Source of the DNA: Nitrospiraceae bacterium
GTDB taxonomy: Bacteria > Nitrospirota > Nitrospiria > Nitrospirales > Nitrospiraceae
Length of the DNA: 14,270 nt
NCBI GenBank assembly: GCA_050731155.1
Contig: JBOHOI010000053.1
Location: 1 to 14,270 of the forward strand
Reading direction: 5' to 3'
Translations under genes and position numbers: made by a program
Notes under the pieces: generated by a model
What the model was told of the DNA's origin: nothing
Databases searched by the model: none
The model's input: the letters and a program-made list of their open reading frames with translations, nothing else
Part shown: positions 1 through 14,270 of the stretch, in pieces
Position numbering within the stretch: position 1 is the first letter of the stretch
How the letters are laid out: every line of letters begins with the position of its first letter

Positions 1-742
1 CTATCAAATGGTCGGGCGCGGCATGCGGCTCGATGCGCCGACCGGAAAGCTCATGTTCCGCGTCTACGACTACACCGATGCCACGCGGCTCTTCGGTGAA
101 GAGTTCATCAGCAAGGCCACGCCGCCACGAAAGCGCAAGGAGGGACCAAGCCCAGAACCTCCGGAGCCGCTGGAACCCACCATTCAAGTTGAGGGGTTCG
201 ACGTCCGCGTTACCGACGCCGGGCGCTACATCGTGACGCAAGTGGACGGCAAAGCTATGCCCGTCACTGTAGAGGAATACAAGGCGCGTCTGGCAGCTAA
301 ACTCGTTGAGGAAGCCCCGACGCTGGAAAAATTCCGTGCTCGCTGGATCGCACCTGCTGAGCGTCGAGAACTCCTAGGAAACCTGCCGGACGCGGGTCGG
401 TCGCCGCTCCTGGTTCGTTCATTGGAAAACATGACCGATTACGACCTTTACGATGTGCTGGCCGAACTGGGCTACGGCCTGAATCCGCGCACCCGTCCTG
501 AGCGCGCCGACGCGTTCACGTACAAACATGCGGGTTGGTTGTCGAAATTACCACTACCTACCGCCACCACGCTCAAGGCCCTCGCCGCGCAATTTGCTCG
601 CGCCGGCACGGATGGATTGGAGAACCCACAGGTCTTTCAGACGCCCGAAGTCGTGCAGGCGGGTGGTCTGGCCGCGCTCAAAGCGCTCGGCAATCCTGCC
701 GACGTGCTGCGGGAGACTAAAGAAAGGATGTTCGCGGCGTGA
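1..742 (+). CDS. hsdR: Type I restriction enzyme R subunit (HsdR), C-terminal part; 5' end lies outside the window
   Basis: The frame is open from base 2 and reads ...YQMVGRGMRL, which is helicase motif VI (QxxGRxxR) of SF2/HsdR. It continues into a C-terminal region (…MTDYDLYDVLAELGYG…) reminiscent of the EcoEI/EcoAI-type HsdR C-terminal domain. It is followed in the same strand by hsdS and hsdM. The TGA stop at 740-742 overlaps the GTG start of the next ORF. Confidence 0.85.
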   Translation, partial: YQMVGRGMRLDAPTGKLMFRVYDYTDATRLFGEEFISKATPPRKRKEGPSPEPPEPLEPTIQVEGFDVRVTDAGRYIVTQVDGKAMPVTVEEYKARLAAKLVEEAPTLEKFRARWIAPAERRELLGNLPDAGRSPLLVRSLENMTDYDLYDVLAELGYGLNPRTRPERADAFTYKHAGWLSKLPLPTATTLKALAAQFARAGTDGLENPQVFQTPEVVQAGGLAALKALGNPADVLRETKERMFAA

Positions 743-1326
743 AGGAACAGGAGAGGTTTAAAGAACTCGATAATATAGTCCAAGAGCTTCGACATAATAT
801 TGAAGACCACCGATTTTATAAACTGTATTTCGCTCCTGATACTGATAAGTGGGACAAGTTCTGTGTTGCAATGGACACGCTGGAAGACACTGAGCTGGCT
901 TTGGCCCATTACTTCAACTATGGATTAGGCCGCAGTGATGAGGAGCGTTACCTCCGATTGTATGGAGTTCAGCAAGCCGTTTATCTACAACAAGACGCGA
1001 TTAGGGCTCTTGTTGAAGTCGTGCTTGAAAAGAAATTTGAGCCCTCTGCTGATTCTGCGTGGAGGGCAATCCGGGAAGTCCGCCGCCATATTGGTCACCC
1101 TATAGAAGTCAAGAAGGCCGGGTCGGTCCGAAGGACCTTCCTTACACGGGTCTACCTGGCTATGGGGCTTGTAGGGCTCATCACGAGGGACAGTAAAAAG
1201 GGGGAGAGCGAGCACTGGGGAGGGCAATTGGATGAGGTGTTGTTGGCTTATTTAGCTGAAGCCATTCCGATAGTTCGTGAGATCGGGGAAAGTGTCAAGA
1301 AAAGATGGCCTCTCCCTGAGGATTGA
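739..1326 (+). CDS. Hypothetical 195-aa protein embedded between hsdR and hsdS; candidate HEPN-like (R-x4-H) defence protein
   Basis: The ORF has a GTG start overlapping the hsdR stop (GTGA) and ends 1 nt before the hsdS ATG. It is markedly AT-richer than the flanking genes; a counted 60-nt sample at 761-820 was about 33% GC. It contains REVRRH/RRHIGH (R-x4-H) near residues 113-122. No recognisable enzymatic motif otherwise. Confidence 0.6.
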   Translation: MKEQERFKELDNIVQELRHNIEDHRFYKLYFAPDTDKWDKFCVAMDTLEDTELALAHYFNYGLGRSDEERYLRLYGVQQAVYLQQDAIRALVEVVLEKKFEPSADSAWRAIREVRRHIGHPIEVKKAGSVRRTFLTRVYLAMGLVGLITRDSKKGESEHWGGQLDEVLLAYLAEAIPIVREIGESVKKRWPLPED

Positions 1327-1327
1327 A

Positions 1328-2578
1328 ATGATTGCAAAAGCTTCAGGTGTAGAAACCCCACATTCGAAGCGTTCGTTGCCCGATGGCTGGCGGTGGGTGC
1401 GGCTGGGGGAGGTGTGCGAGGAACAGACTGGCACTCGTGATCCTCGTTCAGAGGCATTGAAACAGTTTCGCTATGTGGACATCACCAGTGTGGATAACCG
1501 CACGAAGCGGATGGTTGATCCCAAAACCTTAGTTGGCAGGGAGGCCCCAAGCCGGGCACGCCAAGTCATTAGGAAAAGCGACGTCCTCGTTTCGACAACA
1601 AGACCAAATCTGAACGCGGTCGCGCTGGTTCCATCTGGACTCGATGATGAAATTGCGAGCACTGGCTTCTGCGTCCTTCGGCCAAAAAGCGCCCTCAATC
1701 CCTCCTATTTATTCGGCTTTGTCCAAAGTGCGGAGTTTGTTCAATGTCTGTCGGACTTGGTCAAGGGTGCGTTGTATCCGGCGGTCACCGATAAGCAGGT
1801 TCGCGATCAATTCATACCCCTTCCACCGCTTGCCGAGCAGAAGCGCATTGCGGCGATCCTGAACGAGCAGATGGCGGTGGTGGACCGGGCGCGGGCCGCT
1901 GCCGAGGTGCAGTTGGAGGCGGCTAAGGCTCTCCCTGCCGCCTATCTTCGCGCCGTCTTCAACAGCCAAGAAGCCCGGCAGTGGCCGAGGAGAAGGCTAG
2001 GGGAGGTTTGCGAACTTTTGCCGTCCAAATCAATTGCAACAGACGGGGATGCAGAAGTCTTAGCCATCACGACAGCTTCTCTCACCGAAAGCGGGTTCGA
2101 GCCATCTGGTGTAAAACAGGCCAGAATGTGGGCCAATGATGTGACTGAGTGTGTGGTATCTCCTGGTGAAATCCTCATTGCTCGAAGTAACACACCAGAC
2201 CTCGTTGGGCGCGTCGCCATGTTTTCGGGAAATCCAAAGGAGGCGGTAGCTTCAGACCTAACAATTCGTCTTCGTGGGAATGGTGACAGAGTGAACTCGG
2301 CTTTTCTGACAGCCTATCTGTCGTTCCTCTACCTGACCGGTTATTGGAAGGAACGCGCGGGTGGAGCGAGTGGCTCCATGAAGAAAATCACGCGAACACA
2401 AATCCAAGAAGAGCGAGTTCCGGCTCCTCCTATCTCCGAGCAGGGGCGGATCGCGGCGGTCCTGAAGGAACAGATGGCGGTGGTGGAGCGGACACGTAAA
2501 GCGCTAGACGAACAACTCGACACGATCACCAAATTGCCCGCCACGCTCCTACGAATGGCATTCAACGGCGAGATCTGA
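1328..2578 (+). CDS. hsdS: Type I restriction-modification specificity subunit HsdS, with two target-recognition domains
   Basis: Two internal conserved HsdS repeats are present. The central one reads LPPLAEQKRIAAILNEQMAVVDRARAAAEVQLEAAKALPAAYLRAVFN and the distal one PAPPISEQGRIAAVLKEQMAVVERTRKALDEQLDTITKLPATLLRMAFNGEI; each follows a variable TRD. The ATG at 1328 is preceded by GAGGA. The track ORF begins at 1277, but that upstream part overlaps the preceding gene. Confidence 0.9.
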   Translation: MIAKASGVETPHSKRSLPDGWRWVRLGEVCEEQTGTRDPRSEALKQFRYVDITSVDNRTKRMVDPKTLVGREAPSRARQVIRKSDVLVSTTRPNLNAVALVPSGLDDEIASTGFCVLRPKSALNPSYLFGFVQSAEFVQCLSDLVKGALYPAVTDKQVRDQFIPLPPLAEQKRIAAILNEQMAVVDRARAAAEVQLEAAKALPAAYLRAVFNSQEARQWPRRRLGEVCELLPSKSIATDGDAEVLAITTASLTESGFEPSGVKQARMWANDVTECVVSPGEILIARSNTPDLVGRVAMFSGNPKEAVASDLTIRLRGNGDRVNSAFLTAYLSFLYLTGYWKERAGGASGSMKKITRTQIQEERVPAPPISEQGRIAAVLKEQMAVVERTRKALDEQLDTITKLPATLLRMAFNGEI

Positions 2579-2580
2579 AT

Positions 2581-3630
2581 ATGCCTCGTGGTCTCTCTGC
2601 CGAAGTCAGGACTCATCTTGAAAAGGCAATGGAATCAGCAATTCTCGCGGTCGAGGTTTATAACAAGCCAGCGACGAAGTTTCGTTCTGGTGGCTACATC
2701 GTGTTAATGACCATTGCGTGGACGGCTTTGTTTCATGCCATCTTTTTGAAACGTAGACAAAAACCTTACTACCGCAATGATCCGGATAACCCAAGGAGCC
2801 GCTACAAAAAGGTCGAAGGGGACTACAAAGCATGGGAGTTGGCAACTTGCTTAAAGAAATTCTATGGATCGAATAACCCACCTGAGCGCAAGAACTTGGA
2901 GTTCTTCGTTGGTCTTCGCAACAAAATCGAGCATCGTTCCATGCCTCAACTGGACCTCAAAATCTTTGGCGAATGTCAGGCCATGCTTTTCAATTTTGAG
3001 GATTGTCTCCTCAAGGAGTGTGGCCAGAAATACGGGCTGAATGAGAGCCTCACTATTGCCCTTCAGTTTTCCCGAATTCAGGATAGCGAGCAGGCGCGAG
3101 CAATTCGTGTGCTGCATCGTCCCCTCCATAAACACATCGAGTCGTACATTCAAACCTTCCGATCATCCTTGAGCAATGACATCGAGAGCGATCTTGCGTA
3201 TAGTTACAAGGTCTTCTTGATTCCTAAGCTGGCAGGTAATCAGGGGCAGGCAGATGTAGCGGTTGAGTTCGTTAAATTCGATCCGAGCACGCCCGACCAA
3301 ATGGAAACCTACGAGAAGATAGTCTCGCTAATAAAGCCAGCAGTGATCCAAGTCGCTAATCCAGGAAAACTTAAGGCCGGGGATGTTGCCAAAGCCGTCG
3401 CTGACGCGACCGGAAGGAAATTTACTGCAAGTAGTCATCACTCCCGTGCGTGGCGGTTCTACCGCATACGACCGCCCAATGGCGATCCCAGGCCTGAAGT
3501 AACTCAGACACAGTATTGTCAATGGGATGAAGCGCATCGGGACTATGTTTACACAGACGCTTGGAAGAAGTTCCTCATGTCTGAAATGAAAGACCCTACA
3601 AAGTACGAACACATAATGCATTCGACATAG
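2581..3630 (+). CDS. HEPN-like protein (DUF3644-like N-terminal domain with LRNKIEH motif) plus an uncharacterised ~200-aa C-terminal domain, embedded between hsdS and hsdM
   Basis: The ATG lies 2 nt after the hsdS stop. The N-terminus (AMESAILAVEVYNKPATKFRSGGYIVLMTIAWTALFHAIFLK …NLEFFVGLRNKIEHRS) matches my memory of the DUF3644 pattern (A.E.YNKP … L.ELRDN.IH). The RNKIEH stretch is a canonical HEPN R-x4-H RNase motif. AT-richer than the hsd genes; a counted 60-nt sample at 2701-2760 was about 42% GC. Confidence 0.7.
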   Translation: MPRGLSAEVRTHLEKAMESAILAVEVYNKPATKFRSGGYIVLMTIAWTALFHAIFLKRRQKPYYRNDPDNPRSRYKKVEGDYKAWELATCLKKFYGSNNPPERKNLEFFVGLRNKIEHRSMPQLDLKIFGECQAMLFNFEDCLLKECGQKYGLNESLTIALQFSRIQDSEQARAIRVLHRPLHKHIESYIQTFRSSLSNDIESDLAYSYKVFLIPKLAGNQGQADVAVEFVKFDPSTPDQMETYEKIVSLIKPAVIQVANPGKLKAGDVAKAVADATGRKFTASSHHSRAWRFYRIRPPNGDPRPEVTQTQYCQWDEAHRDYVYTDAWKKFLMSEMKDPTKYEHIMHST

Positions 3631-3674
3631 AGCCTAAGAATCAAAGAGACGCGCATGGCGAATTTGGAGAATGA

Positions 3675-5216
3675 ATGATGCCACGACCCCGCAAGGATGA
3701 AAACGCCAACGGTAGGCGCCTTGCGACCCAGCGATCCGTCAACGGCGCGATCAAGAGCATCTGCGACATCATGCGCAGGTCTAATTGCGCCGGCGCGCTG
3801 CAATATGTCCCTGAACTGACCTGGATTCTCTTCTTGCGTATCCTCGATGAGCGGGAGACTCGTGAGGCGGAGGAAGCCGAAGCAGTGGGCGCAGACTACG
3901 CACCGTCGCTGACCAAGCCGTATCGCTGGCAGGACTGGGCTGCGCCCAACGGGCCGAAGCGGAAGGAATTACAAGATGGGTCAATGGGGGCGTTCTTTGG
4001 CTTCGTCAACAGCGACTTGATCCCTCGCTTAAAGAAACTCCGTGAACAGCCCAACGCCACTTCGCGCCAAAAGGTCATCAGCGAAATCTTCTCCGGCATT
4101 GAGAAGACCCGCATCGATACCGAGCGCAATTTCCTGGATGTGTTGGATAAGGTCCACGAGATCAGCGCCGAGACCGTAGACCCCACGCATGTCTTCACTC
4201 TTTCGCAGGTGTACGAGGGGCTACTTCTCAAGATGGGCGAGAAGGGCAACGACGGGGGCCAGTTCTTTACCCCCCGCGAGATCATCCGGGCGATGGTAAA
4301 GGTGATCGACCCTAAGATCGGAGAGACGGTCTACGATCCGGGGTGTGGGACGGGGGGCTTCCTAGCACAGTCTTATGAATACATGCGCGACCGTTTGGGT
4401 GACAAGGCGACTGCTCCAGAGATTGAAACCCTTAAGCAACGAACCTTCTACGGACGCGAGAAGGATAATGCCGTCTACCCCATCGGCTTGGCCAACTTGG
4501 TCCTACACGATATTGATGAGCCACACATCTGGCACGGCAACACCTTGACCGGTGCGGAGACATACGGCGGTCTCTTCACCGGTGCCCCTGCCCTCTACGA
4601 CGTGGTGTTGATGAATCCGCCCTTCGGGGGCAAGGAAGGAAAGGATGCCCAGACACGGTTTGCCTACAAGACCGGCGCAACCCAGGTCTTGTTCCTTCAG
4701 CACGTCATCGACAGCCTCAAGCCCGGCGGGCGCTGCGGGATTGTGCAGGATGAAGGGGTGCTCTTCCGCACGAACGAGACGGCTTTCGTGCAAACCAAGC
4801 GCAAGTTGCTAGATGATTGCGACCTCCGGTGCATCGTCAGTCTTCCGGGTGGCGTCTTCACGGCGGCAGGGGCGGGTGTGAAGACGAACCTGCTCTTTTT
4901 CACGAAAGGGCGGCCCACGGAGAAGATTTGGTACTACGACCTGTCTGACATCAAGGTCGGTAAGAAGACTCCATTCACGCTAGATAAATTCGAGGAGTTC
5001 TTCCGTCTGCTCCCGACCCGTGCCGACAGCGAGCGAAGCTGGACCGTCACGCGGAAAGCGATCGAGGAGAAGAACTACGACCTCAAAGCAGTCAATCCGA
5101 ACGCCAAGAGCACTGAAGATACCCGCACCCCCGAAGAACTCTTGGATCTGATCGAAGCCAAAGGCCGCGAAGTCGCCGAAGCGCTCGCCACGCTCCGCGC
5201 CACCAGCAAGAAATAA
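3675..5216 (+). CDS. hsdM: Type I restriction-modification N6-adenine DNA methyltransferase subunit HsdM
   Basis: HsdM N-terminal domain signature (ALQYVPELTWILFLRILD). FFTPREI motif. SAM-binding motif I DPGCGTGGFL. Catalytic motif IV NPPFGG. GGAGA RBS at 3666-3670. The start could be the ATG at 3675 or 3678. Confidence 0.92.
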   Translation: MMPRPRKDENANGRRLATQRSVNGAIKSICDIMRRSNCAGALQYVPELTWILFLRILDERETREAEEAEAVGADYAPSLTKPYRWQDWAAPNGPKRKELQDGSMGAFFGFVNSDLIPRLKKLREQPNATSRQKVISEIFSGIEKTRIDTERNFLDVLDKVHEISAETVDPTHVFTLSQVYEGLLLKMGEKGNDGGQFFTPREIIRAMVKVIDPKIGETVYDPGCGTGGFLAQSYEYMRDRLGDKATAPEIETLKQRTFYGREKDNAVYPIGLANLVLHDIDEPHIWHGNTLTGAETYGGLFTGAPALYDVVLMNPPFGGKEGKDAQTRFAYKTGATQVLFLQHVIDSLKPGGRCGIVQDEGVLFRTNETAFVQTKRKLLDDCDLRCIVSLPGGVFTAAGAGVKTNLLFFTKGRPTEKIWYYDLSDIKVGKKTPFTLDKFEEFFRLLPTRADSERSWTVTRKAIEEKNYDLKAVNPNAKSTEDTRTPEELLDLIEAKGREVAEALATLRATSKK

Positions 5217-5272
5217 CCCCCTCTTTTTCTCCCCTCTTTCAGCGGGTTAGCAACATGGTTGCGCGTTTGTAT

Positions 5273-5311
5273 GCCGTATGGCAGCCCCCTCTGAGGGGGC
5301 TGCCATACGGC
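5273..5311 (+). terminator. 17-bp perfect GC-rich hairpin (gccgtatggcagccccc / tctga / gggggctgccatacggc) followed by a T-rich tract; probable intrinsic terminator of the hsd operon, or an operator palindrome
   Basis: Perfect inverted repeat read directly, with a 5-nt loop, 57 nt after the hsdM stop, followed by tcgttcacttatttctcttgttc. It overlaps the 5' extension of track ORF 5278, so the real start of the next gene is downstream. Confidence 0.45.
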
Positions 5312-5334
5312 TCGTTCACTTATTTCTCTTGTTC

Positions 5335-6456
5335 ATGATTCGTGAACATGGTACATTGGCGAACGCTATGAGAGGAATTGGACAGGAACCCCAGATAGTC
5401 GACTCCGCGCTGGAGCGATTGAAGAGCATTCATCCAGTCAAGGTAGTAAACCTACGCCGAGAGGTACATGTGGGAGATCGGCGTTGGGATGGCGAGGTGA
5501 CACTGAAGACTGATCGCGGCACGTTCCGTTACCTCTTTGAGGTCAAGACCAACTTGCGGCCACAGACCATACGACATCTGCTGATTCAGGCAGACGCGTA
5601 TCGCAAACAATGGGGTAAGGCTACAGGGCTTTTGCTGCTGGCCGATTACGTCAATCCCTCTTTAGGAGATCAGCTCAAAGACGCCGGCATCAATTTCATC
5701 GACACGGCAGGGAACTTGTTCTTGAAGCGGGAGCCGGGGCTGTATCTCTACGTCGAAGGGAAGAAGTCACCCGCCTCCACGAAGGAAAAGCCGACGCGGC
5801 TCTTTCAGCCAAGCGGCCTGACGTTGCTTTTCGGCTTGCTTGTTGAGCCTGAGTCCATCAACCACCCTTACAGGCATCTGTCGGAGGCAAACGGCATTGC
5901 CCTAGGAACAGTTGGTTGGGTCAAACGAGATTTACGAGAACATGGCTACCTGGAGCCCACCGGGAAGGATAGTTTTCGCCTAGTTCGTAAGAAGGACCTC
6001 TTAGATCGCTGGGTGCATGGGTACGCGAGCCGCCTCCGCCCTAAAGTTTTCCTCGGCGAGTATCGTGCCCTGTCGAATGATCTTGATACTGTCGTCAAAT
6101 CGTTCAAACAGTATGCCCTAGAACACGGCATGTCGTGGGGGGTATCAGGAGGGCTCGGTGCTGATGAGCTTGTACACCATTACCGAGGAAACACCGTCAC
6201 ACTCTTCGTCGAATCTTGGAGACACAATGAAGCTCTGAAAGAGCTGAAATGGTTGCCCGTCACAGGAGGCCCCATAACAGCCCTTAAAGGCTTTTCTCCT
6301 CGTGTCTTTCAGATGAGGGGGAAACAGGCCCGCTATCCGGTCGTGCACCCTCTCCTCATTTATGCGGAATTGCTCTATCAGGGGAGCGACCGTGCACTCG
6401 AAACGGCCCGCTTAATCTACAACGAGTTCCTGGAACCCTCCCTTGCCAAAGATTGA
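5335..6456 (+). CDS. Three-module protein: N-terminal PD-(D/E)xK-like domain, central winged helix-turn-helix (AbiEi/COG5340-like), C-terminal domain; probable regulator/antitoxin partner of the downstream nucleotidyltransferase
   Basis: The N-terminal ~150 aa carries …RRWDGEVTLKTDRGTFRYLFEVKTNL…, a D … ExK nuclease-fold pattern. The central region (LSEANGIALGTVGWVKRDLREHGYLEPTGKDSFRLVRKKDLLDRWV) looks like a wHTH. The stop overlaps the next ORF by 14 nt. The start is taken at ATG 5335, after the hairpin; ATG 5368 is an alternative. Confidence 0.55.
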   Translation: MIREHGTLANAMRGIGQEPQIVDSALERLKSIHPVKVVNLRREVHVGDRRWDGEVTLKTDRGTFRYLFEVKTNLRPQTIRHLLIQADAYRKQWGKATGLLLLADYVNPSLGDQLKDAGINFIDTAGNLFLKREPGLYLYVEGKKSPASTKEKPTRLFQPSGLTLLFGLLVEPESINHPYRHLSEANGIALGTVGWVKRDLREHGYLEPTGKDSFRLVRKKDLLDRWVHGYASRLRPKVFLGEYRALSNDLDTVVKSFKQYALEHGMSWGVSGGLGADELVHHYRGNTVTLFVESWRHNEALKELKWLPVTGGPITALKGFSPRVFQMRGKQARYPVVHPLLIYAELLYQGSDRALETARLIYNEFLEPSLAKD

Positions 6457-7240
6457 AGGCGATCTGGCAGAGGCACTGAAACTGCTCCGCAACTATTTCG
6501 AGCGGAGAGAAATATCTTTTGCACTTGTAGGCGCCCTTGTGCCAGCCCTTTTGCTTTCATCCGAAGTCGGAGCCCGAGAGACACGCGATGCGGACCATGT
6601 GATCAAGCTGGCTTCATGGGCAGAGTGGGATGCTGTGATCGCCGAACTCGTCGAATTAGGATTCAGGCGAGGGCGAGGGGAGCAAGAGCACCGATTGTAT
6701 TACAAAACTGGTGAGATTGACTTGATTCCTTATGGAGTCACAAACGGACCTGATGAAGTTCTGATTTGGCGTAAATCCGGGAACCAAATGAACATGACCG
6801 GATTCTCTGACGTATTCCGATATGCCAAACCGACGGAGGTTACGCATGGACTGACTCTTCCTGTTGTGCCGCTCTGGCTCTTTGCCGTCCTTAAGATAAT
6901 CGCCTATCTCGATCGTGAATCCCCGCGAGACCTTTCCGACCTCATCTATGTGCTGGAGCGTTATGAAACATCGGGAGAAGAGTCTCGCCGCTTTGAGGTC
7001 GCAAGTGGCGTTGATGGTGTGACGTATGAAACCTCGGGGGCGTATCTCCTGGGATGCGATGTTCGAGAAAATGCCTCAGATAAGGCCTTGGAATTGATCA
7101 AAGGATTTGTCGCTCCCATCACGGACGAGCATCACAAAGCGATCAATACAATTCTCCGAGAGGAAAACCTCCTGCAGTCTGAGGATCGAAGGCAGTCTGT
7201 GTATCGTTTAATCCAAGCCTTTCGAAAAGGATTAGCCTGA
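6443..7240 (+). CDS. Nucleotidyltransferase-fold protein (AbiEii / minimal NTase-like), probable toxin/effector of a type IV TA-like or Abi pair
   Basis: The N-terminal stretch FALVGALVPALLLSSEVGARETRDADHV fits the pol-beta NTase pattern hG[GS]-x9-13-DxD. Size, position immediately after a wHTH gene, and the overlapping start (TTG at 6443) are typical of AbiEi/AbiEii-like operons. Confidence 0.55.
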   Translation: MPKIEGDLAEALKLLRNYFERREISFALVGALVPALLLSSEVGARETRDADHVIKLASWAEWDAVIAELVELGFRRGRGEQEHRLYYKTGEIDLIPYGVTNGPDEVLIWRKSGNQMNMTGFSDVFRYAKPTEVTHGLTLPVVPLWLFAVLKIIAYLDRESPRDLSDLIYVLERYETSGEESRRFEVASGVDGVTYETSGAYLLGCDVRENASDKALELIKGFVAPITDEHHKAINTILREENLLQSEDRRQSVYRLIQAFRKGLA

Positions 7241-7320
7241 ATGCGAACAAGAAGGGACATGCTACTTTTTCCAGAAGCTTCCACACACATAAGCCGCTGG
7301 CTGGATGCCCTCTTCGAATC

Positions 7321-7345
7321 CCTCCTCCCCCGCGCCGTCCGCGCC
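7321..7345 (+). repeat. Copy 1 of intergenic motif R1 (CCTCCTCCCCCGCGCCGTCCGCGCC)
   Basis: Pyrimidine tract plus a GC mini-palindrome, read directly. A partial second copy (ctcctccccgcggc) lies at 7366-7379. Confidence 0.6.
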
Positions 7346-7514
7346 TCACCCTTGACTCCTCCCCGCGGCTGGCCTCGCCGGTTTTTTCCTCCGGTCCTTC
7401 ACGCGCGGTGTTCACGCCCCTGCGCAGGGCCGGGCAGCTCGCGGCCCAAAAGCCGCCTTCACGCCCCCAACATCTCTGGACACGCTGCTCAGCCAGGAGT
7501 CGGCCAGAAGCATC

Positions 7515-7543
7515 TTGACAAGAACCGAGGAAAGAGCTACTAA
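7515..7543 (+). promoter_or_regulatory. Candidate sigma70-type promoter upstream of the SWIB gene (TTGACA, 17-nt spacer, TACTAA)
   Basis: Perfect -35 hexamer TTGACA at 7515-7520. The -10 hexamer TACTAA matches the TATAAT consensus only 3 of 6, after a 17-nt spacer. Lies about 150 nt upstream of ATG 7691. Confidence 0.25.
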
Positions 7544-7690
7544 CAGGCACTTGTTGGGGCTCCTTGAGGGCGTGAGGGCCGCCCACGCCACAAGGCACGT
7601 CCTAGCACCTCACCGTAGTTATCGTTCACACACAGCAGCGAGACGCCGCAAAACAATGTAGCCTCACGCTGCGAACCTTGAGGAGGGAAA

Positions 7691-7948
7691 ATGGCAAGAA
7701 AAATGAACAACACATTCATGAAACCTGTAAACCCGTCTCGTGATTTGGCAGAAGTGGTGGGAAGCAAAGCTCTTCCGCGAACAGAGGTGACCAAAAAGCT
7801 TTGGGCGTACATCAAAAGGCATAAGCTCCAGGATTCCAAAAACAGACGCAACATCAACGCTGACGACACATTGAGGAAAGTATTTGGCGGCAAGAGAACG
7901 GTCAATATGTTTGAGATGACCAAGCTCGTCAGCAAGCACCTGAAATAA
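7691..7948 (+). CDS. SWIB/MDM2-domain protein (85 aa)
   Basis: Sequence …LAEVVGSKALPRTEVTKKLWAYIKRHKLQDSKNRRNINADDTLRKVFGGKRTVNMFEMTKLVSKHL is a textbook bacterial SWIB-domain sequence. AGGAGGG RBS directly upstream. Confidence 0.85.
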   Translation: MARKMNNTFMKPVNPSRDLAEVVGSKALPRTEVTKKLWAYIKRHKLQDSKNRRNINADDTLRKVFGGKRTVNMFEMTKLVSKHLK

Positions 7949-7989
7949 CCAGAACATTCCCCCTCGTTCGGCGCCTCAGTCAGAACGTT

Positions 7990-8008
7990 CGGGGCCCACG
8001 GGCCCCGT
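7990..8008. terminator. Short perfect GC hairpin (cggggccc acg gggccccg) 42 nt downstream of the SWIB gene; possible terminator
   Basis: 8-bp stem with a 3-nt loop, read directly. There is no clear U-tract on either strand. Confidence 0.3.
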
Positions 8009-8125
8009 GCTGTCTTGCCGAGGCGCCGTGTCATGTCCAGGCGGGACCACCAGGCCGCTGAACGATACCGTGGTGCCACGCGATCATCGGCCGATTCCAT
8101 CCCGAGCCACGATGATGGGACTCGC

Positions 8126-8141
8126 CCTCCTCCCCCGCGCC
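8126..8141 (+). repeat. Copy 2 of R1 (CCTCCTCCCCCGCGCC)
   Basis: Identical 16-mer core in the convergent intergenic space between the SWIB gene and the - strand gene. Confidence 0.6.
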
Positions 8142-8224
8142 CTCAAAAGTGAGTTACGAACAAGCCTGGCAGGGGAACCCCGCCGCTTGATGCTCTCTGG
8201 ACGCGAGGCTTGCGAAGCATCCTC

Positions 8225-8659
8225 TCAGTCGCCTCCTTTGAACGCATCCCGGTCGTATTCCTCGCCGACGTCATCATGTTCCTGGATTCCCAGAGCGCTG
8301 AGGAACGACACTCGCAAGGCTCGGACTTGCGTGAGGCTCCGGCGGTCAGCTTTTTCCGCTCCGGCCAGAAACCGGTCGCAGAGTTTCAGGCCTTGCTGAA
8401 AGTGTTCGGCGATCGGGTCTTCGGCGGCTTGCTGCCAGGTACTATAAATGAGGAATTCCTGGAAGGCGCGGGCGGTAGGGTAGTGCTCGCCGAGCGTCAG
8501 GAGCTGGCGGTACGCCTGCGCGGCTTCGTCCCCGGCGCTCGCAGAGAAGGCGGCCTCCCATTCGGCAGCCGATGCACCATCAGCGCCCAGCTCGTTGCGC
8601 GTCTGCGAGAGCTGGAATGCGGTGTGGGCGGCGACGGCTGGGTCGAACGAGAGATCCAT
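8225..8659 (-). CDS. Hypothetical protein (~144 aa from ATG 8659; a GTG at 8746 would give 173 aa)
   Basis: In the - strand frame, third-codon positions are strongly G/C-biased (GCC, GTC, CAC, ACC …), which in a high-GC genome is the signature of a real gene. AAGGGAG lies upstream of ATG 8659. The overlapping + strand ORF 8210..8824 lacks this bias. Confidence 0.55.
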   Translation of the reverse strand: MDLSFDPAVAAHTAFQLSQTRNELGADGASAAEWEAAFSASAGDEAAQAYRQLLTLGEHYPTARAFQEFLIYSTWQQAAEDPIAEHFQQGLKLCDRFLAGAEKADRRSLTQVRALRVSFLSALGIQEHDDVGEEYDRDAFKGGD

Positions 8660-8972
8660 TATCCCGTCTTTTACTCCCTTCCGCACACTTTCCGCAATTC
8701 CGTCTTCGCGCGTTGGAGTAGGCGCTTGTCTTTGGCACTGAGCCACCTGCGCTTAACAGACAAGTCTGGGTTCCCGCTCTTGACACCTCCCTTTGGACAG
8801 CCTAGCTTTGCTTCTGCTGACTGATTCCTCAGACCATCCATTGGTTCCTCTTCAAGATCTGGAGCGGATGGCCCTGTTGTCGGAGCGGAAGGAGCCGCGG
8901 GAGGTTCAGCGGGAGGGACTGGAGAGGAAAGGGCTGCTGCCAAAGGACAAACGCTTTCGTCATGAGTGAGCT

Positions 8973-9362
8973 GTGCCTCCACTCGATCTGACGTGCCCAT
9001 CTTGTGGGACCGAACGGACCCAACGCCTGAATCTCCTGCGGCGGTTTTATGGTGACGGTGGTTTTGTTGGGCACGCGTTTCTCTCCGAAGGGCTTGAACG
9101 CCCTCACCAGCCGTGGGGATTTACGGCTGGCTTTCTTGTCGGGCTTCTCCTCGGTGCCATCTCGTATGTGATCCTTCCCGAGGCGTACCAGCTCTTCTCA
9201 GTACTGCCCCTGGTCCTGGGTTGGCTGGGCGTTGGGGTCAGGGCTCGGATGAAATACCATGACAAGCGGGCGAAGTGGGAGAGCGCCCTCGACCAGTACT
9301 TCATGTGCCTGCGATGTGGGGACGTCTTTCGCCCCCGCAAACAAAGGCCCGACGTTCCATGA
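8973..9362 (+). CDS. Small zinc-ribbon membrane protein (CPSCG … CLRCG flanking two hydrophobic helices)
   Basis: GTG start. Two CxxC pairs at the N- and C-termini bracket hydrophobic segments (FTAGFLVGLLLGAISYVIL, LFSVLPLVLGWLGVGV). Confidence 0.45.
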   Translation: MPPLDLTCPSCGTERTQRLNLLRRFYGDGGFVGHAFLSEGLERPHQPWGFTAGFLVGLLLGAISYVILPEAYQLFSVLPLVLGWLGVGVRARMKYHDKRAKWESALDQYFMCLRCGDVFRPRKQRPDVP

Positions 9363-9387
9363 CTCAGAAGCTCTCCTCATCGCGTAA

Positions 9388-9540
9388 GAAGAAAAGGCGG
9401 GGTCAGGTCTGGCCATCACGCACCGGCTTGCCCGCGACAAAGCCAGCCTCGACATCTTCTGGTTCAAGGACGAGTCCCTCAAAGAGTCCGACAATCTCCA
9501 CGGCGCGCTGGAACAGTTTGAGGCGATCCAAGCAGATTGA
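9388..9540 (+). pseudogene. hsdM: Remnant of the C-terminal ~50 codons of a second, different-family type I hsdM gene
   Basis: A 51-codon open frame reads …ITHRLARDKASLDIFWFKDESLKESDNLHGALEQFEAIQAD*. The (A/R)xKxxLDIFWLKDESL…DNL…ALEQF pattern is, from memory, the conserved extreme C-terminus of EcoKI-type HsdM proteins. The intact hsdM at 3675-5216 ends quite differently. No upstream hsdM body is present. Confidence 0.45.
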
Positions 9541-9581
9541 GCCGACACGTACATGCTGAACGCTGATGGAGATCCTCTTCG

Positions 9582-10028
9582 ATGAATCTTCGCGCCGCCC
9601 TGATCTTCCTCGTCCTCGGATTCATCGGCCTGTTGATCGTGATGGGGACGGCCAGTTTCGTTCGGTGGCTGAAGATTTCCTACCCTCGGTCCTTCCGCTC
9701 GATTCTAGTTGTGCTCTGCCTCTTGATGGTGGGTGCCGGGGTCTGGGTCTACATGGAAGCGAAGGAGCGACCAGTGTTCCACGCGGGCGATCTCGTCACG
9801 CTCGAGGAGCCGGTGGTTGCCAGAGTCATCCCTGCAGGTCGCAGCGCGCCCGCGACAAGCTGTATTGTGGAGATTTACGAGCATCTCTCGGTGGTGGACG
9901 TTCAAACCGGAACCATGACGGCGCGCGTCGAGAGCAACAATCGATCCGGTCCGAGCTACTGTCCAATCGGCGCTGACGTGCACATCGAGCTGGCCTGGCT
10001 TCACCGCTATACTCTCACGCACCGGTAG
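9582..10028 (+). CDS. Hypothetical membrane protein (two predicted TM helices at the N-terminus)
   Basis: ATG with a GGAGA RBS 9 nt upstream. Strong GC3 bias (CTT CGC GCC GCC CTG ATC TTC CTC GTC CTC …). Hydrophobic stretches LIFLVLGFIGLLIVMG and ILVVLCLLMVGAGVWVY. Confidence 0.6.
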   Translation: MNLRAALIFLVLGFIGLLIVMGTASFVRWLKISYPRSFRSILVVLCLLMVGAGVWVYMEAKERPVFHAGDLVTLEEPVVARVIPAGRSAPATSCIVEIYEHLSVVDVQTGTMTARVESNNRSGPSYCPIGADVHIELAWLHRYTLTHR

Positions 10029-10031
10029 TCC

Positions 10032-10058
10032 TGACCCCGATCCATCGCGACAACCCGA
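10032..10058 (+). repeat. Repeat R3, copy A (TGACCCCGATCCATCGCGACAACCCGA)
   Basis: A 27-nt segment that recurs at 12105-12132 with 2 mismatches. Same orientation. Confidence 0.55.
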
Positions 10059-10121
10059 CGACGCCCTTCCGGCCGCTGGACCACTCGCTTGACCGCCGTC
10101 GGTAAACGAGCCCTTTCGCTC

Positions 10122-10145
10122 CCTCGTCCCCCGCGCCTCCCGCAG
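10122..10145 (+). repeat. Copy 3 of R1 (CCTCGTCCCCCGCGCCTCCCGCAG)
   Basis: One mismatch in the core. Lies 89 nt downstream of repeat R3 and about 200 nt upstream of the SPFH gene. Confidence 0.55.
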
Positions 10146-10350
10146 AGCATTCTGACTGGACGGAAAAGCGTTGCCGTGCCAGGAGGCGGCGGTCGCCGGT
10201 CACCAGATCATTCGCGTCCGCGCCGTCTTCACCGCTCACACTCCGCTAGACATCGCGTGCTGTCTCGTGTAACGTTCTCCCGGCATTTCTCTCATCGCTT
10301 GTCTGCTCCATTGCCTTCACCCCCAGGTCGCCCGGGATAAGGAGGTCACC

Positions 10351-11214
10351 GTGTCCATCGAATTGGCGGTCGCAGTCGTGGCAGTTGTGGTCCTGTTAGT
10401 CGCCACCATCAAGATCGTCCCGGAATATCAGCGCATCGTCGTCCTCCGTCTGGGCAAAGTCCTCCCACGGCCGAAGGGGCCGGGCCTTGTTCTCATCATT
10501 CCGGTCATCGATCGGCCCATTTGGGTGGACCTCCGTGAGACGTATCTCGAGGTCCCGCACCAGACCTGCATCACGAAGGACAATGCGCCGATCTCCATCG
10601 ACTTTCTCATCTATTCGAAAGTCCTCGACCCAACCTCCAGCGTGGTCCAGGTCCAAGACTTCGCCGGGGCTTCTCAGGGGATTGCCACCACGACTCTCCG
10701 GGCGGTTGTGGGTGACATCCCGCTCGATGATGTGTTGGCCAAGCGCGATCAGATCAACCACCTCTTACAAGCAAGAATGGACGAGGTGACCCAACGCTGG
10801 GGGGTGAAGATCACGACGGTTGAGATTCGGGAAATTACGCCGCCGAAAGAGGTCCAGGAAGCGATGACGCGTCAGATGTCCGCCGAGCGGAGCCGGCGGG
10901 CCACGGTCACCGAGGCAGAAGGGGCTAAGCAGGCGGCCGTGACGGTGGCCGAGGGTGATAAACAGGCGGCGATCCTGAAAGCTGAAGGGGACCGCCAGGC
11001 GGCGAGCTTGCGGGCGGAAGGGTTTGCTCTTGCCCTGAGAAAGATCTTTGAGGCGGCCAAGGAGGTGGACTCGAAAACCATGAGCCTGCAATACCTTGAG
11101 ACCTTGAAGGTCATGGGTACCAGCCCCTCCACCAAATTCATCTTCCCGATGGAGTTCAGCTCTTTCCTGGCCGGCTTGTTGGGAGACAGTAAGAAGGCAT
11201 TCGGTAAAGAGTGA
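10351..11214 (+). CDS. SPFH/band-7 (stomatin/prohibitin-like, HflK/C family) membrane protein
   Basis: N-terminal TM helix followed by the band-7 core (IVPEYQRIVVLRLGKV…DLRETYLEVPHQTCITKDNAPISIDFLIYSKVLDP…) and a C-terminal coiled coil with A/E/Q-rich heptads. GTG start preceded by AAGGAGGT. Confidence 0.9.
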   Translation: MSIELAVAVVAVVVLLVATIKIVPEYQRIVVLRLGKVLPRPKGPGLVLIIPVIDRPIWVDLRETYLEVPHQTCITKDNAPISIDFLIYSKVLDPTSSVVQVQDFAGASQGIATTTLRAVVGDIPLDDVLAKRDQINHLLQARMDEVTQRWGVKITTVEIREITPPKEVQEAMTRQMSAERSRRATVTEAEGAKQAAVTVAEGDKQAAILKAEGDRQAASLRAEGFALALRKIFEAAKEVDSKTMSLQYLETLKVMGTSPSTKFIFPMEFSSFLAGLLGDSKKAFGKE

Positions 11215-11247
11215 ACGTCAGCCGCCGGCTGCGGCCCTCTTCCACTC

Positions 11248-11290
11248 CCTCCTCCCCCGCGCCTTCCGCGGCGCATTCTTGTGATTCGCA
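11248..11290 (+). repeat. Copy 4 of R1, extended form (CCTCCTCCCCCGCGCCTTCCGCGGCGCATTCTTGTGATTCGCACC)
   Basis: The core plus a conserved 3' extension (CCTTCCGCGG … ATT.TTGTGATTC) shared with copies 5 and 6. Lies about 80 nt upstream of the DUF433 gene. Confidence 0.6.
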
Positions 11291-11311
11291 CCTCAGCCCA
11301 GTACGGGACAG

Positions 11312-11340
11312 GTAGACCGGAACTCAAGCCTGGGCTATAA
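11312..11340 (+). promoter_or_regulatory. Candidate sigma70 promoter for the DUF433-DUF5615 operon (TAGACC, 17-nt spacer, TATAAT)
   Basis: Perfect -10 TATAAT at 11335-11340, 28 nt upstream of ATG 11369. The -35 hexamer matches 4 of 6. A GAAGG RBS follows. Confidence 0.35.
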
Positions 11341-11368
11341 TAGCGGCAACAATAGCGAAGGTCATTCC

Positions 11369-11614
11369 ATGACGCTCGTCATCGGCGAGAAAGAACTGAG
11401 CCAGTTGCCGGTCACCACTGATCCAGCCATTCTCAGTGGCACGCCCGTGTTCCGTGGTACGCGAGTACCAGTGGACGCCCTCATCAGCAACCTGGAAGCT
11501 GGCCTCACGTTAGACGAGTTTCTGGGAAACTTCCCCACCGTTAGACGCGAGCAGGCTTTGCAGGTCCTTGAGTTCTCCAAAGCGACGCTCCTGAAGCTCG
11601 GCAAGACCGCTTGA
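11369..11614 (+). CDS. DUF433-family protein (putative antitoxin-like partner)
   Basis: The 81-aa protein reads …DPAILSGTPVFRGTRVPVDALISNLEAGLTLDEFLGNFPTVRREQALQVLEF…, matching the DUF433 pattern (GxPxIRGTRIPV … EEIL..YP.LTREDI.AAL.YA). Its 4-nt overlap (ATGA) with the next gene is consistent with an operon. Confidence 0.8.
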   Translation: MTLVIGEKELSQLPVTTDPAILSGTPVFRGTRVPVDALISNLEAGLTLDEFLGNFPTVRREQALQVLEFSKATLLKLGKTA

Positions 11615-11937
11615 GAATCCTGCTCGACGAATCCGCCCCGCGAGTGATCAAGACTCGCCTTCCCAAATTCGCGATCTCCACGGTGCAGGAGATGGGCTGG
11701 ACAGGGCTGAAAAACGGAGAGTTGCTGGACTTGGCCGAACAGCAGTTCGATGTGTTCATCACGGCTGATCAACAGCTTCGCTATCAACAGAACCTGACCG
11801 GCAGGCGTCTCGCAGGGCTCGCCTTGCCCAGCAATCAGGTGCCTGCCGTGACAGAGCTTCTGCCCGCCATCGAGCGGGCCCTCAACTCAATTCAACCTGG
11901 AACCTTTGTTGACATTCCGCTTTCTTCAGGGGGCTGA
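11611..11937 (+). CDS. DUF5615-family (PIN-like, Mut7-C-type) protein; putative toxin partner of DUF433
   Basis: MRILLDESAPRVIKTRL…GELLDLAEQQFDVFITADQQ matches the DUF5615 N-terminus (MK.L.DEN.P …). Its operon partner is a classic DUF433 gene. Confidence 0.8.
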   Translation: MRILLDESAPRVIKTRLPKFAISTVQEMGWTGLKNGELLDLAEQQFDVFITADQQLRYQQNLTGRRLAGLALPSNQVPAVTELLPAIERALNSIQPGTFVDIPLSSGG

Positions 11938-11980
11938 CCTCTCTAGTGACCGCATCCGGTTGAATGGAATTGTTTCTTCC

Positions 11981-12027
11981 CCTCCTTCCCCGCGCCTTCC
12001 CCATGTGTGATTCTCTCGTCACGTCAG
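11981..12027 (+). repeat. Copy 5 of R1, extended form (CCTCCTTCCCCGCGCCTTCCCCATGTGTGATTCTCTCGTC…)
   Basis: The core has one substitution. The extension is …TGTGATTCTC. Lies in convergent intergenic space, followed by R2 and R3. Confidence 0.55.
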
Positions 12028-12056
12028 CTGGCTTACCGCCCAAGACCTCCCCGACT

Positions 12057-12683
12057 TCACGACGTGCGCGCGGTGGGCTGTCCATGCCAGGGCAGCAGGG
12101 AATAAGTTGACCCCGATCCATCGTTACAACCCGATTCGGGTCTGCCCACTGCCTGGATAGGGGACTCAACTGCCTGGCGGGCTTGGTTGAGGGACTTGAC
12201 CATGTCCACGAGTCGCGCTCGCCCTTCCTCGGAGATTTCGGTGAACCGTACACCCATTCCGGGAGAGAACCTGTATTGGTCGGCTTTCGGGCAAACCCAC
12301 GCGACGGTCCCCTTCGCTCCCAGCCATTCAGAGGGATAGTCAGGGAGCGCAACCTCCATCATCAGTTTGGTCCCGACCGGAAGCGGGTCGTTGCTTTCAA
12401 TAAAAAGCCCTTCATCCCCACCCCCTGAAGGCCGGCTCTCGAACCAGTGACCGTCAGGCGTACGGTAGCGGACATTCAGAACGAGGAAGTCCATCAACTC
12501 AGTGCGCAGACCCTCTGGTTGATTCTGGGCGCGTAAGCCCAGGATCAGGTCAATCACAGATCCCCAGGGCACGGTGCCCATTTGCGCGCCCCCCACGCCG
12601 AGCAGCCGAATGGTTTCACGCTCGTGGTCCAGCTCCAGCAATTTTCCCTTATGTGCCTTGGTGGCAGTGACTGGCAGCTTCAT
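12057..12683 (-). CDS. PilZ-like domain protein (TIGR02266-type C-terminal domain, possibly degenerate), 208 aa
   Basis: The C-terminal half (…LVLNVRYRTPDGHWF…GGGDEGLFIESNDPLPVGTKLMMEVALPD…GTVAWVCP…GMGVRFTEISEEGRARLVDMV) parallels the PilZ-like TIGR02266 pattern (RVPV…GGGLFV…PLPVGT.V.L.L.LP…G.VVWV…PGMGIQF.DL.EEAR.RL). ATG at 12683 with a GGAGGA RBS. The last ~15 codons read into repeat R2. Confidence 0.55.
   Translation of the reverse strand: MKLPVTATKAHKGKLLELDHERETIRLLGVGGAQMGTVPWGSVIDLILGLRAQNQPEGLRTELMDFLVLNVRYRTPDGHWFESRPSGGGDEGLFIESNDPLPVGTKLMMEVALPDYPSEWLGAKGTVAWVCPKADQYRFSPGMGVRFTEISEEGRARLVDMVKSLNQARQAVESPIQAVGRPESGCNDGSGSTYSLLPWHGQPTARTS
12062..12104 (+). repeat. Repeat R2, copy A (GTGCGCGCGGTGGGCTGTCCATGCCAGGGCAGCAGGGAATAAG)
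   Basis: A 43-nt segment that recurs at 13319-13361 with 2 mismatches, read directly. Both copies create the spurious peptide …LLPWHGQPTART in - strand ORFs. Confidence 0.65.
12105..12132 (+). repeat. Repeat R3, copy B
   Basis: Immediately follows R2 copy A, suggesting R2, R3 and R1 are parts of one composite element. Confidence 0.55.
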
Positions 12684-12895
12684 CAGGTCCTCCGTTACTG
12701 AGTGGAACTGATTCCCAACTCCCTGACCAGGTCCTGGAGACGTTCTTGCTCGGGGGGCGCAGGGAGAGAAAGCCCACACCGAACTCTCGGCCCGTTGTCC
12801 ACGACTGAACTCGCGGTGCAGAGGATGGGCTCACACCAGAGACAAACAACATCACTTGCTAGCAGTCGCAACGTCATGAACACCACCAGCGCATC

Positions 12896-12941
12896 AAACT
12901 GTACCTAATGATAATCACCACGCACAAAACTGTACCTAAGT
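12896..12941 (+). repeat. Two direct copies of AAACTGTACCTAA, 33 nt apart, in an AT-rich non-coding stretch
   Basis: Exact 13-mer at 12896-12908 and 12929-12941, read directly. It may be a paired transcription-factor site or an att-like core. Confidence 0.4.
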
Positions 12942-13318
12942 GTCAATCCGTTCAATGCCACAAGTGAGGTATCCCCCCCTCAAAAGAGGTACTCGTAGAG
13001 GAAGTCCAGCGCGACCATTTTCAAGGGGGCTCGCTCAAGGACTAAGATCTTCTCTTGTACCTTGAACTAGGATTTTGGCGAGGAGGATAGCAATTGAGAG
13101 GTTGAGAGGCTTGCGCTCATGAGGGAGTTACCCTGGTCCCGGTTCCACTCCCGATTTTTGTCCTGATTCAGAATCTAACTCGGTCGCAATTGGGCGCAAG
13201 AAAACTGGCCTAAGGCCTTGTTTTCATTGCTTCGGCGTAGTAGTCCTTCGCTGTTGATCGTCATTGGTCGCAGAGTCCTCGGGCGCTCTGCAAAACTGCG
13301 ACGCAACAGTGCGCGCGG

Positions 13319-13361
13319 TGGGCTGTCCATGCCAGGGCAGCAGGAAGTAAGCCGCTGGGCA
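13319..13361 (+). repeat. Repeat R2, copy B
   Basis: See copy A. Same orientation, 1.25 kb away. Confidence 0.65.
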
Positions 13362-13400
13362 ACCCCCTCGACTGCCGCCGCTAGGCGATCGCGTCCCCTC

Positions 13401-13447
13401 CCTCCTCCCCCCGCGCCTTCCGCGGGGAATTGTGAGGTCTCTGTCCG
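13401..13447 (+). repeat. Copy 6 of R1, extended form (CCTCCTCCCCCCGCGCCTTCCGCGGGGAATTGTGAGGTCTCTGTCC)
   Basis: The core contains a 7-bp hairpin, ccccgcg / ccttc / cgcgggg. Lies about 220 nt upstream of the phosphatase gene and is preceded by R2. Confidence 0.6.
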
Positions 13448-13665
13448 GACTAGATATTCCCGCCGCCGAACTCGGTGCGCTGCTTCCTCTCTCCTGACAG
13501 AGGGGGCGTCCCATGCTGCCTCCACGGGTTGCTCGTTGCCCGTGCCCGTTTCTCTCACTCTGGGTGCGCCTGAGTATAGAAAAGAAGACCCTGGAGAGAG
13601 AAAAGGGGAGAGGAATAGCTCAAGCCAAGGATGTGTTACGATGGGCTTTGAGGGAGGGTGACTCT

Positions 13666-14133
13666 GTGAAGTCCATTCTGTGTATCTGCACGGGGAACGT
13701 CTTTCGGAGCCTGGCCGCGGAGTACGCCTTGAAGGCCTGGCTCGGGCCGGACTCGGGTTACGTCGTCGGTTCGGCCGGCATCGAAGCGCTTCCCCAGCCG
13801 GTGCATCCGCTCGTCAGGGACTGCTTGCTGGAGAAAGGGGTCGACCCTTCGCCTCATGTGCCACGGAAACTCACACAGGAACTCCTTCATGGAGCCGATA
13901 TTCCCGTCGCGATGGGCTTGGACCATAAGGAGTTTATCCGCCGGCATTTTCACCGGGAGGTGCTTCTGTTCAACCAGATTTGCTATCAAAAGGAAGAACC
14001 CATTCTTGACGTTCACGAAGCGATGCCGAACTGGCCCGTCAGCCCAGAGGCGGCACGCAGCTATGTCGTCTCCGTCATTGACTATATCTGGAACGCCATG
14101 CCTGCCTTTCTCGCCAGGATTCCCCACTTATAG
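13666..14133 (+). CDS. Low-molecular-weight phosphotyrosine phosphatase / ArsC-like family protein (CX5R P-loop)
   Basis: From GTG 13666 (GGGAGGG RBS 7 nt upstream) the protein starts VKSILCICTGNVFRSLAAEY…, the LMW-PTP P-loop (V-C-x-G-N-x-C-R-S) with the second Cys replaced by Phe. The track ORF from 13513 adds an implausible N-terminal extension. Confidence 0.7.
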   Translation: MKSILCICTGNVFRSLAAEYALKAWLGPDSGYVVGSAGIEALPQPVHPLVRDCLLEKGVDPSPHVPRKLTQELLHGADIPVAMGLDHKEFIRRHFHREVLLFNQICYQKEEPILDVHEAMPNWPVSPEAARSYVVSVIDYIWNAMPAFLARIPHL

Positions 14134-14270
14134 TTCCTGAGTAGCCGCTTTTTTGAGTGGCTCCAGCAGCTTCTCATGCACCTTGAGATTGCCGCGGCCC
14201 ACGCCTACTTCGATGTCAGGTTTCGTGAGGCCGTGGAAGTCGCTCCCACCGGTAACAAGCAGATTCAGAC
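14128..14270 (-). CDS. PHP-domain phosphoesterase (TrpH/YciV-like), C-terminal end; gene continues beyond the right edge
   Basis: The reverse strand reads …LNLLVTGGSDFHGLTKPDIEVGVGRGNLKVHEKLLEPLKKAATQEL*. TGGSDFHG is the last metal-binding motif of PHP-family phosphatases. Its stop is convergent with the phosphatase gene and overlaps it by 6 nt. Confidence 0.55.
   Translation of the reverse strand, partial: LNLLVTGGSDFHGLTKPDIEVGVGRGNLKVHEKLLEPLKKAATQEL

Follow-up and report, generated by a model that had tools for sequence, protein, structure and literature searches.

Putative HEPN-type genes as exchangeable cargo at the gene borders of a type I restriction-modification operon

The window, i.e., the whole stretch of DNA analyzed here, is an entire contig of 14,270 bp; hence, hsdR is cut at the contig edge. 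Five ORFs lie on the same strand in the 5' to 3' order hsdR (C-terminus), ORF-X, hsdS, ORF-Y, and hsdM, and two Abi-like genes stand downstream of them (Table 1). The identities obtained from Pfam, NCBIfam, and PADLOC agree with the type I restriction-modification (R-M) operon, hsdR-ORF-X-hsdS-ORF-Y-hsdM, that an earlier sequence-only reading had recognized, and the junctions that it described turned out to be exact. The TGA of hsdR (740-742) and the start codon of ORF-X (GTG, 739) form a GTGA junction with a 4-nt overlap; a gap of 1 nt separates the ORF-X stop from the hsdS ATG (1328), one of 2 nt separates the end of hsdS (2578) from ORF-Y (2581), and one of 44 nt separates the end of ORF-Y (3630) from hsdM (3675).

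Table 1. Position and identity of the genes considered in the window.
Feature	Position	Strand	Remarks
hsdR, C-terminal part	2-742	+	last 246 codons; remainder off contig
ORF-X, 195 aa, R115-x4-H120	739-1326	+	embedded cargo, unclassified family
hsdS, specificity subunit, 416 aa	1328-2578	+	Methylase_S, two target-recognition halves
ORF-Y, 349 aa, DUF3644 / PDC-S19	2581-3630	+	Pfam, PADLOC, and predicted fold
hsdM, N6-adenine methyltransferase subunit, 513 aa	3675-5216	+	N6_Mtase and HsdM_N
AbiEi_2-like gene	5278-6456	+	Pfam AbiEi_2 1.8e-17
AbiEii-like nucleotidyltransferase gene	6443-7240	+	Pfam AbiEii 0.0024, below curated cutoff

From hsdR to the 3' end of hsdM, the plus strand shows no terminator-like hairpin; such sites first appear at 5250 and 7367. 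Since the genes overlap by 4 nt or are 1-2 nt apart, with no such hairpin on this strand, ORF-X and ORF-Y are probably read from the hsd transcript. Such a tight translational coupling would also fit a stoichiometric partnership with the Hsd subunits. The GC content of the cargo genes (0.48-0.49) differs from that of the hsd genes (0.56-0.61), as exemplified by ORF-X (0.49) and hsdR (0.61).

According to the profile matches, the assignment of the hsdR-hsdS-hsdM genes to a type I R-M system, with an HsdR C-terminus matching the EcoAI-type family, is confirmed. The visible 246 residues of HsdR match EcoEI_R_C in Pfam (1.4e-6), REase_I in PADLOC (1e-13) and, partially, the EcoAI/FtnUII family model of NCBIfam; the nuclease/SF2 helicase part lies off the contig, and the full-length HsdR of three related loci (L099-L101) has 798-800 aa with ResIII/SWI2_SNF2 domains. 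HsdS, whose ATG is preceded by a GAGGA ribosome-binding site, matches Methylase_S in two stretches (5.6e-23) and Specificity_I over residues 16-415 (PADLOC, 9e-67). HsdM matches N6_Mtase (2.9e-59), HsdM_N (4.4e-10), and the PADLOC model MTase_I (3.9e-189), and its translation contains DPGCGTGGF and NPPFGG (the AdoMet and NPPF motifs). More than 100 listed HsdM relatives, from several phyla, share 72-91% identity with it, mostly above 80%. The two downstream genes overlap by 14 nt and have weak PADLOC matches to AbiEii and PDC-M21B; the AbiEii-like gene scores 18.3 bits against a Pfam cutoff of 22.5 bits, and its AbiEi_2 partner is above the cutoff. The region 5313-7263 is 82% identical at the DNA level to the related locus L100, where it lies directly 3' of hsdM; judging from this similarity, the pair accompanies the R-M lineage in at least one other locus.

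ORF-Y matches DUF3644 over its full length (Pfam, 5e-55), and its PADLOC matches are PDC-S19 models only (PDLC04950, 1.1e-133, with residues 1-347 on model positions 1-342 of 353). PDC-S19 is a candidate phage-defence family, a circumstance that we counted against the explanation preferred below. The protein is predicted to consist of an N-terminal HEPN domain (residues ~7-200) and a conserved C-terminal domain (~260-349). The motif is R113-N-K-I-E117-H118, of which R113, N114, E117, and H118 do not vary among 52 homologues (R-N-x2-E-H). The predicted fold matches HEPN structures and displays the four HEPN helices; together with the motif, this makes a solid case for a HEPN-family protein. The C-terminal domain, of ~90 residues, is modelled mostly as helices with one hairpin, and H287, C313, D316, H319, and D321 are invariant in it.

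ORF-X, on the other hand, has no match in Pfam, NCBIfam, or PADLOC. Its family, which is not represented in PADLOC, comprises 1,741 cluster representatives (E<=1e-3; clusters at 50% identity). Among the relatives compared for conservation, just 21-53% identical to ORF-X, residues D50, G76, R115, and H120 are invariant, and R112, P121, D46, and Q84-Q85 are near-invariant. Of 155 members, 147 have the motif as R-x5-H and four as R-x4-H, the spacing found in the window; an N follows the R in 134, and the pattern is of the HEPN type (R-N/R-x3-4-H). In the AF2 model (pLDDT 79), the motif is placed at the end of a helix (107-117), with H120 in the loop, and is followed by a four-strand sheet and then by the last helix. 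This placement agrees with the description of HEPN proteins, where the motif is expected at a helix end and the start of the next loop (PMC3710099). Neither profile nor structure comparisons matched a known HEPN domain significantly; HEPN_AbiU2 is the only Pfam family matched by more than one member (3/59, best E 0.0099, plus P0130), always below threshold. Membership of ORF-X in HEPN, suggested by motif and predicted topology, is plausible. The two nested ORFs had both been called HEPN-like: this holds for ORF-Y by domain, fold, and motif, and for ORF-X is suggested by motif and topology only. Profile searches also agree with the description of both as small embedded genes with R-x4-H motifs and without an ATPase domain.

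We compared the window with five independent related loci, a small sample; L099-L109 were found through HsdM (84-91% identical) and L055 through the HsdR C-terminus (82% identical). The gap between hsdS and hsdM (S/M) is filled with cargo in all sampled loci, and the hsdR/hsdS junction (R/S) in some. L099 has the order hsdR-hsdS-SoFic-hsdM; in L100 and L102-L109, a DUF4268 (PDC-S11) gene occupies the S/M slot; in L101, HicA and a HicB-like gene are found at R/S, with DUF4258+DUF2283 in the S/M slot; in L055, R/S is occupied by an ORF-X homologue, and hsdS is followed by an unrelated gene of 273 aa. ORF-X is absent from the R/S junction of L099 and L100. In blastn comparisons, homology to the window breaks at 742 and 2578 and is back near 3700; with L099, L100, and L101 it stops precisely at 742, the end of hsdR. 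These data reveal that cargo has been swapped among related R-M loci and that hsdR-hsdS-cargo-hsdM is the normal order in this lineage, in which hsdS preceding hsdM, previously regarded as atypical, is the rule.

Both cargo families have a mostly non-R-M distribution. Linkage to type I R-M was observed for the ORF-X family in 4 of ~95 loci including the window; elsewhere, type I genes occur near ORF-X relatives only in L055, L097, and L039. Across 46 loci from genomes and 42 from metagenomes, no neighbor of the family was conserved: in other genomes, its members lie among housekeeping genes mixed with mobile or defence genes, some of them near SIR2-like, OLD/GajA-like, ParE, and integrase genes. 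In the six contexts examined for ORF-Y homologues, none includes a type I R-M system, the homologues being alone or in other R-M-like contexts. Outside the window, the two never co-occurred: no ORF-Y was found in the ORF-X loci and no ORF-X in the ORF-Y loci.

The explanation that we consider best, with a probability of roughly two in three, is that the operon in the window belongs to a widespread type I R-M lineage, spread by horizontal transfer, whose hsd borders are exchange points for self-contained defence or toxin genes, ORF-X and ORF-Y being autonomous, second-layer effectors. The native organization would be hsdR-hsdS-hsdM with a cargo slot between the last two genes, and cargo would be exchanged at gene borders, probably via recombination between the conserved hsd flanks. 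In the window, a DUF3644 (PDC-S19) HEPN protein occupies the S/M slot, and the 195-aa gene of an unclassified family the R/S junction. Each would most likely be a latent RNase that, upon infection or plasmid entry, cleaves RNA and thereby halts either the invader or the cell. Embedding would provide shared transfer and shared expression rather than an obligate physical guard by HsdMSR, from which ORF-X and ORF-Y would be functionally independent. No antitoxin or regulator of either is evident, which counts against this explanation, as a free RNase would have to be kept latent.

The sequence-only reading had proposed such a guard: HsdMSR would bind ORF-X and/or ORF-Y and keep them inactive, and a phage anti-restriction protein disabling the R-M system would free the RNases. 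This model was explicitly put forward for R-M-linked HEPN genes (PMC3710099), has its precedent in PrrC/EcoprrI, and fits the tight coupling of both ORFs to the hsd genes, the lack of another visible regulator, and the position of ORF-X-family genes next to hsdR at three loci (the window, L055, and L097). However, related Hsd sets hold unrelated cargo in the same slots, which would hardly be expected if a protein interface had co-evolved; in L055, the ORF-X homologue is only 52% identical, in spite of the 82% identity of the HsdR C-terminus. Furthermore, PrrC is nearly exclusive to type I R-M, whereas 3 of ~94 other ORF-X loci and 0/6 ORF-Y contexts are so linked; the prevalence of both families outside type I R-M therefore argues against a PrrC-style guard and in favor of passenger modules that are autonomous and lodged in hot spots of recombination. 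Neither ORF has an ABC ATPase sensor domain, and related or analogous embedded systems (HEC-08, Ishtar, and TgvAB) functioned alone, without the host R-M, when tested in published work. The guard is consequently quite unlikely. A single two-gene system split by hsdS, either a toxin/antitoxin pair or cooperating RNases, would account for the common operon, the HEPN-type motifs of both ORFs, and their GC content below that of the hsd genes; nevertheless, it is already largely refuted by the distribution, and we give it hardly any credit, since the two are never together elsewhere, in L055, which has the ORF-X homologue, another gene follows hsdS, and L099 and L100 have S/M cargo without ORF-X.

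A further alternative concerns ORF-X only, which might be no HEPN nuclease at all but a hitch-hiker (for instance, a regulator, adaptor, or non-defence mobile selfish gene) with a convergent or non-catalytic R-x4/5-H. The lack of a significant HEPN match, the mixed neighborhoods, and the absence of the family from PADLOC speak in its favor. Against it stand the invariance of R115, H120, and D50 and the near-invariance of the other residues among so divergent members, the HEPN-like placement of the motif, the sub-threshold HEPN_AbiU2 matches, and the fact that members of the family sit inside two type I R-M systems unrelated to each other and elsewhere have the defence-related and mobile neighbors listed above. 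We regard this alternative as improbable, if somewhat less so than the guard. Tentatively, and with more doubt than confidence, one may go further: ORF-X would represent a large, undescribed HEPN-like effector clade (~1,700 clusters at 50% identity) that occurs as a solo form of ~190 aa and, extended at the C-terminus, as one of ~320 aa, has a four-strand sheet inserted directly behind the catalytic motif, and acts as a stand-alone antiviral/anti-plasmid RNase. The R-M lineage, with its R/S and S/M slots, would be a cassette-exchange platform on which recombination at the conserved hsd borders replaces one defence gene by another.

As for known systems, HEPN genes in R-M operons, DUF3644 among them, were reported by Anantharaman et al. 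2013 (PMC3710099), who proposed for them the analogy with PrrC, and PDC families are defined by being nested in BREX, DISARM, or type I R-M loci (10.1101/2024.01.29.577857). The layout, once proposed as a candidate new defence architecture, is therefore a known pattern, and the undescribed ORF-X family is the one novel element of the locus. ORF-Y matches PDC-S19 (DUF3644; the "EC042_2821" HEPN family) from end to end; the E. coli EC042_2821 prototype, however, has wHTH, REase-fold, and Zn-ribbon fusions (PMC3710099) in place of the helix/hairpin C-terminal domain of ORF-Y. HEC-08, with DUF3644 and zinc-ribbon domains, is embedded in Hma systems, defends alone, and requires the motif histidine; compared by description, it resembles ORF-Y in being a single gene with a DUF3644 HEPN domain inside a larger defence system, while PADLOC assigns ORF-Y to PDC-S19 only. 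Ishtar, an anti-plasmid HEPN (DUF4145 or DUF3644) with a C-terminal domain, acts as a single gene, clears plasmid RP4, and is often near other defence genes; by description, it shares with ORF-Y the N-terminal DUF3644-type HEPN plus C-terminal domain, the latter having 5-7 beta strands and three helices in Ishtar and being predicted as mostly helical in ORF-Y. HEPN_AbiU2 proteins are small, stand-alone, Abi-type HEPNs reported in R-M operons (PMC3710099); ORF-X differs from them in the four-strand sheet that its model shows inserted after the motif.

PrrC/EcoprrI and RloC share with the window a HEPN RNase gene (predicted as such here) inside a type I R-M operon, in a layered defence (PMC3710099). 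In both, an N-terminal ABC ATPase regulates the nuclease (PMC3710099), and PrrC, whose gene is found almost only within type I R-M loci, is kept inactive by EcoprrI, whereas ORF-X and ORF-Y lack the ATPase domain and belong to families mostly found outside type I R-M. The window also resembles in organization DarTG2, TgvAB, SoFic, and DUF4268/PDC-S11, self-contained modules inserted at hsd gene borders, although the effector chemistry differs (ADP-ribosylation, type IV restriction, and AMPylation). TgvAB is embedded in type I R-M and confers protection even if the R-M genes are not co-expressed; DarTG2, a toxin-antitoxin system, lies between hsdS and hsdR, a junction described as a likely hot spot of recombination for defence genes. 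In the window, the constant slot is S/M and not S/R because hsdS precedes hsdM, and it is this same S/M slot that SoFic and PDC-S11 occupy in the loci related to the window.

The sequence-only reading had described five ORFs on one strand in the order hsdR, ORF-X, hsdS, ORF-Y, hsdM; every junction of this layout agreed with the ORF map and with the raw sequence, and the profile searches recognised all three Hsd subunits, with hsdR represented in the window by its last 246 codons only. The window is a complete contig from a Nitrospiraceae metagenome-assembled genome; an NCBI protein of such a bin has the same sequence as ORF-X. ORF-X (195 residues) lies at the hsdR-hsdS (R/S) junction and ORF-Y (349 residues) in the hsdS-hsdM (S/M) gap; the GC content of these two cargo genes is about 10 points below that of hsdR and hsdM. 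Plausible ribosome-binding sites precede ORF-X (AAGGA), hsdS (GAGGA), and hsdM (GGAGAA). The promoter/terminator scan retrieved no terminator-like hairpin on the + strand from hsdR to the end of hsdM, and the first + strand terminator-like sites are at 5250 and 7367; since the scan counts were no higher than those of shuffled sequence, the missing internal terminator represents only an absence of contrary evidence. No Rfam family and no tRNA gene was detected in the window.

Features of the window and the profile matches assigned to them
Feature	Position	Strand	Match or remark
hsdR, C-terminal part	stop TGA 740-742	+	EcoEI_R_C; partial match to the EcoAI/FtnUII family model
ORF-X	739-1326	+	GTG start at 739 overlaps the hsdR stop; no match in Pfam, NCBIfam, PADLOC
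hsdS	ATG 1328 to 2578	+	Methylase_S, two halves
ORF-Y	2581-3630	+	Pfam DUF3644; PADLOC PDC-S19
hsdM	3675-5216	+	N6_Mtase plus HsdM_N
SWIB/MDM2 domain protein, 85 aa	7691-7948	+	Pfam, 6e-31
SPFH/Band 7 protein	10351-11214		
PilZ-domain protein	12057-12779	-	
Low-molecular-weight phosphatase	13513-14133		

Among the matches listed, more than 100 relatives of HsdM share 72-91% identity with it (mostly >80%); they come from Nitrospirota, Acidobacteriota, Chloroflexota, Verrucomicrobiota, and other groups. In the contexts examined, the order hsdR-hsdS-[cargo]-hsdM is conserved and the cargo varies. The S/M slot harbors SoFic in locus L099 (PADLOC, 9e-119), a DUF4268 gene (PDC-S11, a PADLOC phage defence candidate; 3e-123) in L100, DUF4258 and DUF2283 genes in L101, and a DUF4268 gene adjoining an integrase in L102-L109; L101 also carries a hicA and a hicB-like gene in the R/S slot, and in L100 an AbiEi_2 gene and an AbiEii-like gene follow hsdM. 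The S/M slot was filled in every related locus examined, a small sample. In chassis with an HsdM 84-91% identical to that of the window (or, in L055, an HsdR 82% identical), one slot contains SoFic, PDC-S11, PDC-S19, small toxin-antitoxin-like pairs, or unknown genes. In blastn comparisons of the window with the related loci, homology ended exactly at the hsdR stop (742) and returned in the conserved middle of hsdS; it ended at the hsdS stop (2578, L099) and resumed about 25-40 nt into hsdM (3700-3717). The hsdR-hsdS junction of L099 and L100 is a direct 4-nt overlap, free of any cargo; by comparison, ORF-X in the window is a cleanly added gene. The placement of S before M with an intervening gene had been considered atypical; the conserved order with differing cargo (L099, L100, L101, and L102-L109), together with homology breaking at the gene borders, indicates instead that it is the normal state of this R-M lineage and that both junctions, judging from these alignments, behave as cargo slots. 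Published cases agree with this picture: DarTG2 is located between hsdS and hsdR, at a junction called a likely recombination hot spot, and TgvAB is located in a Vibrio type I operon.

In L102-L109 the hsdR product (L102, 4363-6048) is short, with 561 residues where other loci have about 800, and the EcoEI_R_C region is missing from it. These features, together with an integrase gene upstream, point to a mobile island whose restriction subunit is truncated or degenerate. Downstream of hsdM, the window harbors an AbiEi_2-like gene and an overlapping, weakly matching AbiEii-like nucleotidyltransferase gene (5278-7240, +). The same pair follows hsdM in L100 (9593-11543), with 82% DNA identity over window positions 5313-7263; thus, an AbiE-type module seems to travel with the R-M lineage. 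A terminator-like hairpin with a T run (7367-7383, +), 127 nt past the AbiEii-like gene, is possibly the end of the defence operon. The SWIB/MDM2 ORF falls where the strand is rich in A (AT skew 0.30, 7501-8000); on a GC-rich contig such as this one, with its spurious ORFs, it is easy to overlook. Several long ORFs between 8000 and 10300 had no match in Pfam, and the right half of the window (10351-14133) looks like ordinary chromosome.

The assignment of ORF-Y to the HEPN family DUF3644 was confirmed: the Pfam model matches residues 12-196 (5.1e-55), the PDC-S19 model covers the whole protein (1.1e-133), and R113, N114, E117, and H118 are invariant in 52 homologues. More than 2,262 clusters of homologues were retrieved, mostly of 350-370 residues and aligning end to end. 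Residues from about 260 to 349 form a separate small domain of helices and one hairpin, in which H287, C313, D316, H319, D321, and W328 are invariant. Sequence-profile searches of the ORF-X and ORF-Y families against PDB sequences gave no match.

ORF-X did not match any model of Pfam, NCBIfam, or PADLOC 2.0. A word-indexed search retrieved only 9 close relatives, whereas an exhaustive profile search disclosed a large family of 1,741 cluster representatives when cut at E<=1e-3 (1,001 when cut at E<=1e-10), falling into two size classes (about 190 and about 310-340 residues); one member is fused to a transglutaminase domain. Across members only 21-53% identical to ORF-X, residues D50, G76, R115, and H120 are invariant, and R18, D46, Y71, Q79, Q84, Q85, R112, P121, and R137 nearly so. 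ORF-X itself has R-x4-H, 147 of 155 family members have R-x5-H, and an N follows the R in 134, a pattern that, as a motif, corresponds to the HEPN consensus. In the AlphaFold model of ORF-X (pLDDT 79, built from only 9 sequences), which has long helices, the motif spans the last part of helix 107-117 and the loop after it; the chain then continues as a sheet of four strands (122-163) and closes with a final helix (164-189). This placement of the motif matches that described for HEPN (PMC3710099). The family and DUF3644 were aligned with hhalign, over the full length and over the N-terminal domain, with E values of 0.14-0.19, below significance; the alignment pairs 'IRxxRNxxGHP' with 'GLRNKIEHRS' and does not extend beyond the motif and a single pair of helices. 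Foldseek searches with the model gave no match; no Pfam family except HEPN_AbiU2 matched two or more members, and its matches (3 of 59, best E 0.0099) were not significant. The earlier description of ORF-X as HEPN-like stands on the invariant R/H motif and its position at a helix end, whereas no similarity test by hhalign, Foldseek, or Pfam reached significance; on balance, we regard membership in the HEPN superfamily as probable. The C-terminal extension of the long relatives (about 320 residues) was considered as possible kin of the C-terminal domain of ORF-Y and showed no relation to it.

The genome scan for the ORF-X family was run with alignment A1. Across 46 genome and 42 metagenome loci no conserved neighbour was found, and an all-against-all BLAST of the 328 ORFs neighbouring these genes did not retrieve any conserved partner; the neighbours are housekeeping genes mixed with mobile or defence genes (AAA_15/GajA/OLD-like, ParE, integrases, HNH, ResIII). 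Besides the window, type I genes lie near the family in three loci only. L055 encodes an HsdR C-terminus, an ORF-X homologue with a 4-nt overlap, hsdS, and an unrelated 273-residue protein; its contig stops before any hsdM. L097 (2213-8295) has the order hsdM-hsdS-X-hsdR, with touching or overlapping borders, where X is a 320-residue long-form relative and hsdR is of the EcoR124 type; this operon is unrelated to that of the window. In L039 the type I locus is on the opposite strand, at a distance of about 2.7 kb.

Other contexts of the family were also observed. In L003 (229-1814) and L004 (879-2464), a homologue 49% identical to ORF-X overlaps by 4 nt a preceding gene for a 335-residue protein, whose sole match is a weak one to SIR2_2 (E 0.0097); the pair may represent a two-gene SIR2-plus-HEPN-like module. 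The genes upstream of the homologues in L003 and L001 are related neither to ORF-Y nor to each other. The closest relative (87% identical; L054, 1510-1941), as called, is missing roughly its first 50 residues; a DDE_3 (IS630-type) transposase gene is 80 nt away, and this IS may have truncated the homologue. The family also occurs on a plasmid, in a region that contains a SIR2 gene and IS elements.

Homologues of ORF-Y adjoin an Mrr-type nuclease and a methyltransferase in L005, and large MmeI/Eco57I-type methyltransferase and PLD-SNF2 helicase genes in L006 and L007; on plasmids they stand alone or after a methyltransferase. Among the six contexts examined there is no type I R-M. In L007 (7148-12463; Leptothermofonsia sichuanensis), the homologue has four MNT/HepT-like (HEPN toxin) pairs on its flanks, all downstream of the helicase and methyltransferase genes, an arrangement that packs HEPN modules densely into a single island. 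The possibility that ORF-X and ORF-Y form a pair was rejected, as in the loci examined for either family they never co-occur outside the window.

In principle, the two cargo genes might be guarded RNases, as the sequence-only reading proposed: held latent by the Hsd complex, like PrrC, and released by a phage anti-restriction protein. The tight coupling of the cargo with the hsd genes and the lack of any other visible regulator would agree with this model. However, related Hsd sets carry differing cargo, both cargo families occur mostly outside type I R-M, and the ORF-X homologue of L055 is only 52% identical to ORF-X where HsdR is 82% identical. Moreover, the analogous embedded or related systems HEC-08, Ishtar, and TgvAB work alone. 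HEC-08, in which DUF3644 is combined with zinc ribbons, gives defence when cloned by itself, and its motif histidine is required (Payne et al. 2024, 10.1101/2024.01.29.577857); Ishtar proteins, with a DUF4145- or DUF3644-type HEPN and a C-terminal domain, act as single genes in clearing plasmid RP4 (2026 preprint). These data weaken the guard model. The best supported scenario is that ORF-X and ORF-Y would be two autonomous single-gene effectors, carried as passengers on the hsd transcript in exchangeable slots. ORF-Y, a HEPN protein, would most likely be a latent RNase, whose conserved C-terminal domain may sense or regulate; for ORF-X, a divergent RNase of the HEPN type is the probable reading.

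The locus appears to offer a clear natural case of a restriction operon in which defence genes ride as exchangeable passengers. Since one slot holds varied cargo and homology breaks at exact gene borders, this R-M lineage should be useful as bait for new defence genes; ORF-X is a concrete candidate, from a large family absent from the three collections searched. The proposal of a new defence architecture, in turn, is not supported, as R-M-embedded HEPN genes and 'guilt by embedding' have already been published. Anantharaman et al. (2013, PMC3710099) counted DUF3644 (the 'EC042_2821' family) among the HEPN families and wrote that it 'occurs in R-M system operons', and a PrrC-like release model was proposed there for R-M-linked HEPN genes; the 145 PDCs of Payne et al. 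(2024), which that study added to PADLOC, were drawn from genes lying inside BREX, DISARM, and type I R-M loci. ORF-Y is already catalogued as one such candidate, PDC-S19, a name for which our literature search retrieved no paper. Compared to these systems, the architecture is not of a new type, since HEPN genes or other defence cargo inside a type I R-M have been described before, and the new elements are modest: an R-S-M chassis with a slot occupied in every locus of a small sample, and a large, unannotated ORF-X family embedded twice independently, in two unrelated type I systems.

What the first reader, a model, noticed from the sequence alone, without database searches (positions are those of the whole stretch)
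739..1326. 195-aa ORF wedged between hsdR and hsdS, translationally coupled at both ends, with an R-x4-H pair (REVRRH/RRHIGH)
The GTG start overlaps the hsdR stop, and its own stop sits one nucleotide before the hsdS ATG, so it is almost certainly expressed as part of the operon. It has no similarity I can recognise, but it contains an R-x4-H motif in a predicted helical region (WRAIREVRRHIGHPIE). HEPN proteins such as DUF4145 and Apea-type are recurrently found fused to or beside type I hsd genes. It could be a second RNase module, or an adaptor for ORF-Y.
Basis: inference. Interest (0 to 1): 0.6.

Follow-up and report, generated by a model that had tools for sequence, protein, structure and literature searches.

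The report
Unclassified HEPN-like gene inside restriction operon
The 195-codon gene between hsdR and hsdS is real and belongs to a large, unnamed, widely scattered bacterial protein family whose conserved R-N-x3-G-H-P motif looks like the active site of HEPN RNases, so it is most likely a stand-alone suicide/defence nuclease riding in a restriction-modification operon, which is a familiar theme rather than a new principle.

Summary
ORF 739-1326 (+) starts with a GTG that overlaps the hsdR stop (GTGA). It ends one base before the hsdS ATG, and nothing promoter- or terminator-like lies between the genes. It is a real gene: a profile search found 1,741 clusters at 50% identity, 1,001 of them at E<=1e-10. 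No Pfam, NCBIfam, PADLOC or PHROG model matches it, and no solved structure is related.

The family motif is R-x2-R-N-x3-G-H-P. ORF195 is an outlier, with x4 spacing and R instead of N.

A confident AlphaFold model (pLDDT 96) is an up-down helical bundle. The motif sits at the end of a helix, as in HEPN domains, and is followed by a four-strand beta insert. The only recurrent database signal is a sub-threshold match to HEPN_AbiU2, lying over the motif.

Fold searches were non-specific, and a profile comparison with the neighbouring DUF3644 HEPN gene was negative. HEPN membership is therefore likely but unproven.

The family has no conserved partner gene. It lies beside hsd genes in only 3 of 52 other loci with enough downstream flank to judge. 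It is not a dedicated adaptor for ORF-Y.

Verdict: a new HEPN-like family and a plausible defence candidate, of moderate interest.

The parts
739..1326 (+). ORF195, the finding. It is a 195-aa member of a large unclassified family. The predicted structure is a helical bundle (H2-21, H24-31, H35-61, H67-96, H107-119, H164-189) with a four-strand beta insert (residues 124-163).
739..742 (+). GTGA: the ORF195 start codon overlaps the hsdR stop codon, a translational-coupling junction. AGGA at 725-728 is a possible Shine-Dalgarno sequence.
   Evidence: The same 4-nt overlap (ATGA) occurs in L005.
1072..1101 (+). Codons R112-P121 (R-E-V-R-R-H-I-G-H-P), the family's signature R-x2-R-N-x3-G-H-P and putative HEPN-type catalytic motif. 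R115 = 1081-1083 and H120 = 1096-1098.
874..996 (+). Codons D46-D86, which carry the other near-invariant polar residues (D46, D50, Y71, Y75-G76, Q79, Q84-Q85-D86). They lie on the two long helices that precede the motif helix and are a candidate for the rest of the active site.
1324..1330 (+). TGA-A-ATG junction: the ORF195 stop, one base, then the hsdS start. GAGGA at 1318-1322 serves as the hsdS ribosome-binding site inside the 3' end of ORF195.
8..742 (+). 3' part of hsdR (type I restriction subunit, EcoEI_R_C domain). The gene runs off the left end of the window.
1328..2578 (+). hsdS (type I specificity subunit).
2581..3630 (+). It is a recognised HEPN family with motif RNKIEH and a second embedded gene.
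3675..5216 (+). hsdM (type I methyltransferase).

Best explanation
ORF195 is a translated, horizontally acquired cargo gene inserted between hsdR and hsdS of a type I restriction-modification operon. It is co-transcribed and translationally coupled with them.

It belongs to a large, previously unclassified, stand-alone protein family. I read that family as a divergent HEPN-type, metal-independent endoribonuclease. The R115...H120 motif at the end of a helix would supply the catalytic arginine and histidine. Conserved acidic and polar residues on the two preceding long helices (D46, D50, Y71, Y75, Q79, Q84-Q85-D86) would complete the site. By analogy with other HEPN enzymes, the protein would probably act as a dimer.

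The likely role is a second-line abortive-infection or defence effector, like the other HEPN genes that nest in R-M operons. Its control is probably intrinsic, perhaps through the beta insert or, in long forms, the C-terminal helical extension. It probably does not depend on the Hsd proteins, because most relatives live without them.

Shown here: the gene, its junctions, the family, the conserved motif, the predicted architecture and the variable contexts.

Inferred: HEPN homology, RNase activity, dimerisation and the defence role.
For: Gene and coupling.

Foreign composition: ORF195 has GC 0.49 and GC3 0.51. hsdR has 0.615 and 0.68, and hsdM has 0.58 and 0.74.

Family size and conservation:
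- 1,741 hits at E<=1e-3 and 1,001 at E<=1e-10 among 50%-identity representatives.
- R112, R115, G119, H120, P121, D46, D50, Y71, G76, Q79, Q84, Q85 and D86 are each conserved in at least 90% of members.
- R-x5-H spacing in 213 of 222, N after the R in 192 of 222, and G before the H in 201 of 222.

HEPN criteria from Anantharaman et al. [quoted passage not shown] Csx1 has a beta-hairpin directly after the motif.

The AF2 model (pLDDT 96.4, pTM 0.90) puts R112/R115 in H107-119 and H120 at the helix end. A beta insert follows, then a last long helix.

HEPN_AbiU2 is the only Pfam family matched by more than one member: 6 of 137, best E 0.0099. Three matches with known coordinates all cover the motif and are co-linear with the 193-position profile.

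UniRef names one member (Actinobacillus equuli, P0223) 'HEPN domain-containing protein'.

Defence or mobile context recurs:
- Three further hsd associations (L005, L028 as an in-frame HsdS fusion, L048), of which at least two (L028, L048) arose independently of the window's insertion.
- GmrSD, DUF4145, an AAA_15/21 ATPase, a PIN toxin-antitoxin pair with an integrase island, and SIR2 with IS elements on a plasmid.

There is no conserved partner gene.

HEPN genes embedded in R-M operons are established, and one DUF3644 protein has been validated as a defence.
Against: - No statistically significant link to any HEPN family. The AbiU2 scores with known bit values are 11-13 bits against a cut-off of 26.8.
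- hhalign against DUF3644 gave 0.6% probability.
- Foldseek against the PDB found nothing below E 0.25.
- The family has many more invariant polar residues than typical HEPN domains. That could mean a different chemistry.
- ORF195 itself departs from its family: R instead of N after the arginine, and x4 instead of x5 spacing. It could be weakened or altered.
- Many relatives sit among housekeeping genes with no defence neighbours.
- No PADLOC model matches.
- Nothing here measures expression, RNase activity or phage resistance.
Confidence: 0.5

Rival explanations
1. The family is a new, non-HEPN enzyme or ligand-binding domain. The R/H motif resembles HEPN only superficially. The true active site would be built from the many other invariant residues (D46, D50, Y71, Y75, Q79, QQD, R137), and the chemistry and cellular role are unknown.
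For: - No significant profile or fold match to any HEPN.
- An unusually rich set of invariant polar residues.
- A four-strand beta insert that no compared structure covers; at most 149 of 195 residues align.
- Frequent housekeeping neighbourhoods.
Against: - The motif has all the specific HEPN details: N after the R, a small residue before the H, x5 spacing and a helix-end position.
- The only recurring Pfam signal is a HEPN family, and it lies exactly over the motif.
Confidence: 0.25
2. ORF195 is mainly a selfish addiction-type toxin or cargo gene. It rides in the hsd operon for linkage and co-transfer and gives no phage-defence benefit.
For: - Foreign GC content.
- Patchy distribution over many phyla.
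- Copies next to IS elements, integrases and toxin-antitoxin genes.
- It diverges faster than its operon: 51.5% identity for X against 82% for HsdR between the window and L005.
Against: - No conserved antitoxin-like partner gene, so an unrestrained toxin would be lethal.
- It is rare on plasmids (2 of 72,556 records) and absent from the phage collection.
- Published tests of genes embedded in defence systems mostly found defence functions.
Confidence: 0.15
3. ORF195 is a dedicated accessory of this operon: an adaptor or regulator that binds the Hsd complex or the neighbouring DUF3644 protein.
For: - Tight translational coupling to hsdR and hsdS.
- The same position is kept in L005.
- In L048 it again lies directly upstream of hsdS and overlaps it.
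- One in-frame HsdS fusion exists.
Against: - Only 3 of 52 other loci with enough downstream flank have hsd genes.
- L005 and L048 lack a DUF3644 gene.
- No conserved neighbour of any kind.
- Near-invariant catalytic-looking residues are not expected of a mere adaptor.
Confidence: 0.07
4. The ORF is a chance open frame and is not translated.
For: It has a GTG start and no database annotation beyond 'hypothetical protein'.
Against: - More than 1,000 significant homologues conserved along the full length.
- A pLDDT-96 structure prediction.
- Residue R18, near the N-terminus, is conserved, which supports the GTG start.
Confidence: 0.01

Closest known systems
HEPN_AbiU2 (Pfam PF18734; the AbiU2 abortive-infection protein family of the HEPN superfamily, Anantharaman et al. 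2013)
   Same: - A single-domain protein of about 190 residues, with the R-N-...-H motif at about two thirds of its length.
- It is the only Pfam family that several members touch, and the matches are co-linear over the motif.
- AbiU2 genes are also reported in R-M operons.
   Different: - Scores with known values are 11-13 bits against a gathering cut-off of 26.8.
- No member carries a precomputed PF18734 annotation.
- I could not obtain AbiU2 sequences for a profile-profile test.
DUF3644 / EC042_2821-type HEPN proteins (PADLOC PDC-S19; HEC-08 of Payne et al. 2024)
   Same: - An N-terminal helical domain of about 180 aa with an RN..H motif.
- Embedded in R-M operons; here it sits in the very same operon.
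- HEC-08 defence needs the motif histidine.
   Different: - No detectable sequence relationship: hhalign 0.6%, and no cross-hits by HMM.
- Different conserved residues.
- DUF3644 proteins carry a C-terminal domain that ORF195 lacks.
PrrC / EcoprrI (anticodon nuclease embedded in hsdMSR and guarded by the R-M complex)
   Same: - A HEPN-type nuclease gene nested between type I hsd genes and co-expressed with them.
- It offers a model for a 'backup' that fires when restriction is inhibited.
   Different: - PrrC has an N-terminal ABC-ATPase domain and is found almost only inside type I systems.
- ORF195 has no ATPase domain.
- Its family is mostly outside R-M loci.
HEPN toxins of HEPN-MNT toxin-antitoxin pairs (e.g. 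SO_3166, PDB 5yep; 7ae2; 8xdj)
   Same: - A small all-alpha bundle with an Rx4H motif.
   Different: - No adjacent MNT nucleotidyltransferase antitoxin and no conserved partner at all.
- ORF195 has an extra N-terminal helix and a four-strand beta insert.
- The structural similarity is no better than to unrelated helical bundles.
Csx1-type HEPN domains
   Same: [quoted passage not shown]
   Different: - No CARF domain and no CRISPR context.
- No sequence or fold match was found.

Membership tests
HEPN superfamily | A conserved Rx4-6H motif. | tested here: met
   R115 is present in 153 of 155 representatives and H120 in 152 of 154. Spacing is x5 in 213 of 222 members and x4 in ORF195.
HEPN superfamily | A polar residue (N, D or H) immediately after the conserved R. 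| tested here: met
   For the family: N in 192 of 222, H in 10 and D in 4. ORF195 itself has R116 at this position, so the feature is met by the family but not by this member.
HEPN superfamily | The motif lies at the C-terminal end of core helix 3 and the start of the loop to helix 4. The histidine is solvent-exposed. | tested here: met
   In the AF2 model (pLDDT 96.4), helix 107-119 carries R112, R115 and G119, and H120 is the first non-helical residue. Solvent exposure could not be checked because no coordinates were available.
HEPN superfamily | A four-helix up-down bundle that resembles solved HEPN domains more than other bundles. | tested here: inconclusive
- Foldseek against the PDB found nothing at E<0.25.
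HEPN superfamily | A significant profile or profile-profile match to an established HEPN family. | tested here: not met
   - HEPN_AbiU2 matches have E 0.0099-0.25, below the cut-off.
- hhalign against DUF3644 gave 0.6% probability.
- A PDB profile search found no HEPN.
- Only two HEPN families could be tested; HHpred against all HEPN profiles was not available.
HEPN superfamily | A conserved acidic residue in helix 2, near the motif (typically E-x3-[KR]). | tested here: inconclusive
   - D86 (145 of 157) lies in the long helix 67-96.
- E69-x3-R73 in the same helix is only about 50% conserved.
- Proximity to the motif in 3D could not be measured.
HEPN superfamily | Metal-independent RNase activity that depends on the R and the H. 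| not testable with these tools
   This needs biochemistry.
HEPN_AbiU2 (PF18734) | A score at or above Pfam's gathering threshold (26.8 bits). | tested here: not met
   ORF195 has no hit. The short-form consensus scores 11.2 bits, P0152 12.6 bits and P0223 11.3 bits.
DUF3644 (PF12358) / PDC-S19 | A match to the family profile. | tested here: not met
   No Pfam or PADLOC hit. hhalign gave 0.6% probability.
PrrC/RloC-type R-M-guarded anticodon nucleases | An N-terminal ABC-ATPase domain fused to the HEPN nuclease, with near-exclusive embedding in type I R-M systems. | tested here: not met
   There is no ATPase domain. Only 3 of 52 other loci with enough downstream flank carry hsd genes.
HEPN-MNT type II/VII toxin-antitoxin | An adjacent minimal nucleotidyltransferase antitoxin gene. 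| tested here: not met
   An all-against-all comparison of neighbours found no conserved partner. The AbiEii-like nucleotidyltransferase at 6443-7240 is paired with its own AbiEi.
Genes embedded in type I R-M operons ('guilt by embedding', Payne et al. 2024) | Located between hsd genes, on the same strand, and not a mobility gene. | tested here: met
   The pattern recurs in L005 and L048, and as an HsdS fusion in L028.

The most novel reading that the evidence does not exclude
The family is not a HEPN relative at all. It would be a new catalytic fold: a helical bundle plus a beta-meander, with an R/H/D/Q/Y site. It would work as a self-contained sensor-effector. In hsd-embedded copies such as ORF195, it would dock on HsdR/HsdS (hence the coupling at both ends and the HsdS fusion) and monitor the integrity of the restriction complex, firing when a phage anti-restriction protein disables it. 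That would be a PrrC-like guard built from an unrelated and much smaller protein.
Probability: 0.12. Interest if true: 0.7.

Novelty: new variant of a known kind. Interest (0 to 1): 0.42.

Why it matters
HEPN-type nucleases nested in restriction-modification operons are a known layer of bacterial immunity, so the principle is not new. This family, however, is large: at least 1,700 clusters at 50% identity, spread across many phyla. It is absent from Pfam, NCBIfam, PADLOC and PHROGs and has no solved relative. It also has an unusually rich invariant residue set and a beta insert after the motif.

If it is confirmed as an RNase defence gene, it would:
- add a sizeable family to defence-system catalogues;
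- provide a single-gene effector under 200 aa with no partner gene, whose activation signal would then have to be found;
- give a natural case of two unrelated HEPN-like genes in one type I operon, for testing layered defence.

Tried and rejected
- **Family libraries.** Direct scans of ORF195 against Pfam, NCBIfam, PADLOC, PHROGs and PDB sequences found nothing significant.
- **Is it a diverged DUF3644 domain?** I suspected this because many relatives are 310-330 aa, like PDC-S19 proteins. I rejected it: those long forms have no DUF3644 or PADLOC hit, and hhalign is negative.
- **Profile search of the PDB.** It returned only TPR and coiled-coil noise.
- **Conserved partner gene (antitoxin, SIR2, etc.).** None was found.
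- **Phage and plasmid carriage.** 0 phage records and 2 plasmid records matched.
- **AbiU2 alignments from the HEPN paper's supplement.** These are not held, so no AbiU2 profile-profile test could be run.
- **Genome scan with the broad alignment A3.** It failed for lack of a conserved stretch, so I used the narrower alignment A4.
- **RNA genes.** Rfam and tRNA scans of the window found nothing.

Full report
**1. The observation**

The window comes from a Nitrospiraceae metagenome-assembled genome, according to the source's name for the identical protein P0001. It carries these genes on the + strand:
- the 3' part of hsdR (8-742, EcoEI_R_C / type I REase);
- ORF195 (739-1326);
- hsdS (1328-2578);
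- a DUF3644 / PDC-S19 gene (2581-3630);
- hsdM (3675-5216);
- an AbiEi/AbiEii-like pair (5278-6456 and 6443-7240).

The GTG of ORF195 (739-741) overlaps the hsdR stop codon as GTGA. AGGA lies 10 nt upstream of it. The ORF's TGA (1324-1326) is followed by one base and then the hsdS ATG. GAGGA lies 5 nt upstream of that ATG. A consensus scan finds no promoter-like or terminator-like site on the + strand between positions 1 and 2700. The anatomical description is therefore correct, and co-expression with the operon is the natural reading.

**2. It is a real gene of a large family**

A word-indexed search found only nine relatives, at 42-100% identity. A profile of those nine, scored against 1.84 billion cluster representatives, found 1,741 proteins at E<=1e-3 and 1,001 at E<=1e-10.

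There are two size classes:
- about 175-200 aa, like ORF195;
- about 300-335 aa, with the same domain at the N-terminus followed by a helical extension.

Over 157 representatives the conserved positions are R18, D46, D50, A54, Y71, L72, Y75, G76, Q79, Q84, Q85, D86, R112, R115, N116, G119, H120, P121 and R137. The conserved R18 near the N-terminus supports the GTG start.

No family member matches any Pfam, NCBIfam, PADLOC or PHROG model at significance. No PDB sequence is related.

**3. The R-x4-H question**

An R-x4-6-H match in this arginine-rich protein is not meaningful on its own. Shuffled versions carry 1.5 matches on average.

RRHIGH (R115...H120) is nearly invariant. The family signature is R-x2-R-N-x3-G-H-P:
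- x5 spacing in 213 of 222 members;
- N after the arginine in 192 of 222;
- G before the histidine in 201 of 222.

ORF195 and its 87%-identical relative P0002 are outliers.

**4. Is it HEPN?**

Anantharaman et al. 2013 define the HEPN signature as follows:
- an Rx4-6H motif;
- usually N, D or H after the R;
- an acidic residue in helix 2;
- in Csx1, a beta-hairpin directly after the motif.

With 137 sequences, AlphaFold2 gave a confident model (pLDDT 96.4, pTM 0.90). Its elements are helices 2-21, 24-31, 35-61, 67-96 and 107-119, then four strands (124-163), then helix 164-189. R112, R115 and G119 lie in helix 107-119, and H120 is the first residue after it. D86 lies in the preceding long helix. 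This fits the HEPN description, with helices 35-61, 67-96, 107-119 and 164-189 as the core, an extra N-terminal helix and a beta insert after the motif. That mapping is my inference.

Database support is weak but specific. HEPN_AbiU2 is the only Pfam family matched by more than one of 137 members: six of them, best E 0.0099. Three matches with known coordinates cover the motif and are co-linear with the 193-position profile:
- short-form consensus residues 89-126 to profile positions 107-143;
- P0152 residues 79-111 to positions 100-133;
- P0223 residues 59-115 to positions 68-141.

UniRef calls P0223 a 'HEPN domain-containing protein'.

Against this:
- the scores are far below the Pfam cut-off;
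- hhalign against an alignment of the neighbouring DUF3644 HEPN family gives 0.6% probability;
- Foldseek finds nothing in the PDB;

I therefore treat HEPN membership as likely but not established. The mechanism 'works like a HEPN RNase' is my best-supported guess.

**5. Context and mode of life**

I examined 98 distinct loci other than the window. They come from many lineages: Terriglobia, Deltaproteobacteria, Dehalococcoidales, Babeliales, Peregrinibacteria, Chloroflexia, Flavobacterium, Paracoccaceae, Burkholderiaceae, Actinobacillus, and a Marinobacter and an Acinetobacter plasmid.

No neighbouring gene is conserved across loci. Neighbours fall into two groups:
- Housekeeping: succinate dehydrogenase, IleRS and trigger factor, xanthine dehydrogenase, an aminotransferase.
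- Defence or mobile: GmrSD, DUF4145 with DUF6602, an AAA_15/21 ATPase, a PIN toxin-antitoxin pair within an integrase/Rep island, SIR2 with IS elements, and an IS630-type transposase next to a truncated copy.

Type I genes flank the family in 3 of the 52 other loci that have at least 1.2 kb downstream:
- **L005.** The same hsdR-X-hsdS arrangement with an ATGA overlap. HsdR is 82% identical to the window's, but X is only 51.5% identical.
- **L048.** The order is hsdM, a 360-aa gene, X, hsdS, and the 3' end of X overlaps the hsdS start.
- **L028.** A C-terminal HsdS fragment is fused in frame to a long-form X in a decayed type I locus.

Embedding upstream of hsdS is thus recurrent but is the minority habit. 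ORF195 and the DUF3644 gene are both compositionally foreign to the operon, with GC 0.49 and 0.48 against 0.58-0.62. In L005 the slot after hsdS holds a different, unknown 273-aa gene. This argues that the hsd operon is a landing pad for interchangeable cargo, as Payne et al. 2024 describe. It also argues that ORF195 is neither an obligate partner of the Hsd proteins nor of ORF-Y.

**6. How it probably works**

Shown: the gene is co-transcribed with hsdR and hsdS and translationally coupled to both. It belongs to a solitary, fast-evolving, horizontally mobile family with an enzyme-like set of invariant residues.

Inferred:
- It is a metal-independent endoribonuclease of the HEPN type.
- It probably acts as a dimer.
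- It is kept silent by an intrinsic mechanism, because there is no antitoxin.
- It is switched on during infection to stop translation, backing up restriction in the way PrrC and DUF3644/HEC-08 do.

The atypical R116 and shortened spacer in ORF195 leave open that this particular copy has altered activity.

**7. Novelty and score**

HEPN-like genes inside R-M operons are well known. What is new is the family itself, which is large, unannotated and structurally distinct. I rate it 'new variant of a known kind', with interest about 0.4. Confidence is about 0.5 in the full HEPN-RNase defence explanation and more than 0.95 that it is a real, expressed family member.

Noticed in passing
window 2581-3630 (+): A second embedded gene sits between hsdS and hsdM. 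It is a DUF3644 / PADLOC PDC-S19 protein (E 1e-133) with a classic RNKIEH motif, a family already classed as HEPN. More than 1,100 close homologues exist. Its GC content (0.48) is as foreign to the operon as ORF195's.
   Followed up: partly
window 5278-7240 (+): An AbiEi_2-like gene (392 aa) and an AbiEii-like nucleotidyltransferase (265 aa) overlap by 14 nt, directly downstream of hsdM. A terminator-like hairpin lies at 7367-7383. The locus therefore stacks type I R-M, two HEPN-like genes and AbiE.
   Followed up: partly
window 7300-10350: About 3 kb downstream of the defence cluster has only short or low-confidence ORFs on both strands. It has no Rfam or tRNA match. I did not analyse it further.
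   Followed up: no
L005:2746-3567 (+): In the sister operon, the slot after hsdS is occupied by an unrelated 273-aa protein with no Pfam or PHROG hit, in place of DUF3644. It overlaps the hsdS stop by 4 nt. It is another unknown embedded candidate.
   Followed up: partly
L003:229-1236 (+) and L025 (Marinobacter plasmid pMAQU01) 2118-3086: In L003 a family member follows a 335-aa protein with a weak SIR2_2 match (E 0.0097), with a 4-nt overlap. On pMAQU01 an annotated SIR2 family gene lies about 3 kb upstream of a long-form member. This may be an occasional SIR2 pairing.
   Followed up: no
L048:2836-3918 (+): In a third type I locus the order is hsdM, a 360-aa gene, X, hsdS. From memory, the 360-aa protein's N-terminus looks RhuM-like.
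   Followed up: no
P0014, P0159, P0226 (proteins; P0226 = L028:2423-3514): Three fusions of the domain were seen:
- a 706-aa membrane protein with a transglutaminase core, carrying the domain at its C-terminus;
- a 382-aa protein with an unknown N-terminal extension of about 185 aa;
- an HsdS C-terminal half fused to a long form.
   Followed up: partly
L027:1510-1941: The closest relative (P0002, 87% identical) lacks its first 44 codons. It sits 83 bp from an IS630-type (DDE_3) transposase gene on a short contig. It is likely a disrupted copy.
   Followed up: no
L018 vs L019: A contig attributed to a Pseudanabaena metagenome-assembled genome is 92-100% identical at the protein level, gene for gene, to Flavobacterium aurantiibacter TH167. 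This probably reflects bin contamination in the metagenome-assembled genome.
   Followed up: no
long-form family members (e.g. P0057 residues ~190-314): The roughly 130-aa C-terminal helical extension of the long forms weakly matches phrog_36524 of unknown function (E 7.6e-5 with the consensus sequence). It also attracts coiled-coil noise in PDB searches. Its role is unknown.
   Followed up: no

Follow-up and report, generated by a model that had tools for sequence, protein, structure and literature searches.

A DUF3644-family HEPN protein, a predicted defence factor, encoded between hsdS and hsdM in a Type I restriction-modification locus of an uncultured Nitrospiraceae bacterium

The window analysed here, i.e. 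the whole stretch of 14,270 nucleotides from contig JBOHOI010000053.1 of a Nitrospiraceae bacterium, contains a Type I restriction-modification (R-M) locus in which hsdR, ORF195, hsdS, a DUF3644 ORF, hsdM and an AbiE-like gene pair all lie on the + strand. The hsdR gene, which is cut by the contig end, is represented by its C-terminal part (8-742), which is of the EcoAI/EcoEI type (PF08463 EcoEI_R_C); residues 1-232 of the fragment align to positions 507-754 of the 768 positions in the NCBIfam restrict_EcoAI model. It is followed by ORF195 (739-1326), an unannotated ORF of 195 aa, and by hsdS (1277-2578), a two-TRD Type I specificity gene with matches to PF01420 Methylase_S in two stretches (E=7e-23) and to PADLOC Specificity_I (E=1e-66). 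Immediately downstream lies the ORF under study, which starts with ATG, occupies 2581-3630 on the + strand and encodes 349 aa; the first-pass annotation had described a 349-aa ORF between hsdS and hsdM, and the ORF call, translation, quoted peptides and position all match that description. The next gene, hsdM (3675-5216), encodes the Type I methyltransferase (PF02384 N6_Mtase, E=3e-59, plus HsdM_N; PADLOC MTase_I, E=4e-189).

Inspection of the junction sequences places the ATG of the DUF3644 ORF 2 nt beyond the hsdS stop codon, and hsdM 44 nt beyond the stop codon of the DUF3644 ORF, with GGAGA ahead of hsdM. Since these gaps are short, and since neither promoter-like nor terminator-like matches in the window rose above shuffled expectation, the ORF is probably co-transcribed with the Type I R-M operon. 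An Rfam search of the window matched no family. The GC content of the ORF is 46-50%, compared with 55-58% for hsdS and hsdM; likewise, the regions of the two embedded genes, ORF195 and the DUF3644 ORF (600-1400 and 2600-3400), have a GC content of 46-53%, compared with 55-61% for hsdR, hsdS and hsdM. The low GC content of both genes mildly hints at an arrival separate from that of the R-M genes. A discrete insertion of the DUF3644 ORF marked by repeats was considered and rejected, there being none that flank the ORF. The hsdS gene itself contains a 72-nt direct repeat (1822-1893 and 2425-2496, 79% identity), which corresponds to the two conserved regions after each target-recognition domain and is the duplication normally present within Type I S subunits.

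Several other features of the window merit description. The family of ORF195 is very small, with nine proteins found in 5.8 billion by word-indexed search, none of which has a Pfam domain. Its members share an invariant R115-x-H-x-x-G-H120-P, which fits the Rx4-6H pattern, and further invariant Y-L-R-L-Y-G and Q-Q-D blocks, such that the operon may, as judged from these motifs, contain in ORF195 a further HEPN-like gene not described before; profile searches connected it neither with the DUF3644 family nor with any PDB sequence. Homologues of ORF195 occur in two other contexts, outside an R-M operon and after an unknown ORF of 237 or 335 aa, and a weak homologue adjoins the DUF3644 relative at locus L077. 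At the junction between hsdM and abiEi, a perfect palindrome with arms of 19+19 nt separated by 1 nt (GCCGTATGGCAGCCCCCTC / GAGGGGGCTGCCATACGGC; 5273-5311) overlaps the predicted AbiEi start (5278), and could serve either as an operator through which AbiEi regulates its own expression or as a terminator-like hairpin that closes the hsd operon. The AbiE-like pair downstream of hsdM (5278-7240, +) comprises an AbiEi-like gene (PF09952, E=2e-17) and, overlapping it, a gene whose product weakly resembles AbiEii-type nucleotidyltransferases (its match to PF08843, at E=0.0024, does not reach the Pfam cutoff, and that to PADLOC PDC-M21B has E=2e-6), and forms a third defence module in the island. Just past the defence island, an 85-aa ORF (7691-7948, +) matches the SWIB/MDM2 domain strongly (PF02201, E=6e-31).

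The assignment of the 349-aa protein to the DUF3644 family, which had been proposed initially from the letters of the sequence, is secure, the similarity to Pfam DUF3644 (PF12358) lying far beyond chance (E=5.1e-55; 186.3 bits against a gathering threshold of 27.6 bits) and extending over residues 12-196 and profile positions 2-182 of 183. Additionally, PADLOC model PDLC04950 of PDC-S19 (PADLOC-DB v2.0.0) aligns residues 1-347 to positions 1-342 of 353 (E=1.1e-133), and an identical protein is present at NCBI as MGH7205711.1, 'MAG: DUF3644 domain-containing protein [Nitrospiraceae bacterium]'. By these profile matches the ORF adds a member, from an uncultured Nitrospiraceae bacterium, to an already catalogued, predicted HEPN defence family, and the locus thus extends the PDC-S19 candidate family into that group. 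PDC denotes a phage-defence candidate and the S a single gene; embedded defence candidates of this kind were entered into PADLOC without an experimental test (bioRxiv 10.1101/2024.01.29.577857), and a search for PDC-S19 in the searchable literature found neither a paper nor a test. Relatives occur in more than 12 bacterial phyla and extend into the archaea, the 80 loci considered below including Nitrospirota, Planctomycetota, Chloroflexota, Acidobacteriota, Actinomycetota, Firmicutes, Proteobacteria, Bacteroidota, Methanobacteriota and Halobacteriota.

DUF3644 was identified as a HEPN family in 2013 and named after E. coli EC042_2821 (PMC3710099), and the HEPN assignment, the association with R-M systems and the hypothesis of PrrC-type function were all published in that same paper. 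The archetype is probably WP_001222856.1 of E. coli 042, as judged from size, annotation and genome; this protein has 437 aa, is named 'DUF3644 domain-containing protein' and is encoded next to an orphan methylase and the integrase of an island at ssrA.

The HEPN domain of the window protein, taken as the span of the Pfam match, is encoded by positions 2614-3168 (+). The structural model predicts the up-down helical bundle that is characteristic of HEPN domains, with a core at approximately residues 7-147, and the catalytic-type Rx4H motif, R113-N-K-I-E-H118, is encoded at 2917-2934 (+). The domain carries the Rx4-6H motif with a polar residue (N, D or H) after the arginine that serves as a criterion for the HEPN superfamily. 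None of R113, N114, E117 and H118 varies among 47 relatives with 52-77% identity, and conservation persists in 62 divergent representatives (22-48% identity), where R113 is retained in 60, H118 in 61 and E117 in 54. Position 114 is N, D or H in 57 of the same 62 proteins (41, 11 and 5, respectively). As the 62 representatives were picked via their C-terminal domain, the sample was not selected for the Rx4H motif. The 2013 paper ties a polar residue after the arginine to HEPN catalysis, with which the pattern in the DUF3644 family agrees (PMC3710099). The LRNKIEH motif reported in the first-pass annotation is indeed found at L112-H118, with R113 and H118 numbered as claimed, and neither a fold other than HEPN, at the level of the model, nor a general loss of the R and H residues in orthologues was encountered. 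A search of PDB sequences found no solved structure for any member of the DUF3644 family; the best match of the family profile was to the HEPN toxin SO_3166 at a non-significant E value of 0.3, in an alignment that pairs the motif helix with GLRNIAVH. By analogy with characterised HEPN proteins, R113, N114 and H118 would most likely serve a metal-independent endoribonuclease activity of the N-terminal domain.

The remainder of the protein, residues 197-349 (3169-3627, +), forms a conserved C-terminal domain (CTD) without a Pfam family. The claim that the C-terminal half matches nothing recognisable is borne out for Pfam (no match at E<=10) and for PDB sequences (no match), and thus no sequence link to a Pfam family or solved structure was found; it does not extend to PADLOC, since the PDC-S19 model covers residues 197-349 alone with E=1e-43. 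Within the CTD, residues 265-349 (3373-3627, +) constitute a confidently modelled sub-domain of helix-helix-beta hairpin-helix-helix layout, which may tentatively be regarded as a winged helix of MerR/excisionase-like type. At E<=1e-3, a profile of the CTD matched representatives of 776 clusters formed at 50% identity, the match falling without exception at the C-terminus of proteins of about 340-480 aa. DUF3644 is present in 60 of 62 full-length carriers of the CTD, on which basis the HEPN domain and CTD are regarded as a fixed unit. The highest conservation among the 62 representatives is seen at Y324 (62 of 62), C313 (59), W328 (59), L332 (58) and H287 (57), followed by T325 (54), P215 (54) and R297 (53), and of these Y324, C313, W328, L332, H287, T325 and R297 lie within residues 265-349. 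A zinc site was considered and rejected, as H287 and C313 are the only well conserved candidates (H286, 23/62; H319, 36/62; D321, 36/62).

Variation in domain content was observed also. A Schlafen AlbA_2 domain is added in two of the 62 CTD-selected representatives; at a guess, these are P0127 and P0209, both of which are long and have two matched stretches. An extra N-terminal domain was listed for these two and for P0079, P0103, P0120, P0123 and P0139 (about 470-490 aa), and it measures 110-145 aa in some members and 90-105 aa, like that of the E. coli 042 archetype, in others. The extensions among longer relatives, of about 80-145 residues overall, match the description given in 2013, and the extra domain presumably corresponds to the wHTH that this description places at the N-terminus of some members (PMC3710099).

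Next, the genomic context of the family was examined at 80 loci from species-representative genomes that encode relatives with 41-76% identity, and in which Type I genes were sought with the HsdM, HsdS and HsdR proteins of the window as probes. Type I genes were found next to the relative at approximately 10 of the 80 loci. In four Planctomycetota loci and one Steroidobacteraceae locus the relative is the last gene, after hsdS (R-M-S-X), with gaps of 3-4 nt that mirror the 2-nt gap in the window, while at two loci it lies directly upstream of an HsdM-like gene; at the archaeal locus it is found between other genes, as compared with hsdS and hsdM in the window. The position immediately 3' of hsdS, at the end of an R-M-S operon, was recorded at L003, L004, L006, L007 and L076 (about 7994-8001 in each). 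Adjacency of this kind may reflect translational coupling or a moving, hsdS-linked cassette, and the recurrence of the order hsdS-then-DUF3644 at six loci in three phyla leaves room for some functional link with Type I systems. The closest relative, with 76% identity and from another Nitrospiraceae genome, adjoins a gene for an Mrr-type nuclease, and no Type I genes were found within 8 kb of it.

A Pfam census of immediate neighbours (69 upstream and 67 downstream) revealed contexts that are rich in defence genes and heterogeneous. Neighbours related to methylation and R-M comprise Eco57I, MmeI and N6 methylases, S subunits, Type I, IIG and ISP methylases, and D12 and N4/N6 methylases, and other defence-related neighbours comprise ResIII/SNF2 helicases, DUF1156, PLD, Schlafen-AlbA2, PIN, Fic, MazF, Mrr, AIPR and another HEPN; some housekeeping genes are present too. 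The census identified no constant partner gene and no recurring antitoxin-like partner. Pairing in the style of HEPN-MNT systems with the downstream AbiEii-like nucleotidyltransferase was considered and rejected, there being no AbiEi or AbiEii homologue near any of the 80 relatives. Such a distribution is what would be expected of a mobile module consisting of one gene and frequently inserted within or next to R-M systems, in agreement with the S label of PADLOC, and on these comparisons obligate coupling of the ORF to the Type I enzyme is not supported. The initial suggestion that the RNase is tied to the state of the R-M complex through its C-terminal half likewise finds no support, given that the HEPN-CTD unit is self-contained and that its neighbours are so varied, the abutment of Type I genes being confined to the minority of loci noted above and the closest relative lying beside an Mrr-type nuclease. 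A sensor or regulatory role for the CTD is nevertheless a possible reading.

Taken together, it seems likely, with a probability of roughly 0.6, that the ORF encodes a stand-alone two-domain HEPN protein that is controlled by its CTD and that represents a mobile defence passenger independent of the R-M enzyme. The HEPN domain would act as an endoRNase, probably as a dimer in which two Rx4H motifs are joined into a composite active site, in a mechanism modelled on KEN/RNase L, PrrC/RloC, RnlA/LsoA and Csm6/Cas13 as summarised in PMC3710099. RNase activity and a defence function are thereby extrapolated from other HEPN families. The protein would be kept inactive until an infection cue is received, upon which the triggered RNase would cleave cellular or invader RNA, leading to growth arrest or abortive infection. 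Because no partner gene recurs, and because nothing in the protein besides the HEPN domain and the CTD is conserved, it is the CTD that most likely controls or targets the RNase, perhaps by sensing a nucleic-acid cue from the invader, and its last 85 residues may form a winged-helix-like module for nucleic-acid binding. The gene would accordingly be a defence-island passenger that has lodged between hsdS and hsdM, and that would add to DNA restriction a second defensive layer acting on RNA, for which it would not depend on the R-M enzyme.

Other explanations merit consideration. The insertion of the ORF between hsdS and hsdM, a mere 2 nt from the former, could feasibly indicate a PrrC-like guard, i.e. 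an RNase held latent by contact of the CTD with HsdM and HsdS (and perhaps HsdR) and freed once the Type I enzyme has been put out of action by an anti-restriction factor of a phage. Relatives located after hsdS (3-4 nt) or before hsdM in Planctomycetota, Steroidobacteraceae, Thermodesulfobacteriota, Latescibacterota and a haloarchaeon are consistent with this idea, as is the precedent of PrrC-EcoprrI, and the 2013 paper proposes just such a way of working for R-M-linked HEPN proteins (PMC3710099). However, PrrC is almost exclusive to Type I systems, whereas only about one in eight of the relatives abuts Type I genes, and then in varying positions (after S, before M, or between S and M); moreover, the closest relative and the E. 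coli 042 archetype reside beside an Mrr nuclease and beside an integrase and orphan methylase, respectively, and the ABC ATPase regulatory domain of PrrC is absent, which together render a guard function unlikely. A related reading, which is decidedly unlikely, holds that the CTD is a new, winged-helix-like sensor module, essentially confined to fusions with DUF3644, and that in the sub-lineage adjacent to hsdS, the present locus included, this module has been recruited to keep watch on the Type I methyltransferase core. It draws upon the conserved cluster formed by H287, R297, C313, D316, Y324 and W328, which would read a nucleic-acid or protein cue; if correct, a PrrC-like guard would have been made from unrelated parts.

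The CTD might alternatively be the restriction endonuclease (EC042_2821_CTD) predicted in 2013, in which case the protein would be a dual nuclease, with the HEPN domain cutting RNA and a PD-(D/E)xK domain cutting DNA. The 2013 paper lists a 'novel REase (EC042_2821_CTD)' of about 180 aa that is fused to the EC042_2821 HEPN domain, with an N-terminal wHTH in some proteins (PMC3710099); the overall architecture here is the same, and relatives with N-terminal extensions of 90-145 aa fit it too. Alignments to the archetype pass beyond the HEPN domain, with that of the family by hhalign running into the beta/helix region to archetype residue 345 and that of PDLC04950 reaching residue 407, and residues 205-260 of the window protein are strand-rich and include D225, E229 and K252. 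The candidate PD-(D/E)xK residues are less conserved than those of the C-terminal sub-domain, however (D225, 45/62; E229, 40/62; K232, 19/62; K252, 45 K and 14 R), and a profile of the CTD alone gave no alignment with the C-terminus of the archetype. On these observations the fold predicted in 2013 is neither confirmed nor contradicted, and a dual nuclease as such is considered very unlikely. Most improbable of all is a non-catalytic regulator that binds nucleic acid, e.g. a controller of R-M expression, in which the HEPN domain would be an RNA-binding or dimerisation scaffold as in MtlR. The modelled resemblance of the C-terminal sub-domain to the DNA-binding winged helices of MerR/Xis type would suit such a role, and some HEPN families are non-catalytic according to PMC3710099. 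Non-catalytic HEPN domains lack Rx4-6H, however, while here the R and H are near-invariant and a polar residue follows the R, and the contexts are defence islands of many kinds as opposed to one regulated operon.

If the activity predicted for the stand-alone, CTD-controlled HEPN protein is correct, then the island would house layered immunity, in which the restriction of DNA is joined by a HEPN effector directed at RNA and by a toxin-antitoxin pair of AbiE type. For a candidate family as widespread as PDC-S19, learning from any one member what the CTD does, and how a stand-alone HEPN toxin is silenced, would amount to the characterisation of a defence system.

Comparison with known systems places the protein apart from those DUF3644 proteins for which experiments have been reported. 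PrrC of EcoprrI is alike in being a HEPN RNase encoded among hsd genes, and it provides the conceptual model for a second line of defence at the level of RNA; PMC3710099 proposes R-M-linked HEPN genes as a multi-pronged defence by this same analogy. It differs in having an N-terminal ABC ATPase before a C-terminal HEPN domain and in being nearly always found in Type I operons. The window protein has neither property: searches with Pfam, NCBIfam and PADLOC detected no ATPase domain, and embedding of the PrrC type is seen in the window as opposed to across the family. HEC-08 of E. coli ECOR52, a distantly related DUF3644-HEPN protein with C-terminal zinc ribbons that lost its phage defence when the motif histidine was mutated (bioRxiv 10.1101/2024.01.29.577857, the supplement of which provided the sequence used here) and that serves as a precedent for the proposed role, shares an N-terminal HEPN domain of DUF3644 type, the RNxxxH motif and the status of a single gene embedded in another defence system. 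Nevertheless, HEC-08 belongs to a different PADLOC family (PDLC04162 as opposed to PDC-S19), its HMM gave no match to the window protein, the hhalign probability was 0.14%, and its Cys-rich zinc ribbons contrast with the single Cys of the CTD; orthology was therefore rejected.

The Ishtar1/2 anti-plasmid proteins have a HEPN N-terminus (DUF4145 or DUF3644) and are monogenic, occurring in defence islands and integrons (bioRxiv 10.64898/2026.07.06.735840), and they resemble the present protein in combining an N-terminal HEPN domain with an uncharacterised alpha/beta C-terminal domain. However, their homologues are of 160-260 aa as opposed to 349 aa, the family profile aligns with them solely across the 20-residue motif helix (hhalign probability 2.4%), and the RefSeq relative WP_223047094.1 is absent from the table of Ishtar homologues (Table S3), for which reasons membership of this group was rejected. 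Since the comparisons with HEC-08 and Ishtar both fail, none of the DUF3644 proteins tested by experiment is orthologous to the window protein. Its affinities lie instead with the EC042_2821 family, to which it is linked by BLASTP over the HEPN domain (5e-11) and by hhalign against the archetype (98.5% probability, E=2.7e-15), as well as by the conserved Rx4H motif, occurrence in R-M operons, the combination of a HEPN domain with a C-terminal domain, and an N-terminal extra in some members. Identity to the archetype is 26%, and the window protein does not have the N-terminal extension of about 90 aa. The archetype matches the same PDC-S19 model set over its full length, and PDC-S19, a family of candidate status, covers both halves of the window protein with no difference in sequence to set the two apart.

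What the first reader, a model, noticed from the sequence alone, without database searches (positions are those of the whole stretch)
5335..7240. Two-gene cassette downstream of hsdM: PD-(D/E)xK-like + wHTH protein followed by an AbiEii/MNT-like nucleotidyltransferase
The overlapping gene pair has the wHTH-then-NTase logic of AbiEi/AbiEii type IV TA or abortive-infection systems. The first protein carries an extra N-terminal module with a D…E-x-K pattern (WDGEVTLKTDRGTFRYLFEVKTN), which is not part of canonical AbiEi. A nuclease-like sensor fused to the antitoxin/regulator would be unusual. The position right after a type I R-M operon suggests a defence-island arrangement, perhaps functionally linked to the HEPN ORFs; HEPN-MNT pairing is a recurring theme.
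Basis: partly seen in the sequence, partly recalled or inferred. Interest (0 to 1): 0.6.

Follow-up and report, generated by a model that had tools for sequence, protein, structure and literature searches.

The report
AbiE-like toxin–antitoxin pair with nuclease-fold regulator
This is a member of a known but barely studied two-gene toxin–antitoxin/phage-defence family: a tRNA-modifying-type nucleotidyltransferase "toxin", preceded by a three-domain regulator that carries a restriction-enzyme-like domain, a DNA-binding domain and a dead copy of the toxin fold.

Summary
The gene pair is real. Gene A most likely starts at ATG 5368 (362 aa), not 5335. It overlaps gene B (6443-7240, 265 aa) by 14 nt.

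- **Gene B** is a diverged DUF1814/AbiEii (COG4849, MenT1-like) nucleotidyltransferase. Its catalytic residues and the phospho-acceptor Thr (T47-R-D-A-D) are intact.
- **The pairing is known.** COG4861–COG4849 was described by Dy et al. 2014 and includes M. tuberculosis MenA2–MenT2. I found it in at least 549 species genomes.
- **The nuclease-like module is constitutive in this family**, so it is not an oddity of this locus.
- **A palindrome, TGTTCA-N7-TGAACA, overlaps gene A's promoter** and recurs upstream of homologues across phyla (about 700-fold enrichment). This points to autoregulation.
- **Linkage to type I R-M is a local defence-island habit** (7 of 80 loci). Linkage to the HEPN-like ORFs is not supported (0 of 80).

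Verdict: a new member of a known kind, with domain-level details I found nowhere in the searchable literature. No function was tested here.

The parts
5314..5319 (+). Extra operator half-site GTTCAC, 17 nt (start to start) upstream of the first arm of the palindrome
   Evidence: invariant TGTTCAC block in all five aligned relatives.
5329..5357 (+). Promoter-like block: -35-like TTGTTC (5329-5334), a 17-nt spacer, -10-like TACATT (5352-5357). It ends 10 nt before ATG 5368, so the mRNA would be leaderless or nearly so.
   Evidence: Conserved across relatives with 62-84% protein identity. It does not reach the consensus scan threshold, so promoter function is inferred from conservation only.
5331..5347 (.). 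Operator palindrome GTTCATGATTCGTGAAC (TGTTCA-N7-TGAACA type), inside the promoter spacer
   Evidence: Unique in the window; 0.01 expected by chance. One copy upstream of gene A in 7 related loci. GTTCA-N7-TGAAC gives 59 hits in 21.5 kb around A starts against 2 hits in 657 kb elsewhere, across phyla. Also present in Ralstonia solanacearum.
5368..6456 (+). Gene A: 362-aa COG4861 / Pfam AbiEi_2 three-domain protein, the putative antitoxin and autoregulator
   Evidence: The start is chosen from conservation.
5368..5760 (+). Gene A N-terminal domain: PD-(D/E)xK restriction-endonuclease-like fold (alpha-beta-beta-beta-alpha-beta core)
5488..5547 (+). Putative catalytic residues D41 (5488-5490) and E58-V-K60 (5539-5547)
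   Evidence: Kept in 107, 105 and 106 of 110 close homologues. Full triad in 60 of 81 species-level loci and 56 of 76 cluster representatives.
5698..5715 (+). IDTAGN motif (D112, G115, N116), the most strictly conserved motif of the N-terminal domain; role unknown
   Evidence: D112 79 of 81, G115 81 of 81, N116 81 of 81 loci; all three 76 of 76 representatives.
5809..5982 (+). Gene A central winged helix-turn-helix
5989..6444 (+). Gene A C-terminal domain (the Pfam AbiEi_2 region): nucleotidyltransferase-like fold without the catalytic DxD (pseudo-NTase)
6443..7240 (+). Gene B: 265-aa DUF1814/AbiEii-type (COG4849, MenT1-like) nucleotidyltransferase, the putative toxin. TTG start, overlapping gene A by 14 nt.
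6530..6595 (+). Gene B motif I (G30-A31, 6530-6535) and motif II with phospho-acceptor (T47-R-D49-A-D51, 6581-6595)
   Evidence: Invariant in alignment A2. Aligns with MenT1 T39/D41/D43 (roles from PMC11375011).
6893..6940 (+). Gene B motif III KIIAYLDR (KLxAaxxR type) and motif IV RDLSD (+DxxD)
   Evidence: K151, R158, R162, D163 and D166 are invariant. They align with MenT1 K137…D152. Motif definitions from PMC3985639.

Best explanation
The locus is a self-contained, autoregulated two-gene module of the COG4861–COG4849 branch of the AbiE/MenAT family, the same branch as M. tuberculosis MenA2–MenT2.

Gene B encodes a DUF1814 nucleotidyltransferase with a complete active site. By analogy with MenT1, MenT3 and AbiEii, it would add nucleotides to tRNA 3' ends and stop translation.

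Gene A encodes its partner. The winged helix binds the palindrome TGTTCA-N7-TGAACA that overlaps the pair's own promoter and represses transcription. The C-terminal domain is a catalytically dead NTase-like fold and neutralises B. It could do so by direct binding, possibly with induced auto-phosphorylation of B at the conserved T47 (type VII logic). It could also do so by mimicking or occupying what the toxin binds.

The N-terminal PD-(D/E)xK domain has an intact catalytic triad in this clade. It is an accessory nucleic-acid-handling module, acting as trigger sensor, second effector or dimerisation scaffold.

Shown here: gene structure, family membership, folds, residue conservation, conserved pairing, conserved operator. 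Inferred: toxicity, neutralisation, phosphorylation, repression, nuclease activity, anti-phage role.
For: - Gene A family: Pfam AbiEi_2 at 64.4 bits against a cut-off of 21. NCBI names the product 'type IV TA system AbiEi family antitoxin'.
- Gene B: its only PDB sequence hit is MenT1 (E 0.004). T47/D49/D51/K151/D166 are invariant and match MenT1 T39/D41/D43/K137/D152, whose roles are established (PMC11375011). Motifs III and IV match Dy et al. 2014. Partner NTases of distant homologues pass the AbiEii gathering score.
- Pairing: a B-family ORF lies directly downstream in 70 of 80 species-level loci, often overlapping. The 14-nt TTG overlap is conserved in close relatives.
- Operator: about 700-fold enrichment of GTTCA-N7-TGAAC upstream of A genes across phyla. 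The window copy lies in the promoter spacer.
- Autonomy: the pair also occurs without R-M neighbours.
- Defence association: it lies in defence islands here and in L004-L007.
- Literature: COG4861–COG4849 was recognised as an AbiE-like pair with a 99% STRING association (PMC3985639).
Against: - No member of the COG4861 branch has a demonstrated toxin–antitoxin or anti-phage phenotype. MenT2, the one tested partner toxin, was not toxic in M. smegmatis or E. coli (PMC7450476).
- Gene B falls below Pfam's AbiEii gathering score (18.3 against 22.5) and has G-A instead of G-[GS].
- Gene A shows no detectable sequence or top-ranked fold similarity to canonical AbiEi (6Y8Q) or Rv2827c (1ZEL). The neutralisation mechanism therefore cannot simply be transferred from those proteins.
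- The profile-profile match between A's C-terminal domain and B is not significant (probability 2%).
- PADLOC gives no hit for gene A.
- The promoter hexamers are weak and were missed by the consensus scan.
Confidence: 0.6

Rival explanations
1. Reversed or dual polarity. Gene A is itself an effector: its PD-(D/E)xK domain cuts DNA or RNA once triggered. The NTase B is a modifier or antitoxin of A, as MNT is for HEPN in type VII systems, or a co-effector. It is not the primary toxin.
For: The catalytic triad D41/E58/K60 is retained in 97% of the close clade and about 74% family-wide. This is unexpected for a purely structural domain. MenT2 was not toxic on its own. A nuclease fold plus a sequence-specific wHTH is an architecture shared with restriction enzymes such as SdaI and PaqCI, which appear among the fold hits.
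Against: B keeps every residue needed for MenT-type toxicity, including the phospho-acceptor Thr. About a quarter of lineages, including Ralstonia solanacearum, have lost the triad but keep the pair and the operator. MenA2 alone was not reported as toxic, whereas MenA4 toxicity was noted explicitly. An active nuclease guided by the wHTH would cut its own promoter.
Confidence: 0.12
2. A plain autoregulated transcription factor plus an NTase with a housekeeping or stress-regulatory role, not defence. The nuclease-fold domain would be a decayed scaffold used for dimerisation, so that two winged helices can read the palindrome.
For: The palindrome, with 5-6-bp half-sites about one helical turn apart, suits a dimer. 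The IDTAGN motif is more strictly conserved than the catalytic triad, and the triad is lost in about 25% of lineages. [quoted passage not shown] No relatives were found in 2.9 million viral contigs.
Against: The triad is strongly retained in most lineages despite only 25-35% overall identity. The pair recurs in defence islands next to R-M, NACHT, Mrr and other AbiE genes. Its patchy distribution across phyla is that of a mobile accessory module.
Confidence: 0.15
3. The pair is functionally integrated with the upstream type I R-M operon and its embedded HEPN-like ORFs, for example as a HEPN-MNT-like partnership.
For: It lies immediately downstream of hsdM here and in the Nitrospira relatives L005/L006 and L007. 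DUF3644 matches the PADLOC defence candidate PDC-S19.
Against: hsdM lies within 6 kb in only 7 of 80 related loci. DUF3644 and ORF195 homologues occur in 0 of 80. The genes embedded in the R-M operon differ between relatives: DUF4268, SLFN/AlbA_2. The pair has its own conserved promoter/operator, and in this window a -40.7 kcal/mol hairpin separates it from hsdM. B is a DUF1814 enzyme, not a minimal MNT.
Confidence: 0.05

Closest known systems
M. tuberculosis MenA2–MenT2 (Rv0837c–Rv0836c), the COG4861–DUF1814 pair
   Same: Same family pairing by the literature's classification. A large COG4861 protein, bigger than the toxin, lies upstream of a DUF1814 NTase (PMC7450476, PMC3968373). Gene A is PF09952/COG4861.
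   Different: I could not retrieve Rv0837c, so its domain content and triad status were not compared. MenT2 was non-toxic in the two hosts tested. The Nitrospiraceae pair is untested and lies in a defence island.
S. agalactiae / lactococcal AbiEi–AbiEii (COG5340–COG2253)
   Same: A bicistronic, overlapping 'wHTH regulator then DUF1814 NTase' operon. Inverted repeats in the promoter are bound by the regulator. The toxin has motifs I-IV and a Thr two residues before the first Asp of DxD (AbiEii T65/D67/D69 against B T47/D49/D51) (PMC3985639; bioRxiv 10.64898/2026.01.19.700257).
   Different: Gene A has three domains, not two. It has no Pfam AbiEi_1/3/4 match, and 6Y8Q/1ZEL are absent from the top fold hits. 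Its C-terminal domain is NTase-like and its N-terminus is a nuclease fold. B belongs to the COG4849 (MenT1-like) subgroup and has G-A in motif I.
MenT1 (Rv0078A; PDB 8AN4), a COG4849 NTase toxin
   Different: MenT1's antitoxin MenA1 is a 68-aa peptide without a DNA-binding domain. B has an extra C-terminal extension of about 80 residues.
PD-(D/E)xK nucleases of the NucS/EndoMS, XisH-like, Card1/Can2 and Cap4 type
   Same: Core fold, with D…ExK placed on strands 2 and 3. Several are effector domains of defence systems fused to sensor domains.
   Different: Sequence identity is only 9-17%. No activity is known for the COG4861 domain. The family-specific IDTAGN motif is not a feature I can map to those enzymes. 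I did not find the domain in the main text of the 2012 PD-(D/E)XK census.

Membership tests
COG4861 / Pfam PF09952 (AbiEi_2) | Match to PF09952 above the gathering score | tested here: met
   64.4 bits against 21, profile positions 1-142 of 143. All full-length homologues carry PF09952.
COG4861 / Pfam PF09952 (AbiEi_2) | Contains a winged helix-turn-helix | tested here: met
COG4861 / Pfam PF09952 (AbiEi_2) | Encoded immediately upstream of a DUF1814 (COG4849) NTase gene | tested here: met
   14-nt overlap in the window. 70 of 80 species-level loci.
Canonical AbiEi (COG5340; AbiEi 6Y8Q, Rv2827c 1ZEL) | Sequence or fold homology to the COG5340 two-domain antitoxin | tested here: not met
Canonical AbiEi (COG5340; AbiEi 6Y8Q, Rv2827c 1ZEL) | Autoregulation through inverted repeats in its own promoter | tested here: inconclusive
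   A conserved palindrome overlaps the promoter-like block. Binding and repression were not measured.
DUF1814 / AbiEii (PF08843), COG4849 subgroup | Match to PF08843 above the gathering score | tested here: inconclusive
   The window protein scores 18.3 bits against a cut-off of 22.5. 12 of 19 close relatives hit at E<=0.01. Partner NTases of distant A homologues score 24-36 bits and are found by the B-family HMM at E 1e-21 to 1e-32.
DUF1814 / AbiEii (PF08843), COG4849 subgroup | Motif I hG[G/S] | tested here: not met
   V-G30-A31, invariant in the subfamily. The first Gly is kept. The Ralstonia and L003 partner NTases also read G-A, and MenT1 reads G-G.
DUF1814 / AbiEii (PF08843), COG4849 subgroup | Motif II DhD | tested here: met
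   D49-A-D51, invariant. Aligned with MenT1 D41/D43.
DUF1814 / AbiEii (PF08843), COG4849 subgroup | Motif III KLxAaxxR and motif IV +DxxD | tested here: met
   K151-IIAYLD-R158 and R162-D-L-S-D166, invariant. Definitions in PMC3985639.
DUF1814 / AbiEii (PF08843), COG4849 subgroup | Growth inhibition relieved by the upstream gene; NTase activity on tRNA | not testable with these tools
   Needs expression and biochemical assays.
PD-(D/E)xK nuclease superfamily (N-terminal domain of gene A) | alpha-beta-beta-beta-alpha-beta core fold | tested here: met
PD-(D/E)xK nuclease superfamily (N-terminal domain of gene A) | Conserved D on strand 2 and (D/E)xK on strand 3 | tested here: met
   D41, E58 and K60 in the window. 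Kept in 97%, 95% and 96% of the close clade. Full triad in 74% family-wide.
PD-(D/E)xK nuclease superfamily (N-terminal domain of gene A) | Metal-dependent phosphodiesterase activity | not testable with these tools
   Needs a purified-protein assay.
HEPN–MNT toxin–antitoxin | A minimal NTase genetically paired with a HEPN protein | tested here: not met
   The conserved partner of B is gene A (70 of 80 loci). DUF3644 and ORF195 homologues occur in 0 of 80 loci.
Type VII TA (antitoxin-induced toxin auto-phosphorylation; MenAT1/3, AbiE) | Ser/Thr acceptor two residues before the first Asp of motif II | tested here: met
   T47 is invariant. It aligns with MenT1 T39. Ser is at this position in Ralstonia.
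Type VII TA (antitoxin-induced toxin auto-phosphorylation; MenAT1/3, AbiE) | Phosphorylation of the toxin that depends on the antitoxin | not testable with these tools
   Needs Phos-tag or mass spectrometry of co-expressed proteins.

The most novel reading that the evidence does not exclude
COG4861 'antitoxins' would not be simple regulators but composite proteins. A catalytically active restriction-enzyme-like domain would sense or attack invading nucleic acid. A dead paralogue of the toxin's own NTase fold would hold the live NTase in check by molecular mimicry. A family-wide operator, TGTTCA-N7-TGAACA, would tie expression to the state of this protein. This would be a new mode of toxin control and a second effector within the AbiE/MenAT superfamily, and it could explain why MenT2 looks inert in standard toxicity assays.
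Probability: 0.3. Interest if true: 0.6.

Novelty: new member of a known kind. Interest (0 to 1): 0.4.

Why it matters
The COG4861–COG4849 branch is the least understood part of the widespread AbiE/MenAT family. Its only tested member, MenA2–MenT2 of M. tuberculosis, gave no toxicity phenotype.

This analysis turns a "hypothetical antitoxin" into concrete experiments. The partner protein carries a nuclease fold with a mostly conserved catalytic triad. It also carries a winged helix with a pan-phylum operator and a pseudo-NTase domain. Each of these can be tested by point mutants, EMSA, nuclease assays and phosphorylation assays.

For this window the result is mainly annotation: a standard defence-island passenger, with a corrected start codon.

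Tried and rejected
- **ATG 5278 and ATG 5335 as starts of gene A.** Rejected. 5278 lies in a 39-bp palindrome, and 5335 lies in the conserved operator and reads ACG in relatives.
- **NCBI's 328-aa call (P0001).** It would cut helix 1 and strand 1 of the nuclease fold.
- **Family searches for gene A.** The PDB sequence search gave only noise. NCBIfam gave nothing for either protein. PADLOC gave nothing meaningful for gene A and only weak AbiEii/PDC-M21B hits for gene B.
- **Homology between A's C-terminal domain and B.** hhalign aligned the Gly-rich motif regions, but at 2% probability. The relationship is therefore claimed at fold level only.
- **AlphaFold database fold search.** Unavailable.
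- **Consensus promoter scan.** It found no sigma-70 site. The promoter is inferred from conservation only.
- **tRNA and Rfam scans of the window.** Empty.
- **Viral contigs.** No relatives.
- **Literature.** I found no description of the COG4861 N-terminal nuclease fold or pseudo-NTase domain. The supplements of the PD-(D/E)XK census are not held.
- **HEPN-MNT idea.** Rejected on co-occurrence.
Full report
**Origin and layout.** The window is a complete 14,270-bp contig of a Nitrospiraceae metagenome-assembled genome; both products are on record from a contig of exactly this length. The first 7.2 kb is a defence island on the + strand:
- hsdR C-terminus, 8-742
- an unassigned 195-aa ORF, 739-1326
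- hsdS, 1277-2578
- a DUF3644 protein, 2581-3630, which matches PADLOC candidate PDC-S19 at E 1e-133
- hsdM, 3675-5216
- the two genes of the finding

Downstream lie ordinary genes: SWIB, SPFH/Band 7, PilZ and a low-molecular-weight phosphatase.

**Observation.** The pair exists as described. ORF B (6443-7240, TTG start) overlaps ORF A (stop at 6456) by 14 nt, and the same TTG overlap is kept in close relatives. The quoted D…ExK peptide is encoded at 5485-5553.

The start codon needs correction. ATG 5278 lies inside a perfect 39-bp palindrome. ATG 5335 lies inside a DNA block that is conserved as DNA and reads ACG in several relatives. The conserved start is ATG 5368, which gives 362 aa, the length called for many homologues. 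NCBI's 328-aa call starts later still and would remove the first helix and strand of the N-terminal fold.

**Gene A.** Pfam matches only the last ~150 residues (AbiEi_2, PF09952, 64 bits). Homologues nevertheless align over the full length.

- winged-helix regulators

**Residue conservation in gene A.** D41 lies on strand 2 and E58-x-K60 on strand 3, the canonical positions.
- Among 110 homologues they are kept in 107, 105 and 106.
- In a broader sample the full triad is present in 74% (81 species-level loci and 76 cluster representatives). Losses include Ralstonia solanacearum.
- An IDTAGN motif (D112/G115/N116) is almost invariant across the same sample. I cannot explain its role.
- In the C-terminal domain a Gly (G261, in SGGLGA) is invariant among the 110 homologues and kept in 75 of 81 loci. 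It sits where NTases have motif I. The strand that should carry DxD reads F/Y plus a variable residue, so this domain should be catalytically dead.

A profile of the N-terminal domain alone finds 2692 cluster representatives (1060 at E<=1e-10). In the best 150 the domain is always N-terminal, in proteins of about 335-382 aa or in shorter fragments. It is thus a constitutive part of the COG4861 family, not a fusion peculiar to this locus.

**Gene B.** Pfam AbiEii scores below its cut-off (18.3 against 22.5 bits), and PADLOC gives weak AbiEii and PDC-M21B hits. Three lines support membership all the same:
- 12 of 19 close relatives hit AbiEii.
- Partner NTases of distant A homologues pass the cut-off.
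- The only PDB sequence hit of the family profile is MenT1.

Invariant residues are G30-A31, T47-R-D49-A-D51, D93, K151…R158 (KIIAYLDR) and R162-D-L-S-D166. They correspond to DUF1814 motifs I-IV as defined by Dy et al., and to MenT1 T39/D41/K137/D152. In MenT1, T39 is the auto-phosphorylation site. AbiEii has the same T-x-D-x-D arrangement (T65/D67/D69). Motif I is G-A rather than G-[GS], which is a subfamily trait.

**Distribution and context.** A scan of one genome per species found at least 549 genomes with an A relative. They span Nitrospirota, Acidobacteriota, Desulfobacterota, Pseudomonadota, Bacteroidota, Fibrobacterota, Cloacimonadota, Elusimicrobiota and others.

In the 80 best loci:
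- A B-family ORF lies directly downstream in 70, and two more loci are cut short.
- hsdM lies within 6 kb in 7.
- Homologues of DUF3644 or ORF195 occur in none.

In close Nitrospira relatives the pair sits again at the 3' side of type I R-M operons, but the embedded genes differ: DUF4268, SLFN/AlbA_2, and an Mrr-like gene downstream. Elsewhere it sits next to a NACHT protein and a second AbiE pair, or in no defence context at all. It is absent from 2.9 million viral contigs. It is present on replicons in the plasmid collection, chiefly the ~1.8-2.0 Mb Ralstonia replicons. This is defence-island co-localisation, not a functional unit with the R-M or HEPN-like genes.

**Regulatory DNA.** Upstream of ATG 5368 lies a block conserved in relatives: GTTCAC (5314-5319), then TTGTTC (5329-5334), the palindrome GTTCATGATTCGTGAAC (5331-5347), and TACATT (5352-5357). 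The hexamers are spaced like a -35/-10 pair, and the -10-like element ends 10 nt before the ATG. That would give a leaderless or nearly leaderless mRNA. This is inferred, because the consensus scan does not call it.

The palindrome is unique in the window, with 0.01 expected by chance. It is found once per related locus, always upstream of A. Across 80 species-level loci, GTTCA-N7-TGAAC occurs 59 times in 21.5 kb around A starts, against twice in 657 kb elsewhere. Many loci have a second copy about 100 bp upstream. It is also present in R. solanacearum. The motif travels with the gene across phyla, so the simplest reading is that the winged helix of A binds it and autoregulates, as AbiEi does at its own inverted repeats. 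Binding itself is not shown.

**Mechanism, with shown and inferred steps.** The shown steps are family membership, folds, conserved residues, conserved pairing and the conserved operator. The rest is inferred by analogy with MenT1, MenT3 and AbiEii:
- B nucleotidylates tRNA 3' ends and arrests translation.
- A neutralises B through its C-terminal pseudo-NTase domain. This could work by sequestration, by induced auto-phosphorylation at T47, or by competing for the toxin's target.
- A represses the operon.
- The N-terminal nuclease fold senses or cleaves nucleic acid, or serves as a dimerisation scaffold.

The main caveat is that the only tested COG4861-partnered toxin, MenT2, was not toxic in M. 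smegmatis or E. coli. Loss of the triad in about a quarter of lineages shows that nuclease chemistry is not essential for whatever the family does in common.

**Comparison and novelty.** The pair belongs to the COG4861–COG4849 branch, recognised in 2014 and listed in defence-gene catalogues. NCBI already names the gene A product an AbiEi-family antitoxin. It is therefore a new member of a known kind.

It is not a member of canonical AbiEi (COG5340). Homology was tested and not met, although the operon logic is the same.

In the searchable literature I found no description of three features: the restriction-enzyme-like N-terminal domain, the pseudo-NTase nature of the AbiEi_2 domain, and the pan-phylum operator. 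This absence is limited to the held library. These are family-level leads rather than properties special to this window.

**Scores.** Interest is 0.4. The locus itself is ordinary, but the family-level anatomy gives testable hypotheses for an uncharacterised TA branch. The most novel reading not excluded is a nuclease-armed, toxin-mimicking antitoxin. I give it probability about 0.3 and interest 0.6 if true.

Noticed in passing
window 5273-5311: A perfect 39-bp palindrome (19-nt arms, 1 nt between; RNA hairpin -40.7 kcal/mol) lies between the hsdM stop and the gene A promoter. It is absent from the otherwise collinear relative L005, so it looks like a window-specific insertion. It may be a terminator or insulator, or a small palindromic element.
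   Followed up: partly
window 7320-7340, 8125-8145, 10121-10141, 11247-11267, 11980-12000, 13401-13421: Six dispersed copies of a C-rich 21-nt repeat, CCCTCCTCCCCCGCGCCTTCC (81-100% identical), some within longer 43-48-nt similar stretches. The first copy lies 80 nt after the gene B stop. A separate 43-nt repeat occurs at 12064 and 13309 (95%). The nature of these repeats is unknown.
   Followed up: no
window 11369-11937: An overlapping DUF433 (11369-11614) plus DUF5615/PIN-like (11611-11937) gene pair, which looks like a second toxin–antitoxin-type module. DUF433 genes also lie near the A-B pair in relatives L005 and L007.
   Followed up: partly
window 739-1326 and 2581-3630: Two extra ORFs are embedded in the type I R-M operon. 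The DUF3644 protein matches PADLOC candidate PDC-S19 (E 1e-133) and contains an RNKIEH (Rx4H, HEPN-like) motif. The 195-aa ORF between hsdR and hsdS has no family hit but contains RRHIGH. Relatives carry different genes at these positions (DUF4268, SLFN/AlbA_2).
   Followed up: partly
window 5698-5715 (gene A residues 111-116): The IDTAGN motif in the nuclease-fold domain (D112 79 of 81, G115 and N116 81 of 81 loci; all 76 of 76 representatives) is more strictly conserved than the catalytic triad. Its role is unexplained.
   Followed up: partly
L091 (Ralstonia solanacearum OE1-1 ~1.9-Mb replicon listed in the plasmid collection, RSOE_01070/01075): A cultivable organism carries the same pair with the same operator (TGTTCAGTAAGTGTGAACA). 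Its N-terminal domain has lost D…ExK (E/A/R at those positions). It is a natural 'triad-less' comparator for experiments.
   Followed up: partly
window 5470-6456 (NCBI product P0001): The public annotation of gene A (328 aa) starts 34 codons downstream of the conserved ATG 5368 and truncates the nuclease fold. This is probably a start-codon mis-call.
   Followed up: yes

What the first reader, a model, noticed from the sequence alone, without database searches (positions are those of the whole stretch)
7321..13447. Six copies of a short intergenic element (CCTCCTCCCCCGCGCC-TTCCGCGG-…ATT.TTGTGA…) in one orientation
A 16-nt C/T-rich core followed by a GC mini-palindrome (CCGCG-ccttc-CGCGG, up to 7 bp in copy 6) recurs at 7321, 8126, 10122, 11248, 11981 and 13401. 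All copies are non-coding and in the same orientation. Three copies share a further ~25-nt 3' extension ending in TGTGA(T/G)(T/G)C. Some copies sit upstream of genes (SPFH, DUF433, phosphatase) and others in convergent 3' regions, so it behaves like a REP/BIME-type or MITE-like interspersed repeat rather than a simple promoter. Six copies in 6 kb is a high density. It could be a genus-specific repeated palindrome, a binding site for a nucleoid or regulatory protein, or a transposition target.
Basis: seen in the sequence. Interest (0 to 1): 0.55.

Follow-up and report, generated by a model that had tools for sequence, protein, structure and literature searches.

The report
Junction repeat of a gene-cassette array
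The six repeats are real and mark the joints between small self-contained gene cassettes (toxin-antitoxin, defence and stress genes) in a hypervariable array found only in some uncultured soil Nitrospiraceae, so the region looks like an integron-style cassette system that uses a different, undescribed recombination site.

Summary
The 17-nt core CCCTCCTCCCCCGCGCC occurs six times between 7320 and 13417, always on the + strand and between genes, far more often than chance predicts.

It is not a genome-wide REP/BIME or MITE. A scan of 185,579 species genomes found the family in only four MAG loci, one per genome. Each is an array of co-oriented copies.

The window is a whole 14.3-kb contig of a Nitrospiraceae MAG. 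The cores separate transcription units that often carry promoter-like and terminator-like sequences. Cargo includes DUF433/DUF5615, SPFH, PilZ, SWIB and, in relatives, MazF, HicAB, PIN, Fic, GmrSD and GroES.

The same cassettes appear in different orders and with different neighbours in related genomes. Homology breakpoints fall at the core. In one pair that is 94-98% identical, the crossover lies inside the core.

No integrase, tRNA, Rfam family or attC signature (RYYYAAC/GTTRRRY, long hairpin) is present. Close relatives lack both array and core.

Best reading (about 0.45): the core, with its frequent right arm TTCCGCGGGGAA, is the crossover site of a trans-acting site-specific recombinase. 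This would be an integron-like or CALIN-like array with a new kind of site. The mechanism is inferred, not shown.

The parts
7320..7336 (+). Core copy 1 (CCCTCCTCCCCCGCGCC). The left arm at about 7254-7319 (small hairpin AGCCgctGGCT plus a C/T tail) follows the AbiEii stop at 7240. A promoter-like module CCCTTGACT..GGCCTCGCC follows at 7349-7379.
   Evidence: The region 7200-7343 is homologous to the AbiEii-plus-core unit of L073, with the HSP ending at core +7. 7349-7379 matches the post-core module of L073/L064.
8125..8141 (+). Core copy 2. Similarity to the other copies stops immediately 3' of GCGCC. The next gene (144 aa, 8225-8659) is on the - strand, with what looks like its own terminator hairpin at about 8172-8188 (read from the sequence).
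   Evidence: the 144-aa gene is 89% identical to one in L068, where it sits on the other side of a core.
10121..10137 (+). Core copy 3 (one mismatch, CCCTCGTCC...). Its left arm runs 10032-10120 (modules D14 + F) and its right arm is TCCCGCAGAGCATTCTGAC (10138-10156).
   Evidence: The o148 cassette plus this arm aligns to L076 up to core +5 and no further.
11247..11263 (+). Core copy 4. Left arm 11216-11246 (hairpin GCCGC-cggct-GCGGC plus CCTCTTCCACT). Right arm TTCCGCGGCGCATTCTTGTGA (11264-11284). The promoter-like site of the DUF433/DUF5615 pair follows (TAGACC-17-TATAAT, 11313-11341).
11980..11996 (+). Core copy 5 (CCCTCCTTCC...). Left arm 11957-11979 (CCGGTTGAATGGAATTGTTTCTTC). It is followed by module E (11997-12063) and D8.
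   Evidence: The left arm plus core is 91% identical to L020 2082-2127. There it directly follows DUF433, because DUF5615 is missing.
13400..13417 (+). Core copy 6 (one extra C), with the best palindrome: CCCCGCG 13409-13415, spacer CCTTC, CGCGGGG 13421-13427. Right arm to 13437 (GGGGAATTGTGAGG). Left arm F' at 13352-13399.
   Evidence: The unit 13310-13423 is homologous to an uninterrupted E-D8-F-core unit in L018.
12064..12106 (+). Module D8, copy 1 (43 nt). With copy 2 it brackets the 1.2-kb PilZ segment as a 95%-identical direct repeat. The PilZ ORF runs into it.
   Evidence: D8; the PilZ C-terminal tail is encoded by D8/D14. L018 has E-D8-F-core without the PilZ segment.
13309..13351 (+). 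Module D8, copy 2.
10032..10058 (+). Module D14, copy 1 (TGACCCCGATCCATCGCGACAACCCGA). A second copy lies at 12108-12134.
   Evidence: It also occurs in L020, L073, L068 and L087 in front of cores.
7337..8124 (+). Cassette 1: SWIB-domain gene (7691-7948) with a 29-nt inverted repeat after it (7969-8028).
   Evidence: (I1). In L091 and L087, SWIB is the last cassette before PHP.
8142..10120 (.). Cassette block 2: a 144-aa and a 56-aa gene on the - strand, a 129-aa zinc-ribbon-like gene (8973-9362), a short ORF fragment (about 9400-9540), and the 148-aa exported protein o148 (9582-10028).
10138..11246 (+). Cassette 3: SPFH/Band 7 gene (10351-11214).
11264..11979 (+). Cassette 4: DUF433 antitoxin-like plus DUF5615/PIN-like toxin pair (11369-11937).
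   Evidence: The same cassette occurs with other neighbours in L020/L073 and L005.
11997..13399 (-). Cassette 5: PilZ-domain gene on the - strand (12057-12683), plus about 620 nt without a convincing gene.

Best explanation
The repeat is the junction site of a chromosomal gene-cassette array.

Shown:
- A 17-nt invariant C-rich core sits between successive transcription units, several of which carry promoter-like and terminator-like sequences. It points the same way whatever the orientation of the neighbouring genes.
- The core is usually preceded by a cassette-specific small hairpin with a C/T tail. It is often followed by TTCC-GCGG-GGAA-yTnTGA.
- The same cassettes occur in different orders and next to different neighbours in related genomes. 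Sequence similarity between genomes starts and stops at the core.

Inferred:
- The core is the crossover site of a site-specific recombinase encoded elsewhere in the genome. Exchange would take place in or just 3' of ...CCCCGCG|CCTTC|. This is the spacer of the imperfect palindrome CCCCGCG-CCTTC-CGCGGGG, which is complete in the best-preserved copies.
- The left half-site travels with the upstream cassette and the right arm with the downstream cassette.
- Cassettes are excised and reinserted much as integron cassettes are, but through a site unrelated to attC.
For: 1. Array restriction and polarity. The family sits at one locus per genome in a scan of 596 Gb of species genomes. About 45 copies lie in 13 loci and all are co-oriented within a locus. 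None occur in the adjacent housekeeping DNA of L003, L087 or L091.

2. Orientation does not follow transcription. Copies 2 and 6 in the window, and c1 and c3 in L091, abut - strand genes or promoter regions.

3. Cassettes look self-contained. A TAGACC-17-TATAAT site lies at 11313-11341. TGGACA-17-TACTAT sites occur after cores in L045. Small hairpins precede nearly every core.

4. Cassette shuffling.
- o148, DUF433, SWIB, the 144-aa gene, DUF4926, DUF2283 and GroES recur with different neighbours.
- L005 is 94-98% identical to L020/L073 but carries the cassettes in another order. At L005f 2383 the left arm and core of L020_5214 are fused to the right flank of L020_1724. The switch lies within the 15-17 nt core, in gap-free sequence.
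- Between L018 and L078, similarity ends right after core+TYCC. Between the window and L076 it ends at core +5.
- 43 of 220 HSP ends lie within 25 nt of a core end, against 3.9% of the sequence.

5. The core is invariant across genomes whose orthologous genes are only 74-90% identical and whose promoter regions cannot be aligned.

6. The palindrome pairs at 5 or more of 7 positions in 11 of 62 candidate copies, against 2.9% by chance.

7. The cargo is typical of sedentary integrons. It comprises many toxin-antitoxin pairs, defence genes and small unknowns. 28 of 34 called genes are co-oriented with the cores.

8. Distribution is patchy. Relatives with 82-85% identical PHP (L094, L096) and with 71-73% identical o148 (L088-L093) have neither array nor core.
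Against: - No recombinase of any kind was found in about 60 kb of array sequence from at least 8 genomes. Only IS transposases (IS110, IS256-type, IS3) were found, at the 5'-side edge of three arrays.
- The right half of the palindrome is missing in most copies.
- Other modules can also bracket insertions as direct repeats. D8 brackets PilZ. By inspection, two diverged GGTGCCAGG-type modules bracket the MazF pair in L045. This fits homologous recombination between any repeated module as well as it fits one dedicated site.
- All comparisons use metagenome assemblies, which can mis-join at repeats. L005 is a scaffold with N gaps and was binned as a deltaproteobacterium.
- No excised circle or empty site has been seen.
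- Cores follow + strand stop codons in 5 of 6 cases in the window, so an RNA 3'-end role is not excluded.
Confidence: 0.45

Rival explanations
1. The element serves as a scaffold for homologous recombination, with no dedicated recombinase. The core and its arms would have another primary role, for example a protein-binding or insulator sequence between foreign genes. Because they are repeated, RecA-dependent exchange within the chromosome, or with DNA taken up from relatives, shuffles whatever lies between them.
For: Several different modules, not only the core, occur as direct repeats around inserted segments. D8 (43 nt, 95% identical) brackets PilZ. By inspection, two diverged GGTGCCAGG-type modules bracket the MazF pair in L045. 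Left arms S, L, F and G are mosaics of shared pieces. No recombinase is found.
Against: The L005/L020 crossover lies in only 15-17 nt of identity. From general knowledge of RecA, that is short for efficient homologous exchange. Homologous recombination does not explain why 17 nt stay invariant across species while the flanks decay. It also does not explain why every copy has the same orientation. Re-ordering cassettes (E-C-A-B against A-B-C-D-E-F) needs more than unequal crossing-over.
Confidence: 0.2
2. The element acts at the RNA level at the 3' end of each cassette. The small hairpin and the long pyrimidine tract (UUUUCUCCCUCCUCCCCC), with the GC hairpin, would terminate or insulate transcription. 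This could be an intrinsic terminator or a Rho loading site that silences read-through between acquired genes.
For: 5 of 6 window cores lie 33-177 nt after a + strand stop codon. 28 of 34 array genes are co-oriented with the cores. A small hairpin precedes most cores. The tract is C-rich and G-poor. 11259-11274 is flagged as terminator-like.
Against: Folds are no better than shuffled sequence (z -0.3 to -1.1). Hairpin covariation is not significant (48 of 500 shuffles reach the score). Housekeeping genes next door never use the element. Some copies have no upstream + strand gene: c6 in the window, and c1 and c3 in L091, which sit at promoter regions of - strand genes. Some + strand genes lack the hairpin (SIMPL in L087). 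A terminator does not need 17 invariant nucleotides.
Confidence: 0.15
3. The array is a tandem accretion of small integrative elements at one attachment site, as in tycheposon or CIME islands. Each unit would once have arrived with a lambda-type integrase. The core would be the att identity segment, and the integrases have since been lost.
For: Direct repeats of one short core flank every unit. The array abuts conserved genes (PHP-FolB-MoaC) in three genomes. Islands with repeated att remnants and cargo-only units are described for Prochlorococcus.
Against: No tRNA, tmRNA or other RNA gene supplies the core. No integrase or integrase fragment was found in any array. Units are 0.1-2 kb, far smaller than such elements. 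The PHP-side site in array-less relatives contains no single core that could be attB. In the L018 genome the array is not at the PHP locus.
Confidence: 0.1
4. One reading: a REP/BIME-like or MITE-like selfish repeat that has multiplied locally.
For: It is short, extragenic, partly palindromic and mosaic with other short modules.
Against: It is not dispersed, with one locus per genome. It has a single orientation. It has no terminal inverted repeats or target duplications. No RAYT or IS200-type gene was found. There are no matches in viral, phage or plasmid collections.
Confidence: 0.05

Closest known systems
Integron cassette arrays, especially sedentary chromosomal integrons and CALINs (clusters of attC sites lacking an integrase)
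   Same: Co-oriented short sites sit at the 3' end of small cassettes. Cargo is rich in toxin-antitoxin pairs, defence genes and unknown small genes. Most genes are co-oriented with the sites. Cassette order and content differ between close relatives, with breakpoints at the sites. There is no integrase in the immediate array (as in CALINs). Sites within a lineage resemble each other, as VCR-type repeats do.
   Different: There are no RYYYAAC/GTTRRRY core sites and no 57-141-nt imperfect hairpin. The conserved part is a 17-nt C-rich, non-palindromic block. Several cassettes carry their own promoter-like sites. No attI, Pc or intI has been seen anywhere.
Xer-dependent dif modules (pdif modules of Acinetobacter plasmids) and IMEX elements
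   Same: Small modules, often toxin-antitoxin pairs, are bounded by short conserved sites and carry no recombinase of their own. They are moved by a host-encoded recombinase.
   Different: pdif sites are 28-bp XerC/XerD sites, AT-rich in the centre, and alternate in orientation. The sites here are GC/C-rich, all direct, and chromosomal. This comparison rests on my own knowledge and was not tested here.
Genomic islands built by tandem site-specific accretion (tycheposon islands of Prochlorococcus; CIME/ICE accretion in streptococci)
   Same: Islands at fixed chromosomal positions contain direct att-site repeats between cargo-only remnants.
   Different: Those att repeats are partial tRNA or tmRNA genes, the units are several kb, and integrase genes or fragments are present. 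None of this holds here.
REP/BIME elements and MITEs
   Same: They are short extragenic repeats, partly palindromic, combined with other short motifs into mosaics.
   Different: Those are dispersed in hundreds of copies in both orientations. This family is confined to one array per genome and is strictly polar.

Membership tests
Integron attC site / cassette array | Inverse core R'' (RYYYAAC) and core R' (GTTRRRY) at the two ends of each site | tested here: not met
   Only two RYYYAAC...GTTRRRY pairs occur in 14 kb, one of them inside a gene, and neither coincides with the repeat. Shuffles give a mean of 0.55 and a maximum of 6. The invariant columns of the copies contain no AAC or GTT.
Integron attC site / cassette array | Imperfect palindrome of 57-141 nt that folds into a long hairpin as a single strand | tested here: not met
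   DNA folds of 120 nt around each copy are no better than shuffles (z -0.3 to -1.1). The 220-270-nt gene-free units do not form one long stem on either strand. The attC covariance model itself could not be run.
Integron attC site / cassette array | intI integrase with attI and Pc at the head of the array (absent by definition in CALINs) | tested here: not met
   No Phage_integrase or other recombinase is present in the window, in the gene calls of L087 and L091, or among the 25 most frequent of 34 Pfam families hit by 122 ORFs of eight other array loci. Array heads mostly coincide with contig ends, so a distant intI is not excluded.
Integron attC site / cassette array | Co-oriented sites delimiting cassettes whose order and content vary between relatives, with junctions at the sites | tested here: met
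REP/BIME | Hundreds of copies dispersed through extragenic regions of the genome, in both orientations | tested here: not met
   There is one locus per genome among the Nitrospirae-type MAGs in the 185,579-species scan, although 1 in 3 to 1 in 7 copies match the pattern used. No copies occur in 25 kb of flanking housekeeping DNA, and all copies share one orientation. The MAGs are incomplete, so a few further loci cannot be excluded.
REP/BIME | Associated RAYT (tnpA-REP, IS200-like) transposase | tested here: inconclusive
   None was found in any locus held. Whole genomes could not be searched.
MITE | Terminal inverted repeats and target-site duplications around a discrete element | tested here: not met
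   No inverted repeat brackets the copies. The motif GGTG(T/C)CAGG occurs 19 times forward and 5 times reverse, and by inspection of L020 the reverse copies there lie in -35-like promoter motifs.
Intrinsic (Rho-independent) terminator | GC-rich hairpin directly followed by a U tract at the 3' end of a gene | tested here: inconclusive
   One copy is flagged (11259-11274), and the total number of sites equals that in shuffles. Small hairpins with C/T tails precede most cores, but covariation is not significant.
Tandem att-site accretion (tycheposon/CIME type) | att repeat derived from the end of a tRNA, tmRNA or conserved gene, intact at one end of the island | tested here: not met
   No tRNA or tmRNA is present in the window or in nine related loci. 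There is no Rfam match. No lone core lies at the PHP-side site of the array-less relatives L094, L096 and L097.
Tandem att-site accretion (tycheposon/CIME type) | Integrase-bearing element or integrase remnants inside the island | tested here: not met
Xer/dif modules | 28-bp site with 11-nt XerC and XerD arms around a 6-nt spacer | not tested
   By inspection only: the core is C-rich and asymmetric, and its palindrome has 7-nt GC arms with a 5-nt spacer. No dif model was available to run.

The most novel reading that the evidence does not exclude
A second, independently evolved integron-like system. In a clade of soil Nitrospiraceae, small promoter-bearing cassettes (toxin-antitoxin, defence and stress genes) would be captured, excised and re-ordered. 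The site would be a 17-21-nt C-rich core with a short GC palindrome. The recombinase would be unlinked and still unidentified. No attC-type folded site or IntI would be involved.
Probability: 0.3. Interest if true: 0.8.

Novelty: new variant of a known kind. Interest (0 to 1): 0.6.

Why it matters
To my knowledge, integrons are the only well-understood system that files single genes as cassettes in a chromosomal array, and they are recognised by the attC fold and by IntI. An array with the same logic but an unrelated site would escape every integron finder. That logic is polar junction sites, TA- and defence-rich cargo, and rapid re-ordering between close relatives. It would mean that cassette-type gene storage has arisen more than once.

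It also gives a concrete handle on how uncultured soil nitrifier relatives exchange defence and stress genes: a 17-nt sequence and a set of array-bearing and array-less relatives.

Even under the more modest readings, the core is useful. It marks a recombination hotspot and is a frequent cause of contig breaks and possible mis-joins in these MAGs.

Tried and rejected
- **tRNA- or tmRNA-derived att site.** This was prompted by TTCGAATCC in front of copy 1. ARAGORN finds nothing in the window or in nine loci, and the other copies lack the T-loop.
- **Known RNA family.** There is no Rfam match at E<=1 in the window or at E<=0.1 in seven array loci.
- **Canonical attC.** See the membership test.
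- **Phage- or plasmid-borne element.** Six exact hits in IMG/VR were all unrelated coding or GC-rich sequence. There is no BLAST match in plasmids or phages.
- **Fixed-distance promoter or operator.** The distance from core to the next start codon ranges from 19 to 355 nt. The -35-like TnTGAC in the right arm has no consistent -10 partner (inspection).
- **Other motif classes, by inspection only.** Sigma-54, ECF and sigma-32 consensus sequences, and Shine-Dalgarno or anti-SD pairing, do not fit consistently. FtsK-orienting or Chi-like polar motifs do not explain a 17-nt intergenic, clustered element.
- **CsrA-type GGA loop in the hairpin GGTGTCAGGAA.** The long-form arm has GGC instead, and the stem is not supported by covariation.
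- **SWIB homologue search.** It was uninformative because the family is too widespread.
- **The fragment at 9400-9540.** From memory it resembles the C-terminus of type I M subunits. NCBIfam, PDB and a comparison with the window's own HsdM did not confirm this.
- **Extending the window leftwards.** Exact-protein look-ups for the RM genes found nothing.

Full report
**1. The observation**

The 16-mer CCTCCTCCCCCGCGCC occurs at 7321, 8126 and 11248 exactly, and at 10122 and 11981 with one mismatch. All five are on the + strand, against 0.45 matches expected at up to 3 mismatches, and none of 200 shuffles reached 5. The sixth copy (13400-13417) has one extra C. The 9-mer CCCCGCGCC finds exactly these six places and no others (0.24 expected).

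A multiple alignment gives 16 invariant columns, (C)CCTC.T.CCCCGCGCC..C, with weaker similarity about 30 nt upstream and about 20 nt downstream. The GC mini-palindrome is good in copies 4 and 6 and poor or absent in the others.

All copies lie between the genes called in two other assemblies of the same organism. The exception is a 100-aa ORF over copy 1, which has no family match and is probably an artefact of the repeat. The window is a whole contig of a MAG labelled Nitrospiraceae bacterium.

**2. Surroundings**

- Positions 1-7240 carry a type I restriction-modification system (HsdR C-terminus, HsdS, DUF3644, HsdM) and an AbiEi/AbiEii pair.
- From 7320 to 13417 the cores separate small units:
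  - SWIB.
  - A block holding a 144-aa and a 56-aa gene on the - strand, a 129-aa gene and the 148-aa exported protein o148.
  - SPFH.
  - DUF433 + DUF5615.
  - PilZ on the - strand.
- After the last core come a low-molecular-weight phosphatase and then housekeeping genes with no further copy: PHP, FolB, MoaC, MoaE, MoaA, NicO and AccD (L003).

**3. The repeat elsewhere**

An exact-pattern scan of one genome for each of 185,579 species returned 57 loci. Fifty-three are single chance hits in GC-rich organisms. Four are arrays:

| Locus | MAG label |
|---|---|
| L018 | Nitrospirae |
| L020 | Nitrospirae |
| L045 | Nitrospirae |
| L005 | 'Deltaproteobacteria' scaffold, 94-98% identical to L020 and so probably mis-binned |

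Each of these genomes contributes only one locus, although the pattern catches between one in three and one in seven copies. A dispersed family of even 20 further copies should therefore have shown up.

The metagenome scan added ten more array fragments. One of them, L073, has at least eight co-oriented copies in 10 kb (nine by the looser pattern). A profile of 44 copies finds about 45 copies in 13 loci. Every copy in a locus points the same way, and none lies in the housekeeping flanks. Viral, phage and plasmid collections hold nothing related.

**4. Anatomy**

- **Left arm.** Upstream of nearly every core there is a small hairpin followed by a C/T-rich tail. These arms fall into a few types that travel with the upstream gene:
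  - a short form, AAAACGGTGTCAGGAACCGTTTTCT;
  - a long form, AAAAGGTGCCAGGCTACTTTTCTAGAAAC...CTGCCTTGATGCGT, which differs from the short form by an internal indel;
  - GC-hairpin forms such as those in window copies 1, 3, 4 and 6.

  The stem of the short form is paired in 72% of cells, but covariation is not significant.
- **Right arm.** Downstream, T(T/C)CC is present in about 80% of copies and GCGG(G/A)GAAyTnTGA in about 40%. In the rest, similarity ends abruptly after GCGCC.
- **Palindrome.** In the best copies the sequence reads CCCCGCG-CCTTC-CGCGGGG. At least 5 of 7 pairs form in 11 of 62 candidate copies, against 2.9% expected by chance.
- **Promoter-like sites.** After the right arm come cassette-specific sites. 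Examples are TAGACC-17-TATAAT in front of DUF433, TGGACA-17-TACTAT in L045 and CCCTTGACA..TAGCCT in several loci.
- **Other short modules.** E, D8, D14 and F recur between cores. A gene-free unit core-E-D8-F-core exists in L018. In the window the PilZ segment is inserted into that unit and bracketed by two D8 copies.

**5. What the cores do to genome structure**

The same cassettes occur with different neighbours:

| Cassette | Context in different genomes |
|---|---|
| o148 | Follows a core directly in L018, L045, L078 and L087, but follows an ORF fragment in the window |
| SWIB | First cassette in the window, last in L091 and L087 |
| DUF433 | Between SPFH and PilZ in the window; between DUF2283 and GroES in L020 |

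Three pairwise comparisons place the breakpoint at the core.

- **L018 and L078.** They share the DUF4926 gene, its arm and the core, and diverge completely four nucleotides after the core.
- **Window and L076.** They share o148, its arm and core 3, and the alignment stops at core +5.
- **L005 and L020/L073.** They are 94-98% identical inside cassettes but carry them in a different order. At L005f 2383 the left arm of one L020 junction is fused to the right flank of another. The only sequence common to both parents is the core, so the exchange took place within 15-17 nt, and the junction lies in gap-free sequence.

Overall, 43 of 220 alignment ends between arrays lie within 25 nt of a core end, where 3.9% of the sequence lies.

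**6. Distribution**

- In the window, L087 and L091, the array lies next to PHP-FolB-MoaC.
- L094 and L096, whose PHP is as similar to the window's as that of L087 and L091, have no array and no core at that site.
- L097 is the PHP locus of the MAG that also contains array L018. It has none either, so the array lies elsewhere in that genome.
- Relatives whose o148 is 71-73% identical carry it in an ordinary context without cores. One of them is a 3.8-Mb genome.
- The 5' side of three arrays ends at an IS transposase and a contig end: IS110 in L091, a Mutator/IS256 type in L087 and IS3 in L018.

**7. Interpretation**

Five properties point to a DNA-level role at cassette junctions:

- the strict polarity, which does not depend on gene orientation;
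- the restriction to one hypervariable array;
- the invariance of 17 nt where everything around it decays;
- the coincidence of homology breakpoints with the core;
- the re-ordering of cassettes between near-identical genomes.

The most economical mechanism is site-specific recombination at the core by an enzyme encoded elsewhere. The palindrome, with the breakpoint in or beside its spacer, has the layout of a tyrosine-recombinase core site. The left half stays with the upstream cassette and the right half with the downstream one. These steps are inferred. No recombinase, circle or empty site has been seen, and most copies lack the right half-site.

The main rivals are:

- homologous exchange between any of the repeated modules, which fits the D8 duplication;
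- a transcript 3'-end or insulator role, which fits the position after stop codons and the 28:6 co-orientation of genes with cores;
- accretion of integrase-borne elements, which lacks any integrase or attB;
- a REP- or MITE-like repeat, which the distribution contradicts.

**8. Comparison with known systems**

In logic and cargo the array is closest to a sedentary chromosomal integron or CALIN. It fails the sequence and structure definition of attC and has no IntI in the sequence available. It resembles pdif modules in lacking its own recombinase, and tycheposon-type islands in having direct att-like repeats. It differs from each in the nature, orientation or origin of the site.

Full-text searches found no description of such arrays in Nitrospira or Nitrospirae. 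I therefore rate it a new variant of a known kind.

**9. Caveats**

All related sequences are short-read metagenome assemblies, in which a 20-40-nt repeat can cause breaks and, rarely, chimeric joins. Genome-wide counts rest on incomplete MAGs. The attC covariance model could not be run.

Noticed in passing
window 1-7240: This stretch is a defence block. It holds a type I restriction-modification system (HsdR C-terminus, an unknown 195-aa gene, HsdS with two 79%-identical internal repeats at 1822-1893 and 2425-2496, DUF3644, HsdM). An AbiEi/AbiEii pair follows. The AbiEii gene plus the first core is conserved as a unit in L073 (81% protein identity).
   Followed up: partly
window 5273-5311: A perfect 19-bp palindrome (GCCGTATGGCAGCCCCCTC / GAGGGGGCTGCCATACGGC) lies between hsdM and abiEi and overlaps the annotated AbiEi start codon. 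It could be a terminator or operator, and the real start may lie further downstream.
   Followed up: no
window 9400-9540: A short open frame ends in ...DKASLDIFWFKDESLKESDNLHGALEQFEAIQAD*. From memory it resembles the C-terminus of type I methylase subunits, which would make it a remnant of a second RM system. NCBIfam, PDB and a comparison with the window's own HsdM gave no support.
   Followed up: partly
window 12057-12195 (- strand): The last 26 or so residues of the PilZ ORF are encoded by the repeat modules D8 and D14. The annotated C-terminus (…LLPWHGQPTARTS) is therefore probably read-through into repeat DNA rather than part of the protein.
   Followed up: partly
window 12896-12939: Two copies of AAACTGTACCTAA lie 31 nt apart in an AT-richer stretch upstream of the PilZ gene. 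About 620 nt (12684-13308) have no convincing gene.
   Followed up: no
window 7969-8028: A 29-nt imperfect inverted repeat lies directly after the SWIB gene. L045 and L087 have a different strong GC hairpin in the same place, so it is probably the gene's own terminator.
   Followed up: no
L087 6530-6690: A roughly 160-nt insertion with terminal inverted repeats (GAGGATGCTGCAAAAGCCC ... GGGCTTTTCCAGCATCCTC) sits between o148 and its core. It looks like a MITE of an unrelated family.
   Followed up: no
L091 178-1221; L087 56-877; L018 7398-7999: Three arrays end on their 5' side in an IS transposase gene at or near a contig end: IS110 family, Mutator/IS256 type and IS3 family. This may simply reflect a plastic region, or it may hide the true array boundary.
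   Followed up: partly
L020 1814-2127 against window 11368-12000 and L005: The DUF433 cassette has lost its DUF5615 toxin gene in L020/L073. There the arm and core follow DUF433 directly. The window and L005 keep the pair.
   Followed up: partly
L005 (VBKE01000508.1): This scaffold is assigned to a Deltaproteobacteria MAG but is 94-98% identical to Nitrospirae contigs L020 and L073 apparently from the same soil study. It is probably mis-binned, and it contains two runs of N.
   Followed up: partly
L018 1166-1376 and 2378-2574 (flipped coordinates): Two truncated copies of o148 (the first 45-53 codons only) each sit behind a core and are fused to other repeat modules. This is evidence of repeated deletion within the array.
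   Followed up: no
L020 2293-5094 / L073 5592-8393: Cassettes in this array carry general-stress-type small proteins: GroES, a CPXCG zinc-ribbon protein, a DUF1328-like membrane protein, CsbD and a BON-domain protein. Several are preceded by a shared promoter-like motif, C(C/T)TGACACCTCCCCA..CCTCGCCTT.
   Followed up: no

Follow-up and report, generated by a model that had tools for sequence, protein, structure and literature searches.

A probable relic of an EcoKI-tail hsdM gene upstream of tm148 in a Nitrospiraceae contig

The window, by which we mean the whole stretch of 14,270 nucleotides analysed here, is part of a contig from a Nitrospiraceae MAG. At 9427-9537 it carries what is very probably a non-functional relic of the 3' end of an hsdM gene of the EcoKI-tail family (Table 1). 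We regard the relic as non-functional because it lacks a start codon, a catalytic body and any hsdS or hsdR of its own family, because it has undergone a 42-nt deletion, and because the last 4-8 codons are gone.

Table 1. Features of the window that bear on the origin of the relic
Feature	Position	Strand	Description	Evidence
Resident hsdM	3675-5216	+	Intact, 513 aa	Pfam N6_Mtase and HsdM_N
Zn129	8973-9362	+	129 aa; two CxxC pairs, hydrophobic segments; conserved in L097	No Pfam match
Left junction DNA between Zn129 block and relic	9353-9426	+	Holds TAA 9385-9387	
Probable hsdM-derived relic	9427-9537	+	37 codons, 111 nt, LARDKASLDIFWFKDESLKESDNL/HGALEQFEAIQAD	blastn, tblastn, profile HMM
Deletion scar	9496-9501	+	42-nt (14-codon) in-frame loss, junction 9498/9499	Offset shift, 14-column protein gap, codon alignment
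Early stop	9538-9540	+	TGA, 4-8 codons before the stop of relatives (which go on QADL-xxx)	Codon alignment
Right junction DNA between relic and tm148 block	9541-9559	+	Replaces the REP-like hairpin of relatives	
tm148	9582-10028	+	Conserved Nitrospiraceae membrane protein, 148 aa	

The relic lies within the frame 9388-9540, which runs from stop to stop, comprises 50 sense codons and translates as EEKAGSGLAITHRLARDKASLDIFWFKDESLKESDNLHGALEQFEAIQAD up to the closing TGA; the upstream in-frame stop is the TAA in the left junction DNA. This translation is identical to that given in an earlier reading of the same DNA from its letters alone (the first-pass annotation). Neither ATG, GTG nor TTG occurs among the 50 codons, and the frame is therefore not an ORF. 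The gene calls of the NCBI contig that equals window 5327-10516 (L001) place nothing between the 129-aa zinc-ribbon ORF, which ends where the first-pass annotation had put its end, and the 148-aa ORF. Homology to hsdM could be demonstrated for the relic only, the first 13 codons of the frame having no detectable similarity to hsdM. Possible resemblances to the left of 9427 ('PTFHDSE' to 'PTWSDKN' and 'EEKAGSG' to 'SEKNPDG') were discarded, as they were borne out by neither the DNA search nor the profile HMM; part of this would-be hsdM stretch is the conserved 3' end of Zn129 in another frame. Two overlapping ORFs, at 9275-9559 on the plus strand and 9198-9554 on the minus strand, were judged to be spurious, since they have no Pfam match and span both the junction and the conserved end of Zn129.

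A search of 5.8 billion proteins with the relic peptide returned 11 matches with E values from 6e-6 to 3e-3, several of which carry the JGI name 'type I restriction enzyme M protein' and whose consensus reads ...RDKASLDIFWLKDESLEDSDNLPDPxVIAAEIVEDLRAALEQFEAIxxDL... The relic matches the tail family RDKASLDIFWLKDESL...ALEQFEAI. The first half and the last third of the tail motif, RDKxSLDIxWLKDxS...NLPxPxV..EI...L..AL.QF, are present in the relic, and the middle 14 residues are deleted. When the 490-aa HsdM of Gemmobacter was used as a tblastn query, residues 440-486 matched 9427-9525 (E = 3e-5). The similarity to HsdM C-termini proposed in the first-pass annotation was in this way borne out. 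At the DNA level, blastn showed the relic to be 82-91% identical to five independent hsdM tails (those of L016, L010, L007 and L003, with duplicates), in alignments that start at 9426-9432 and extend to about 9537. A profile HMM built from 68 tails aligned its core to 9415-9525 with a score of 43.5 bits and did not support homology farther upstream. That the likeness of so short a frame to an HsdM tail arose by chance might be suggested by the length of the peptide, which by itself matched nothing in PDB even at E <= 10 (phmmer, 50 aa). The E value of 6e-6 among 5.8 billion sequences, the profile score and the DNA identity to five tails, all with the same 42-nt shift in offset, rule this out for practical purposes, and we assign it a negligible probability.

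The link between the relic and EcoKI is only transitive, because the peptide alone misses PDB and it is P0005, a complete relative of the relic, that reaches EcoKI. P0005 aligned without gaps to residues 443-507 of EcoKI HsdM (E = 1.2e-8), and the same PDB search matched it to a Bacteroides HsdM, 2okc. On EcoKI numbering, as transferred through the P0005 alignment, the relic corresponds to residues of about 456-479 plus 494-506. It shares with the C-terminal domain of EcoKI HsdM (type IA; residues of about 443-529; PDB 2AR0 and 2Y7C) the motif series SLDI-WLKD ... LP-PDV-A-E ... AL---. In contrast to EcoKI HsdM, its 37 codons lack a start codon, the N-terminal and catalytic domains, the equivalents of 480-493 and everything past about 506. 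The statement in the first-pass annotation that the frame reproduces the extreme C-terminus of EcoKI-like HsdM proteins thus holds for the resemblance, via P0005, but not for the extremity itself, as the relic is internally deleted and its end is lost.

The tail profile matched 5139 representative proteins at E <= 0.001. In the longer tail-bearing proteins the C-terminal half of N6_Mtase stands directly ahead of the tail, and matches on plasmids fall under genes annotated as 'class I SAM-dependent DNA methyltransferase', 'N-6 DNA methylase' or 'type I R-M subunit M'. Full-length HsdM proteins with this tail have at least 490 residues, the N6_Mtase domain and partner hsdS and hsdR genes, whereas the relic is tail only; the tail sequence is what it has in common with complete operons such as those of Gemmobacter aquarius and L016. 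In the former (plasmid protein WP_108437603.1, the 490-aa HsdM) the order is hsdR-hsdS-DUF262-hsdM, and in operons of the type hsdR-hsdS-x-hsdM, where hsdM comes last, its 3' end forms the distal edge of the system. We also considered that the tail might define a family of small proteins, since the word-indexed search gave only short proteins and the profile search mostly short ones. This was rejected: a library of representatives at 50% identity enriches odd fragments, the N-termini of the short proteins are chimeric or truncated, and 88% of unbiased loci are intact.

Within the relic, all blastn comparisons, those with L003, L007 and L010 among them, showed a jump of exactly 42 nt in the alignment offset near 9488-9505. 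The residues removed are PDPxVIAAEIVEDL, and in the codon alignment the deletion falls between the short repeats DNL (GAC AAT CTC) and EDL (GAx GAy CTC), slippage between which would account for the loss. The 'HG' of the relic stands for the 'RA' of the tail family after three substitutions. At the right-hand end the window reads GAT TGA where L007 reads GAT CTG GGT GGG CGG GCC TAG, and relatives run on past GAT with CTG and three to seven further codons. As the change from GAT CTG to GAT TGA would need three substitutions, a break is the simpler account, and the hsdM-derived DNA probably ends on the right at a break point 9537/9538.

[quoted passage not shown] The 42-nt deletion takes the first half of the HsdS-binding helix. 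That the fragment nevertheless yields a functional small product, either a mimic of the HsdM tail competing for the coiled coil of HsdS, in anti-restriction or in the control of assembly, or a regulatory 5' leader of tm148, seems to us highly improbable. The tail is indeed an HsdS-binding module (PMC2647291), many short, mostly-tail ORFs are called as genes in public data, and the relic ends 41 nt before the start codon of tm148. Against these stand the frame devoid of ATG, GTG and TTG, the helix halved by the 14-codon deletion, and a resident HsdM and HsdS that come from another family with an unrelated tail. Moreover, relatives carry a REP-like hairpin before tm148 and not the relic sequence, the short ORFs found elsewhere have the varied, chimeric N-termini that are typical of deletion products, and the region 9200-9700 was free of Rfam matches and of promoter-like and terminator-like sites. 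No tRNA genes were found near the relic either, and together these empty searches point to neither an att site nor an RNA element.

The first-pass annotation had noted that no hsdM body precedes the fragment, and this stands. Tblastn with the full-length Gemmobacter HsdM found no pieces of an hsdM body in the window other than the resident hsdM (residues 10-423 of the query; body matches at 3750-5045), and the N6_Mtase catalytic domain (PF02384, with AdoMet-binding and NPPF motifs) was absent upstream of the relic. Nor is there an hsdS or hsdR of the relic's own family beside it, the flanking genes being Zn129 and tm148. The resident HsdM matched 5ybb_A over its full length (residues 18-505, E = 8e-93), its match to EcoKI M was confined to the catalytic core at 177-446, and the relic peptide matched it with an E value of 1.8. 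By these alignments the resident hsdM is of another family and its tail is unrelated, as the first-pass annotation had it, and it would not be the source of the relic. An exact-protein look-up of the resident HsdM gave no record. By Pfam, the window opens inside an hsdR, of which the C-terminal part (EcoEI_R_C) is present, and continues with a 195-aa ORF, hsdS, a DUF3644 gene, hsdM, AbiEi and AbiEii; the window has no hsdS or hsdR other than those of this 5ybb-like system at 8-5216.

Some features of the resident operon were recorded in passing. The 195-aa ORF (739-1326), between hsdR and hsdS, has no Pfam match and overlaps the start of hsdS, and the DUF3644 gene (2581-3630) is interposed between hsdS and hsdM. 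GC content dips to 0.46-0.52 over 600-3400, and next after the operon comes the AbiEi/AbiEii pair. At 5273-5311, 57 nt past the end of hsdM, two 19-nt arms separated by 1 nt (GCCGTATGGCAGCCCCCTC and GAGGGGGCTGCCATACGGC) form a perfect inverted repeat that overlaps the ATG called for AbiEi (5278). The repeat could serve as an operator or a terminator, and the start of AbiEi may have been mis-called.

The DNA around the relic was compared with related loci, all of which, like the window, are metagenome assemblies. Homology to L097 ended at 9352, within the last codons of Zn129, and homology to L095, L096, L097, L098 and L102-L104 resumed at 9559/9560; 9353-9559 is for this reason a novel junction of 207 nt. 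Judged by these alignments, it joins two conserved blocks, SWIB-m144-Zn129 on the left and tm148-SPFH on the right. Between the window and L097 4096-4494, Zn129 shows 94.5% DNA identity and 90% protein identity. The Zn129 ORF takes its final codons and its stop from the left junction DNA, which showed no similarity to hsdM by DNA search or profile. On the right, an alignment of upstream regions showed that a REP-like hairpin (...CCCTCCTCCCCCGCGCCTTCCGCGGGGA...TTGACCACGCTGATGG) stands ahead of tm148 in L095-L098 and is missing there in the window. The junction was present in three records, the window, L001 and L002, which possibly come from one sample. As for tm148, 136 homologues were found at 50-93% identity, and where NCBI names the source organism it is always a Nitrospiraceae or Nitrospira; tm148 is a lineage-conserved gene and not island cargo. 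The third codon positions of the relic (GC3 0.76) resemble those of its neighbours tm148 and SPFH (0.75).

The tm148 protein, which has no Pfam match and is confined to Nitrospiraceae, has two hydrophobic helices and, after them, a C-terminal part rich in beta structure. Its gene adjoins an SPFH/Band_7 gene in the window (SPFH at 10351-11214) and in four of the nine relatives with enough flanking sequence (L097, L099, L100 and L101, on either side); L095, L096 and L102 have no adjoining Band_7 gene. It may be an unrecognised NfeD-like partner.

Gene order around tm148 varies among relatives. The window has the order ...AbiEii-SWIB-m144(-)-Zn129-[relic]-tm148-SPFH-...-PilZ(-)-LMW phosphatase. 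In L097, whose SPFH is 97.6% identical, it is tm148-PilZ-SPFH-SWIB-m144(-)-PilZ-Zn129-bactofilin. L099, L100 and L101, with SPFH directly upstream of tm148, have SWIB-m144(-)-ParE/Phd(-)-SPFH-tm148-PilZ(-)-LMW phosphatase. Upstream of tm148, L095 carries SIMPL, PIN, GmrSD and a transposase, and L096 carries RHH-PemK, HicA and IS110. The slot upstream of tm148 is a hot spot of rearrangement and insertion, with toxin-antitoxin and defence cargo that varies by relative, in keeping with the variable hot spot that the first-pass annotation had supposed.

Several further observations concern this region. The genes of window 7700-11230 (SWIB, m144, Zn129, tm148, SPFH and PilZ) occur in at least three orders among close relatives (L097, L099, L100 and L101; SPFH 92-98% identical), with ParE/Phd, PemK, HicA, PIN and DUF2283 cassettes interspersed among the shuffled genes. 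A dispersed repeat with the core CCCTCCTCCCCCGCGCC(T)TCCGCGG(GG), which forms a GC hairpin, occurs in a single orientation at 7307-7354, 8125-8145, 10108-10155, 11234-11281, 11980-12000 and 13401-13435; further positions are 12064-12106 / 13309-13351 and 10032-10058 / 12108-12134. The repeats lie just past gene ends and at the borders of shuffled blocks, and are found also in L014, L095, L096, L097 and L098. They may be REP-like elements that mediate the rearrangements. The possibility that the CCCTCCTCCCCCGCGCC repeats are integron attC sites was rejected by eye, as the GTTRRRY/RYYYAAC ends are lacking. In L095, the 94 nt that open the tm148 block, made up of 22 nt of upstream DNA and 24 codons, occur twice, at 4013-4106 and 6055-6148, and the two copies bracket a 2-kb insert with PIN, a 62-aa ORF and SIMPL. 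This looks like the target duplication or att-like repeat of an inserted element.

The frequency of comparable relics was assessed by scanning metagenome contigs with an alignment of the complete tail. This yielded 80 loci, of which 49 were evaluable, that is, had at least 1400 nt upstream of the tail. A full HsdM body was present in 43 of these and an intact one was lacking in six (12%). The break points differ among the six: they lie at query residues 322 (L135), 391 (L140) and 329 (L178), L154 is fragmented from 109, L173 shows none, and in L183 residues 1-173 are fused near the tail. Three further orphan tails were verified, two of them (L003 and L010) within defence islands: L003 (P0005) lies among PIN_4, HEPN_Toprim_N, a Bil-like operon and AAA_15, L010 (P0003) follows a BREX-like cluster and MNT-HepT, and L007 (P0007) stands alone among housekeeping-type and unannotated genes. 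All nine have, as does the relic, a tail without an intact body. Most other orphan tails are still complete and have a start codon ahead of them, and hence are called as small genes, whereas the relic is more decayed. The relic is thus an ordinary gene scrap, and about one in eight tail-bearing places is like it.

Streptococcal ICEs with triplets of serine integrases insert in hsdM and disrupt it (PMC4701971). With this precedent, and with a window that begins inside hsdR so that the far left is unseen, the relic could be taken for one half of an hsdM split by the site-specific insertion of a mobile element, with the 5' half outside the window on the left and the gene restorable by excision. 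The two cases are alike in that pieces of hsdM are parted from the gene by other DNA. We nonetheless consider the reading very unlikely. The relic has both ends damaged and, given its own 42-nt deletion and lost 3' end, excision could not restore the gene; it has no recombinase beside it, and no recombinase domain was found among the large window ORFs that were scanned. It is flanked by core-like genes, and those to its left (Zn129, m144 and SWIB) are conserved in Nitrospiraceae relatives without hsdM and are not element cargo. Finally, the relics of other loci do not break at one att-like position, and their scattered break points argue against a site-specific mechanism, ICE integration included.

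The first-pass annotation had read the fragment as the remnant of a second hsdM, left when an older R-M system was deleted or overwritten at the site. The identification as an orphan remnant of the EcoKI-tail family stands, but a former system at the site was not confirmed. It had also proposed a comparison with syntenic regions for an intact hsdMSR at this position, and none was seen in relatives anchored on tm148 or on SPFH. No hsdM of any kind was found at the slot in ten tm148-bearing Nitrospiraceae loci (L095-L104), and neither the tail nor an EcoKI-tail hsdM occurred within about 10 kb in these or in any of seven SPFH-anchored relatives (L013-L015 and L017-L020). More broadly, the 80 SPFH-anchored loci of the genome scan and the ten tm148 contexts held no intact system at the same slot. 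Among relatives of the lineage, only L016, a more distant Nitrospirota MAG with an 85% identical SPFH, has an EcoKI-tail hsdM-hsdS-hsdR. That system, whose hsdM is frameshifted, is encoded on the minus strand and sits 1.5 kb downstream of SPFH, on the opposite side of SPFH and in the opposite orientation with respect to the relic. L016 is also the best DNA match of the relic (91% over 66 nt). This identity says little about the donor, because the 66 nt encode a strongly conserved motif and unrelated metagenome tails are 82-90% identical over the same stretch.

The type I system of L016 (12341-20563, minus strand) is split over several frames, and two extra copies of the HsdM N-terminus are present at 14598-14687 and 15242-15367. 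The broken frames and copies could be frameshift errors of long-read sequencing or real decay and duplication.

We give slightly better than even odds to decay of the relic in situ, from an EcoKI-tail type I system at this site; as no hsdM of this family occupies the slot in the ten relatives, decay at the site is a matter that we infer. Under this reading, a type I system of the EcoKI-tail family would have occupied, or passed through, the variable slot upstream of tm148, and successive deletions and rearrangements would have stripped all but the scrap. One deletion end point may have been the REP-like hairpin that normally precedes tm148, and the 42-nt loss may have come about through slippage between the DNL and EDL codon repeats. 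The resident 5ybb-like hsdR-hsdS-hsdM system and the AbiE island upstream would be an independent acquisition. Break points on both sides of the 207-nt piece mean that the scrap could just as well have been broken before it came here, whether carried in on foreign DNA or taken up as filler when the Zn129 and tm148 blocks were joined, in which case no type I system of the EcoKI-tail family ever worked at the site. The lack of such an hsdM in the ten tm148-bearing relatives and near SPFH in seven more agrees with an arrival in this state, and so does the share of tail-only relics among evaluable loci, from which broken donor copies would be plentiful. Neither the GC3 of the relic, which matches that of the neighbouring core genes and is compatible with long residence as well as with a similarly composed donor, nor the EcoKI-tail hsdM beside SPFH in the Nitrospirota locus L016 decides against it. 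On balance we hold arrival of a broken copy to be possible but rather unlikely.

Decay in situ and arrival in a broken state alike imply that the Nitrospiraceae lineage or a DNA donor once carried an EcoKI-tail type I system besides the resident 5ybb-like one. The relic marks a rearrangement junction in a highly plastic part of the chromosome that is rich in toxin-antitoxin and defence genes. For annotation, 9427-9537 should be labelled as a pseudogene fragment, neither a gene nor a second R-M system. The share of relics among tails, about 12%, provides a rough gauge of type I turnover in environmental genomes. By itself the relic is of very little consequence, being one more case of a common type of scar.

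Because tail DNA is 82-91% identical over about 50-70 nt across distant taxa, the tail-coding end of EcoKI-type hsdM is conceivable as a candidate one-sided anchor for homology-facilitated illegitimate recombination in cassette swaps, and could on that account preferentially survive the loss of a system. We think this quite improbable. If it were so, tail-only scars and fusions of an HsdR N-terminus to an HsdM tail would be a recurrent signature of type I turnover, and the window copy would be one old example, for which the idea is unlikely to matter. More remotely, some complete tail-only ORFs could be putative HsdS-binding decoys.

Fusions to the tail were seen among short public ORFs. Judged from motifs by eye, P0043, P0087 and P0090 have the N-terminus of HsdR fused to the tail, and P0030, P0045, P0059, P0077 and P0147 have internal or N-terminal HsdM motifs in that position; the fusion point lies just ahead of the stretch Y-D-E-L-x-x-R-D-K. 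As these ORFs join distant parts of a type I operon to the tail, they suggest large internal deletions of whole systems that retained it. P0063 (422 aa) unites in one ORF a ResIII/helicase N-terminal part of the HsdR type with the second, C-terminal half of N6_Mtase and the tail, and could be either another deletion fusion or an assembly chimera.
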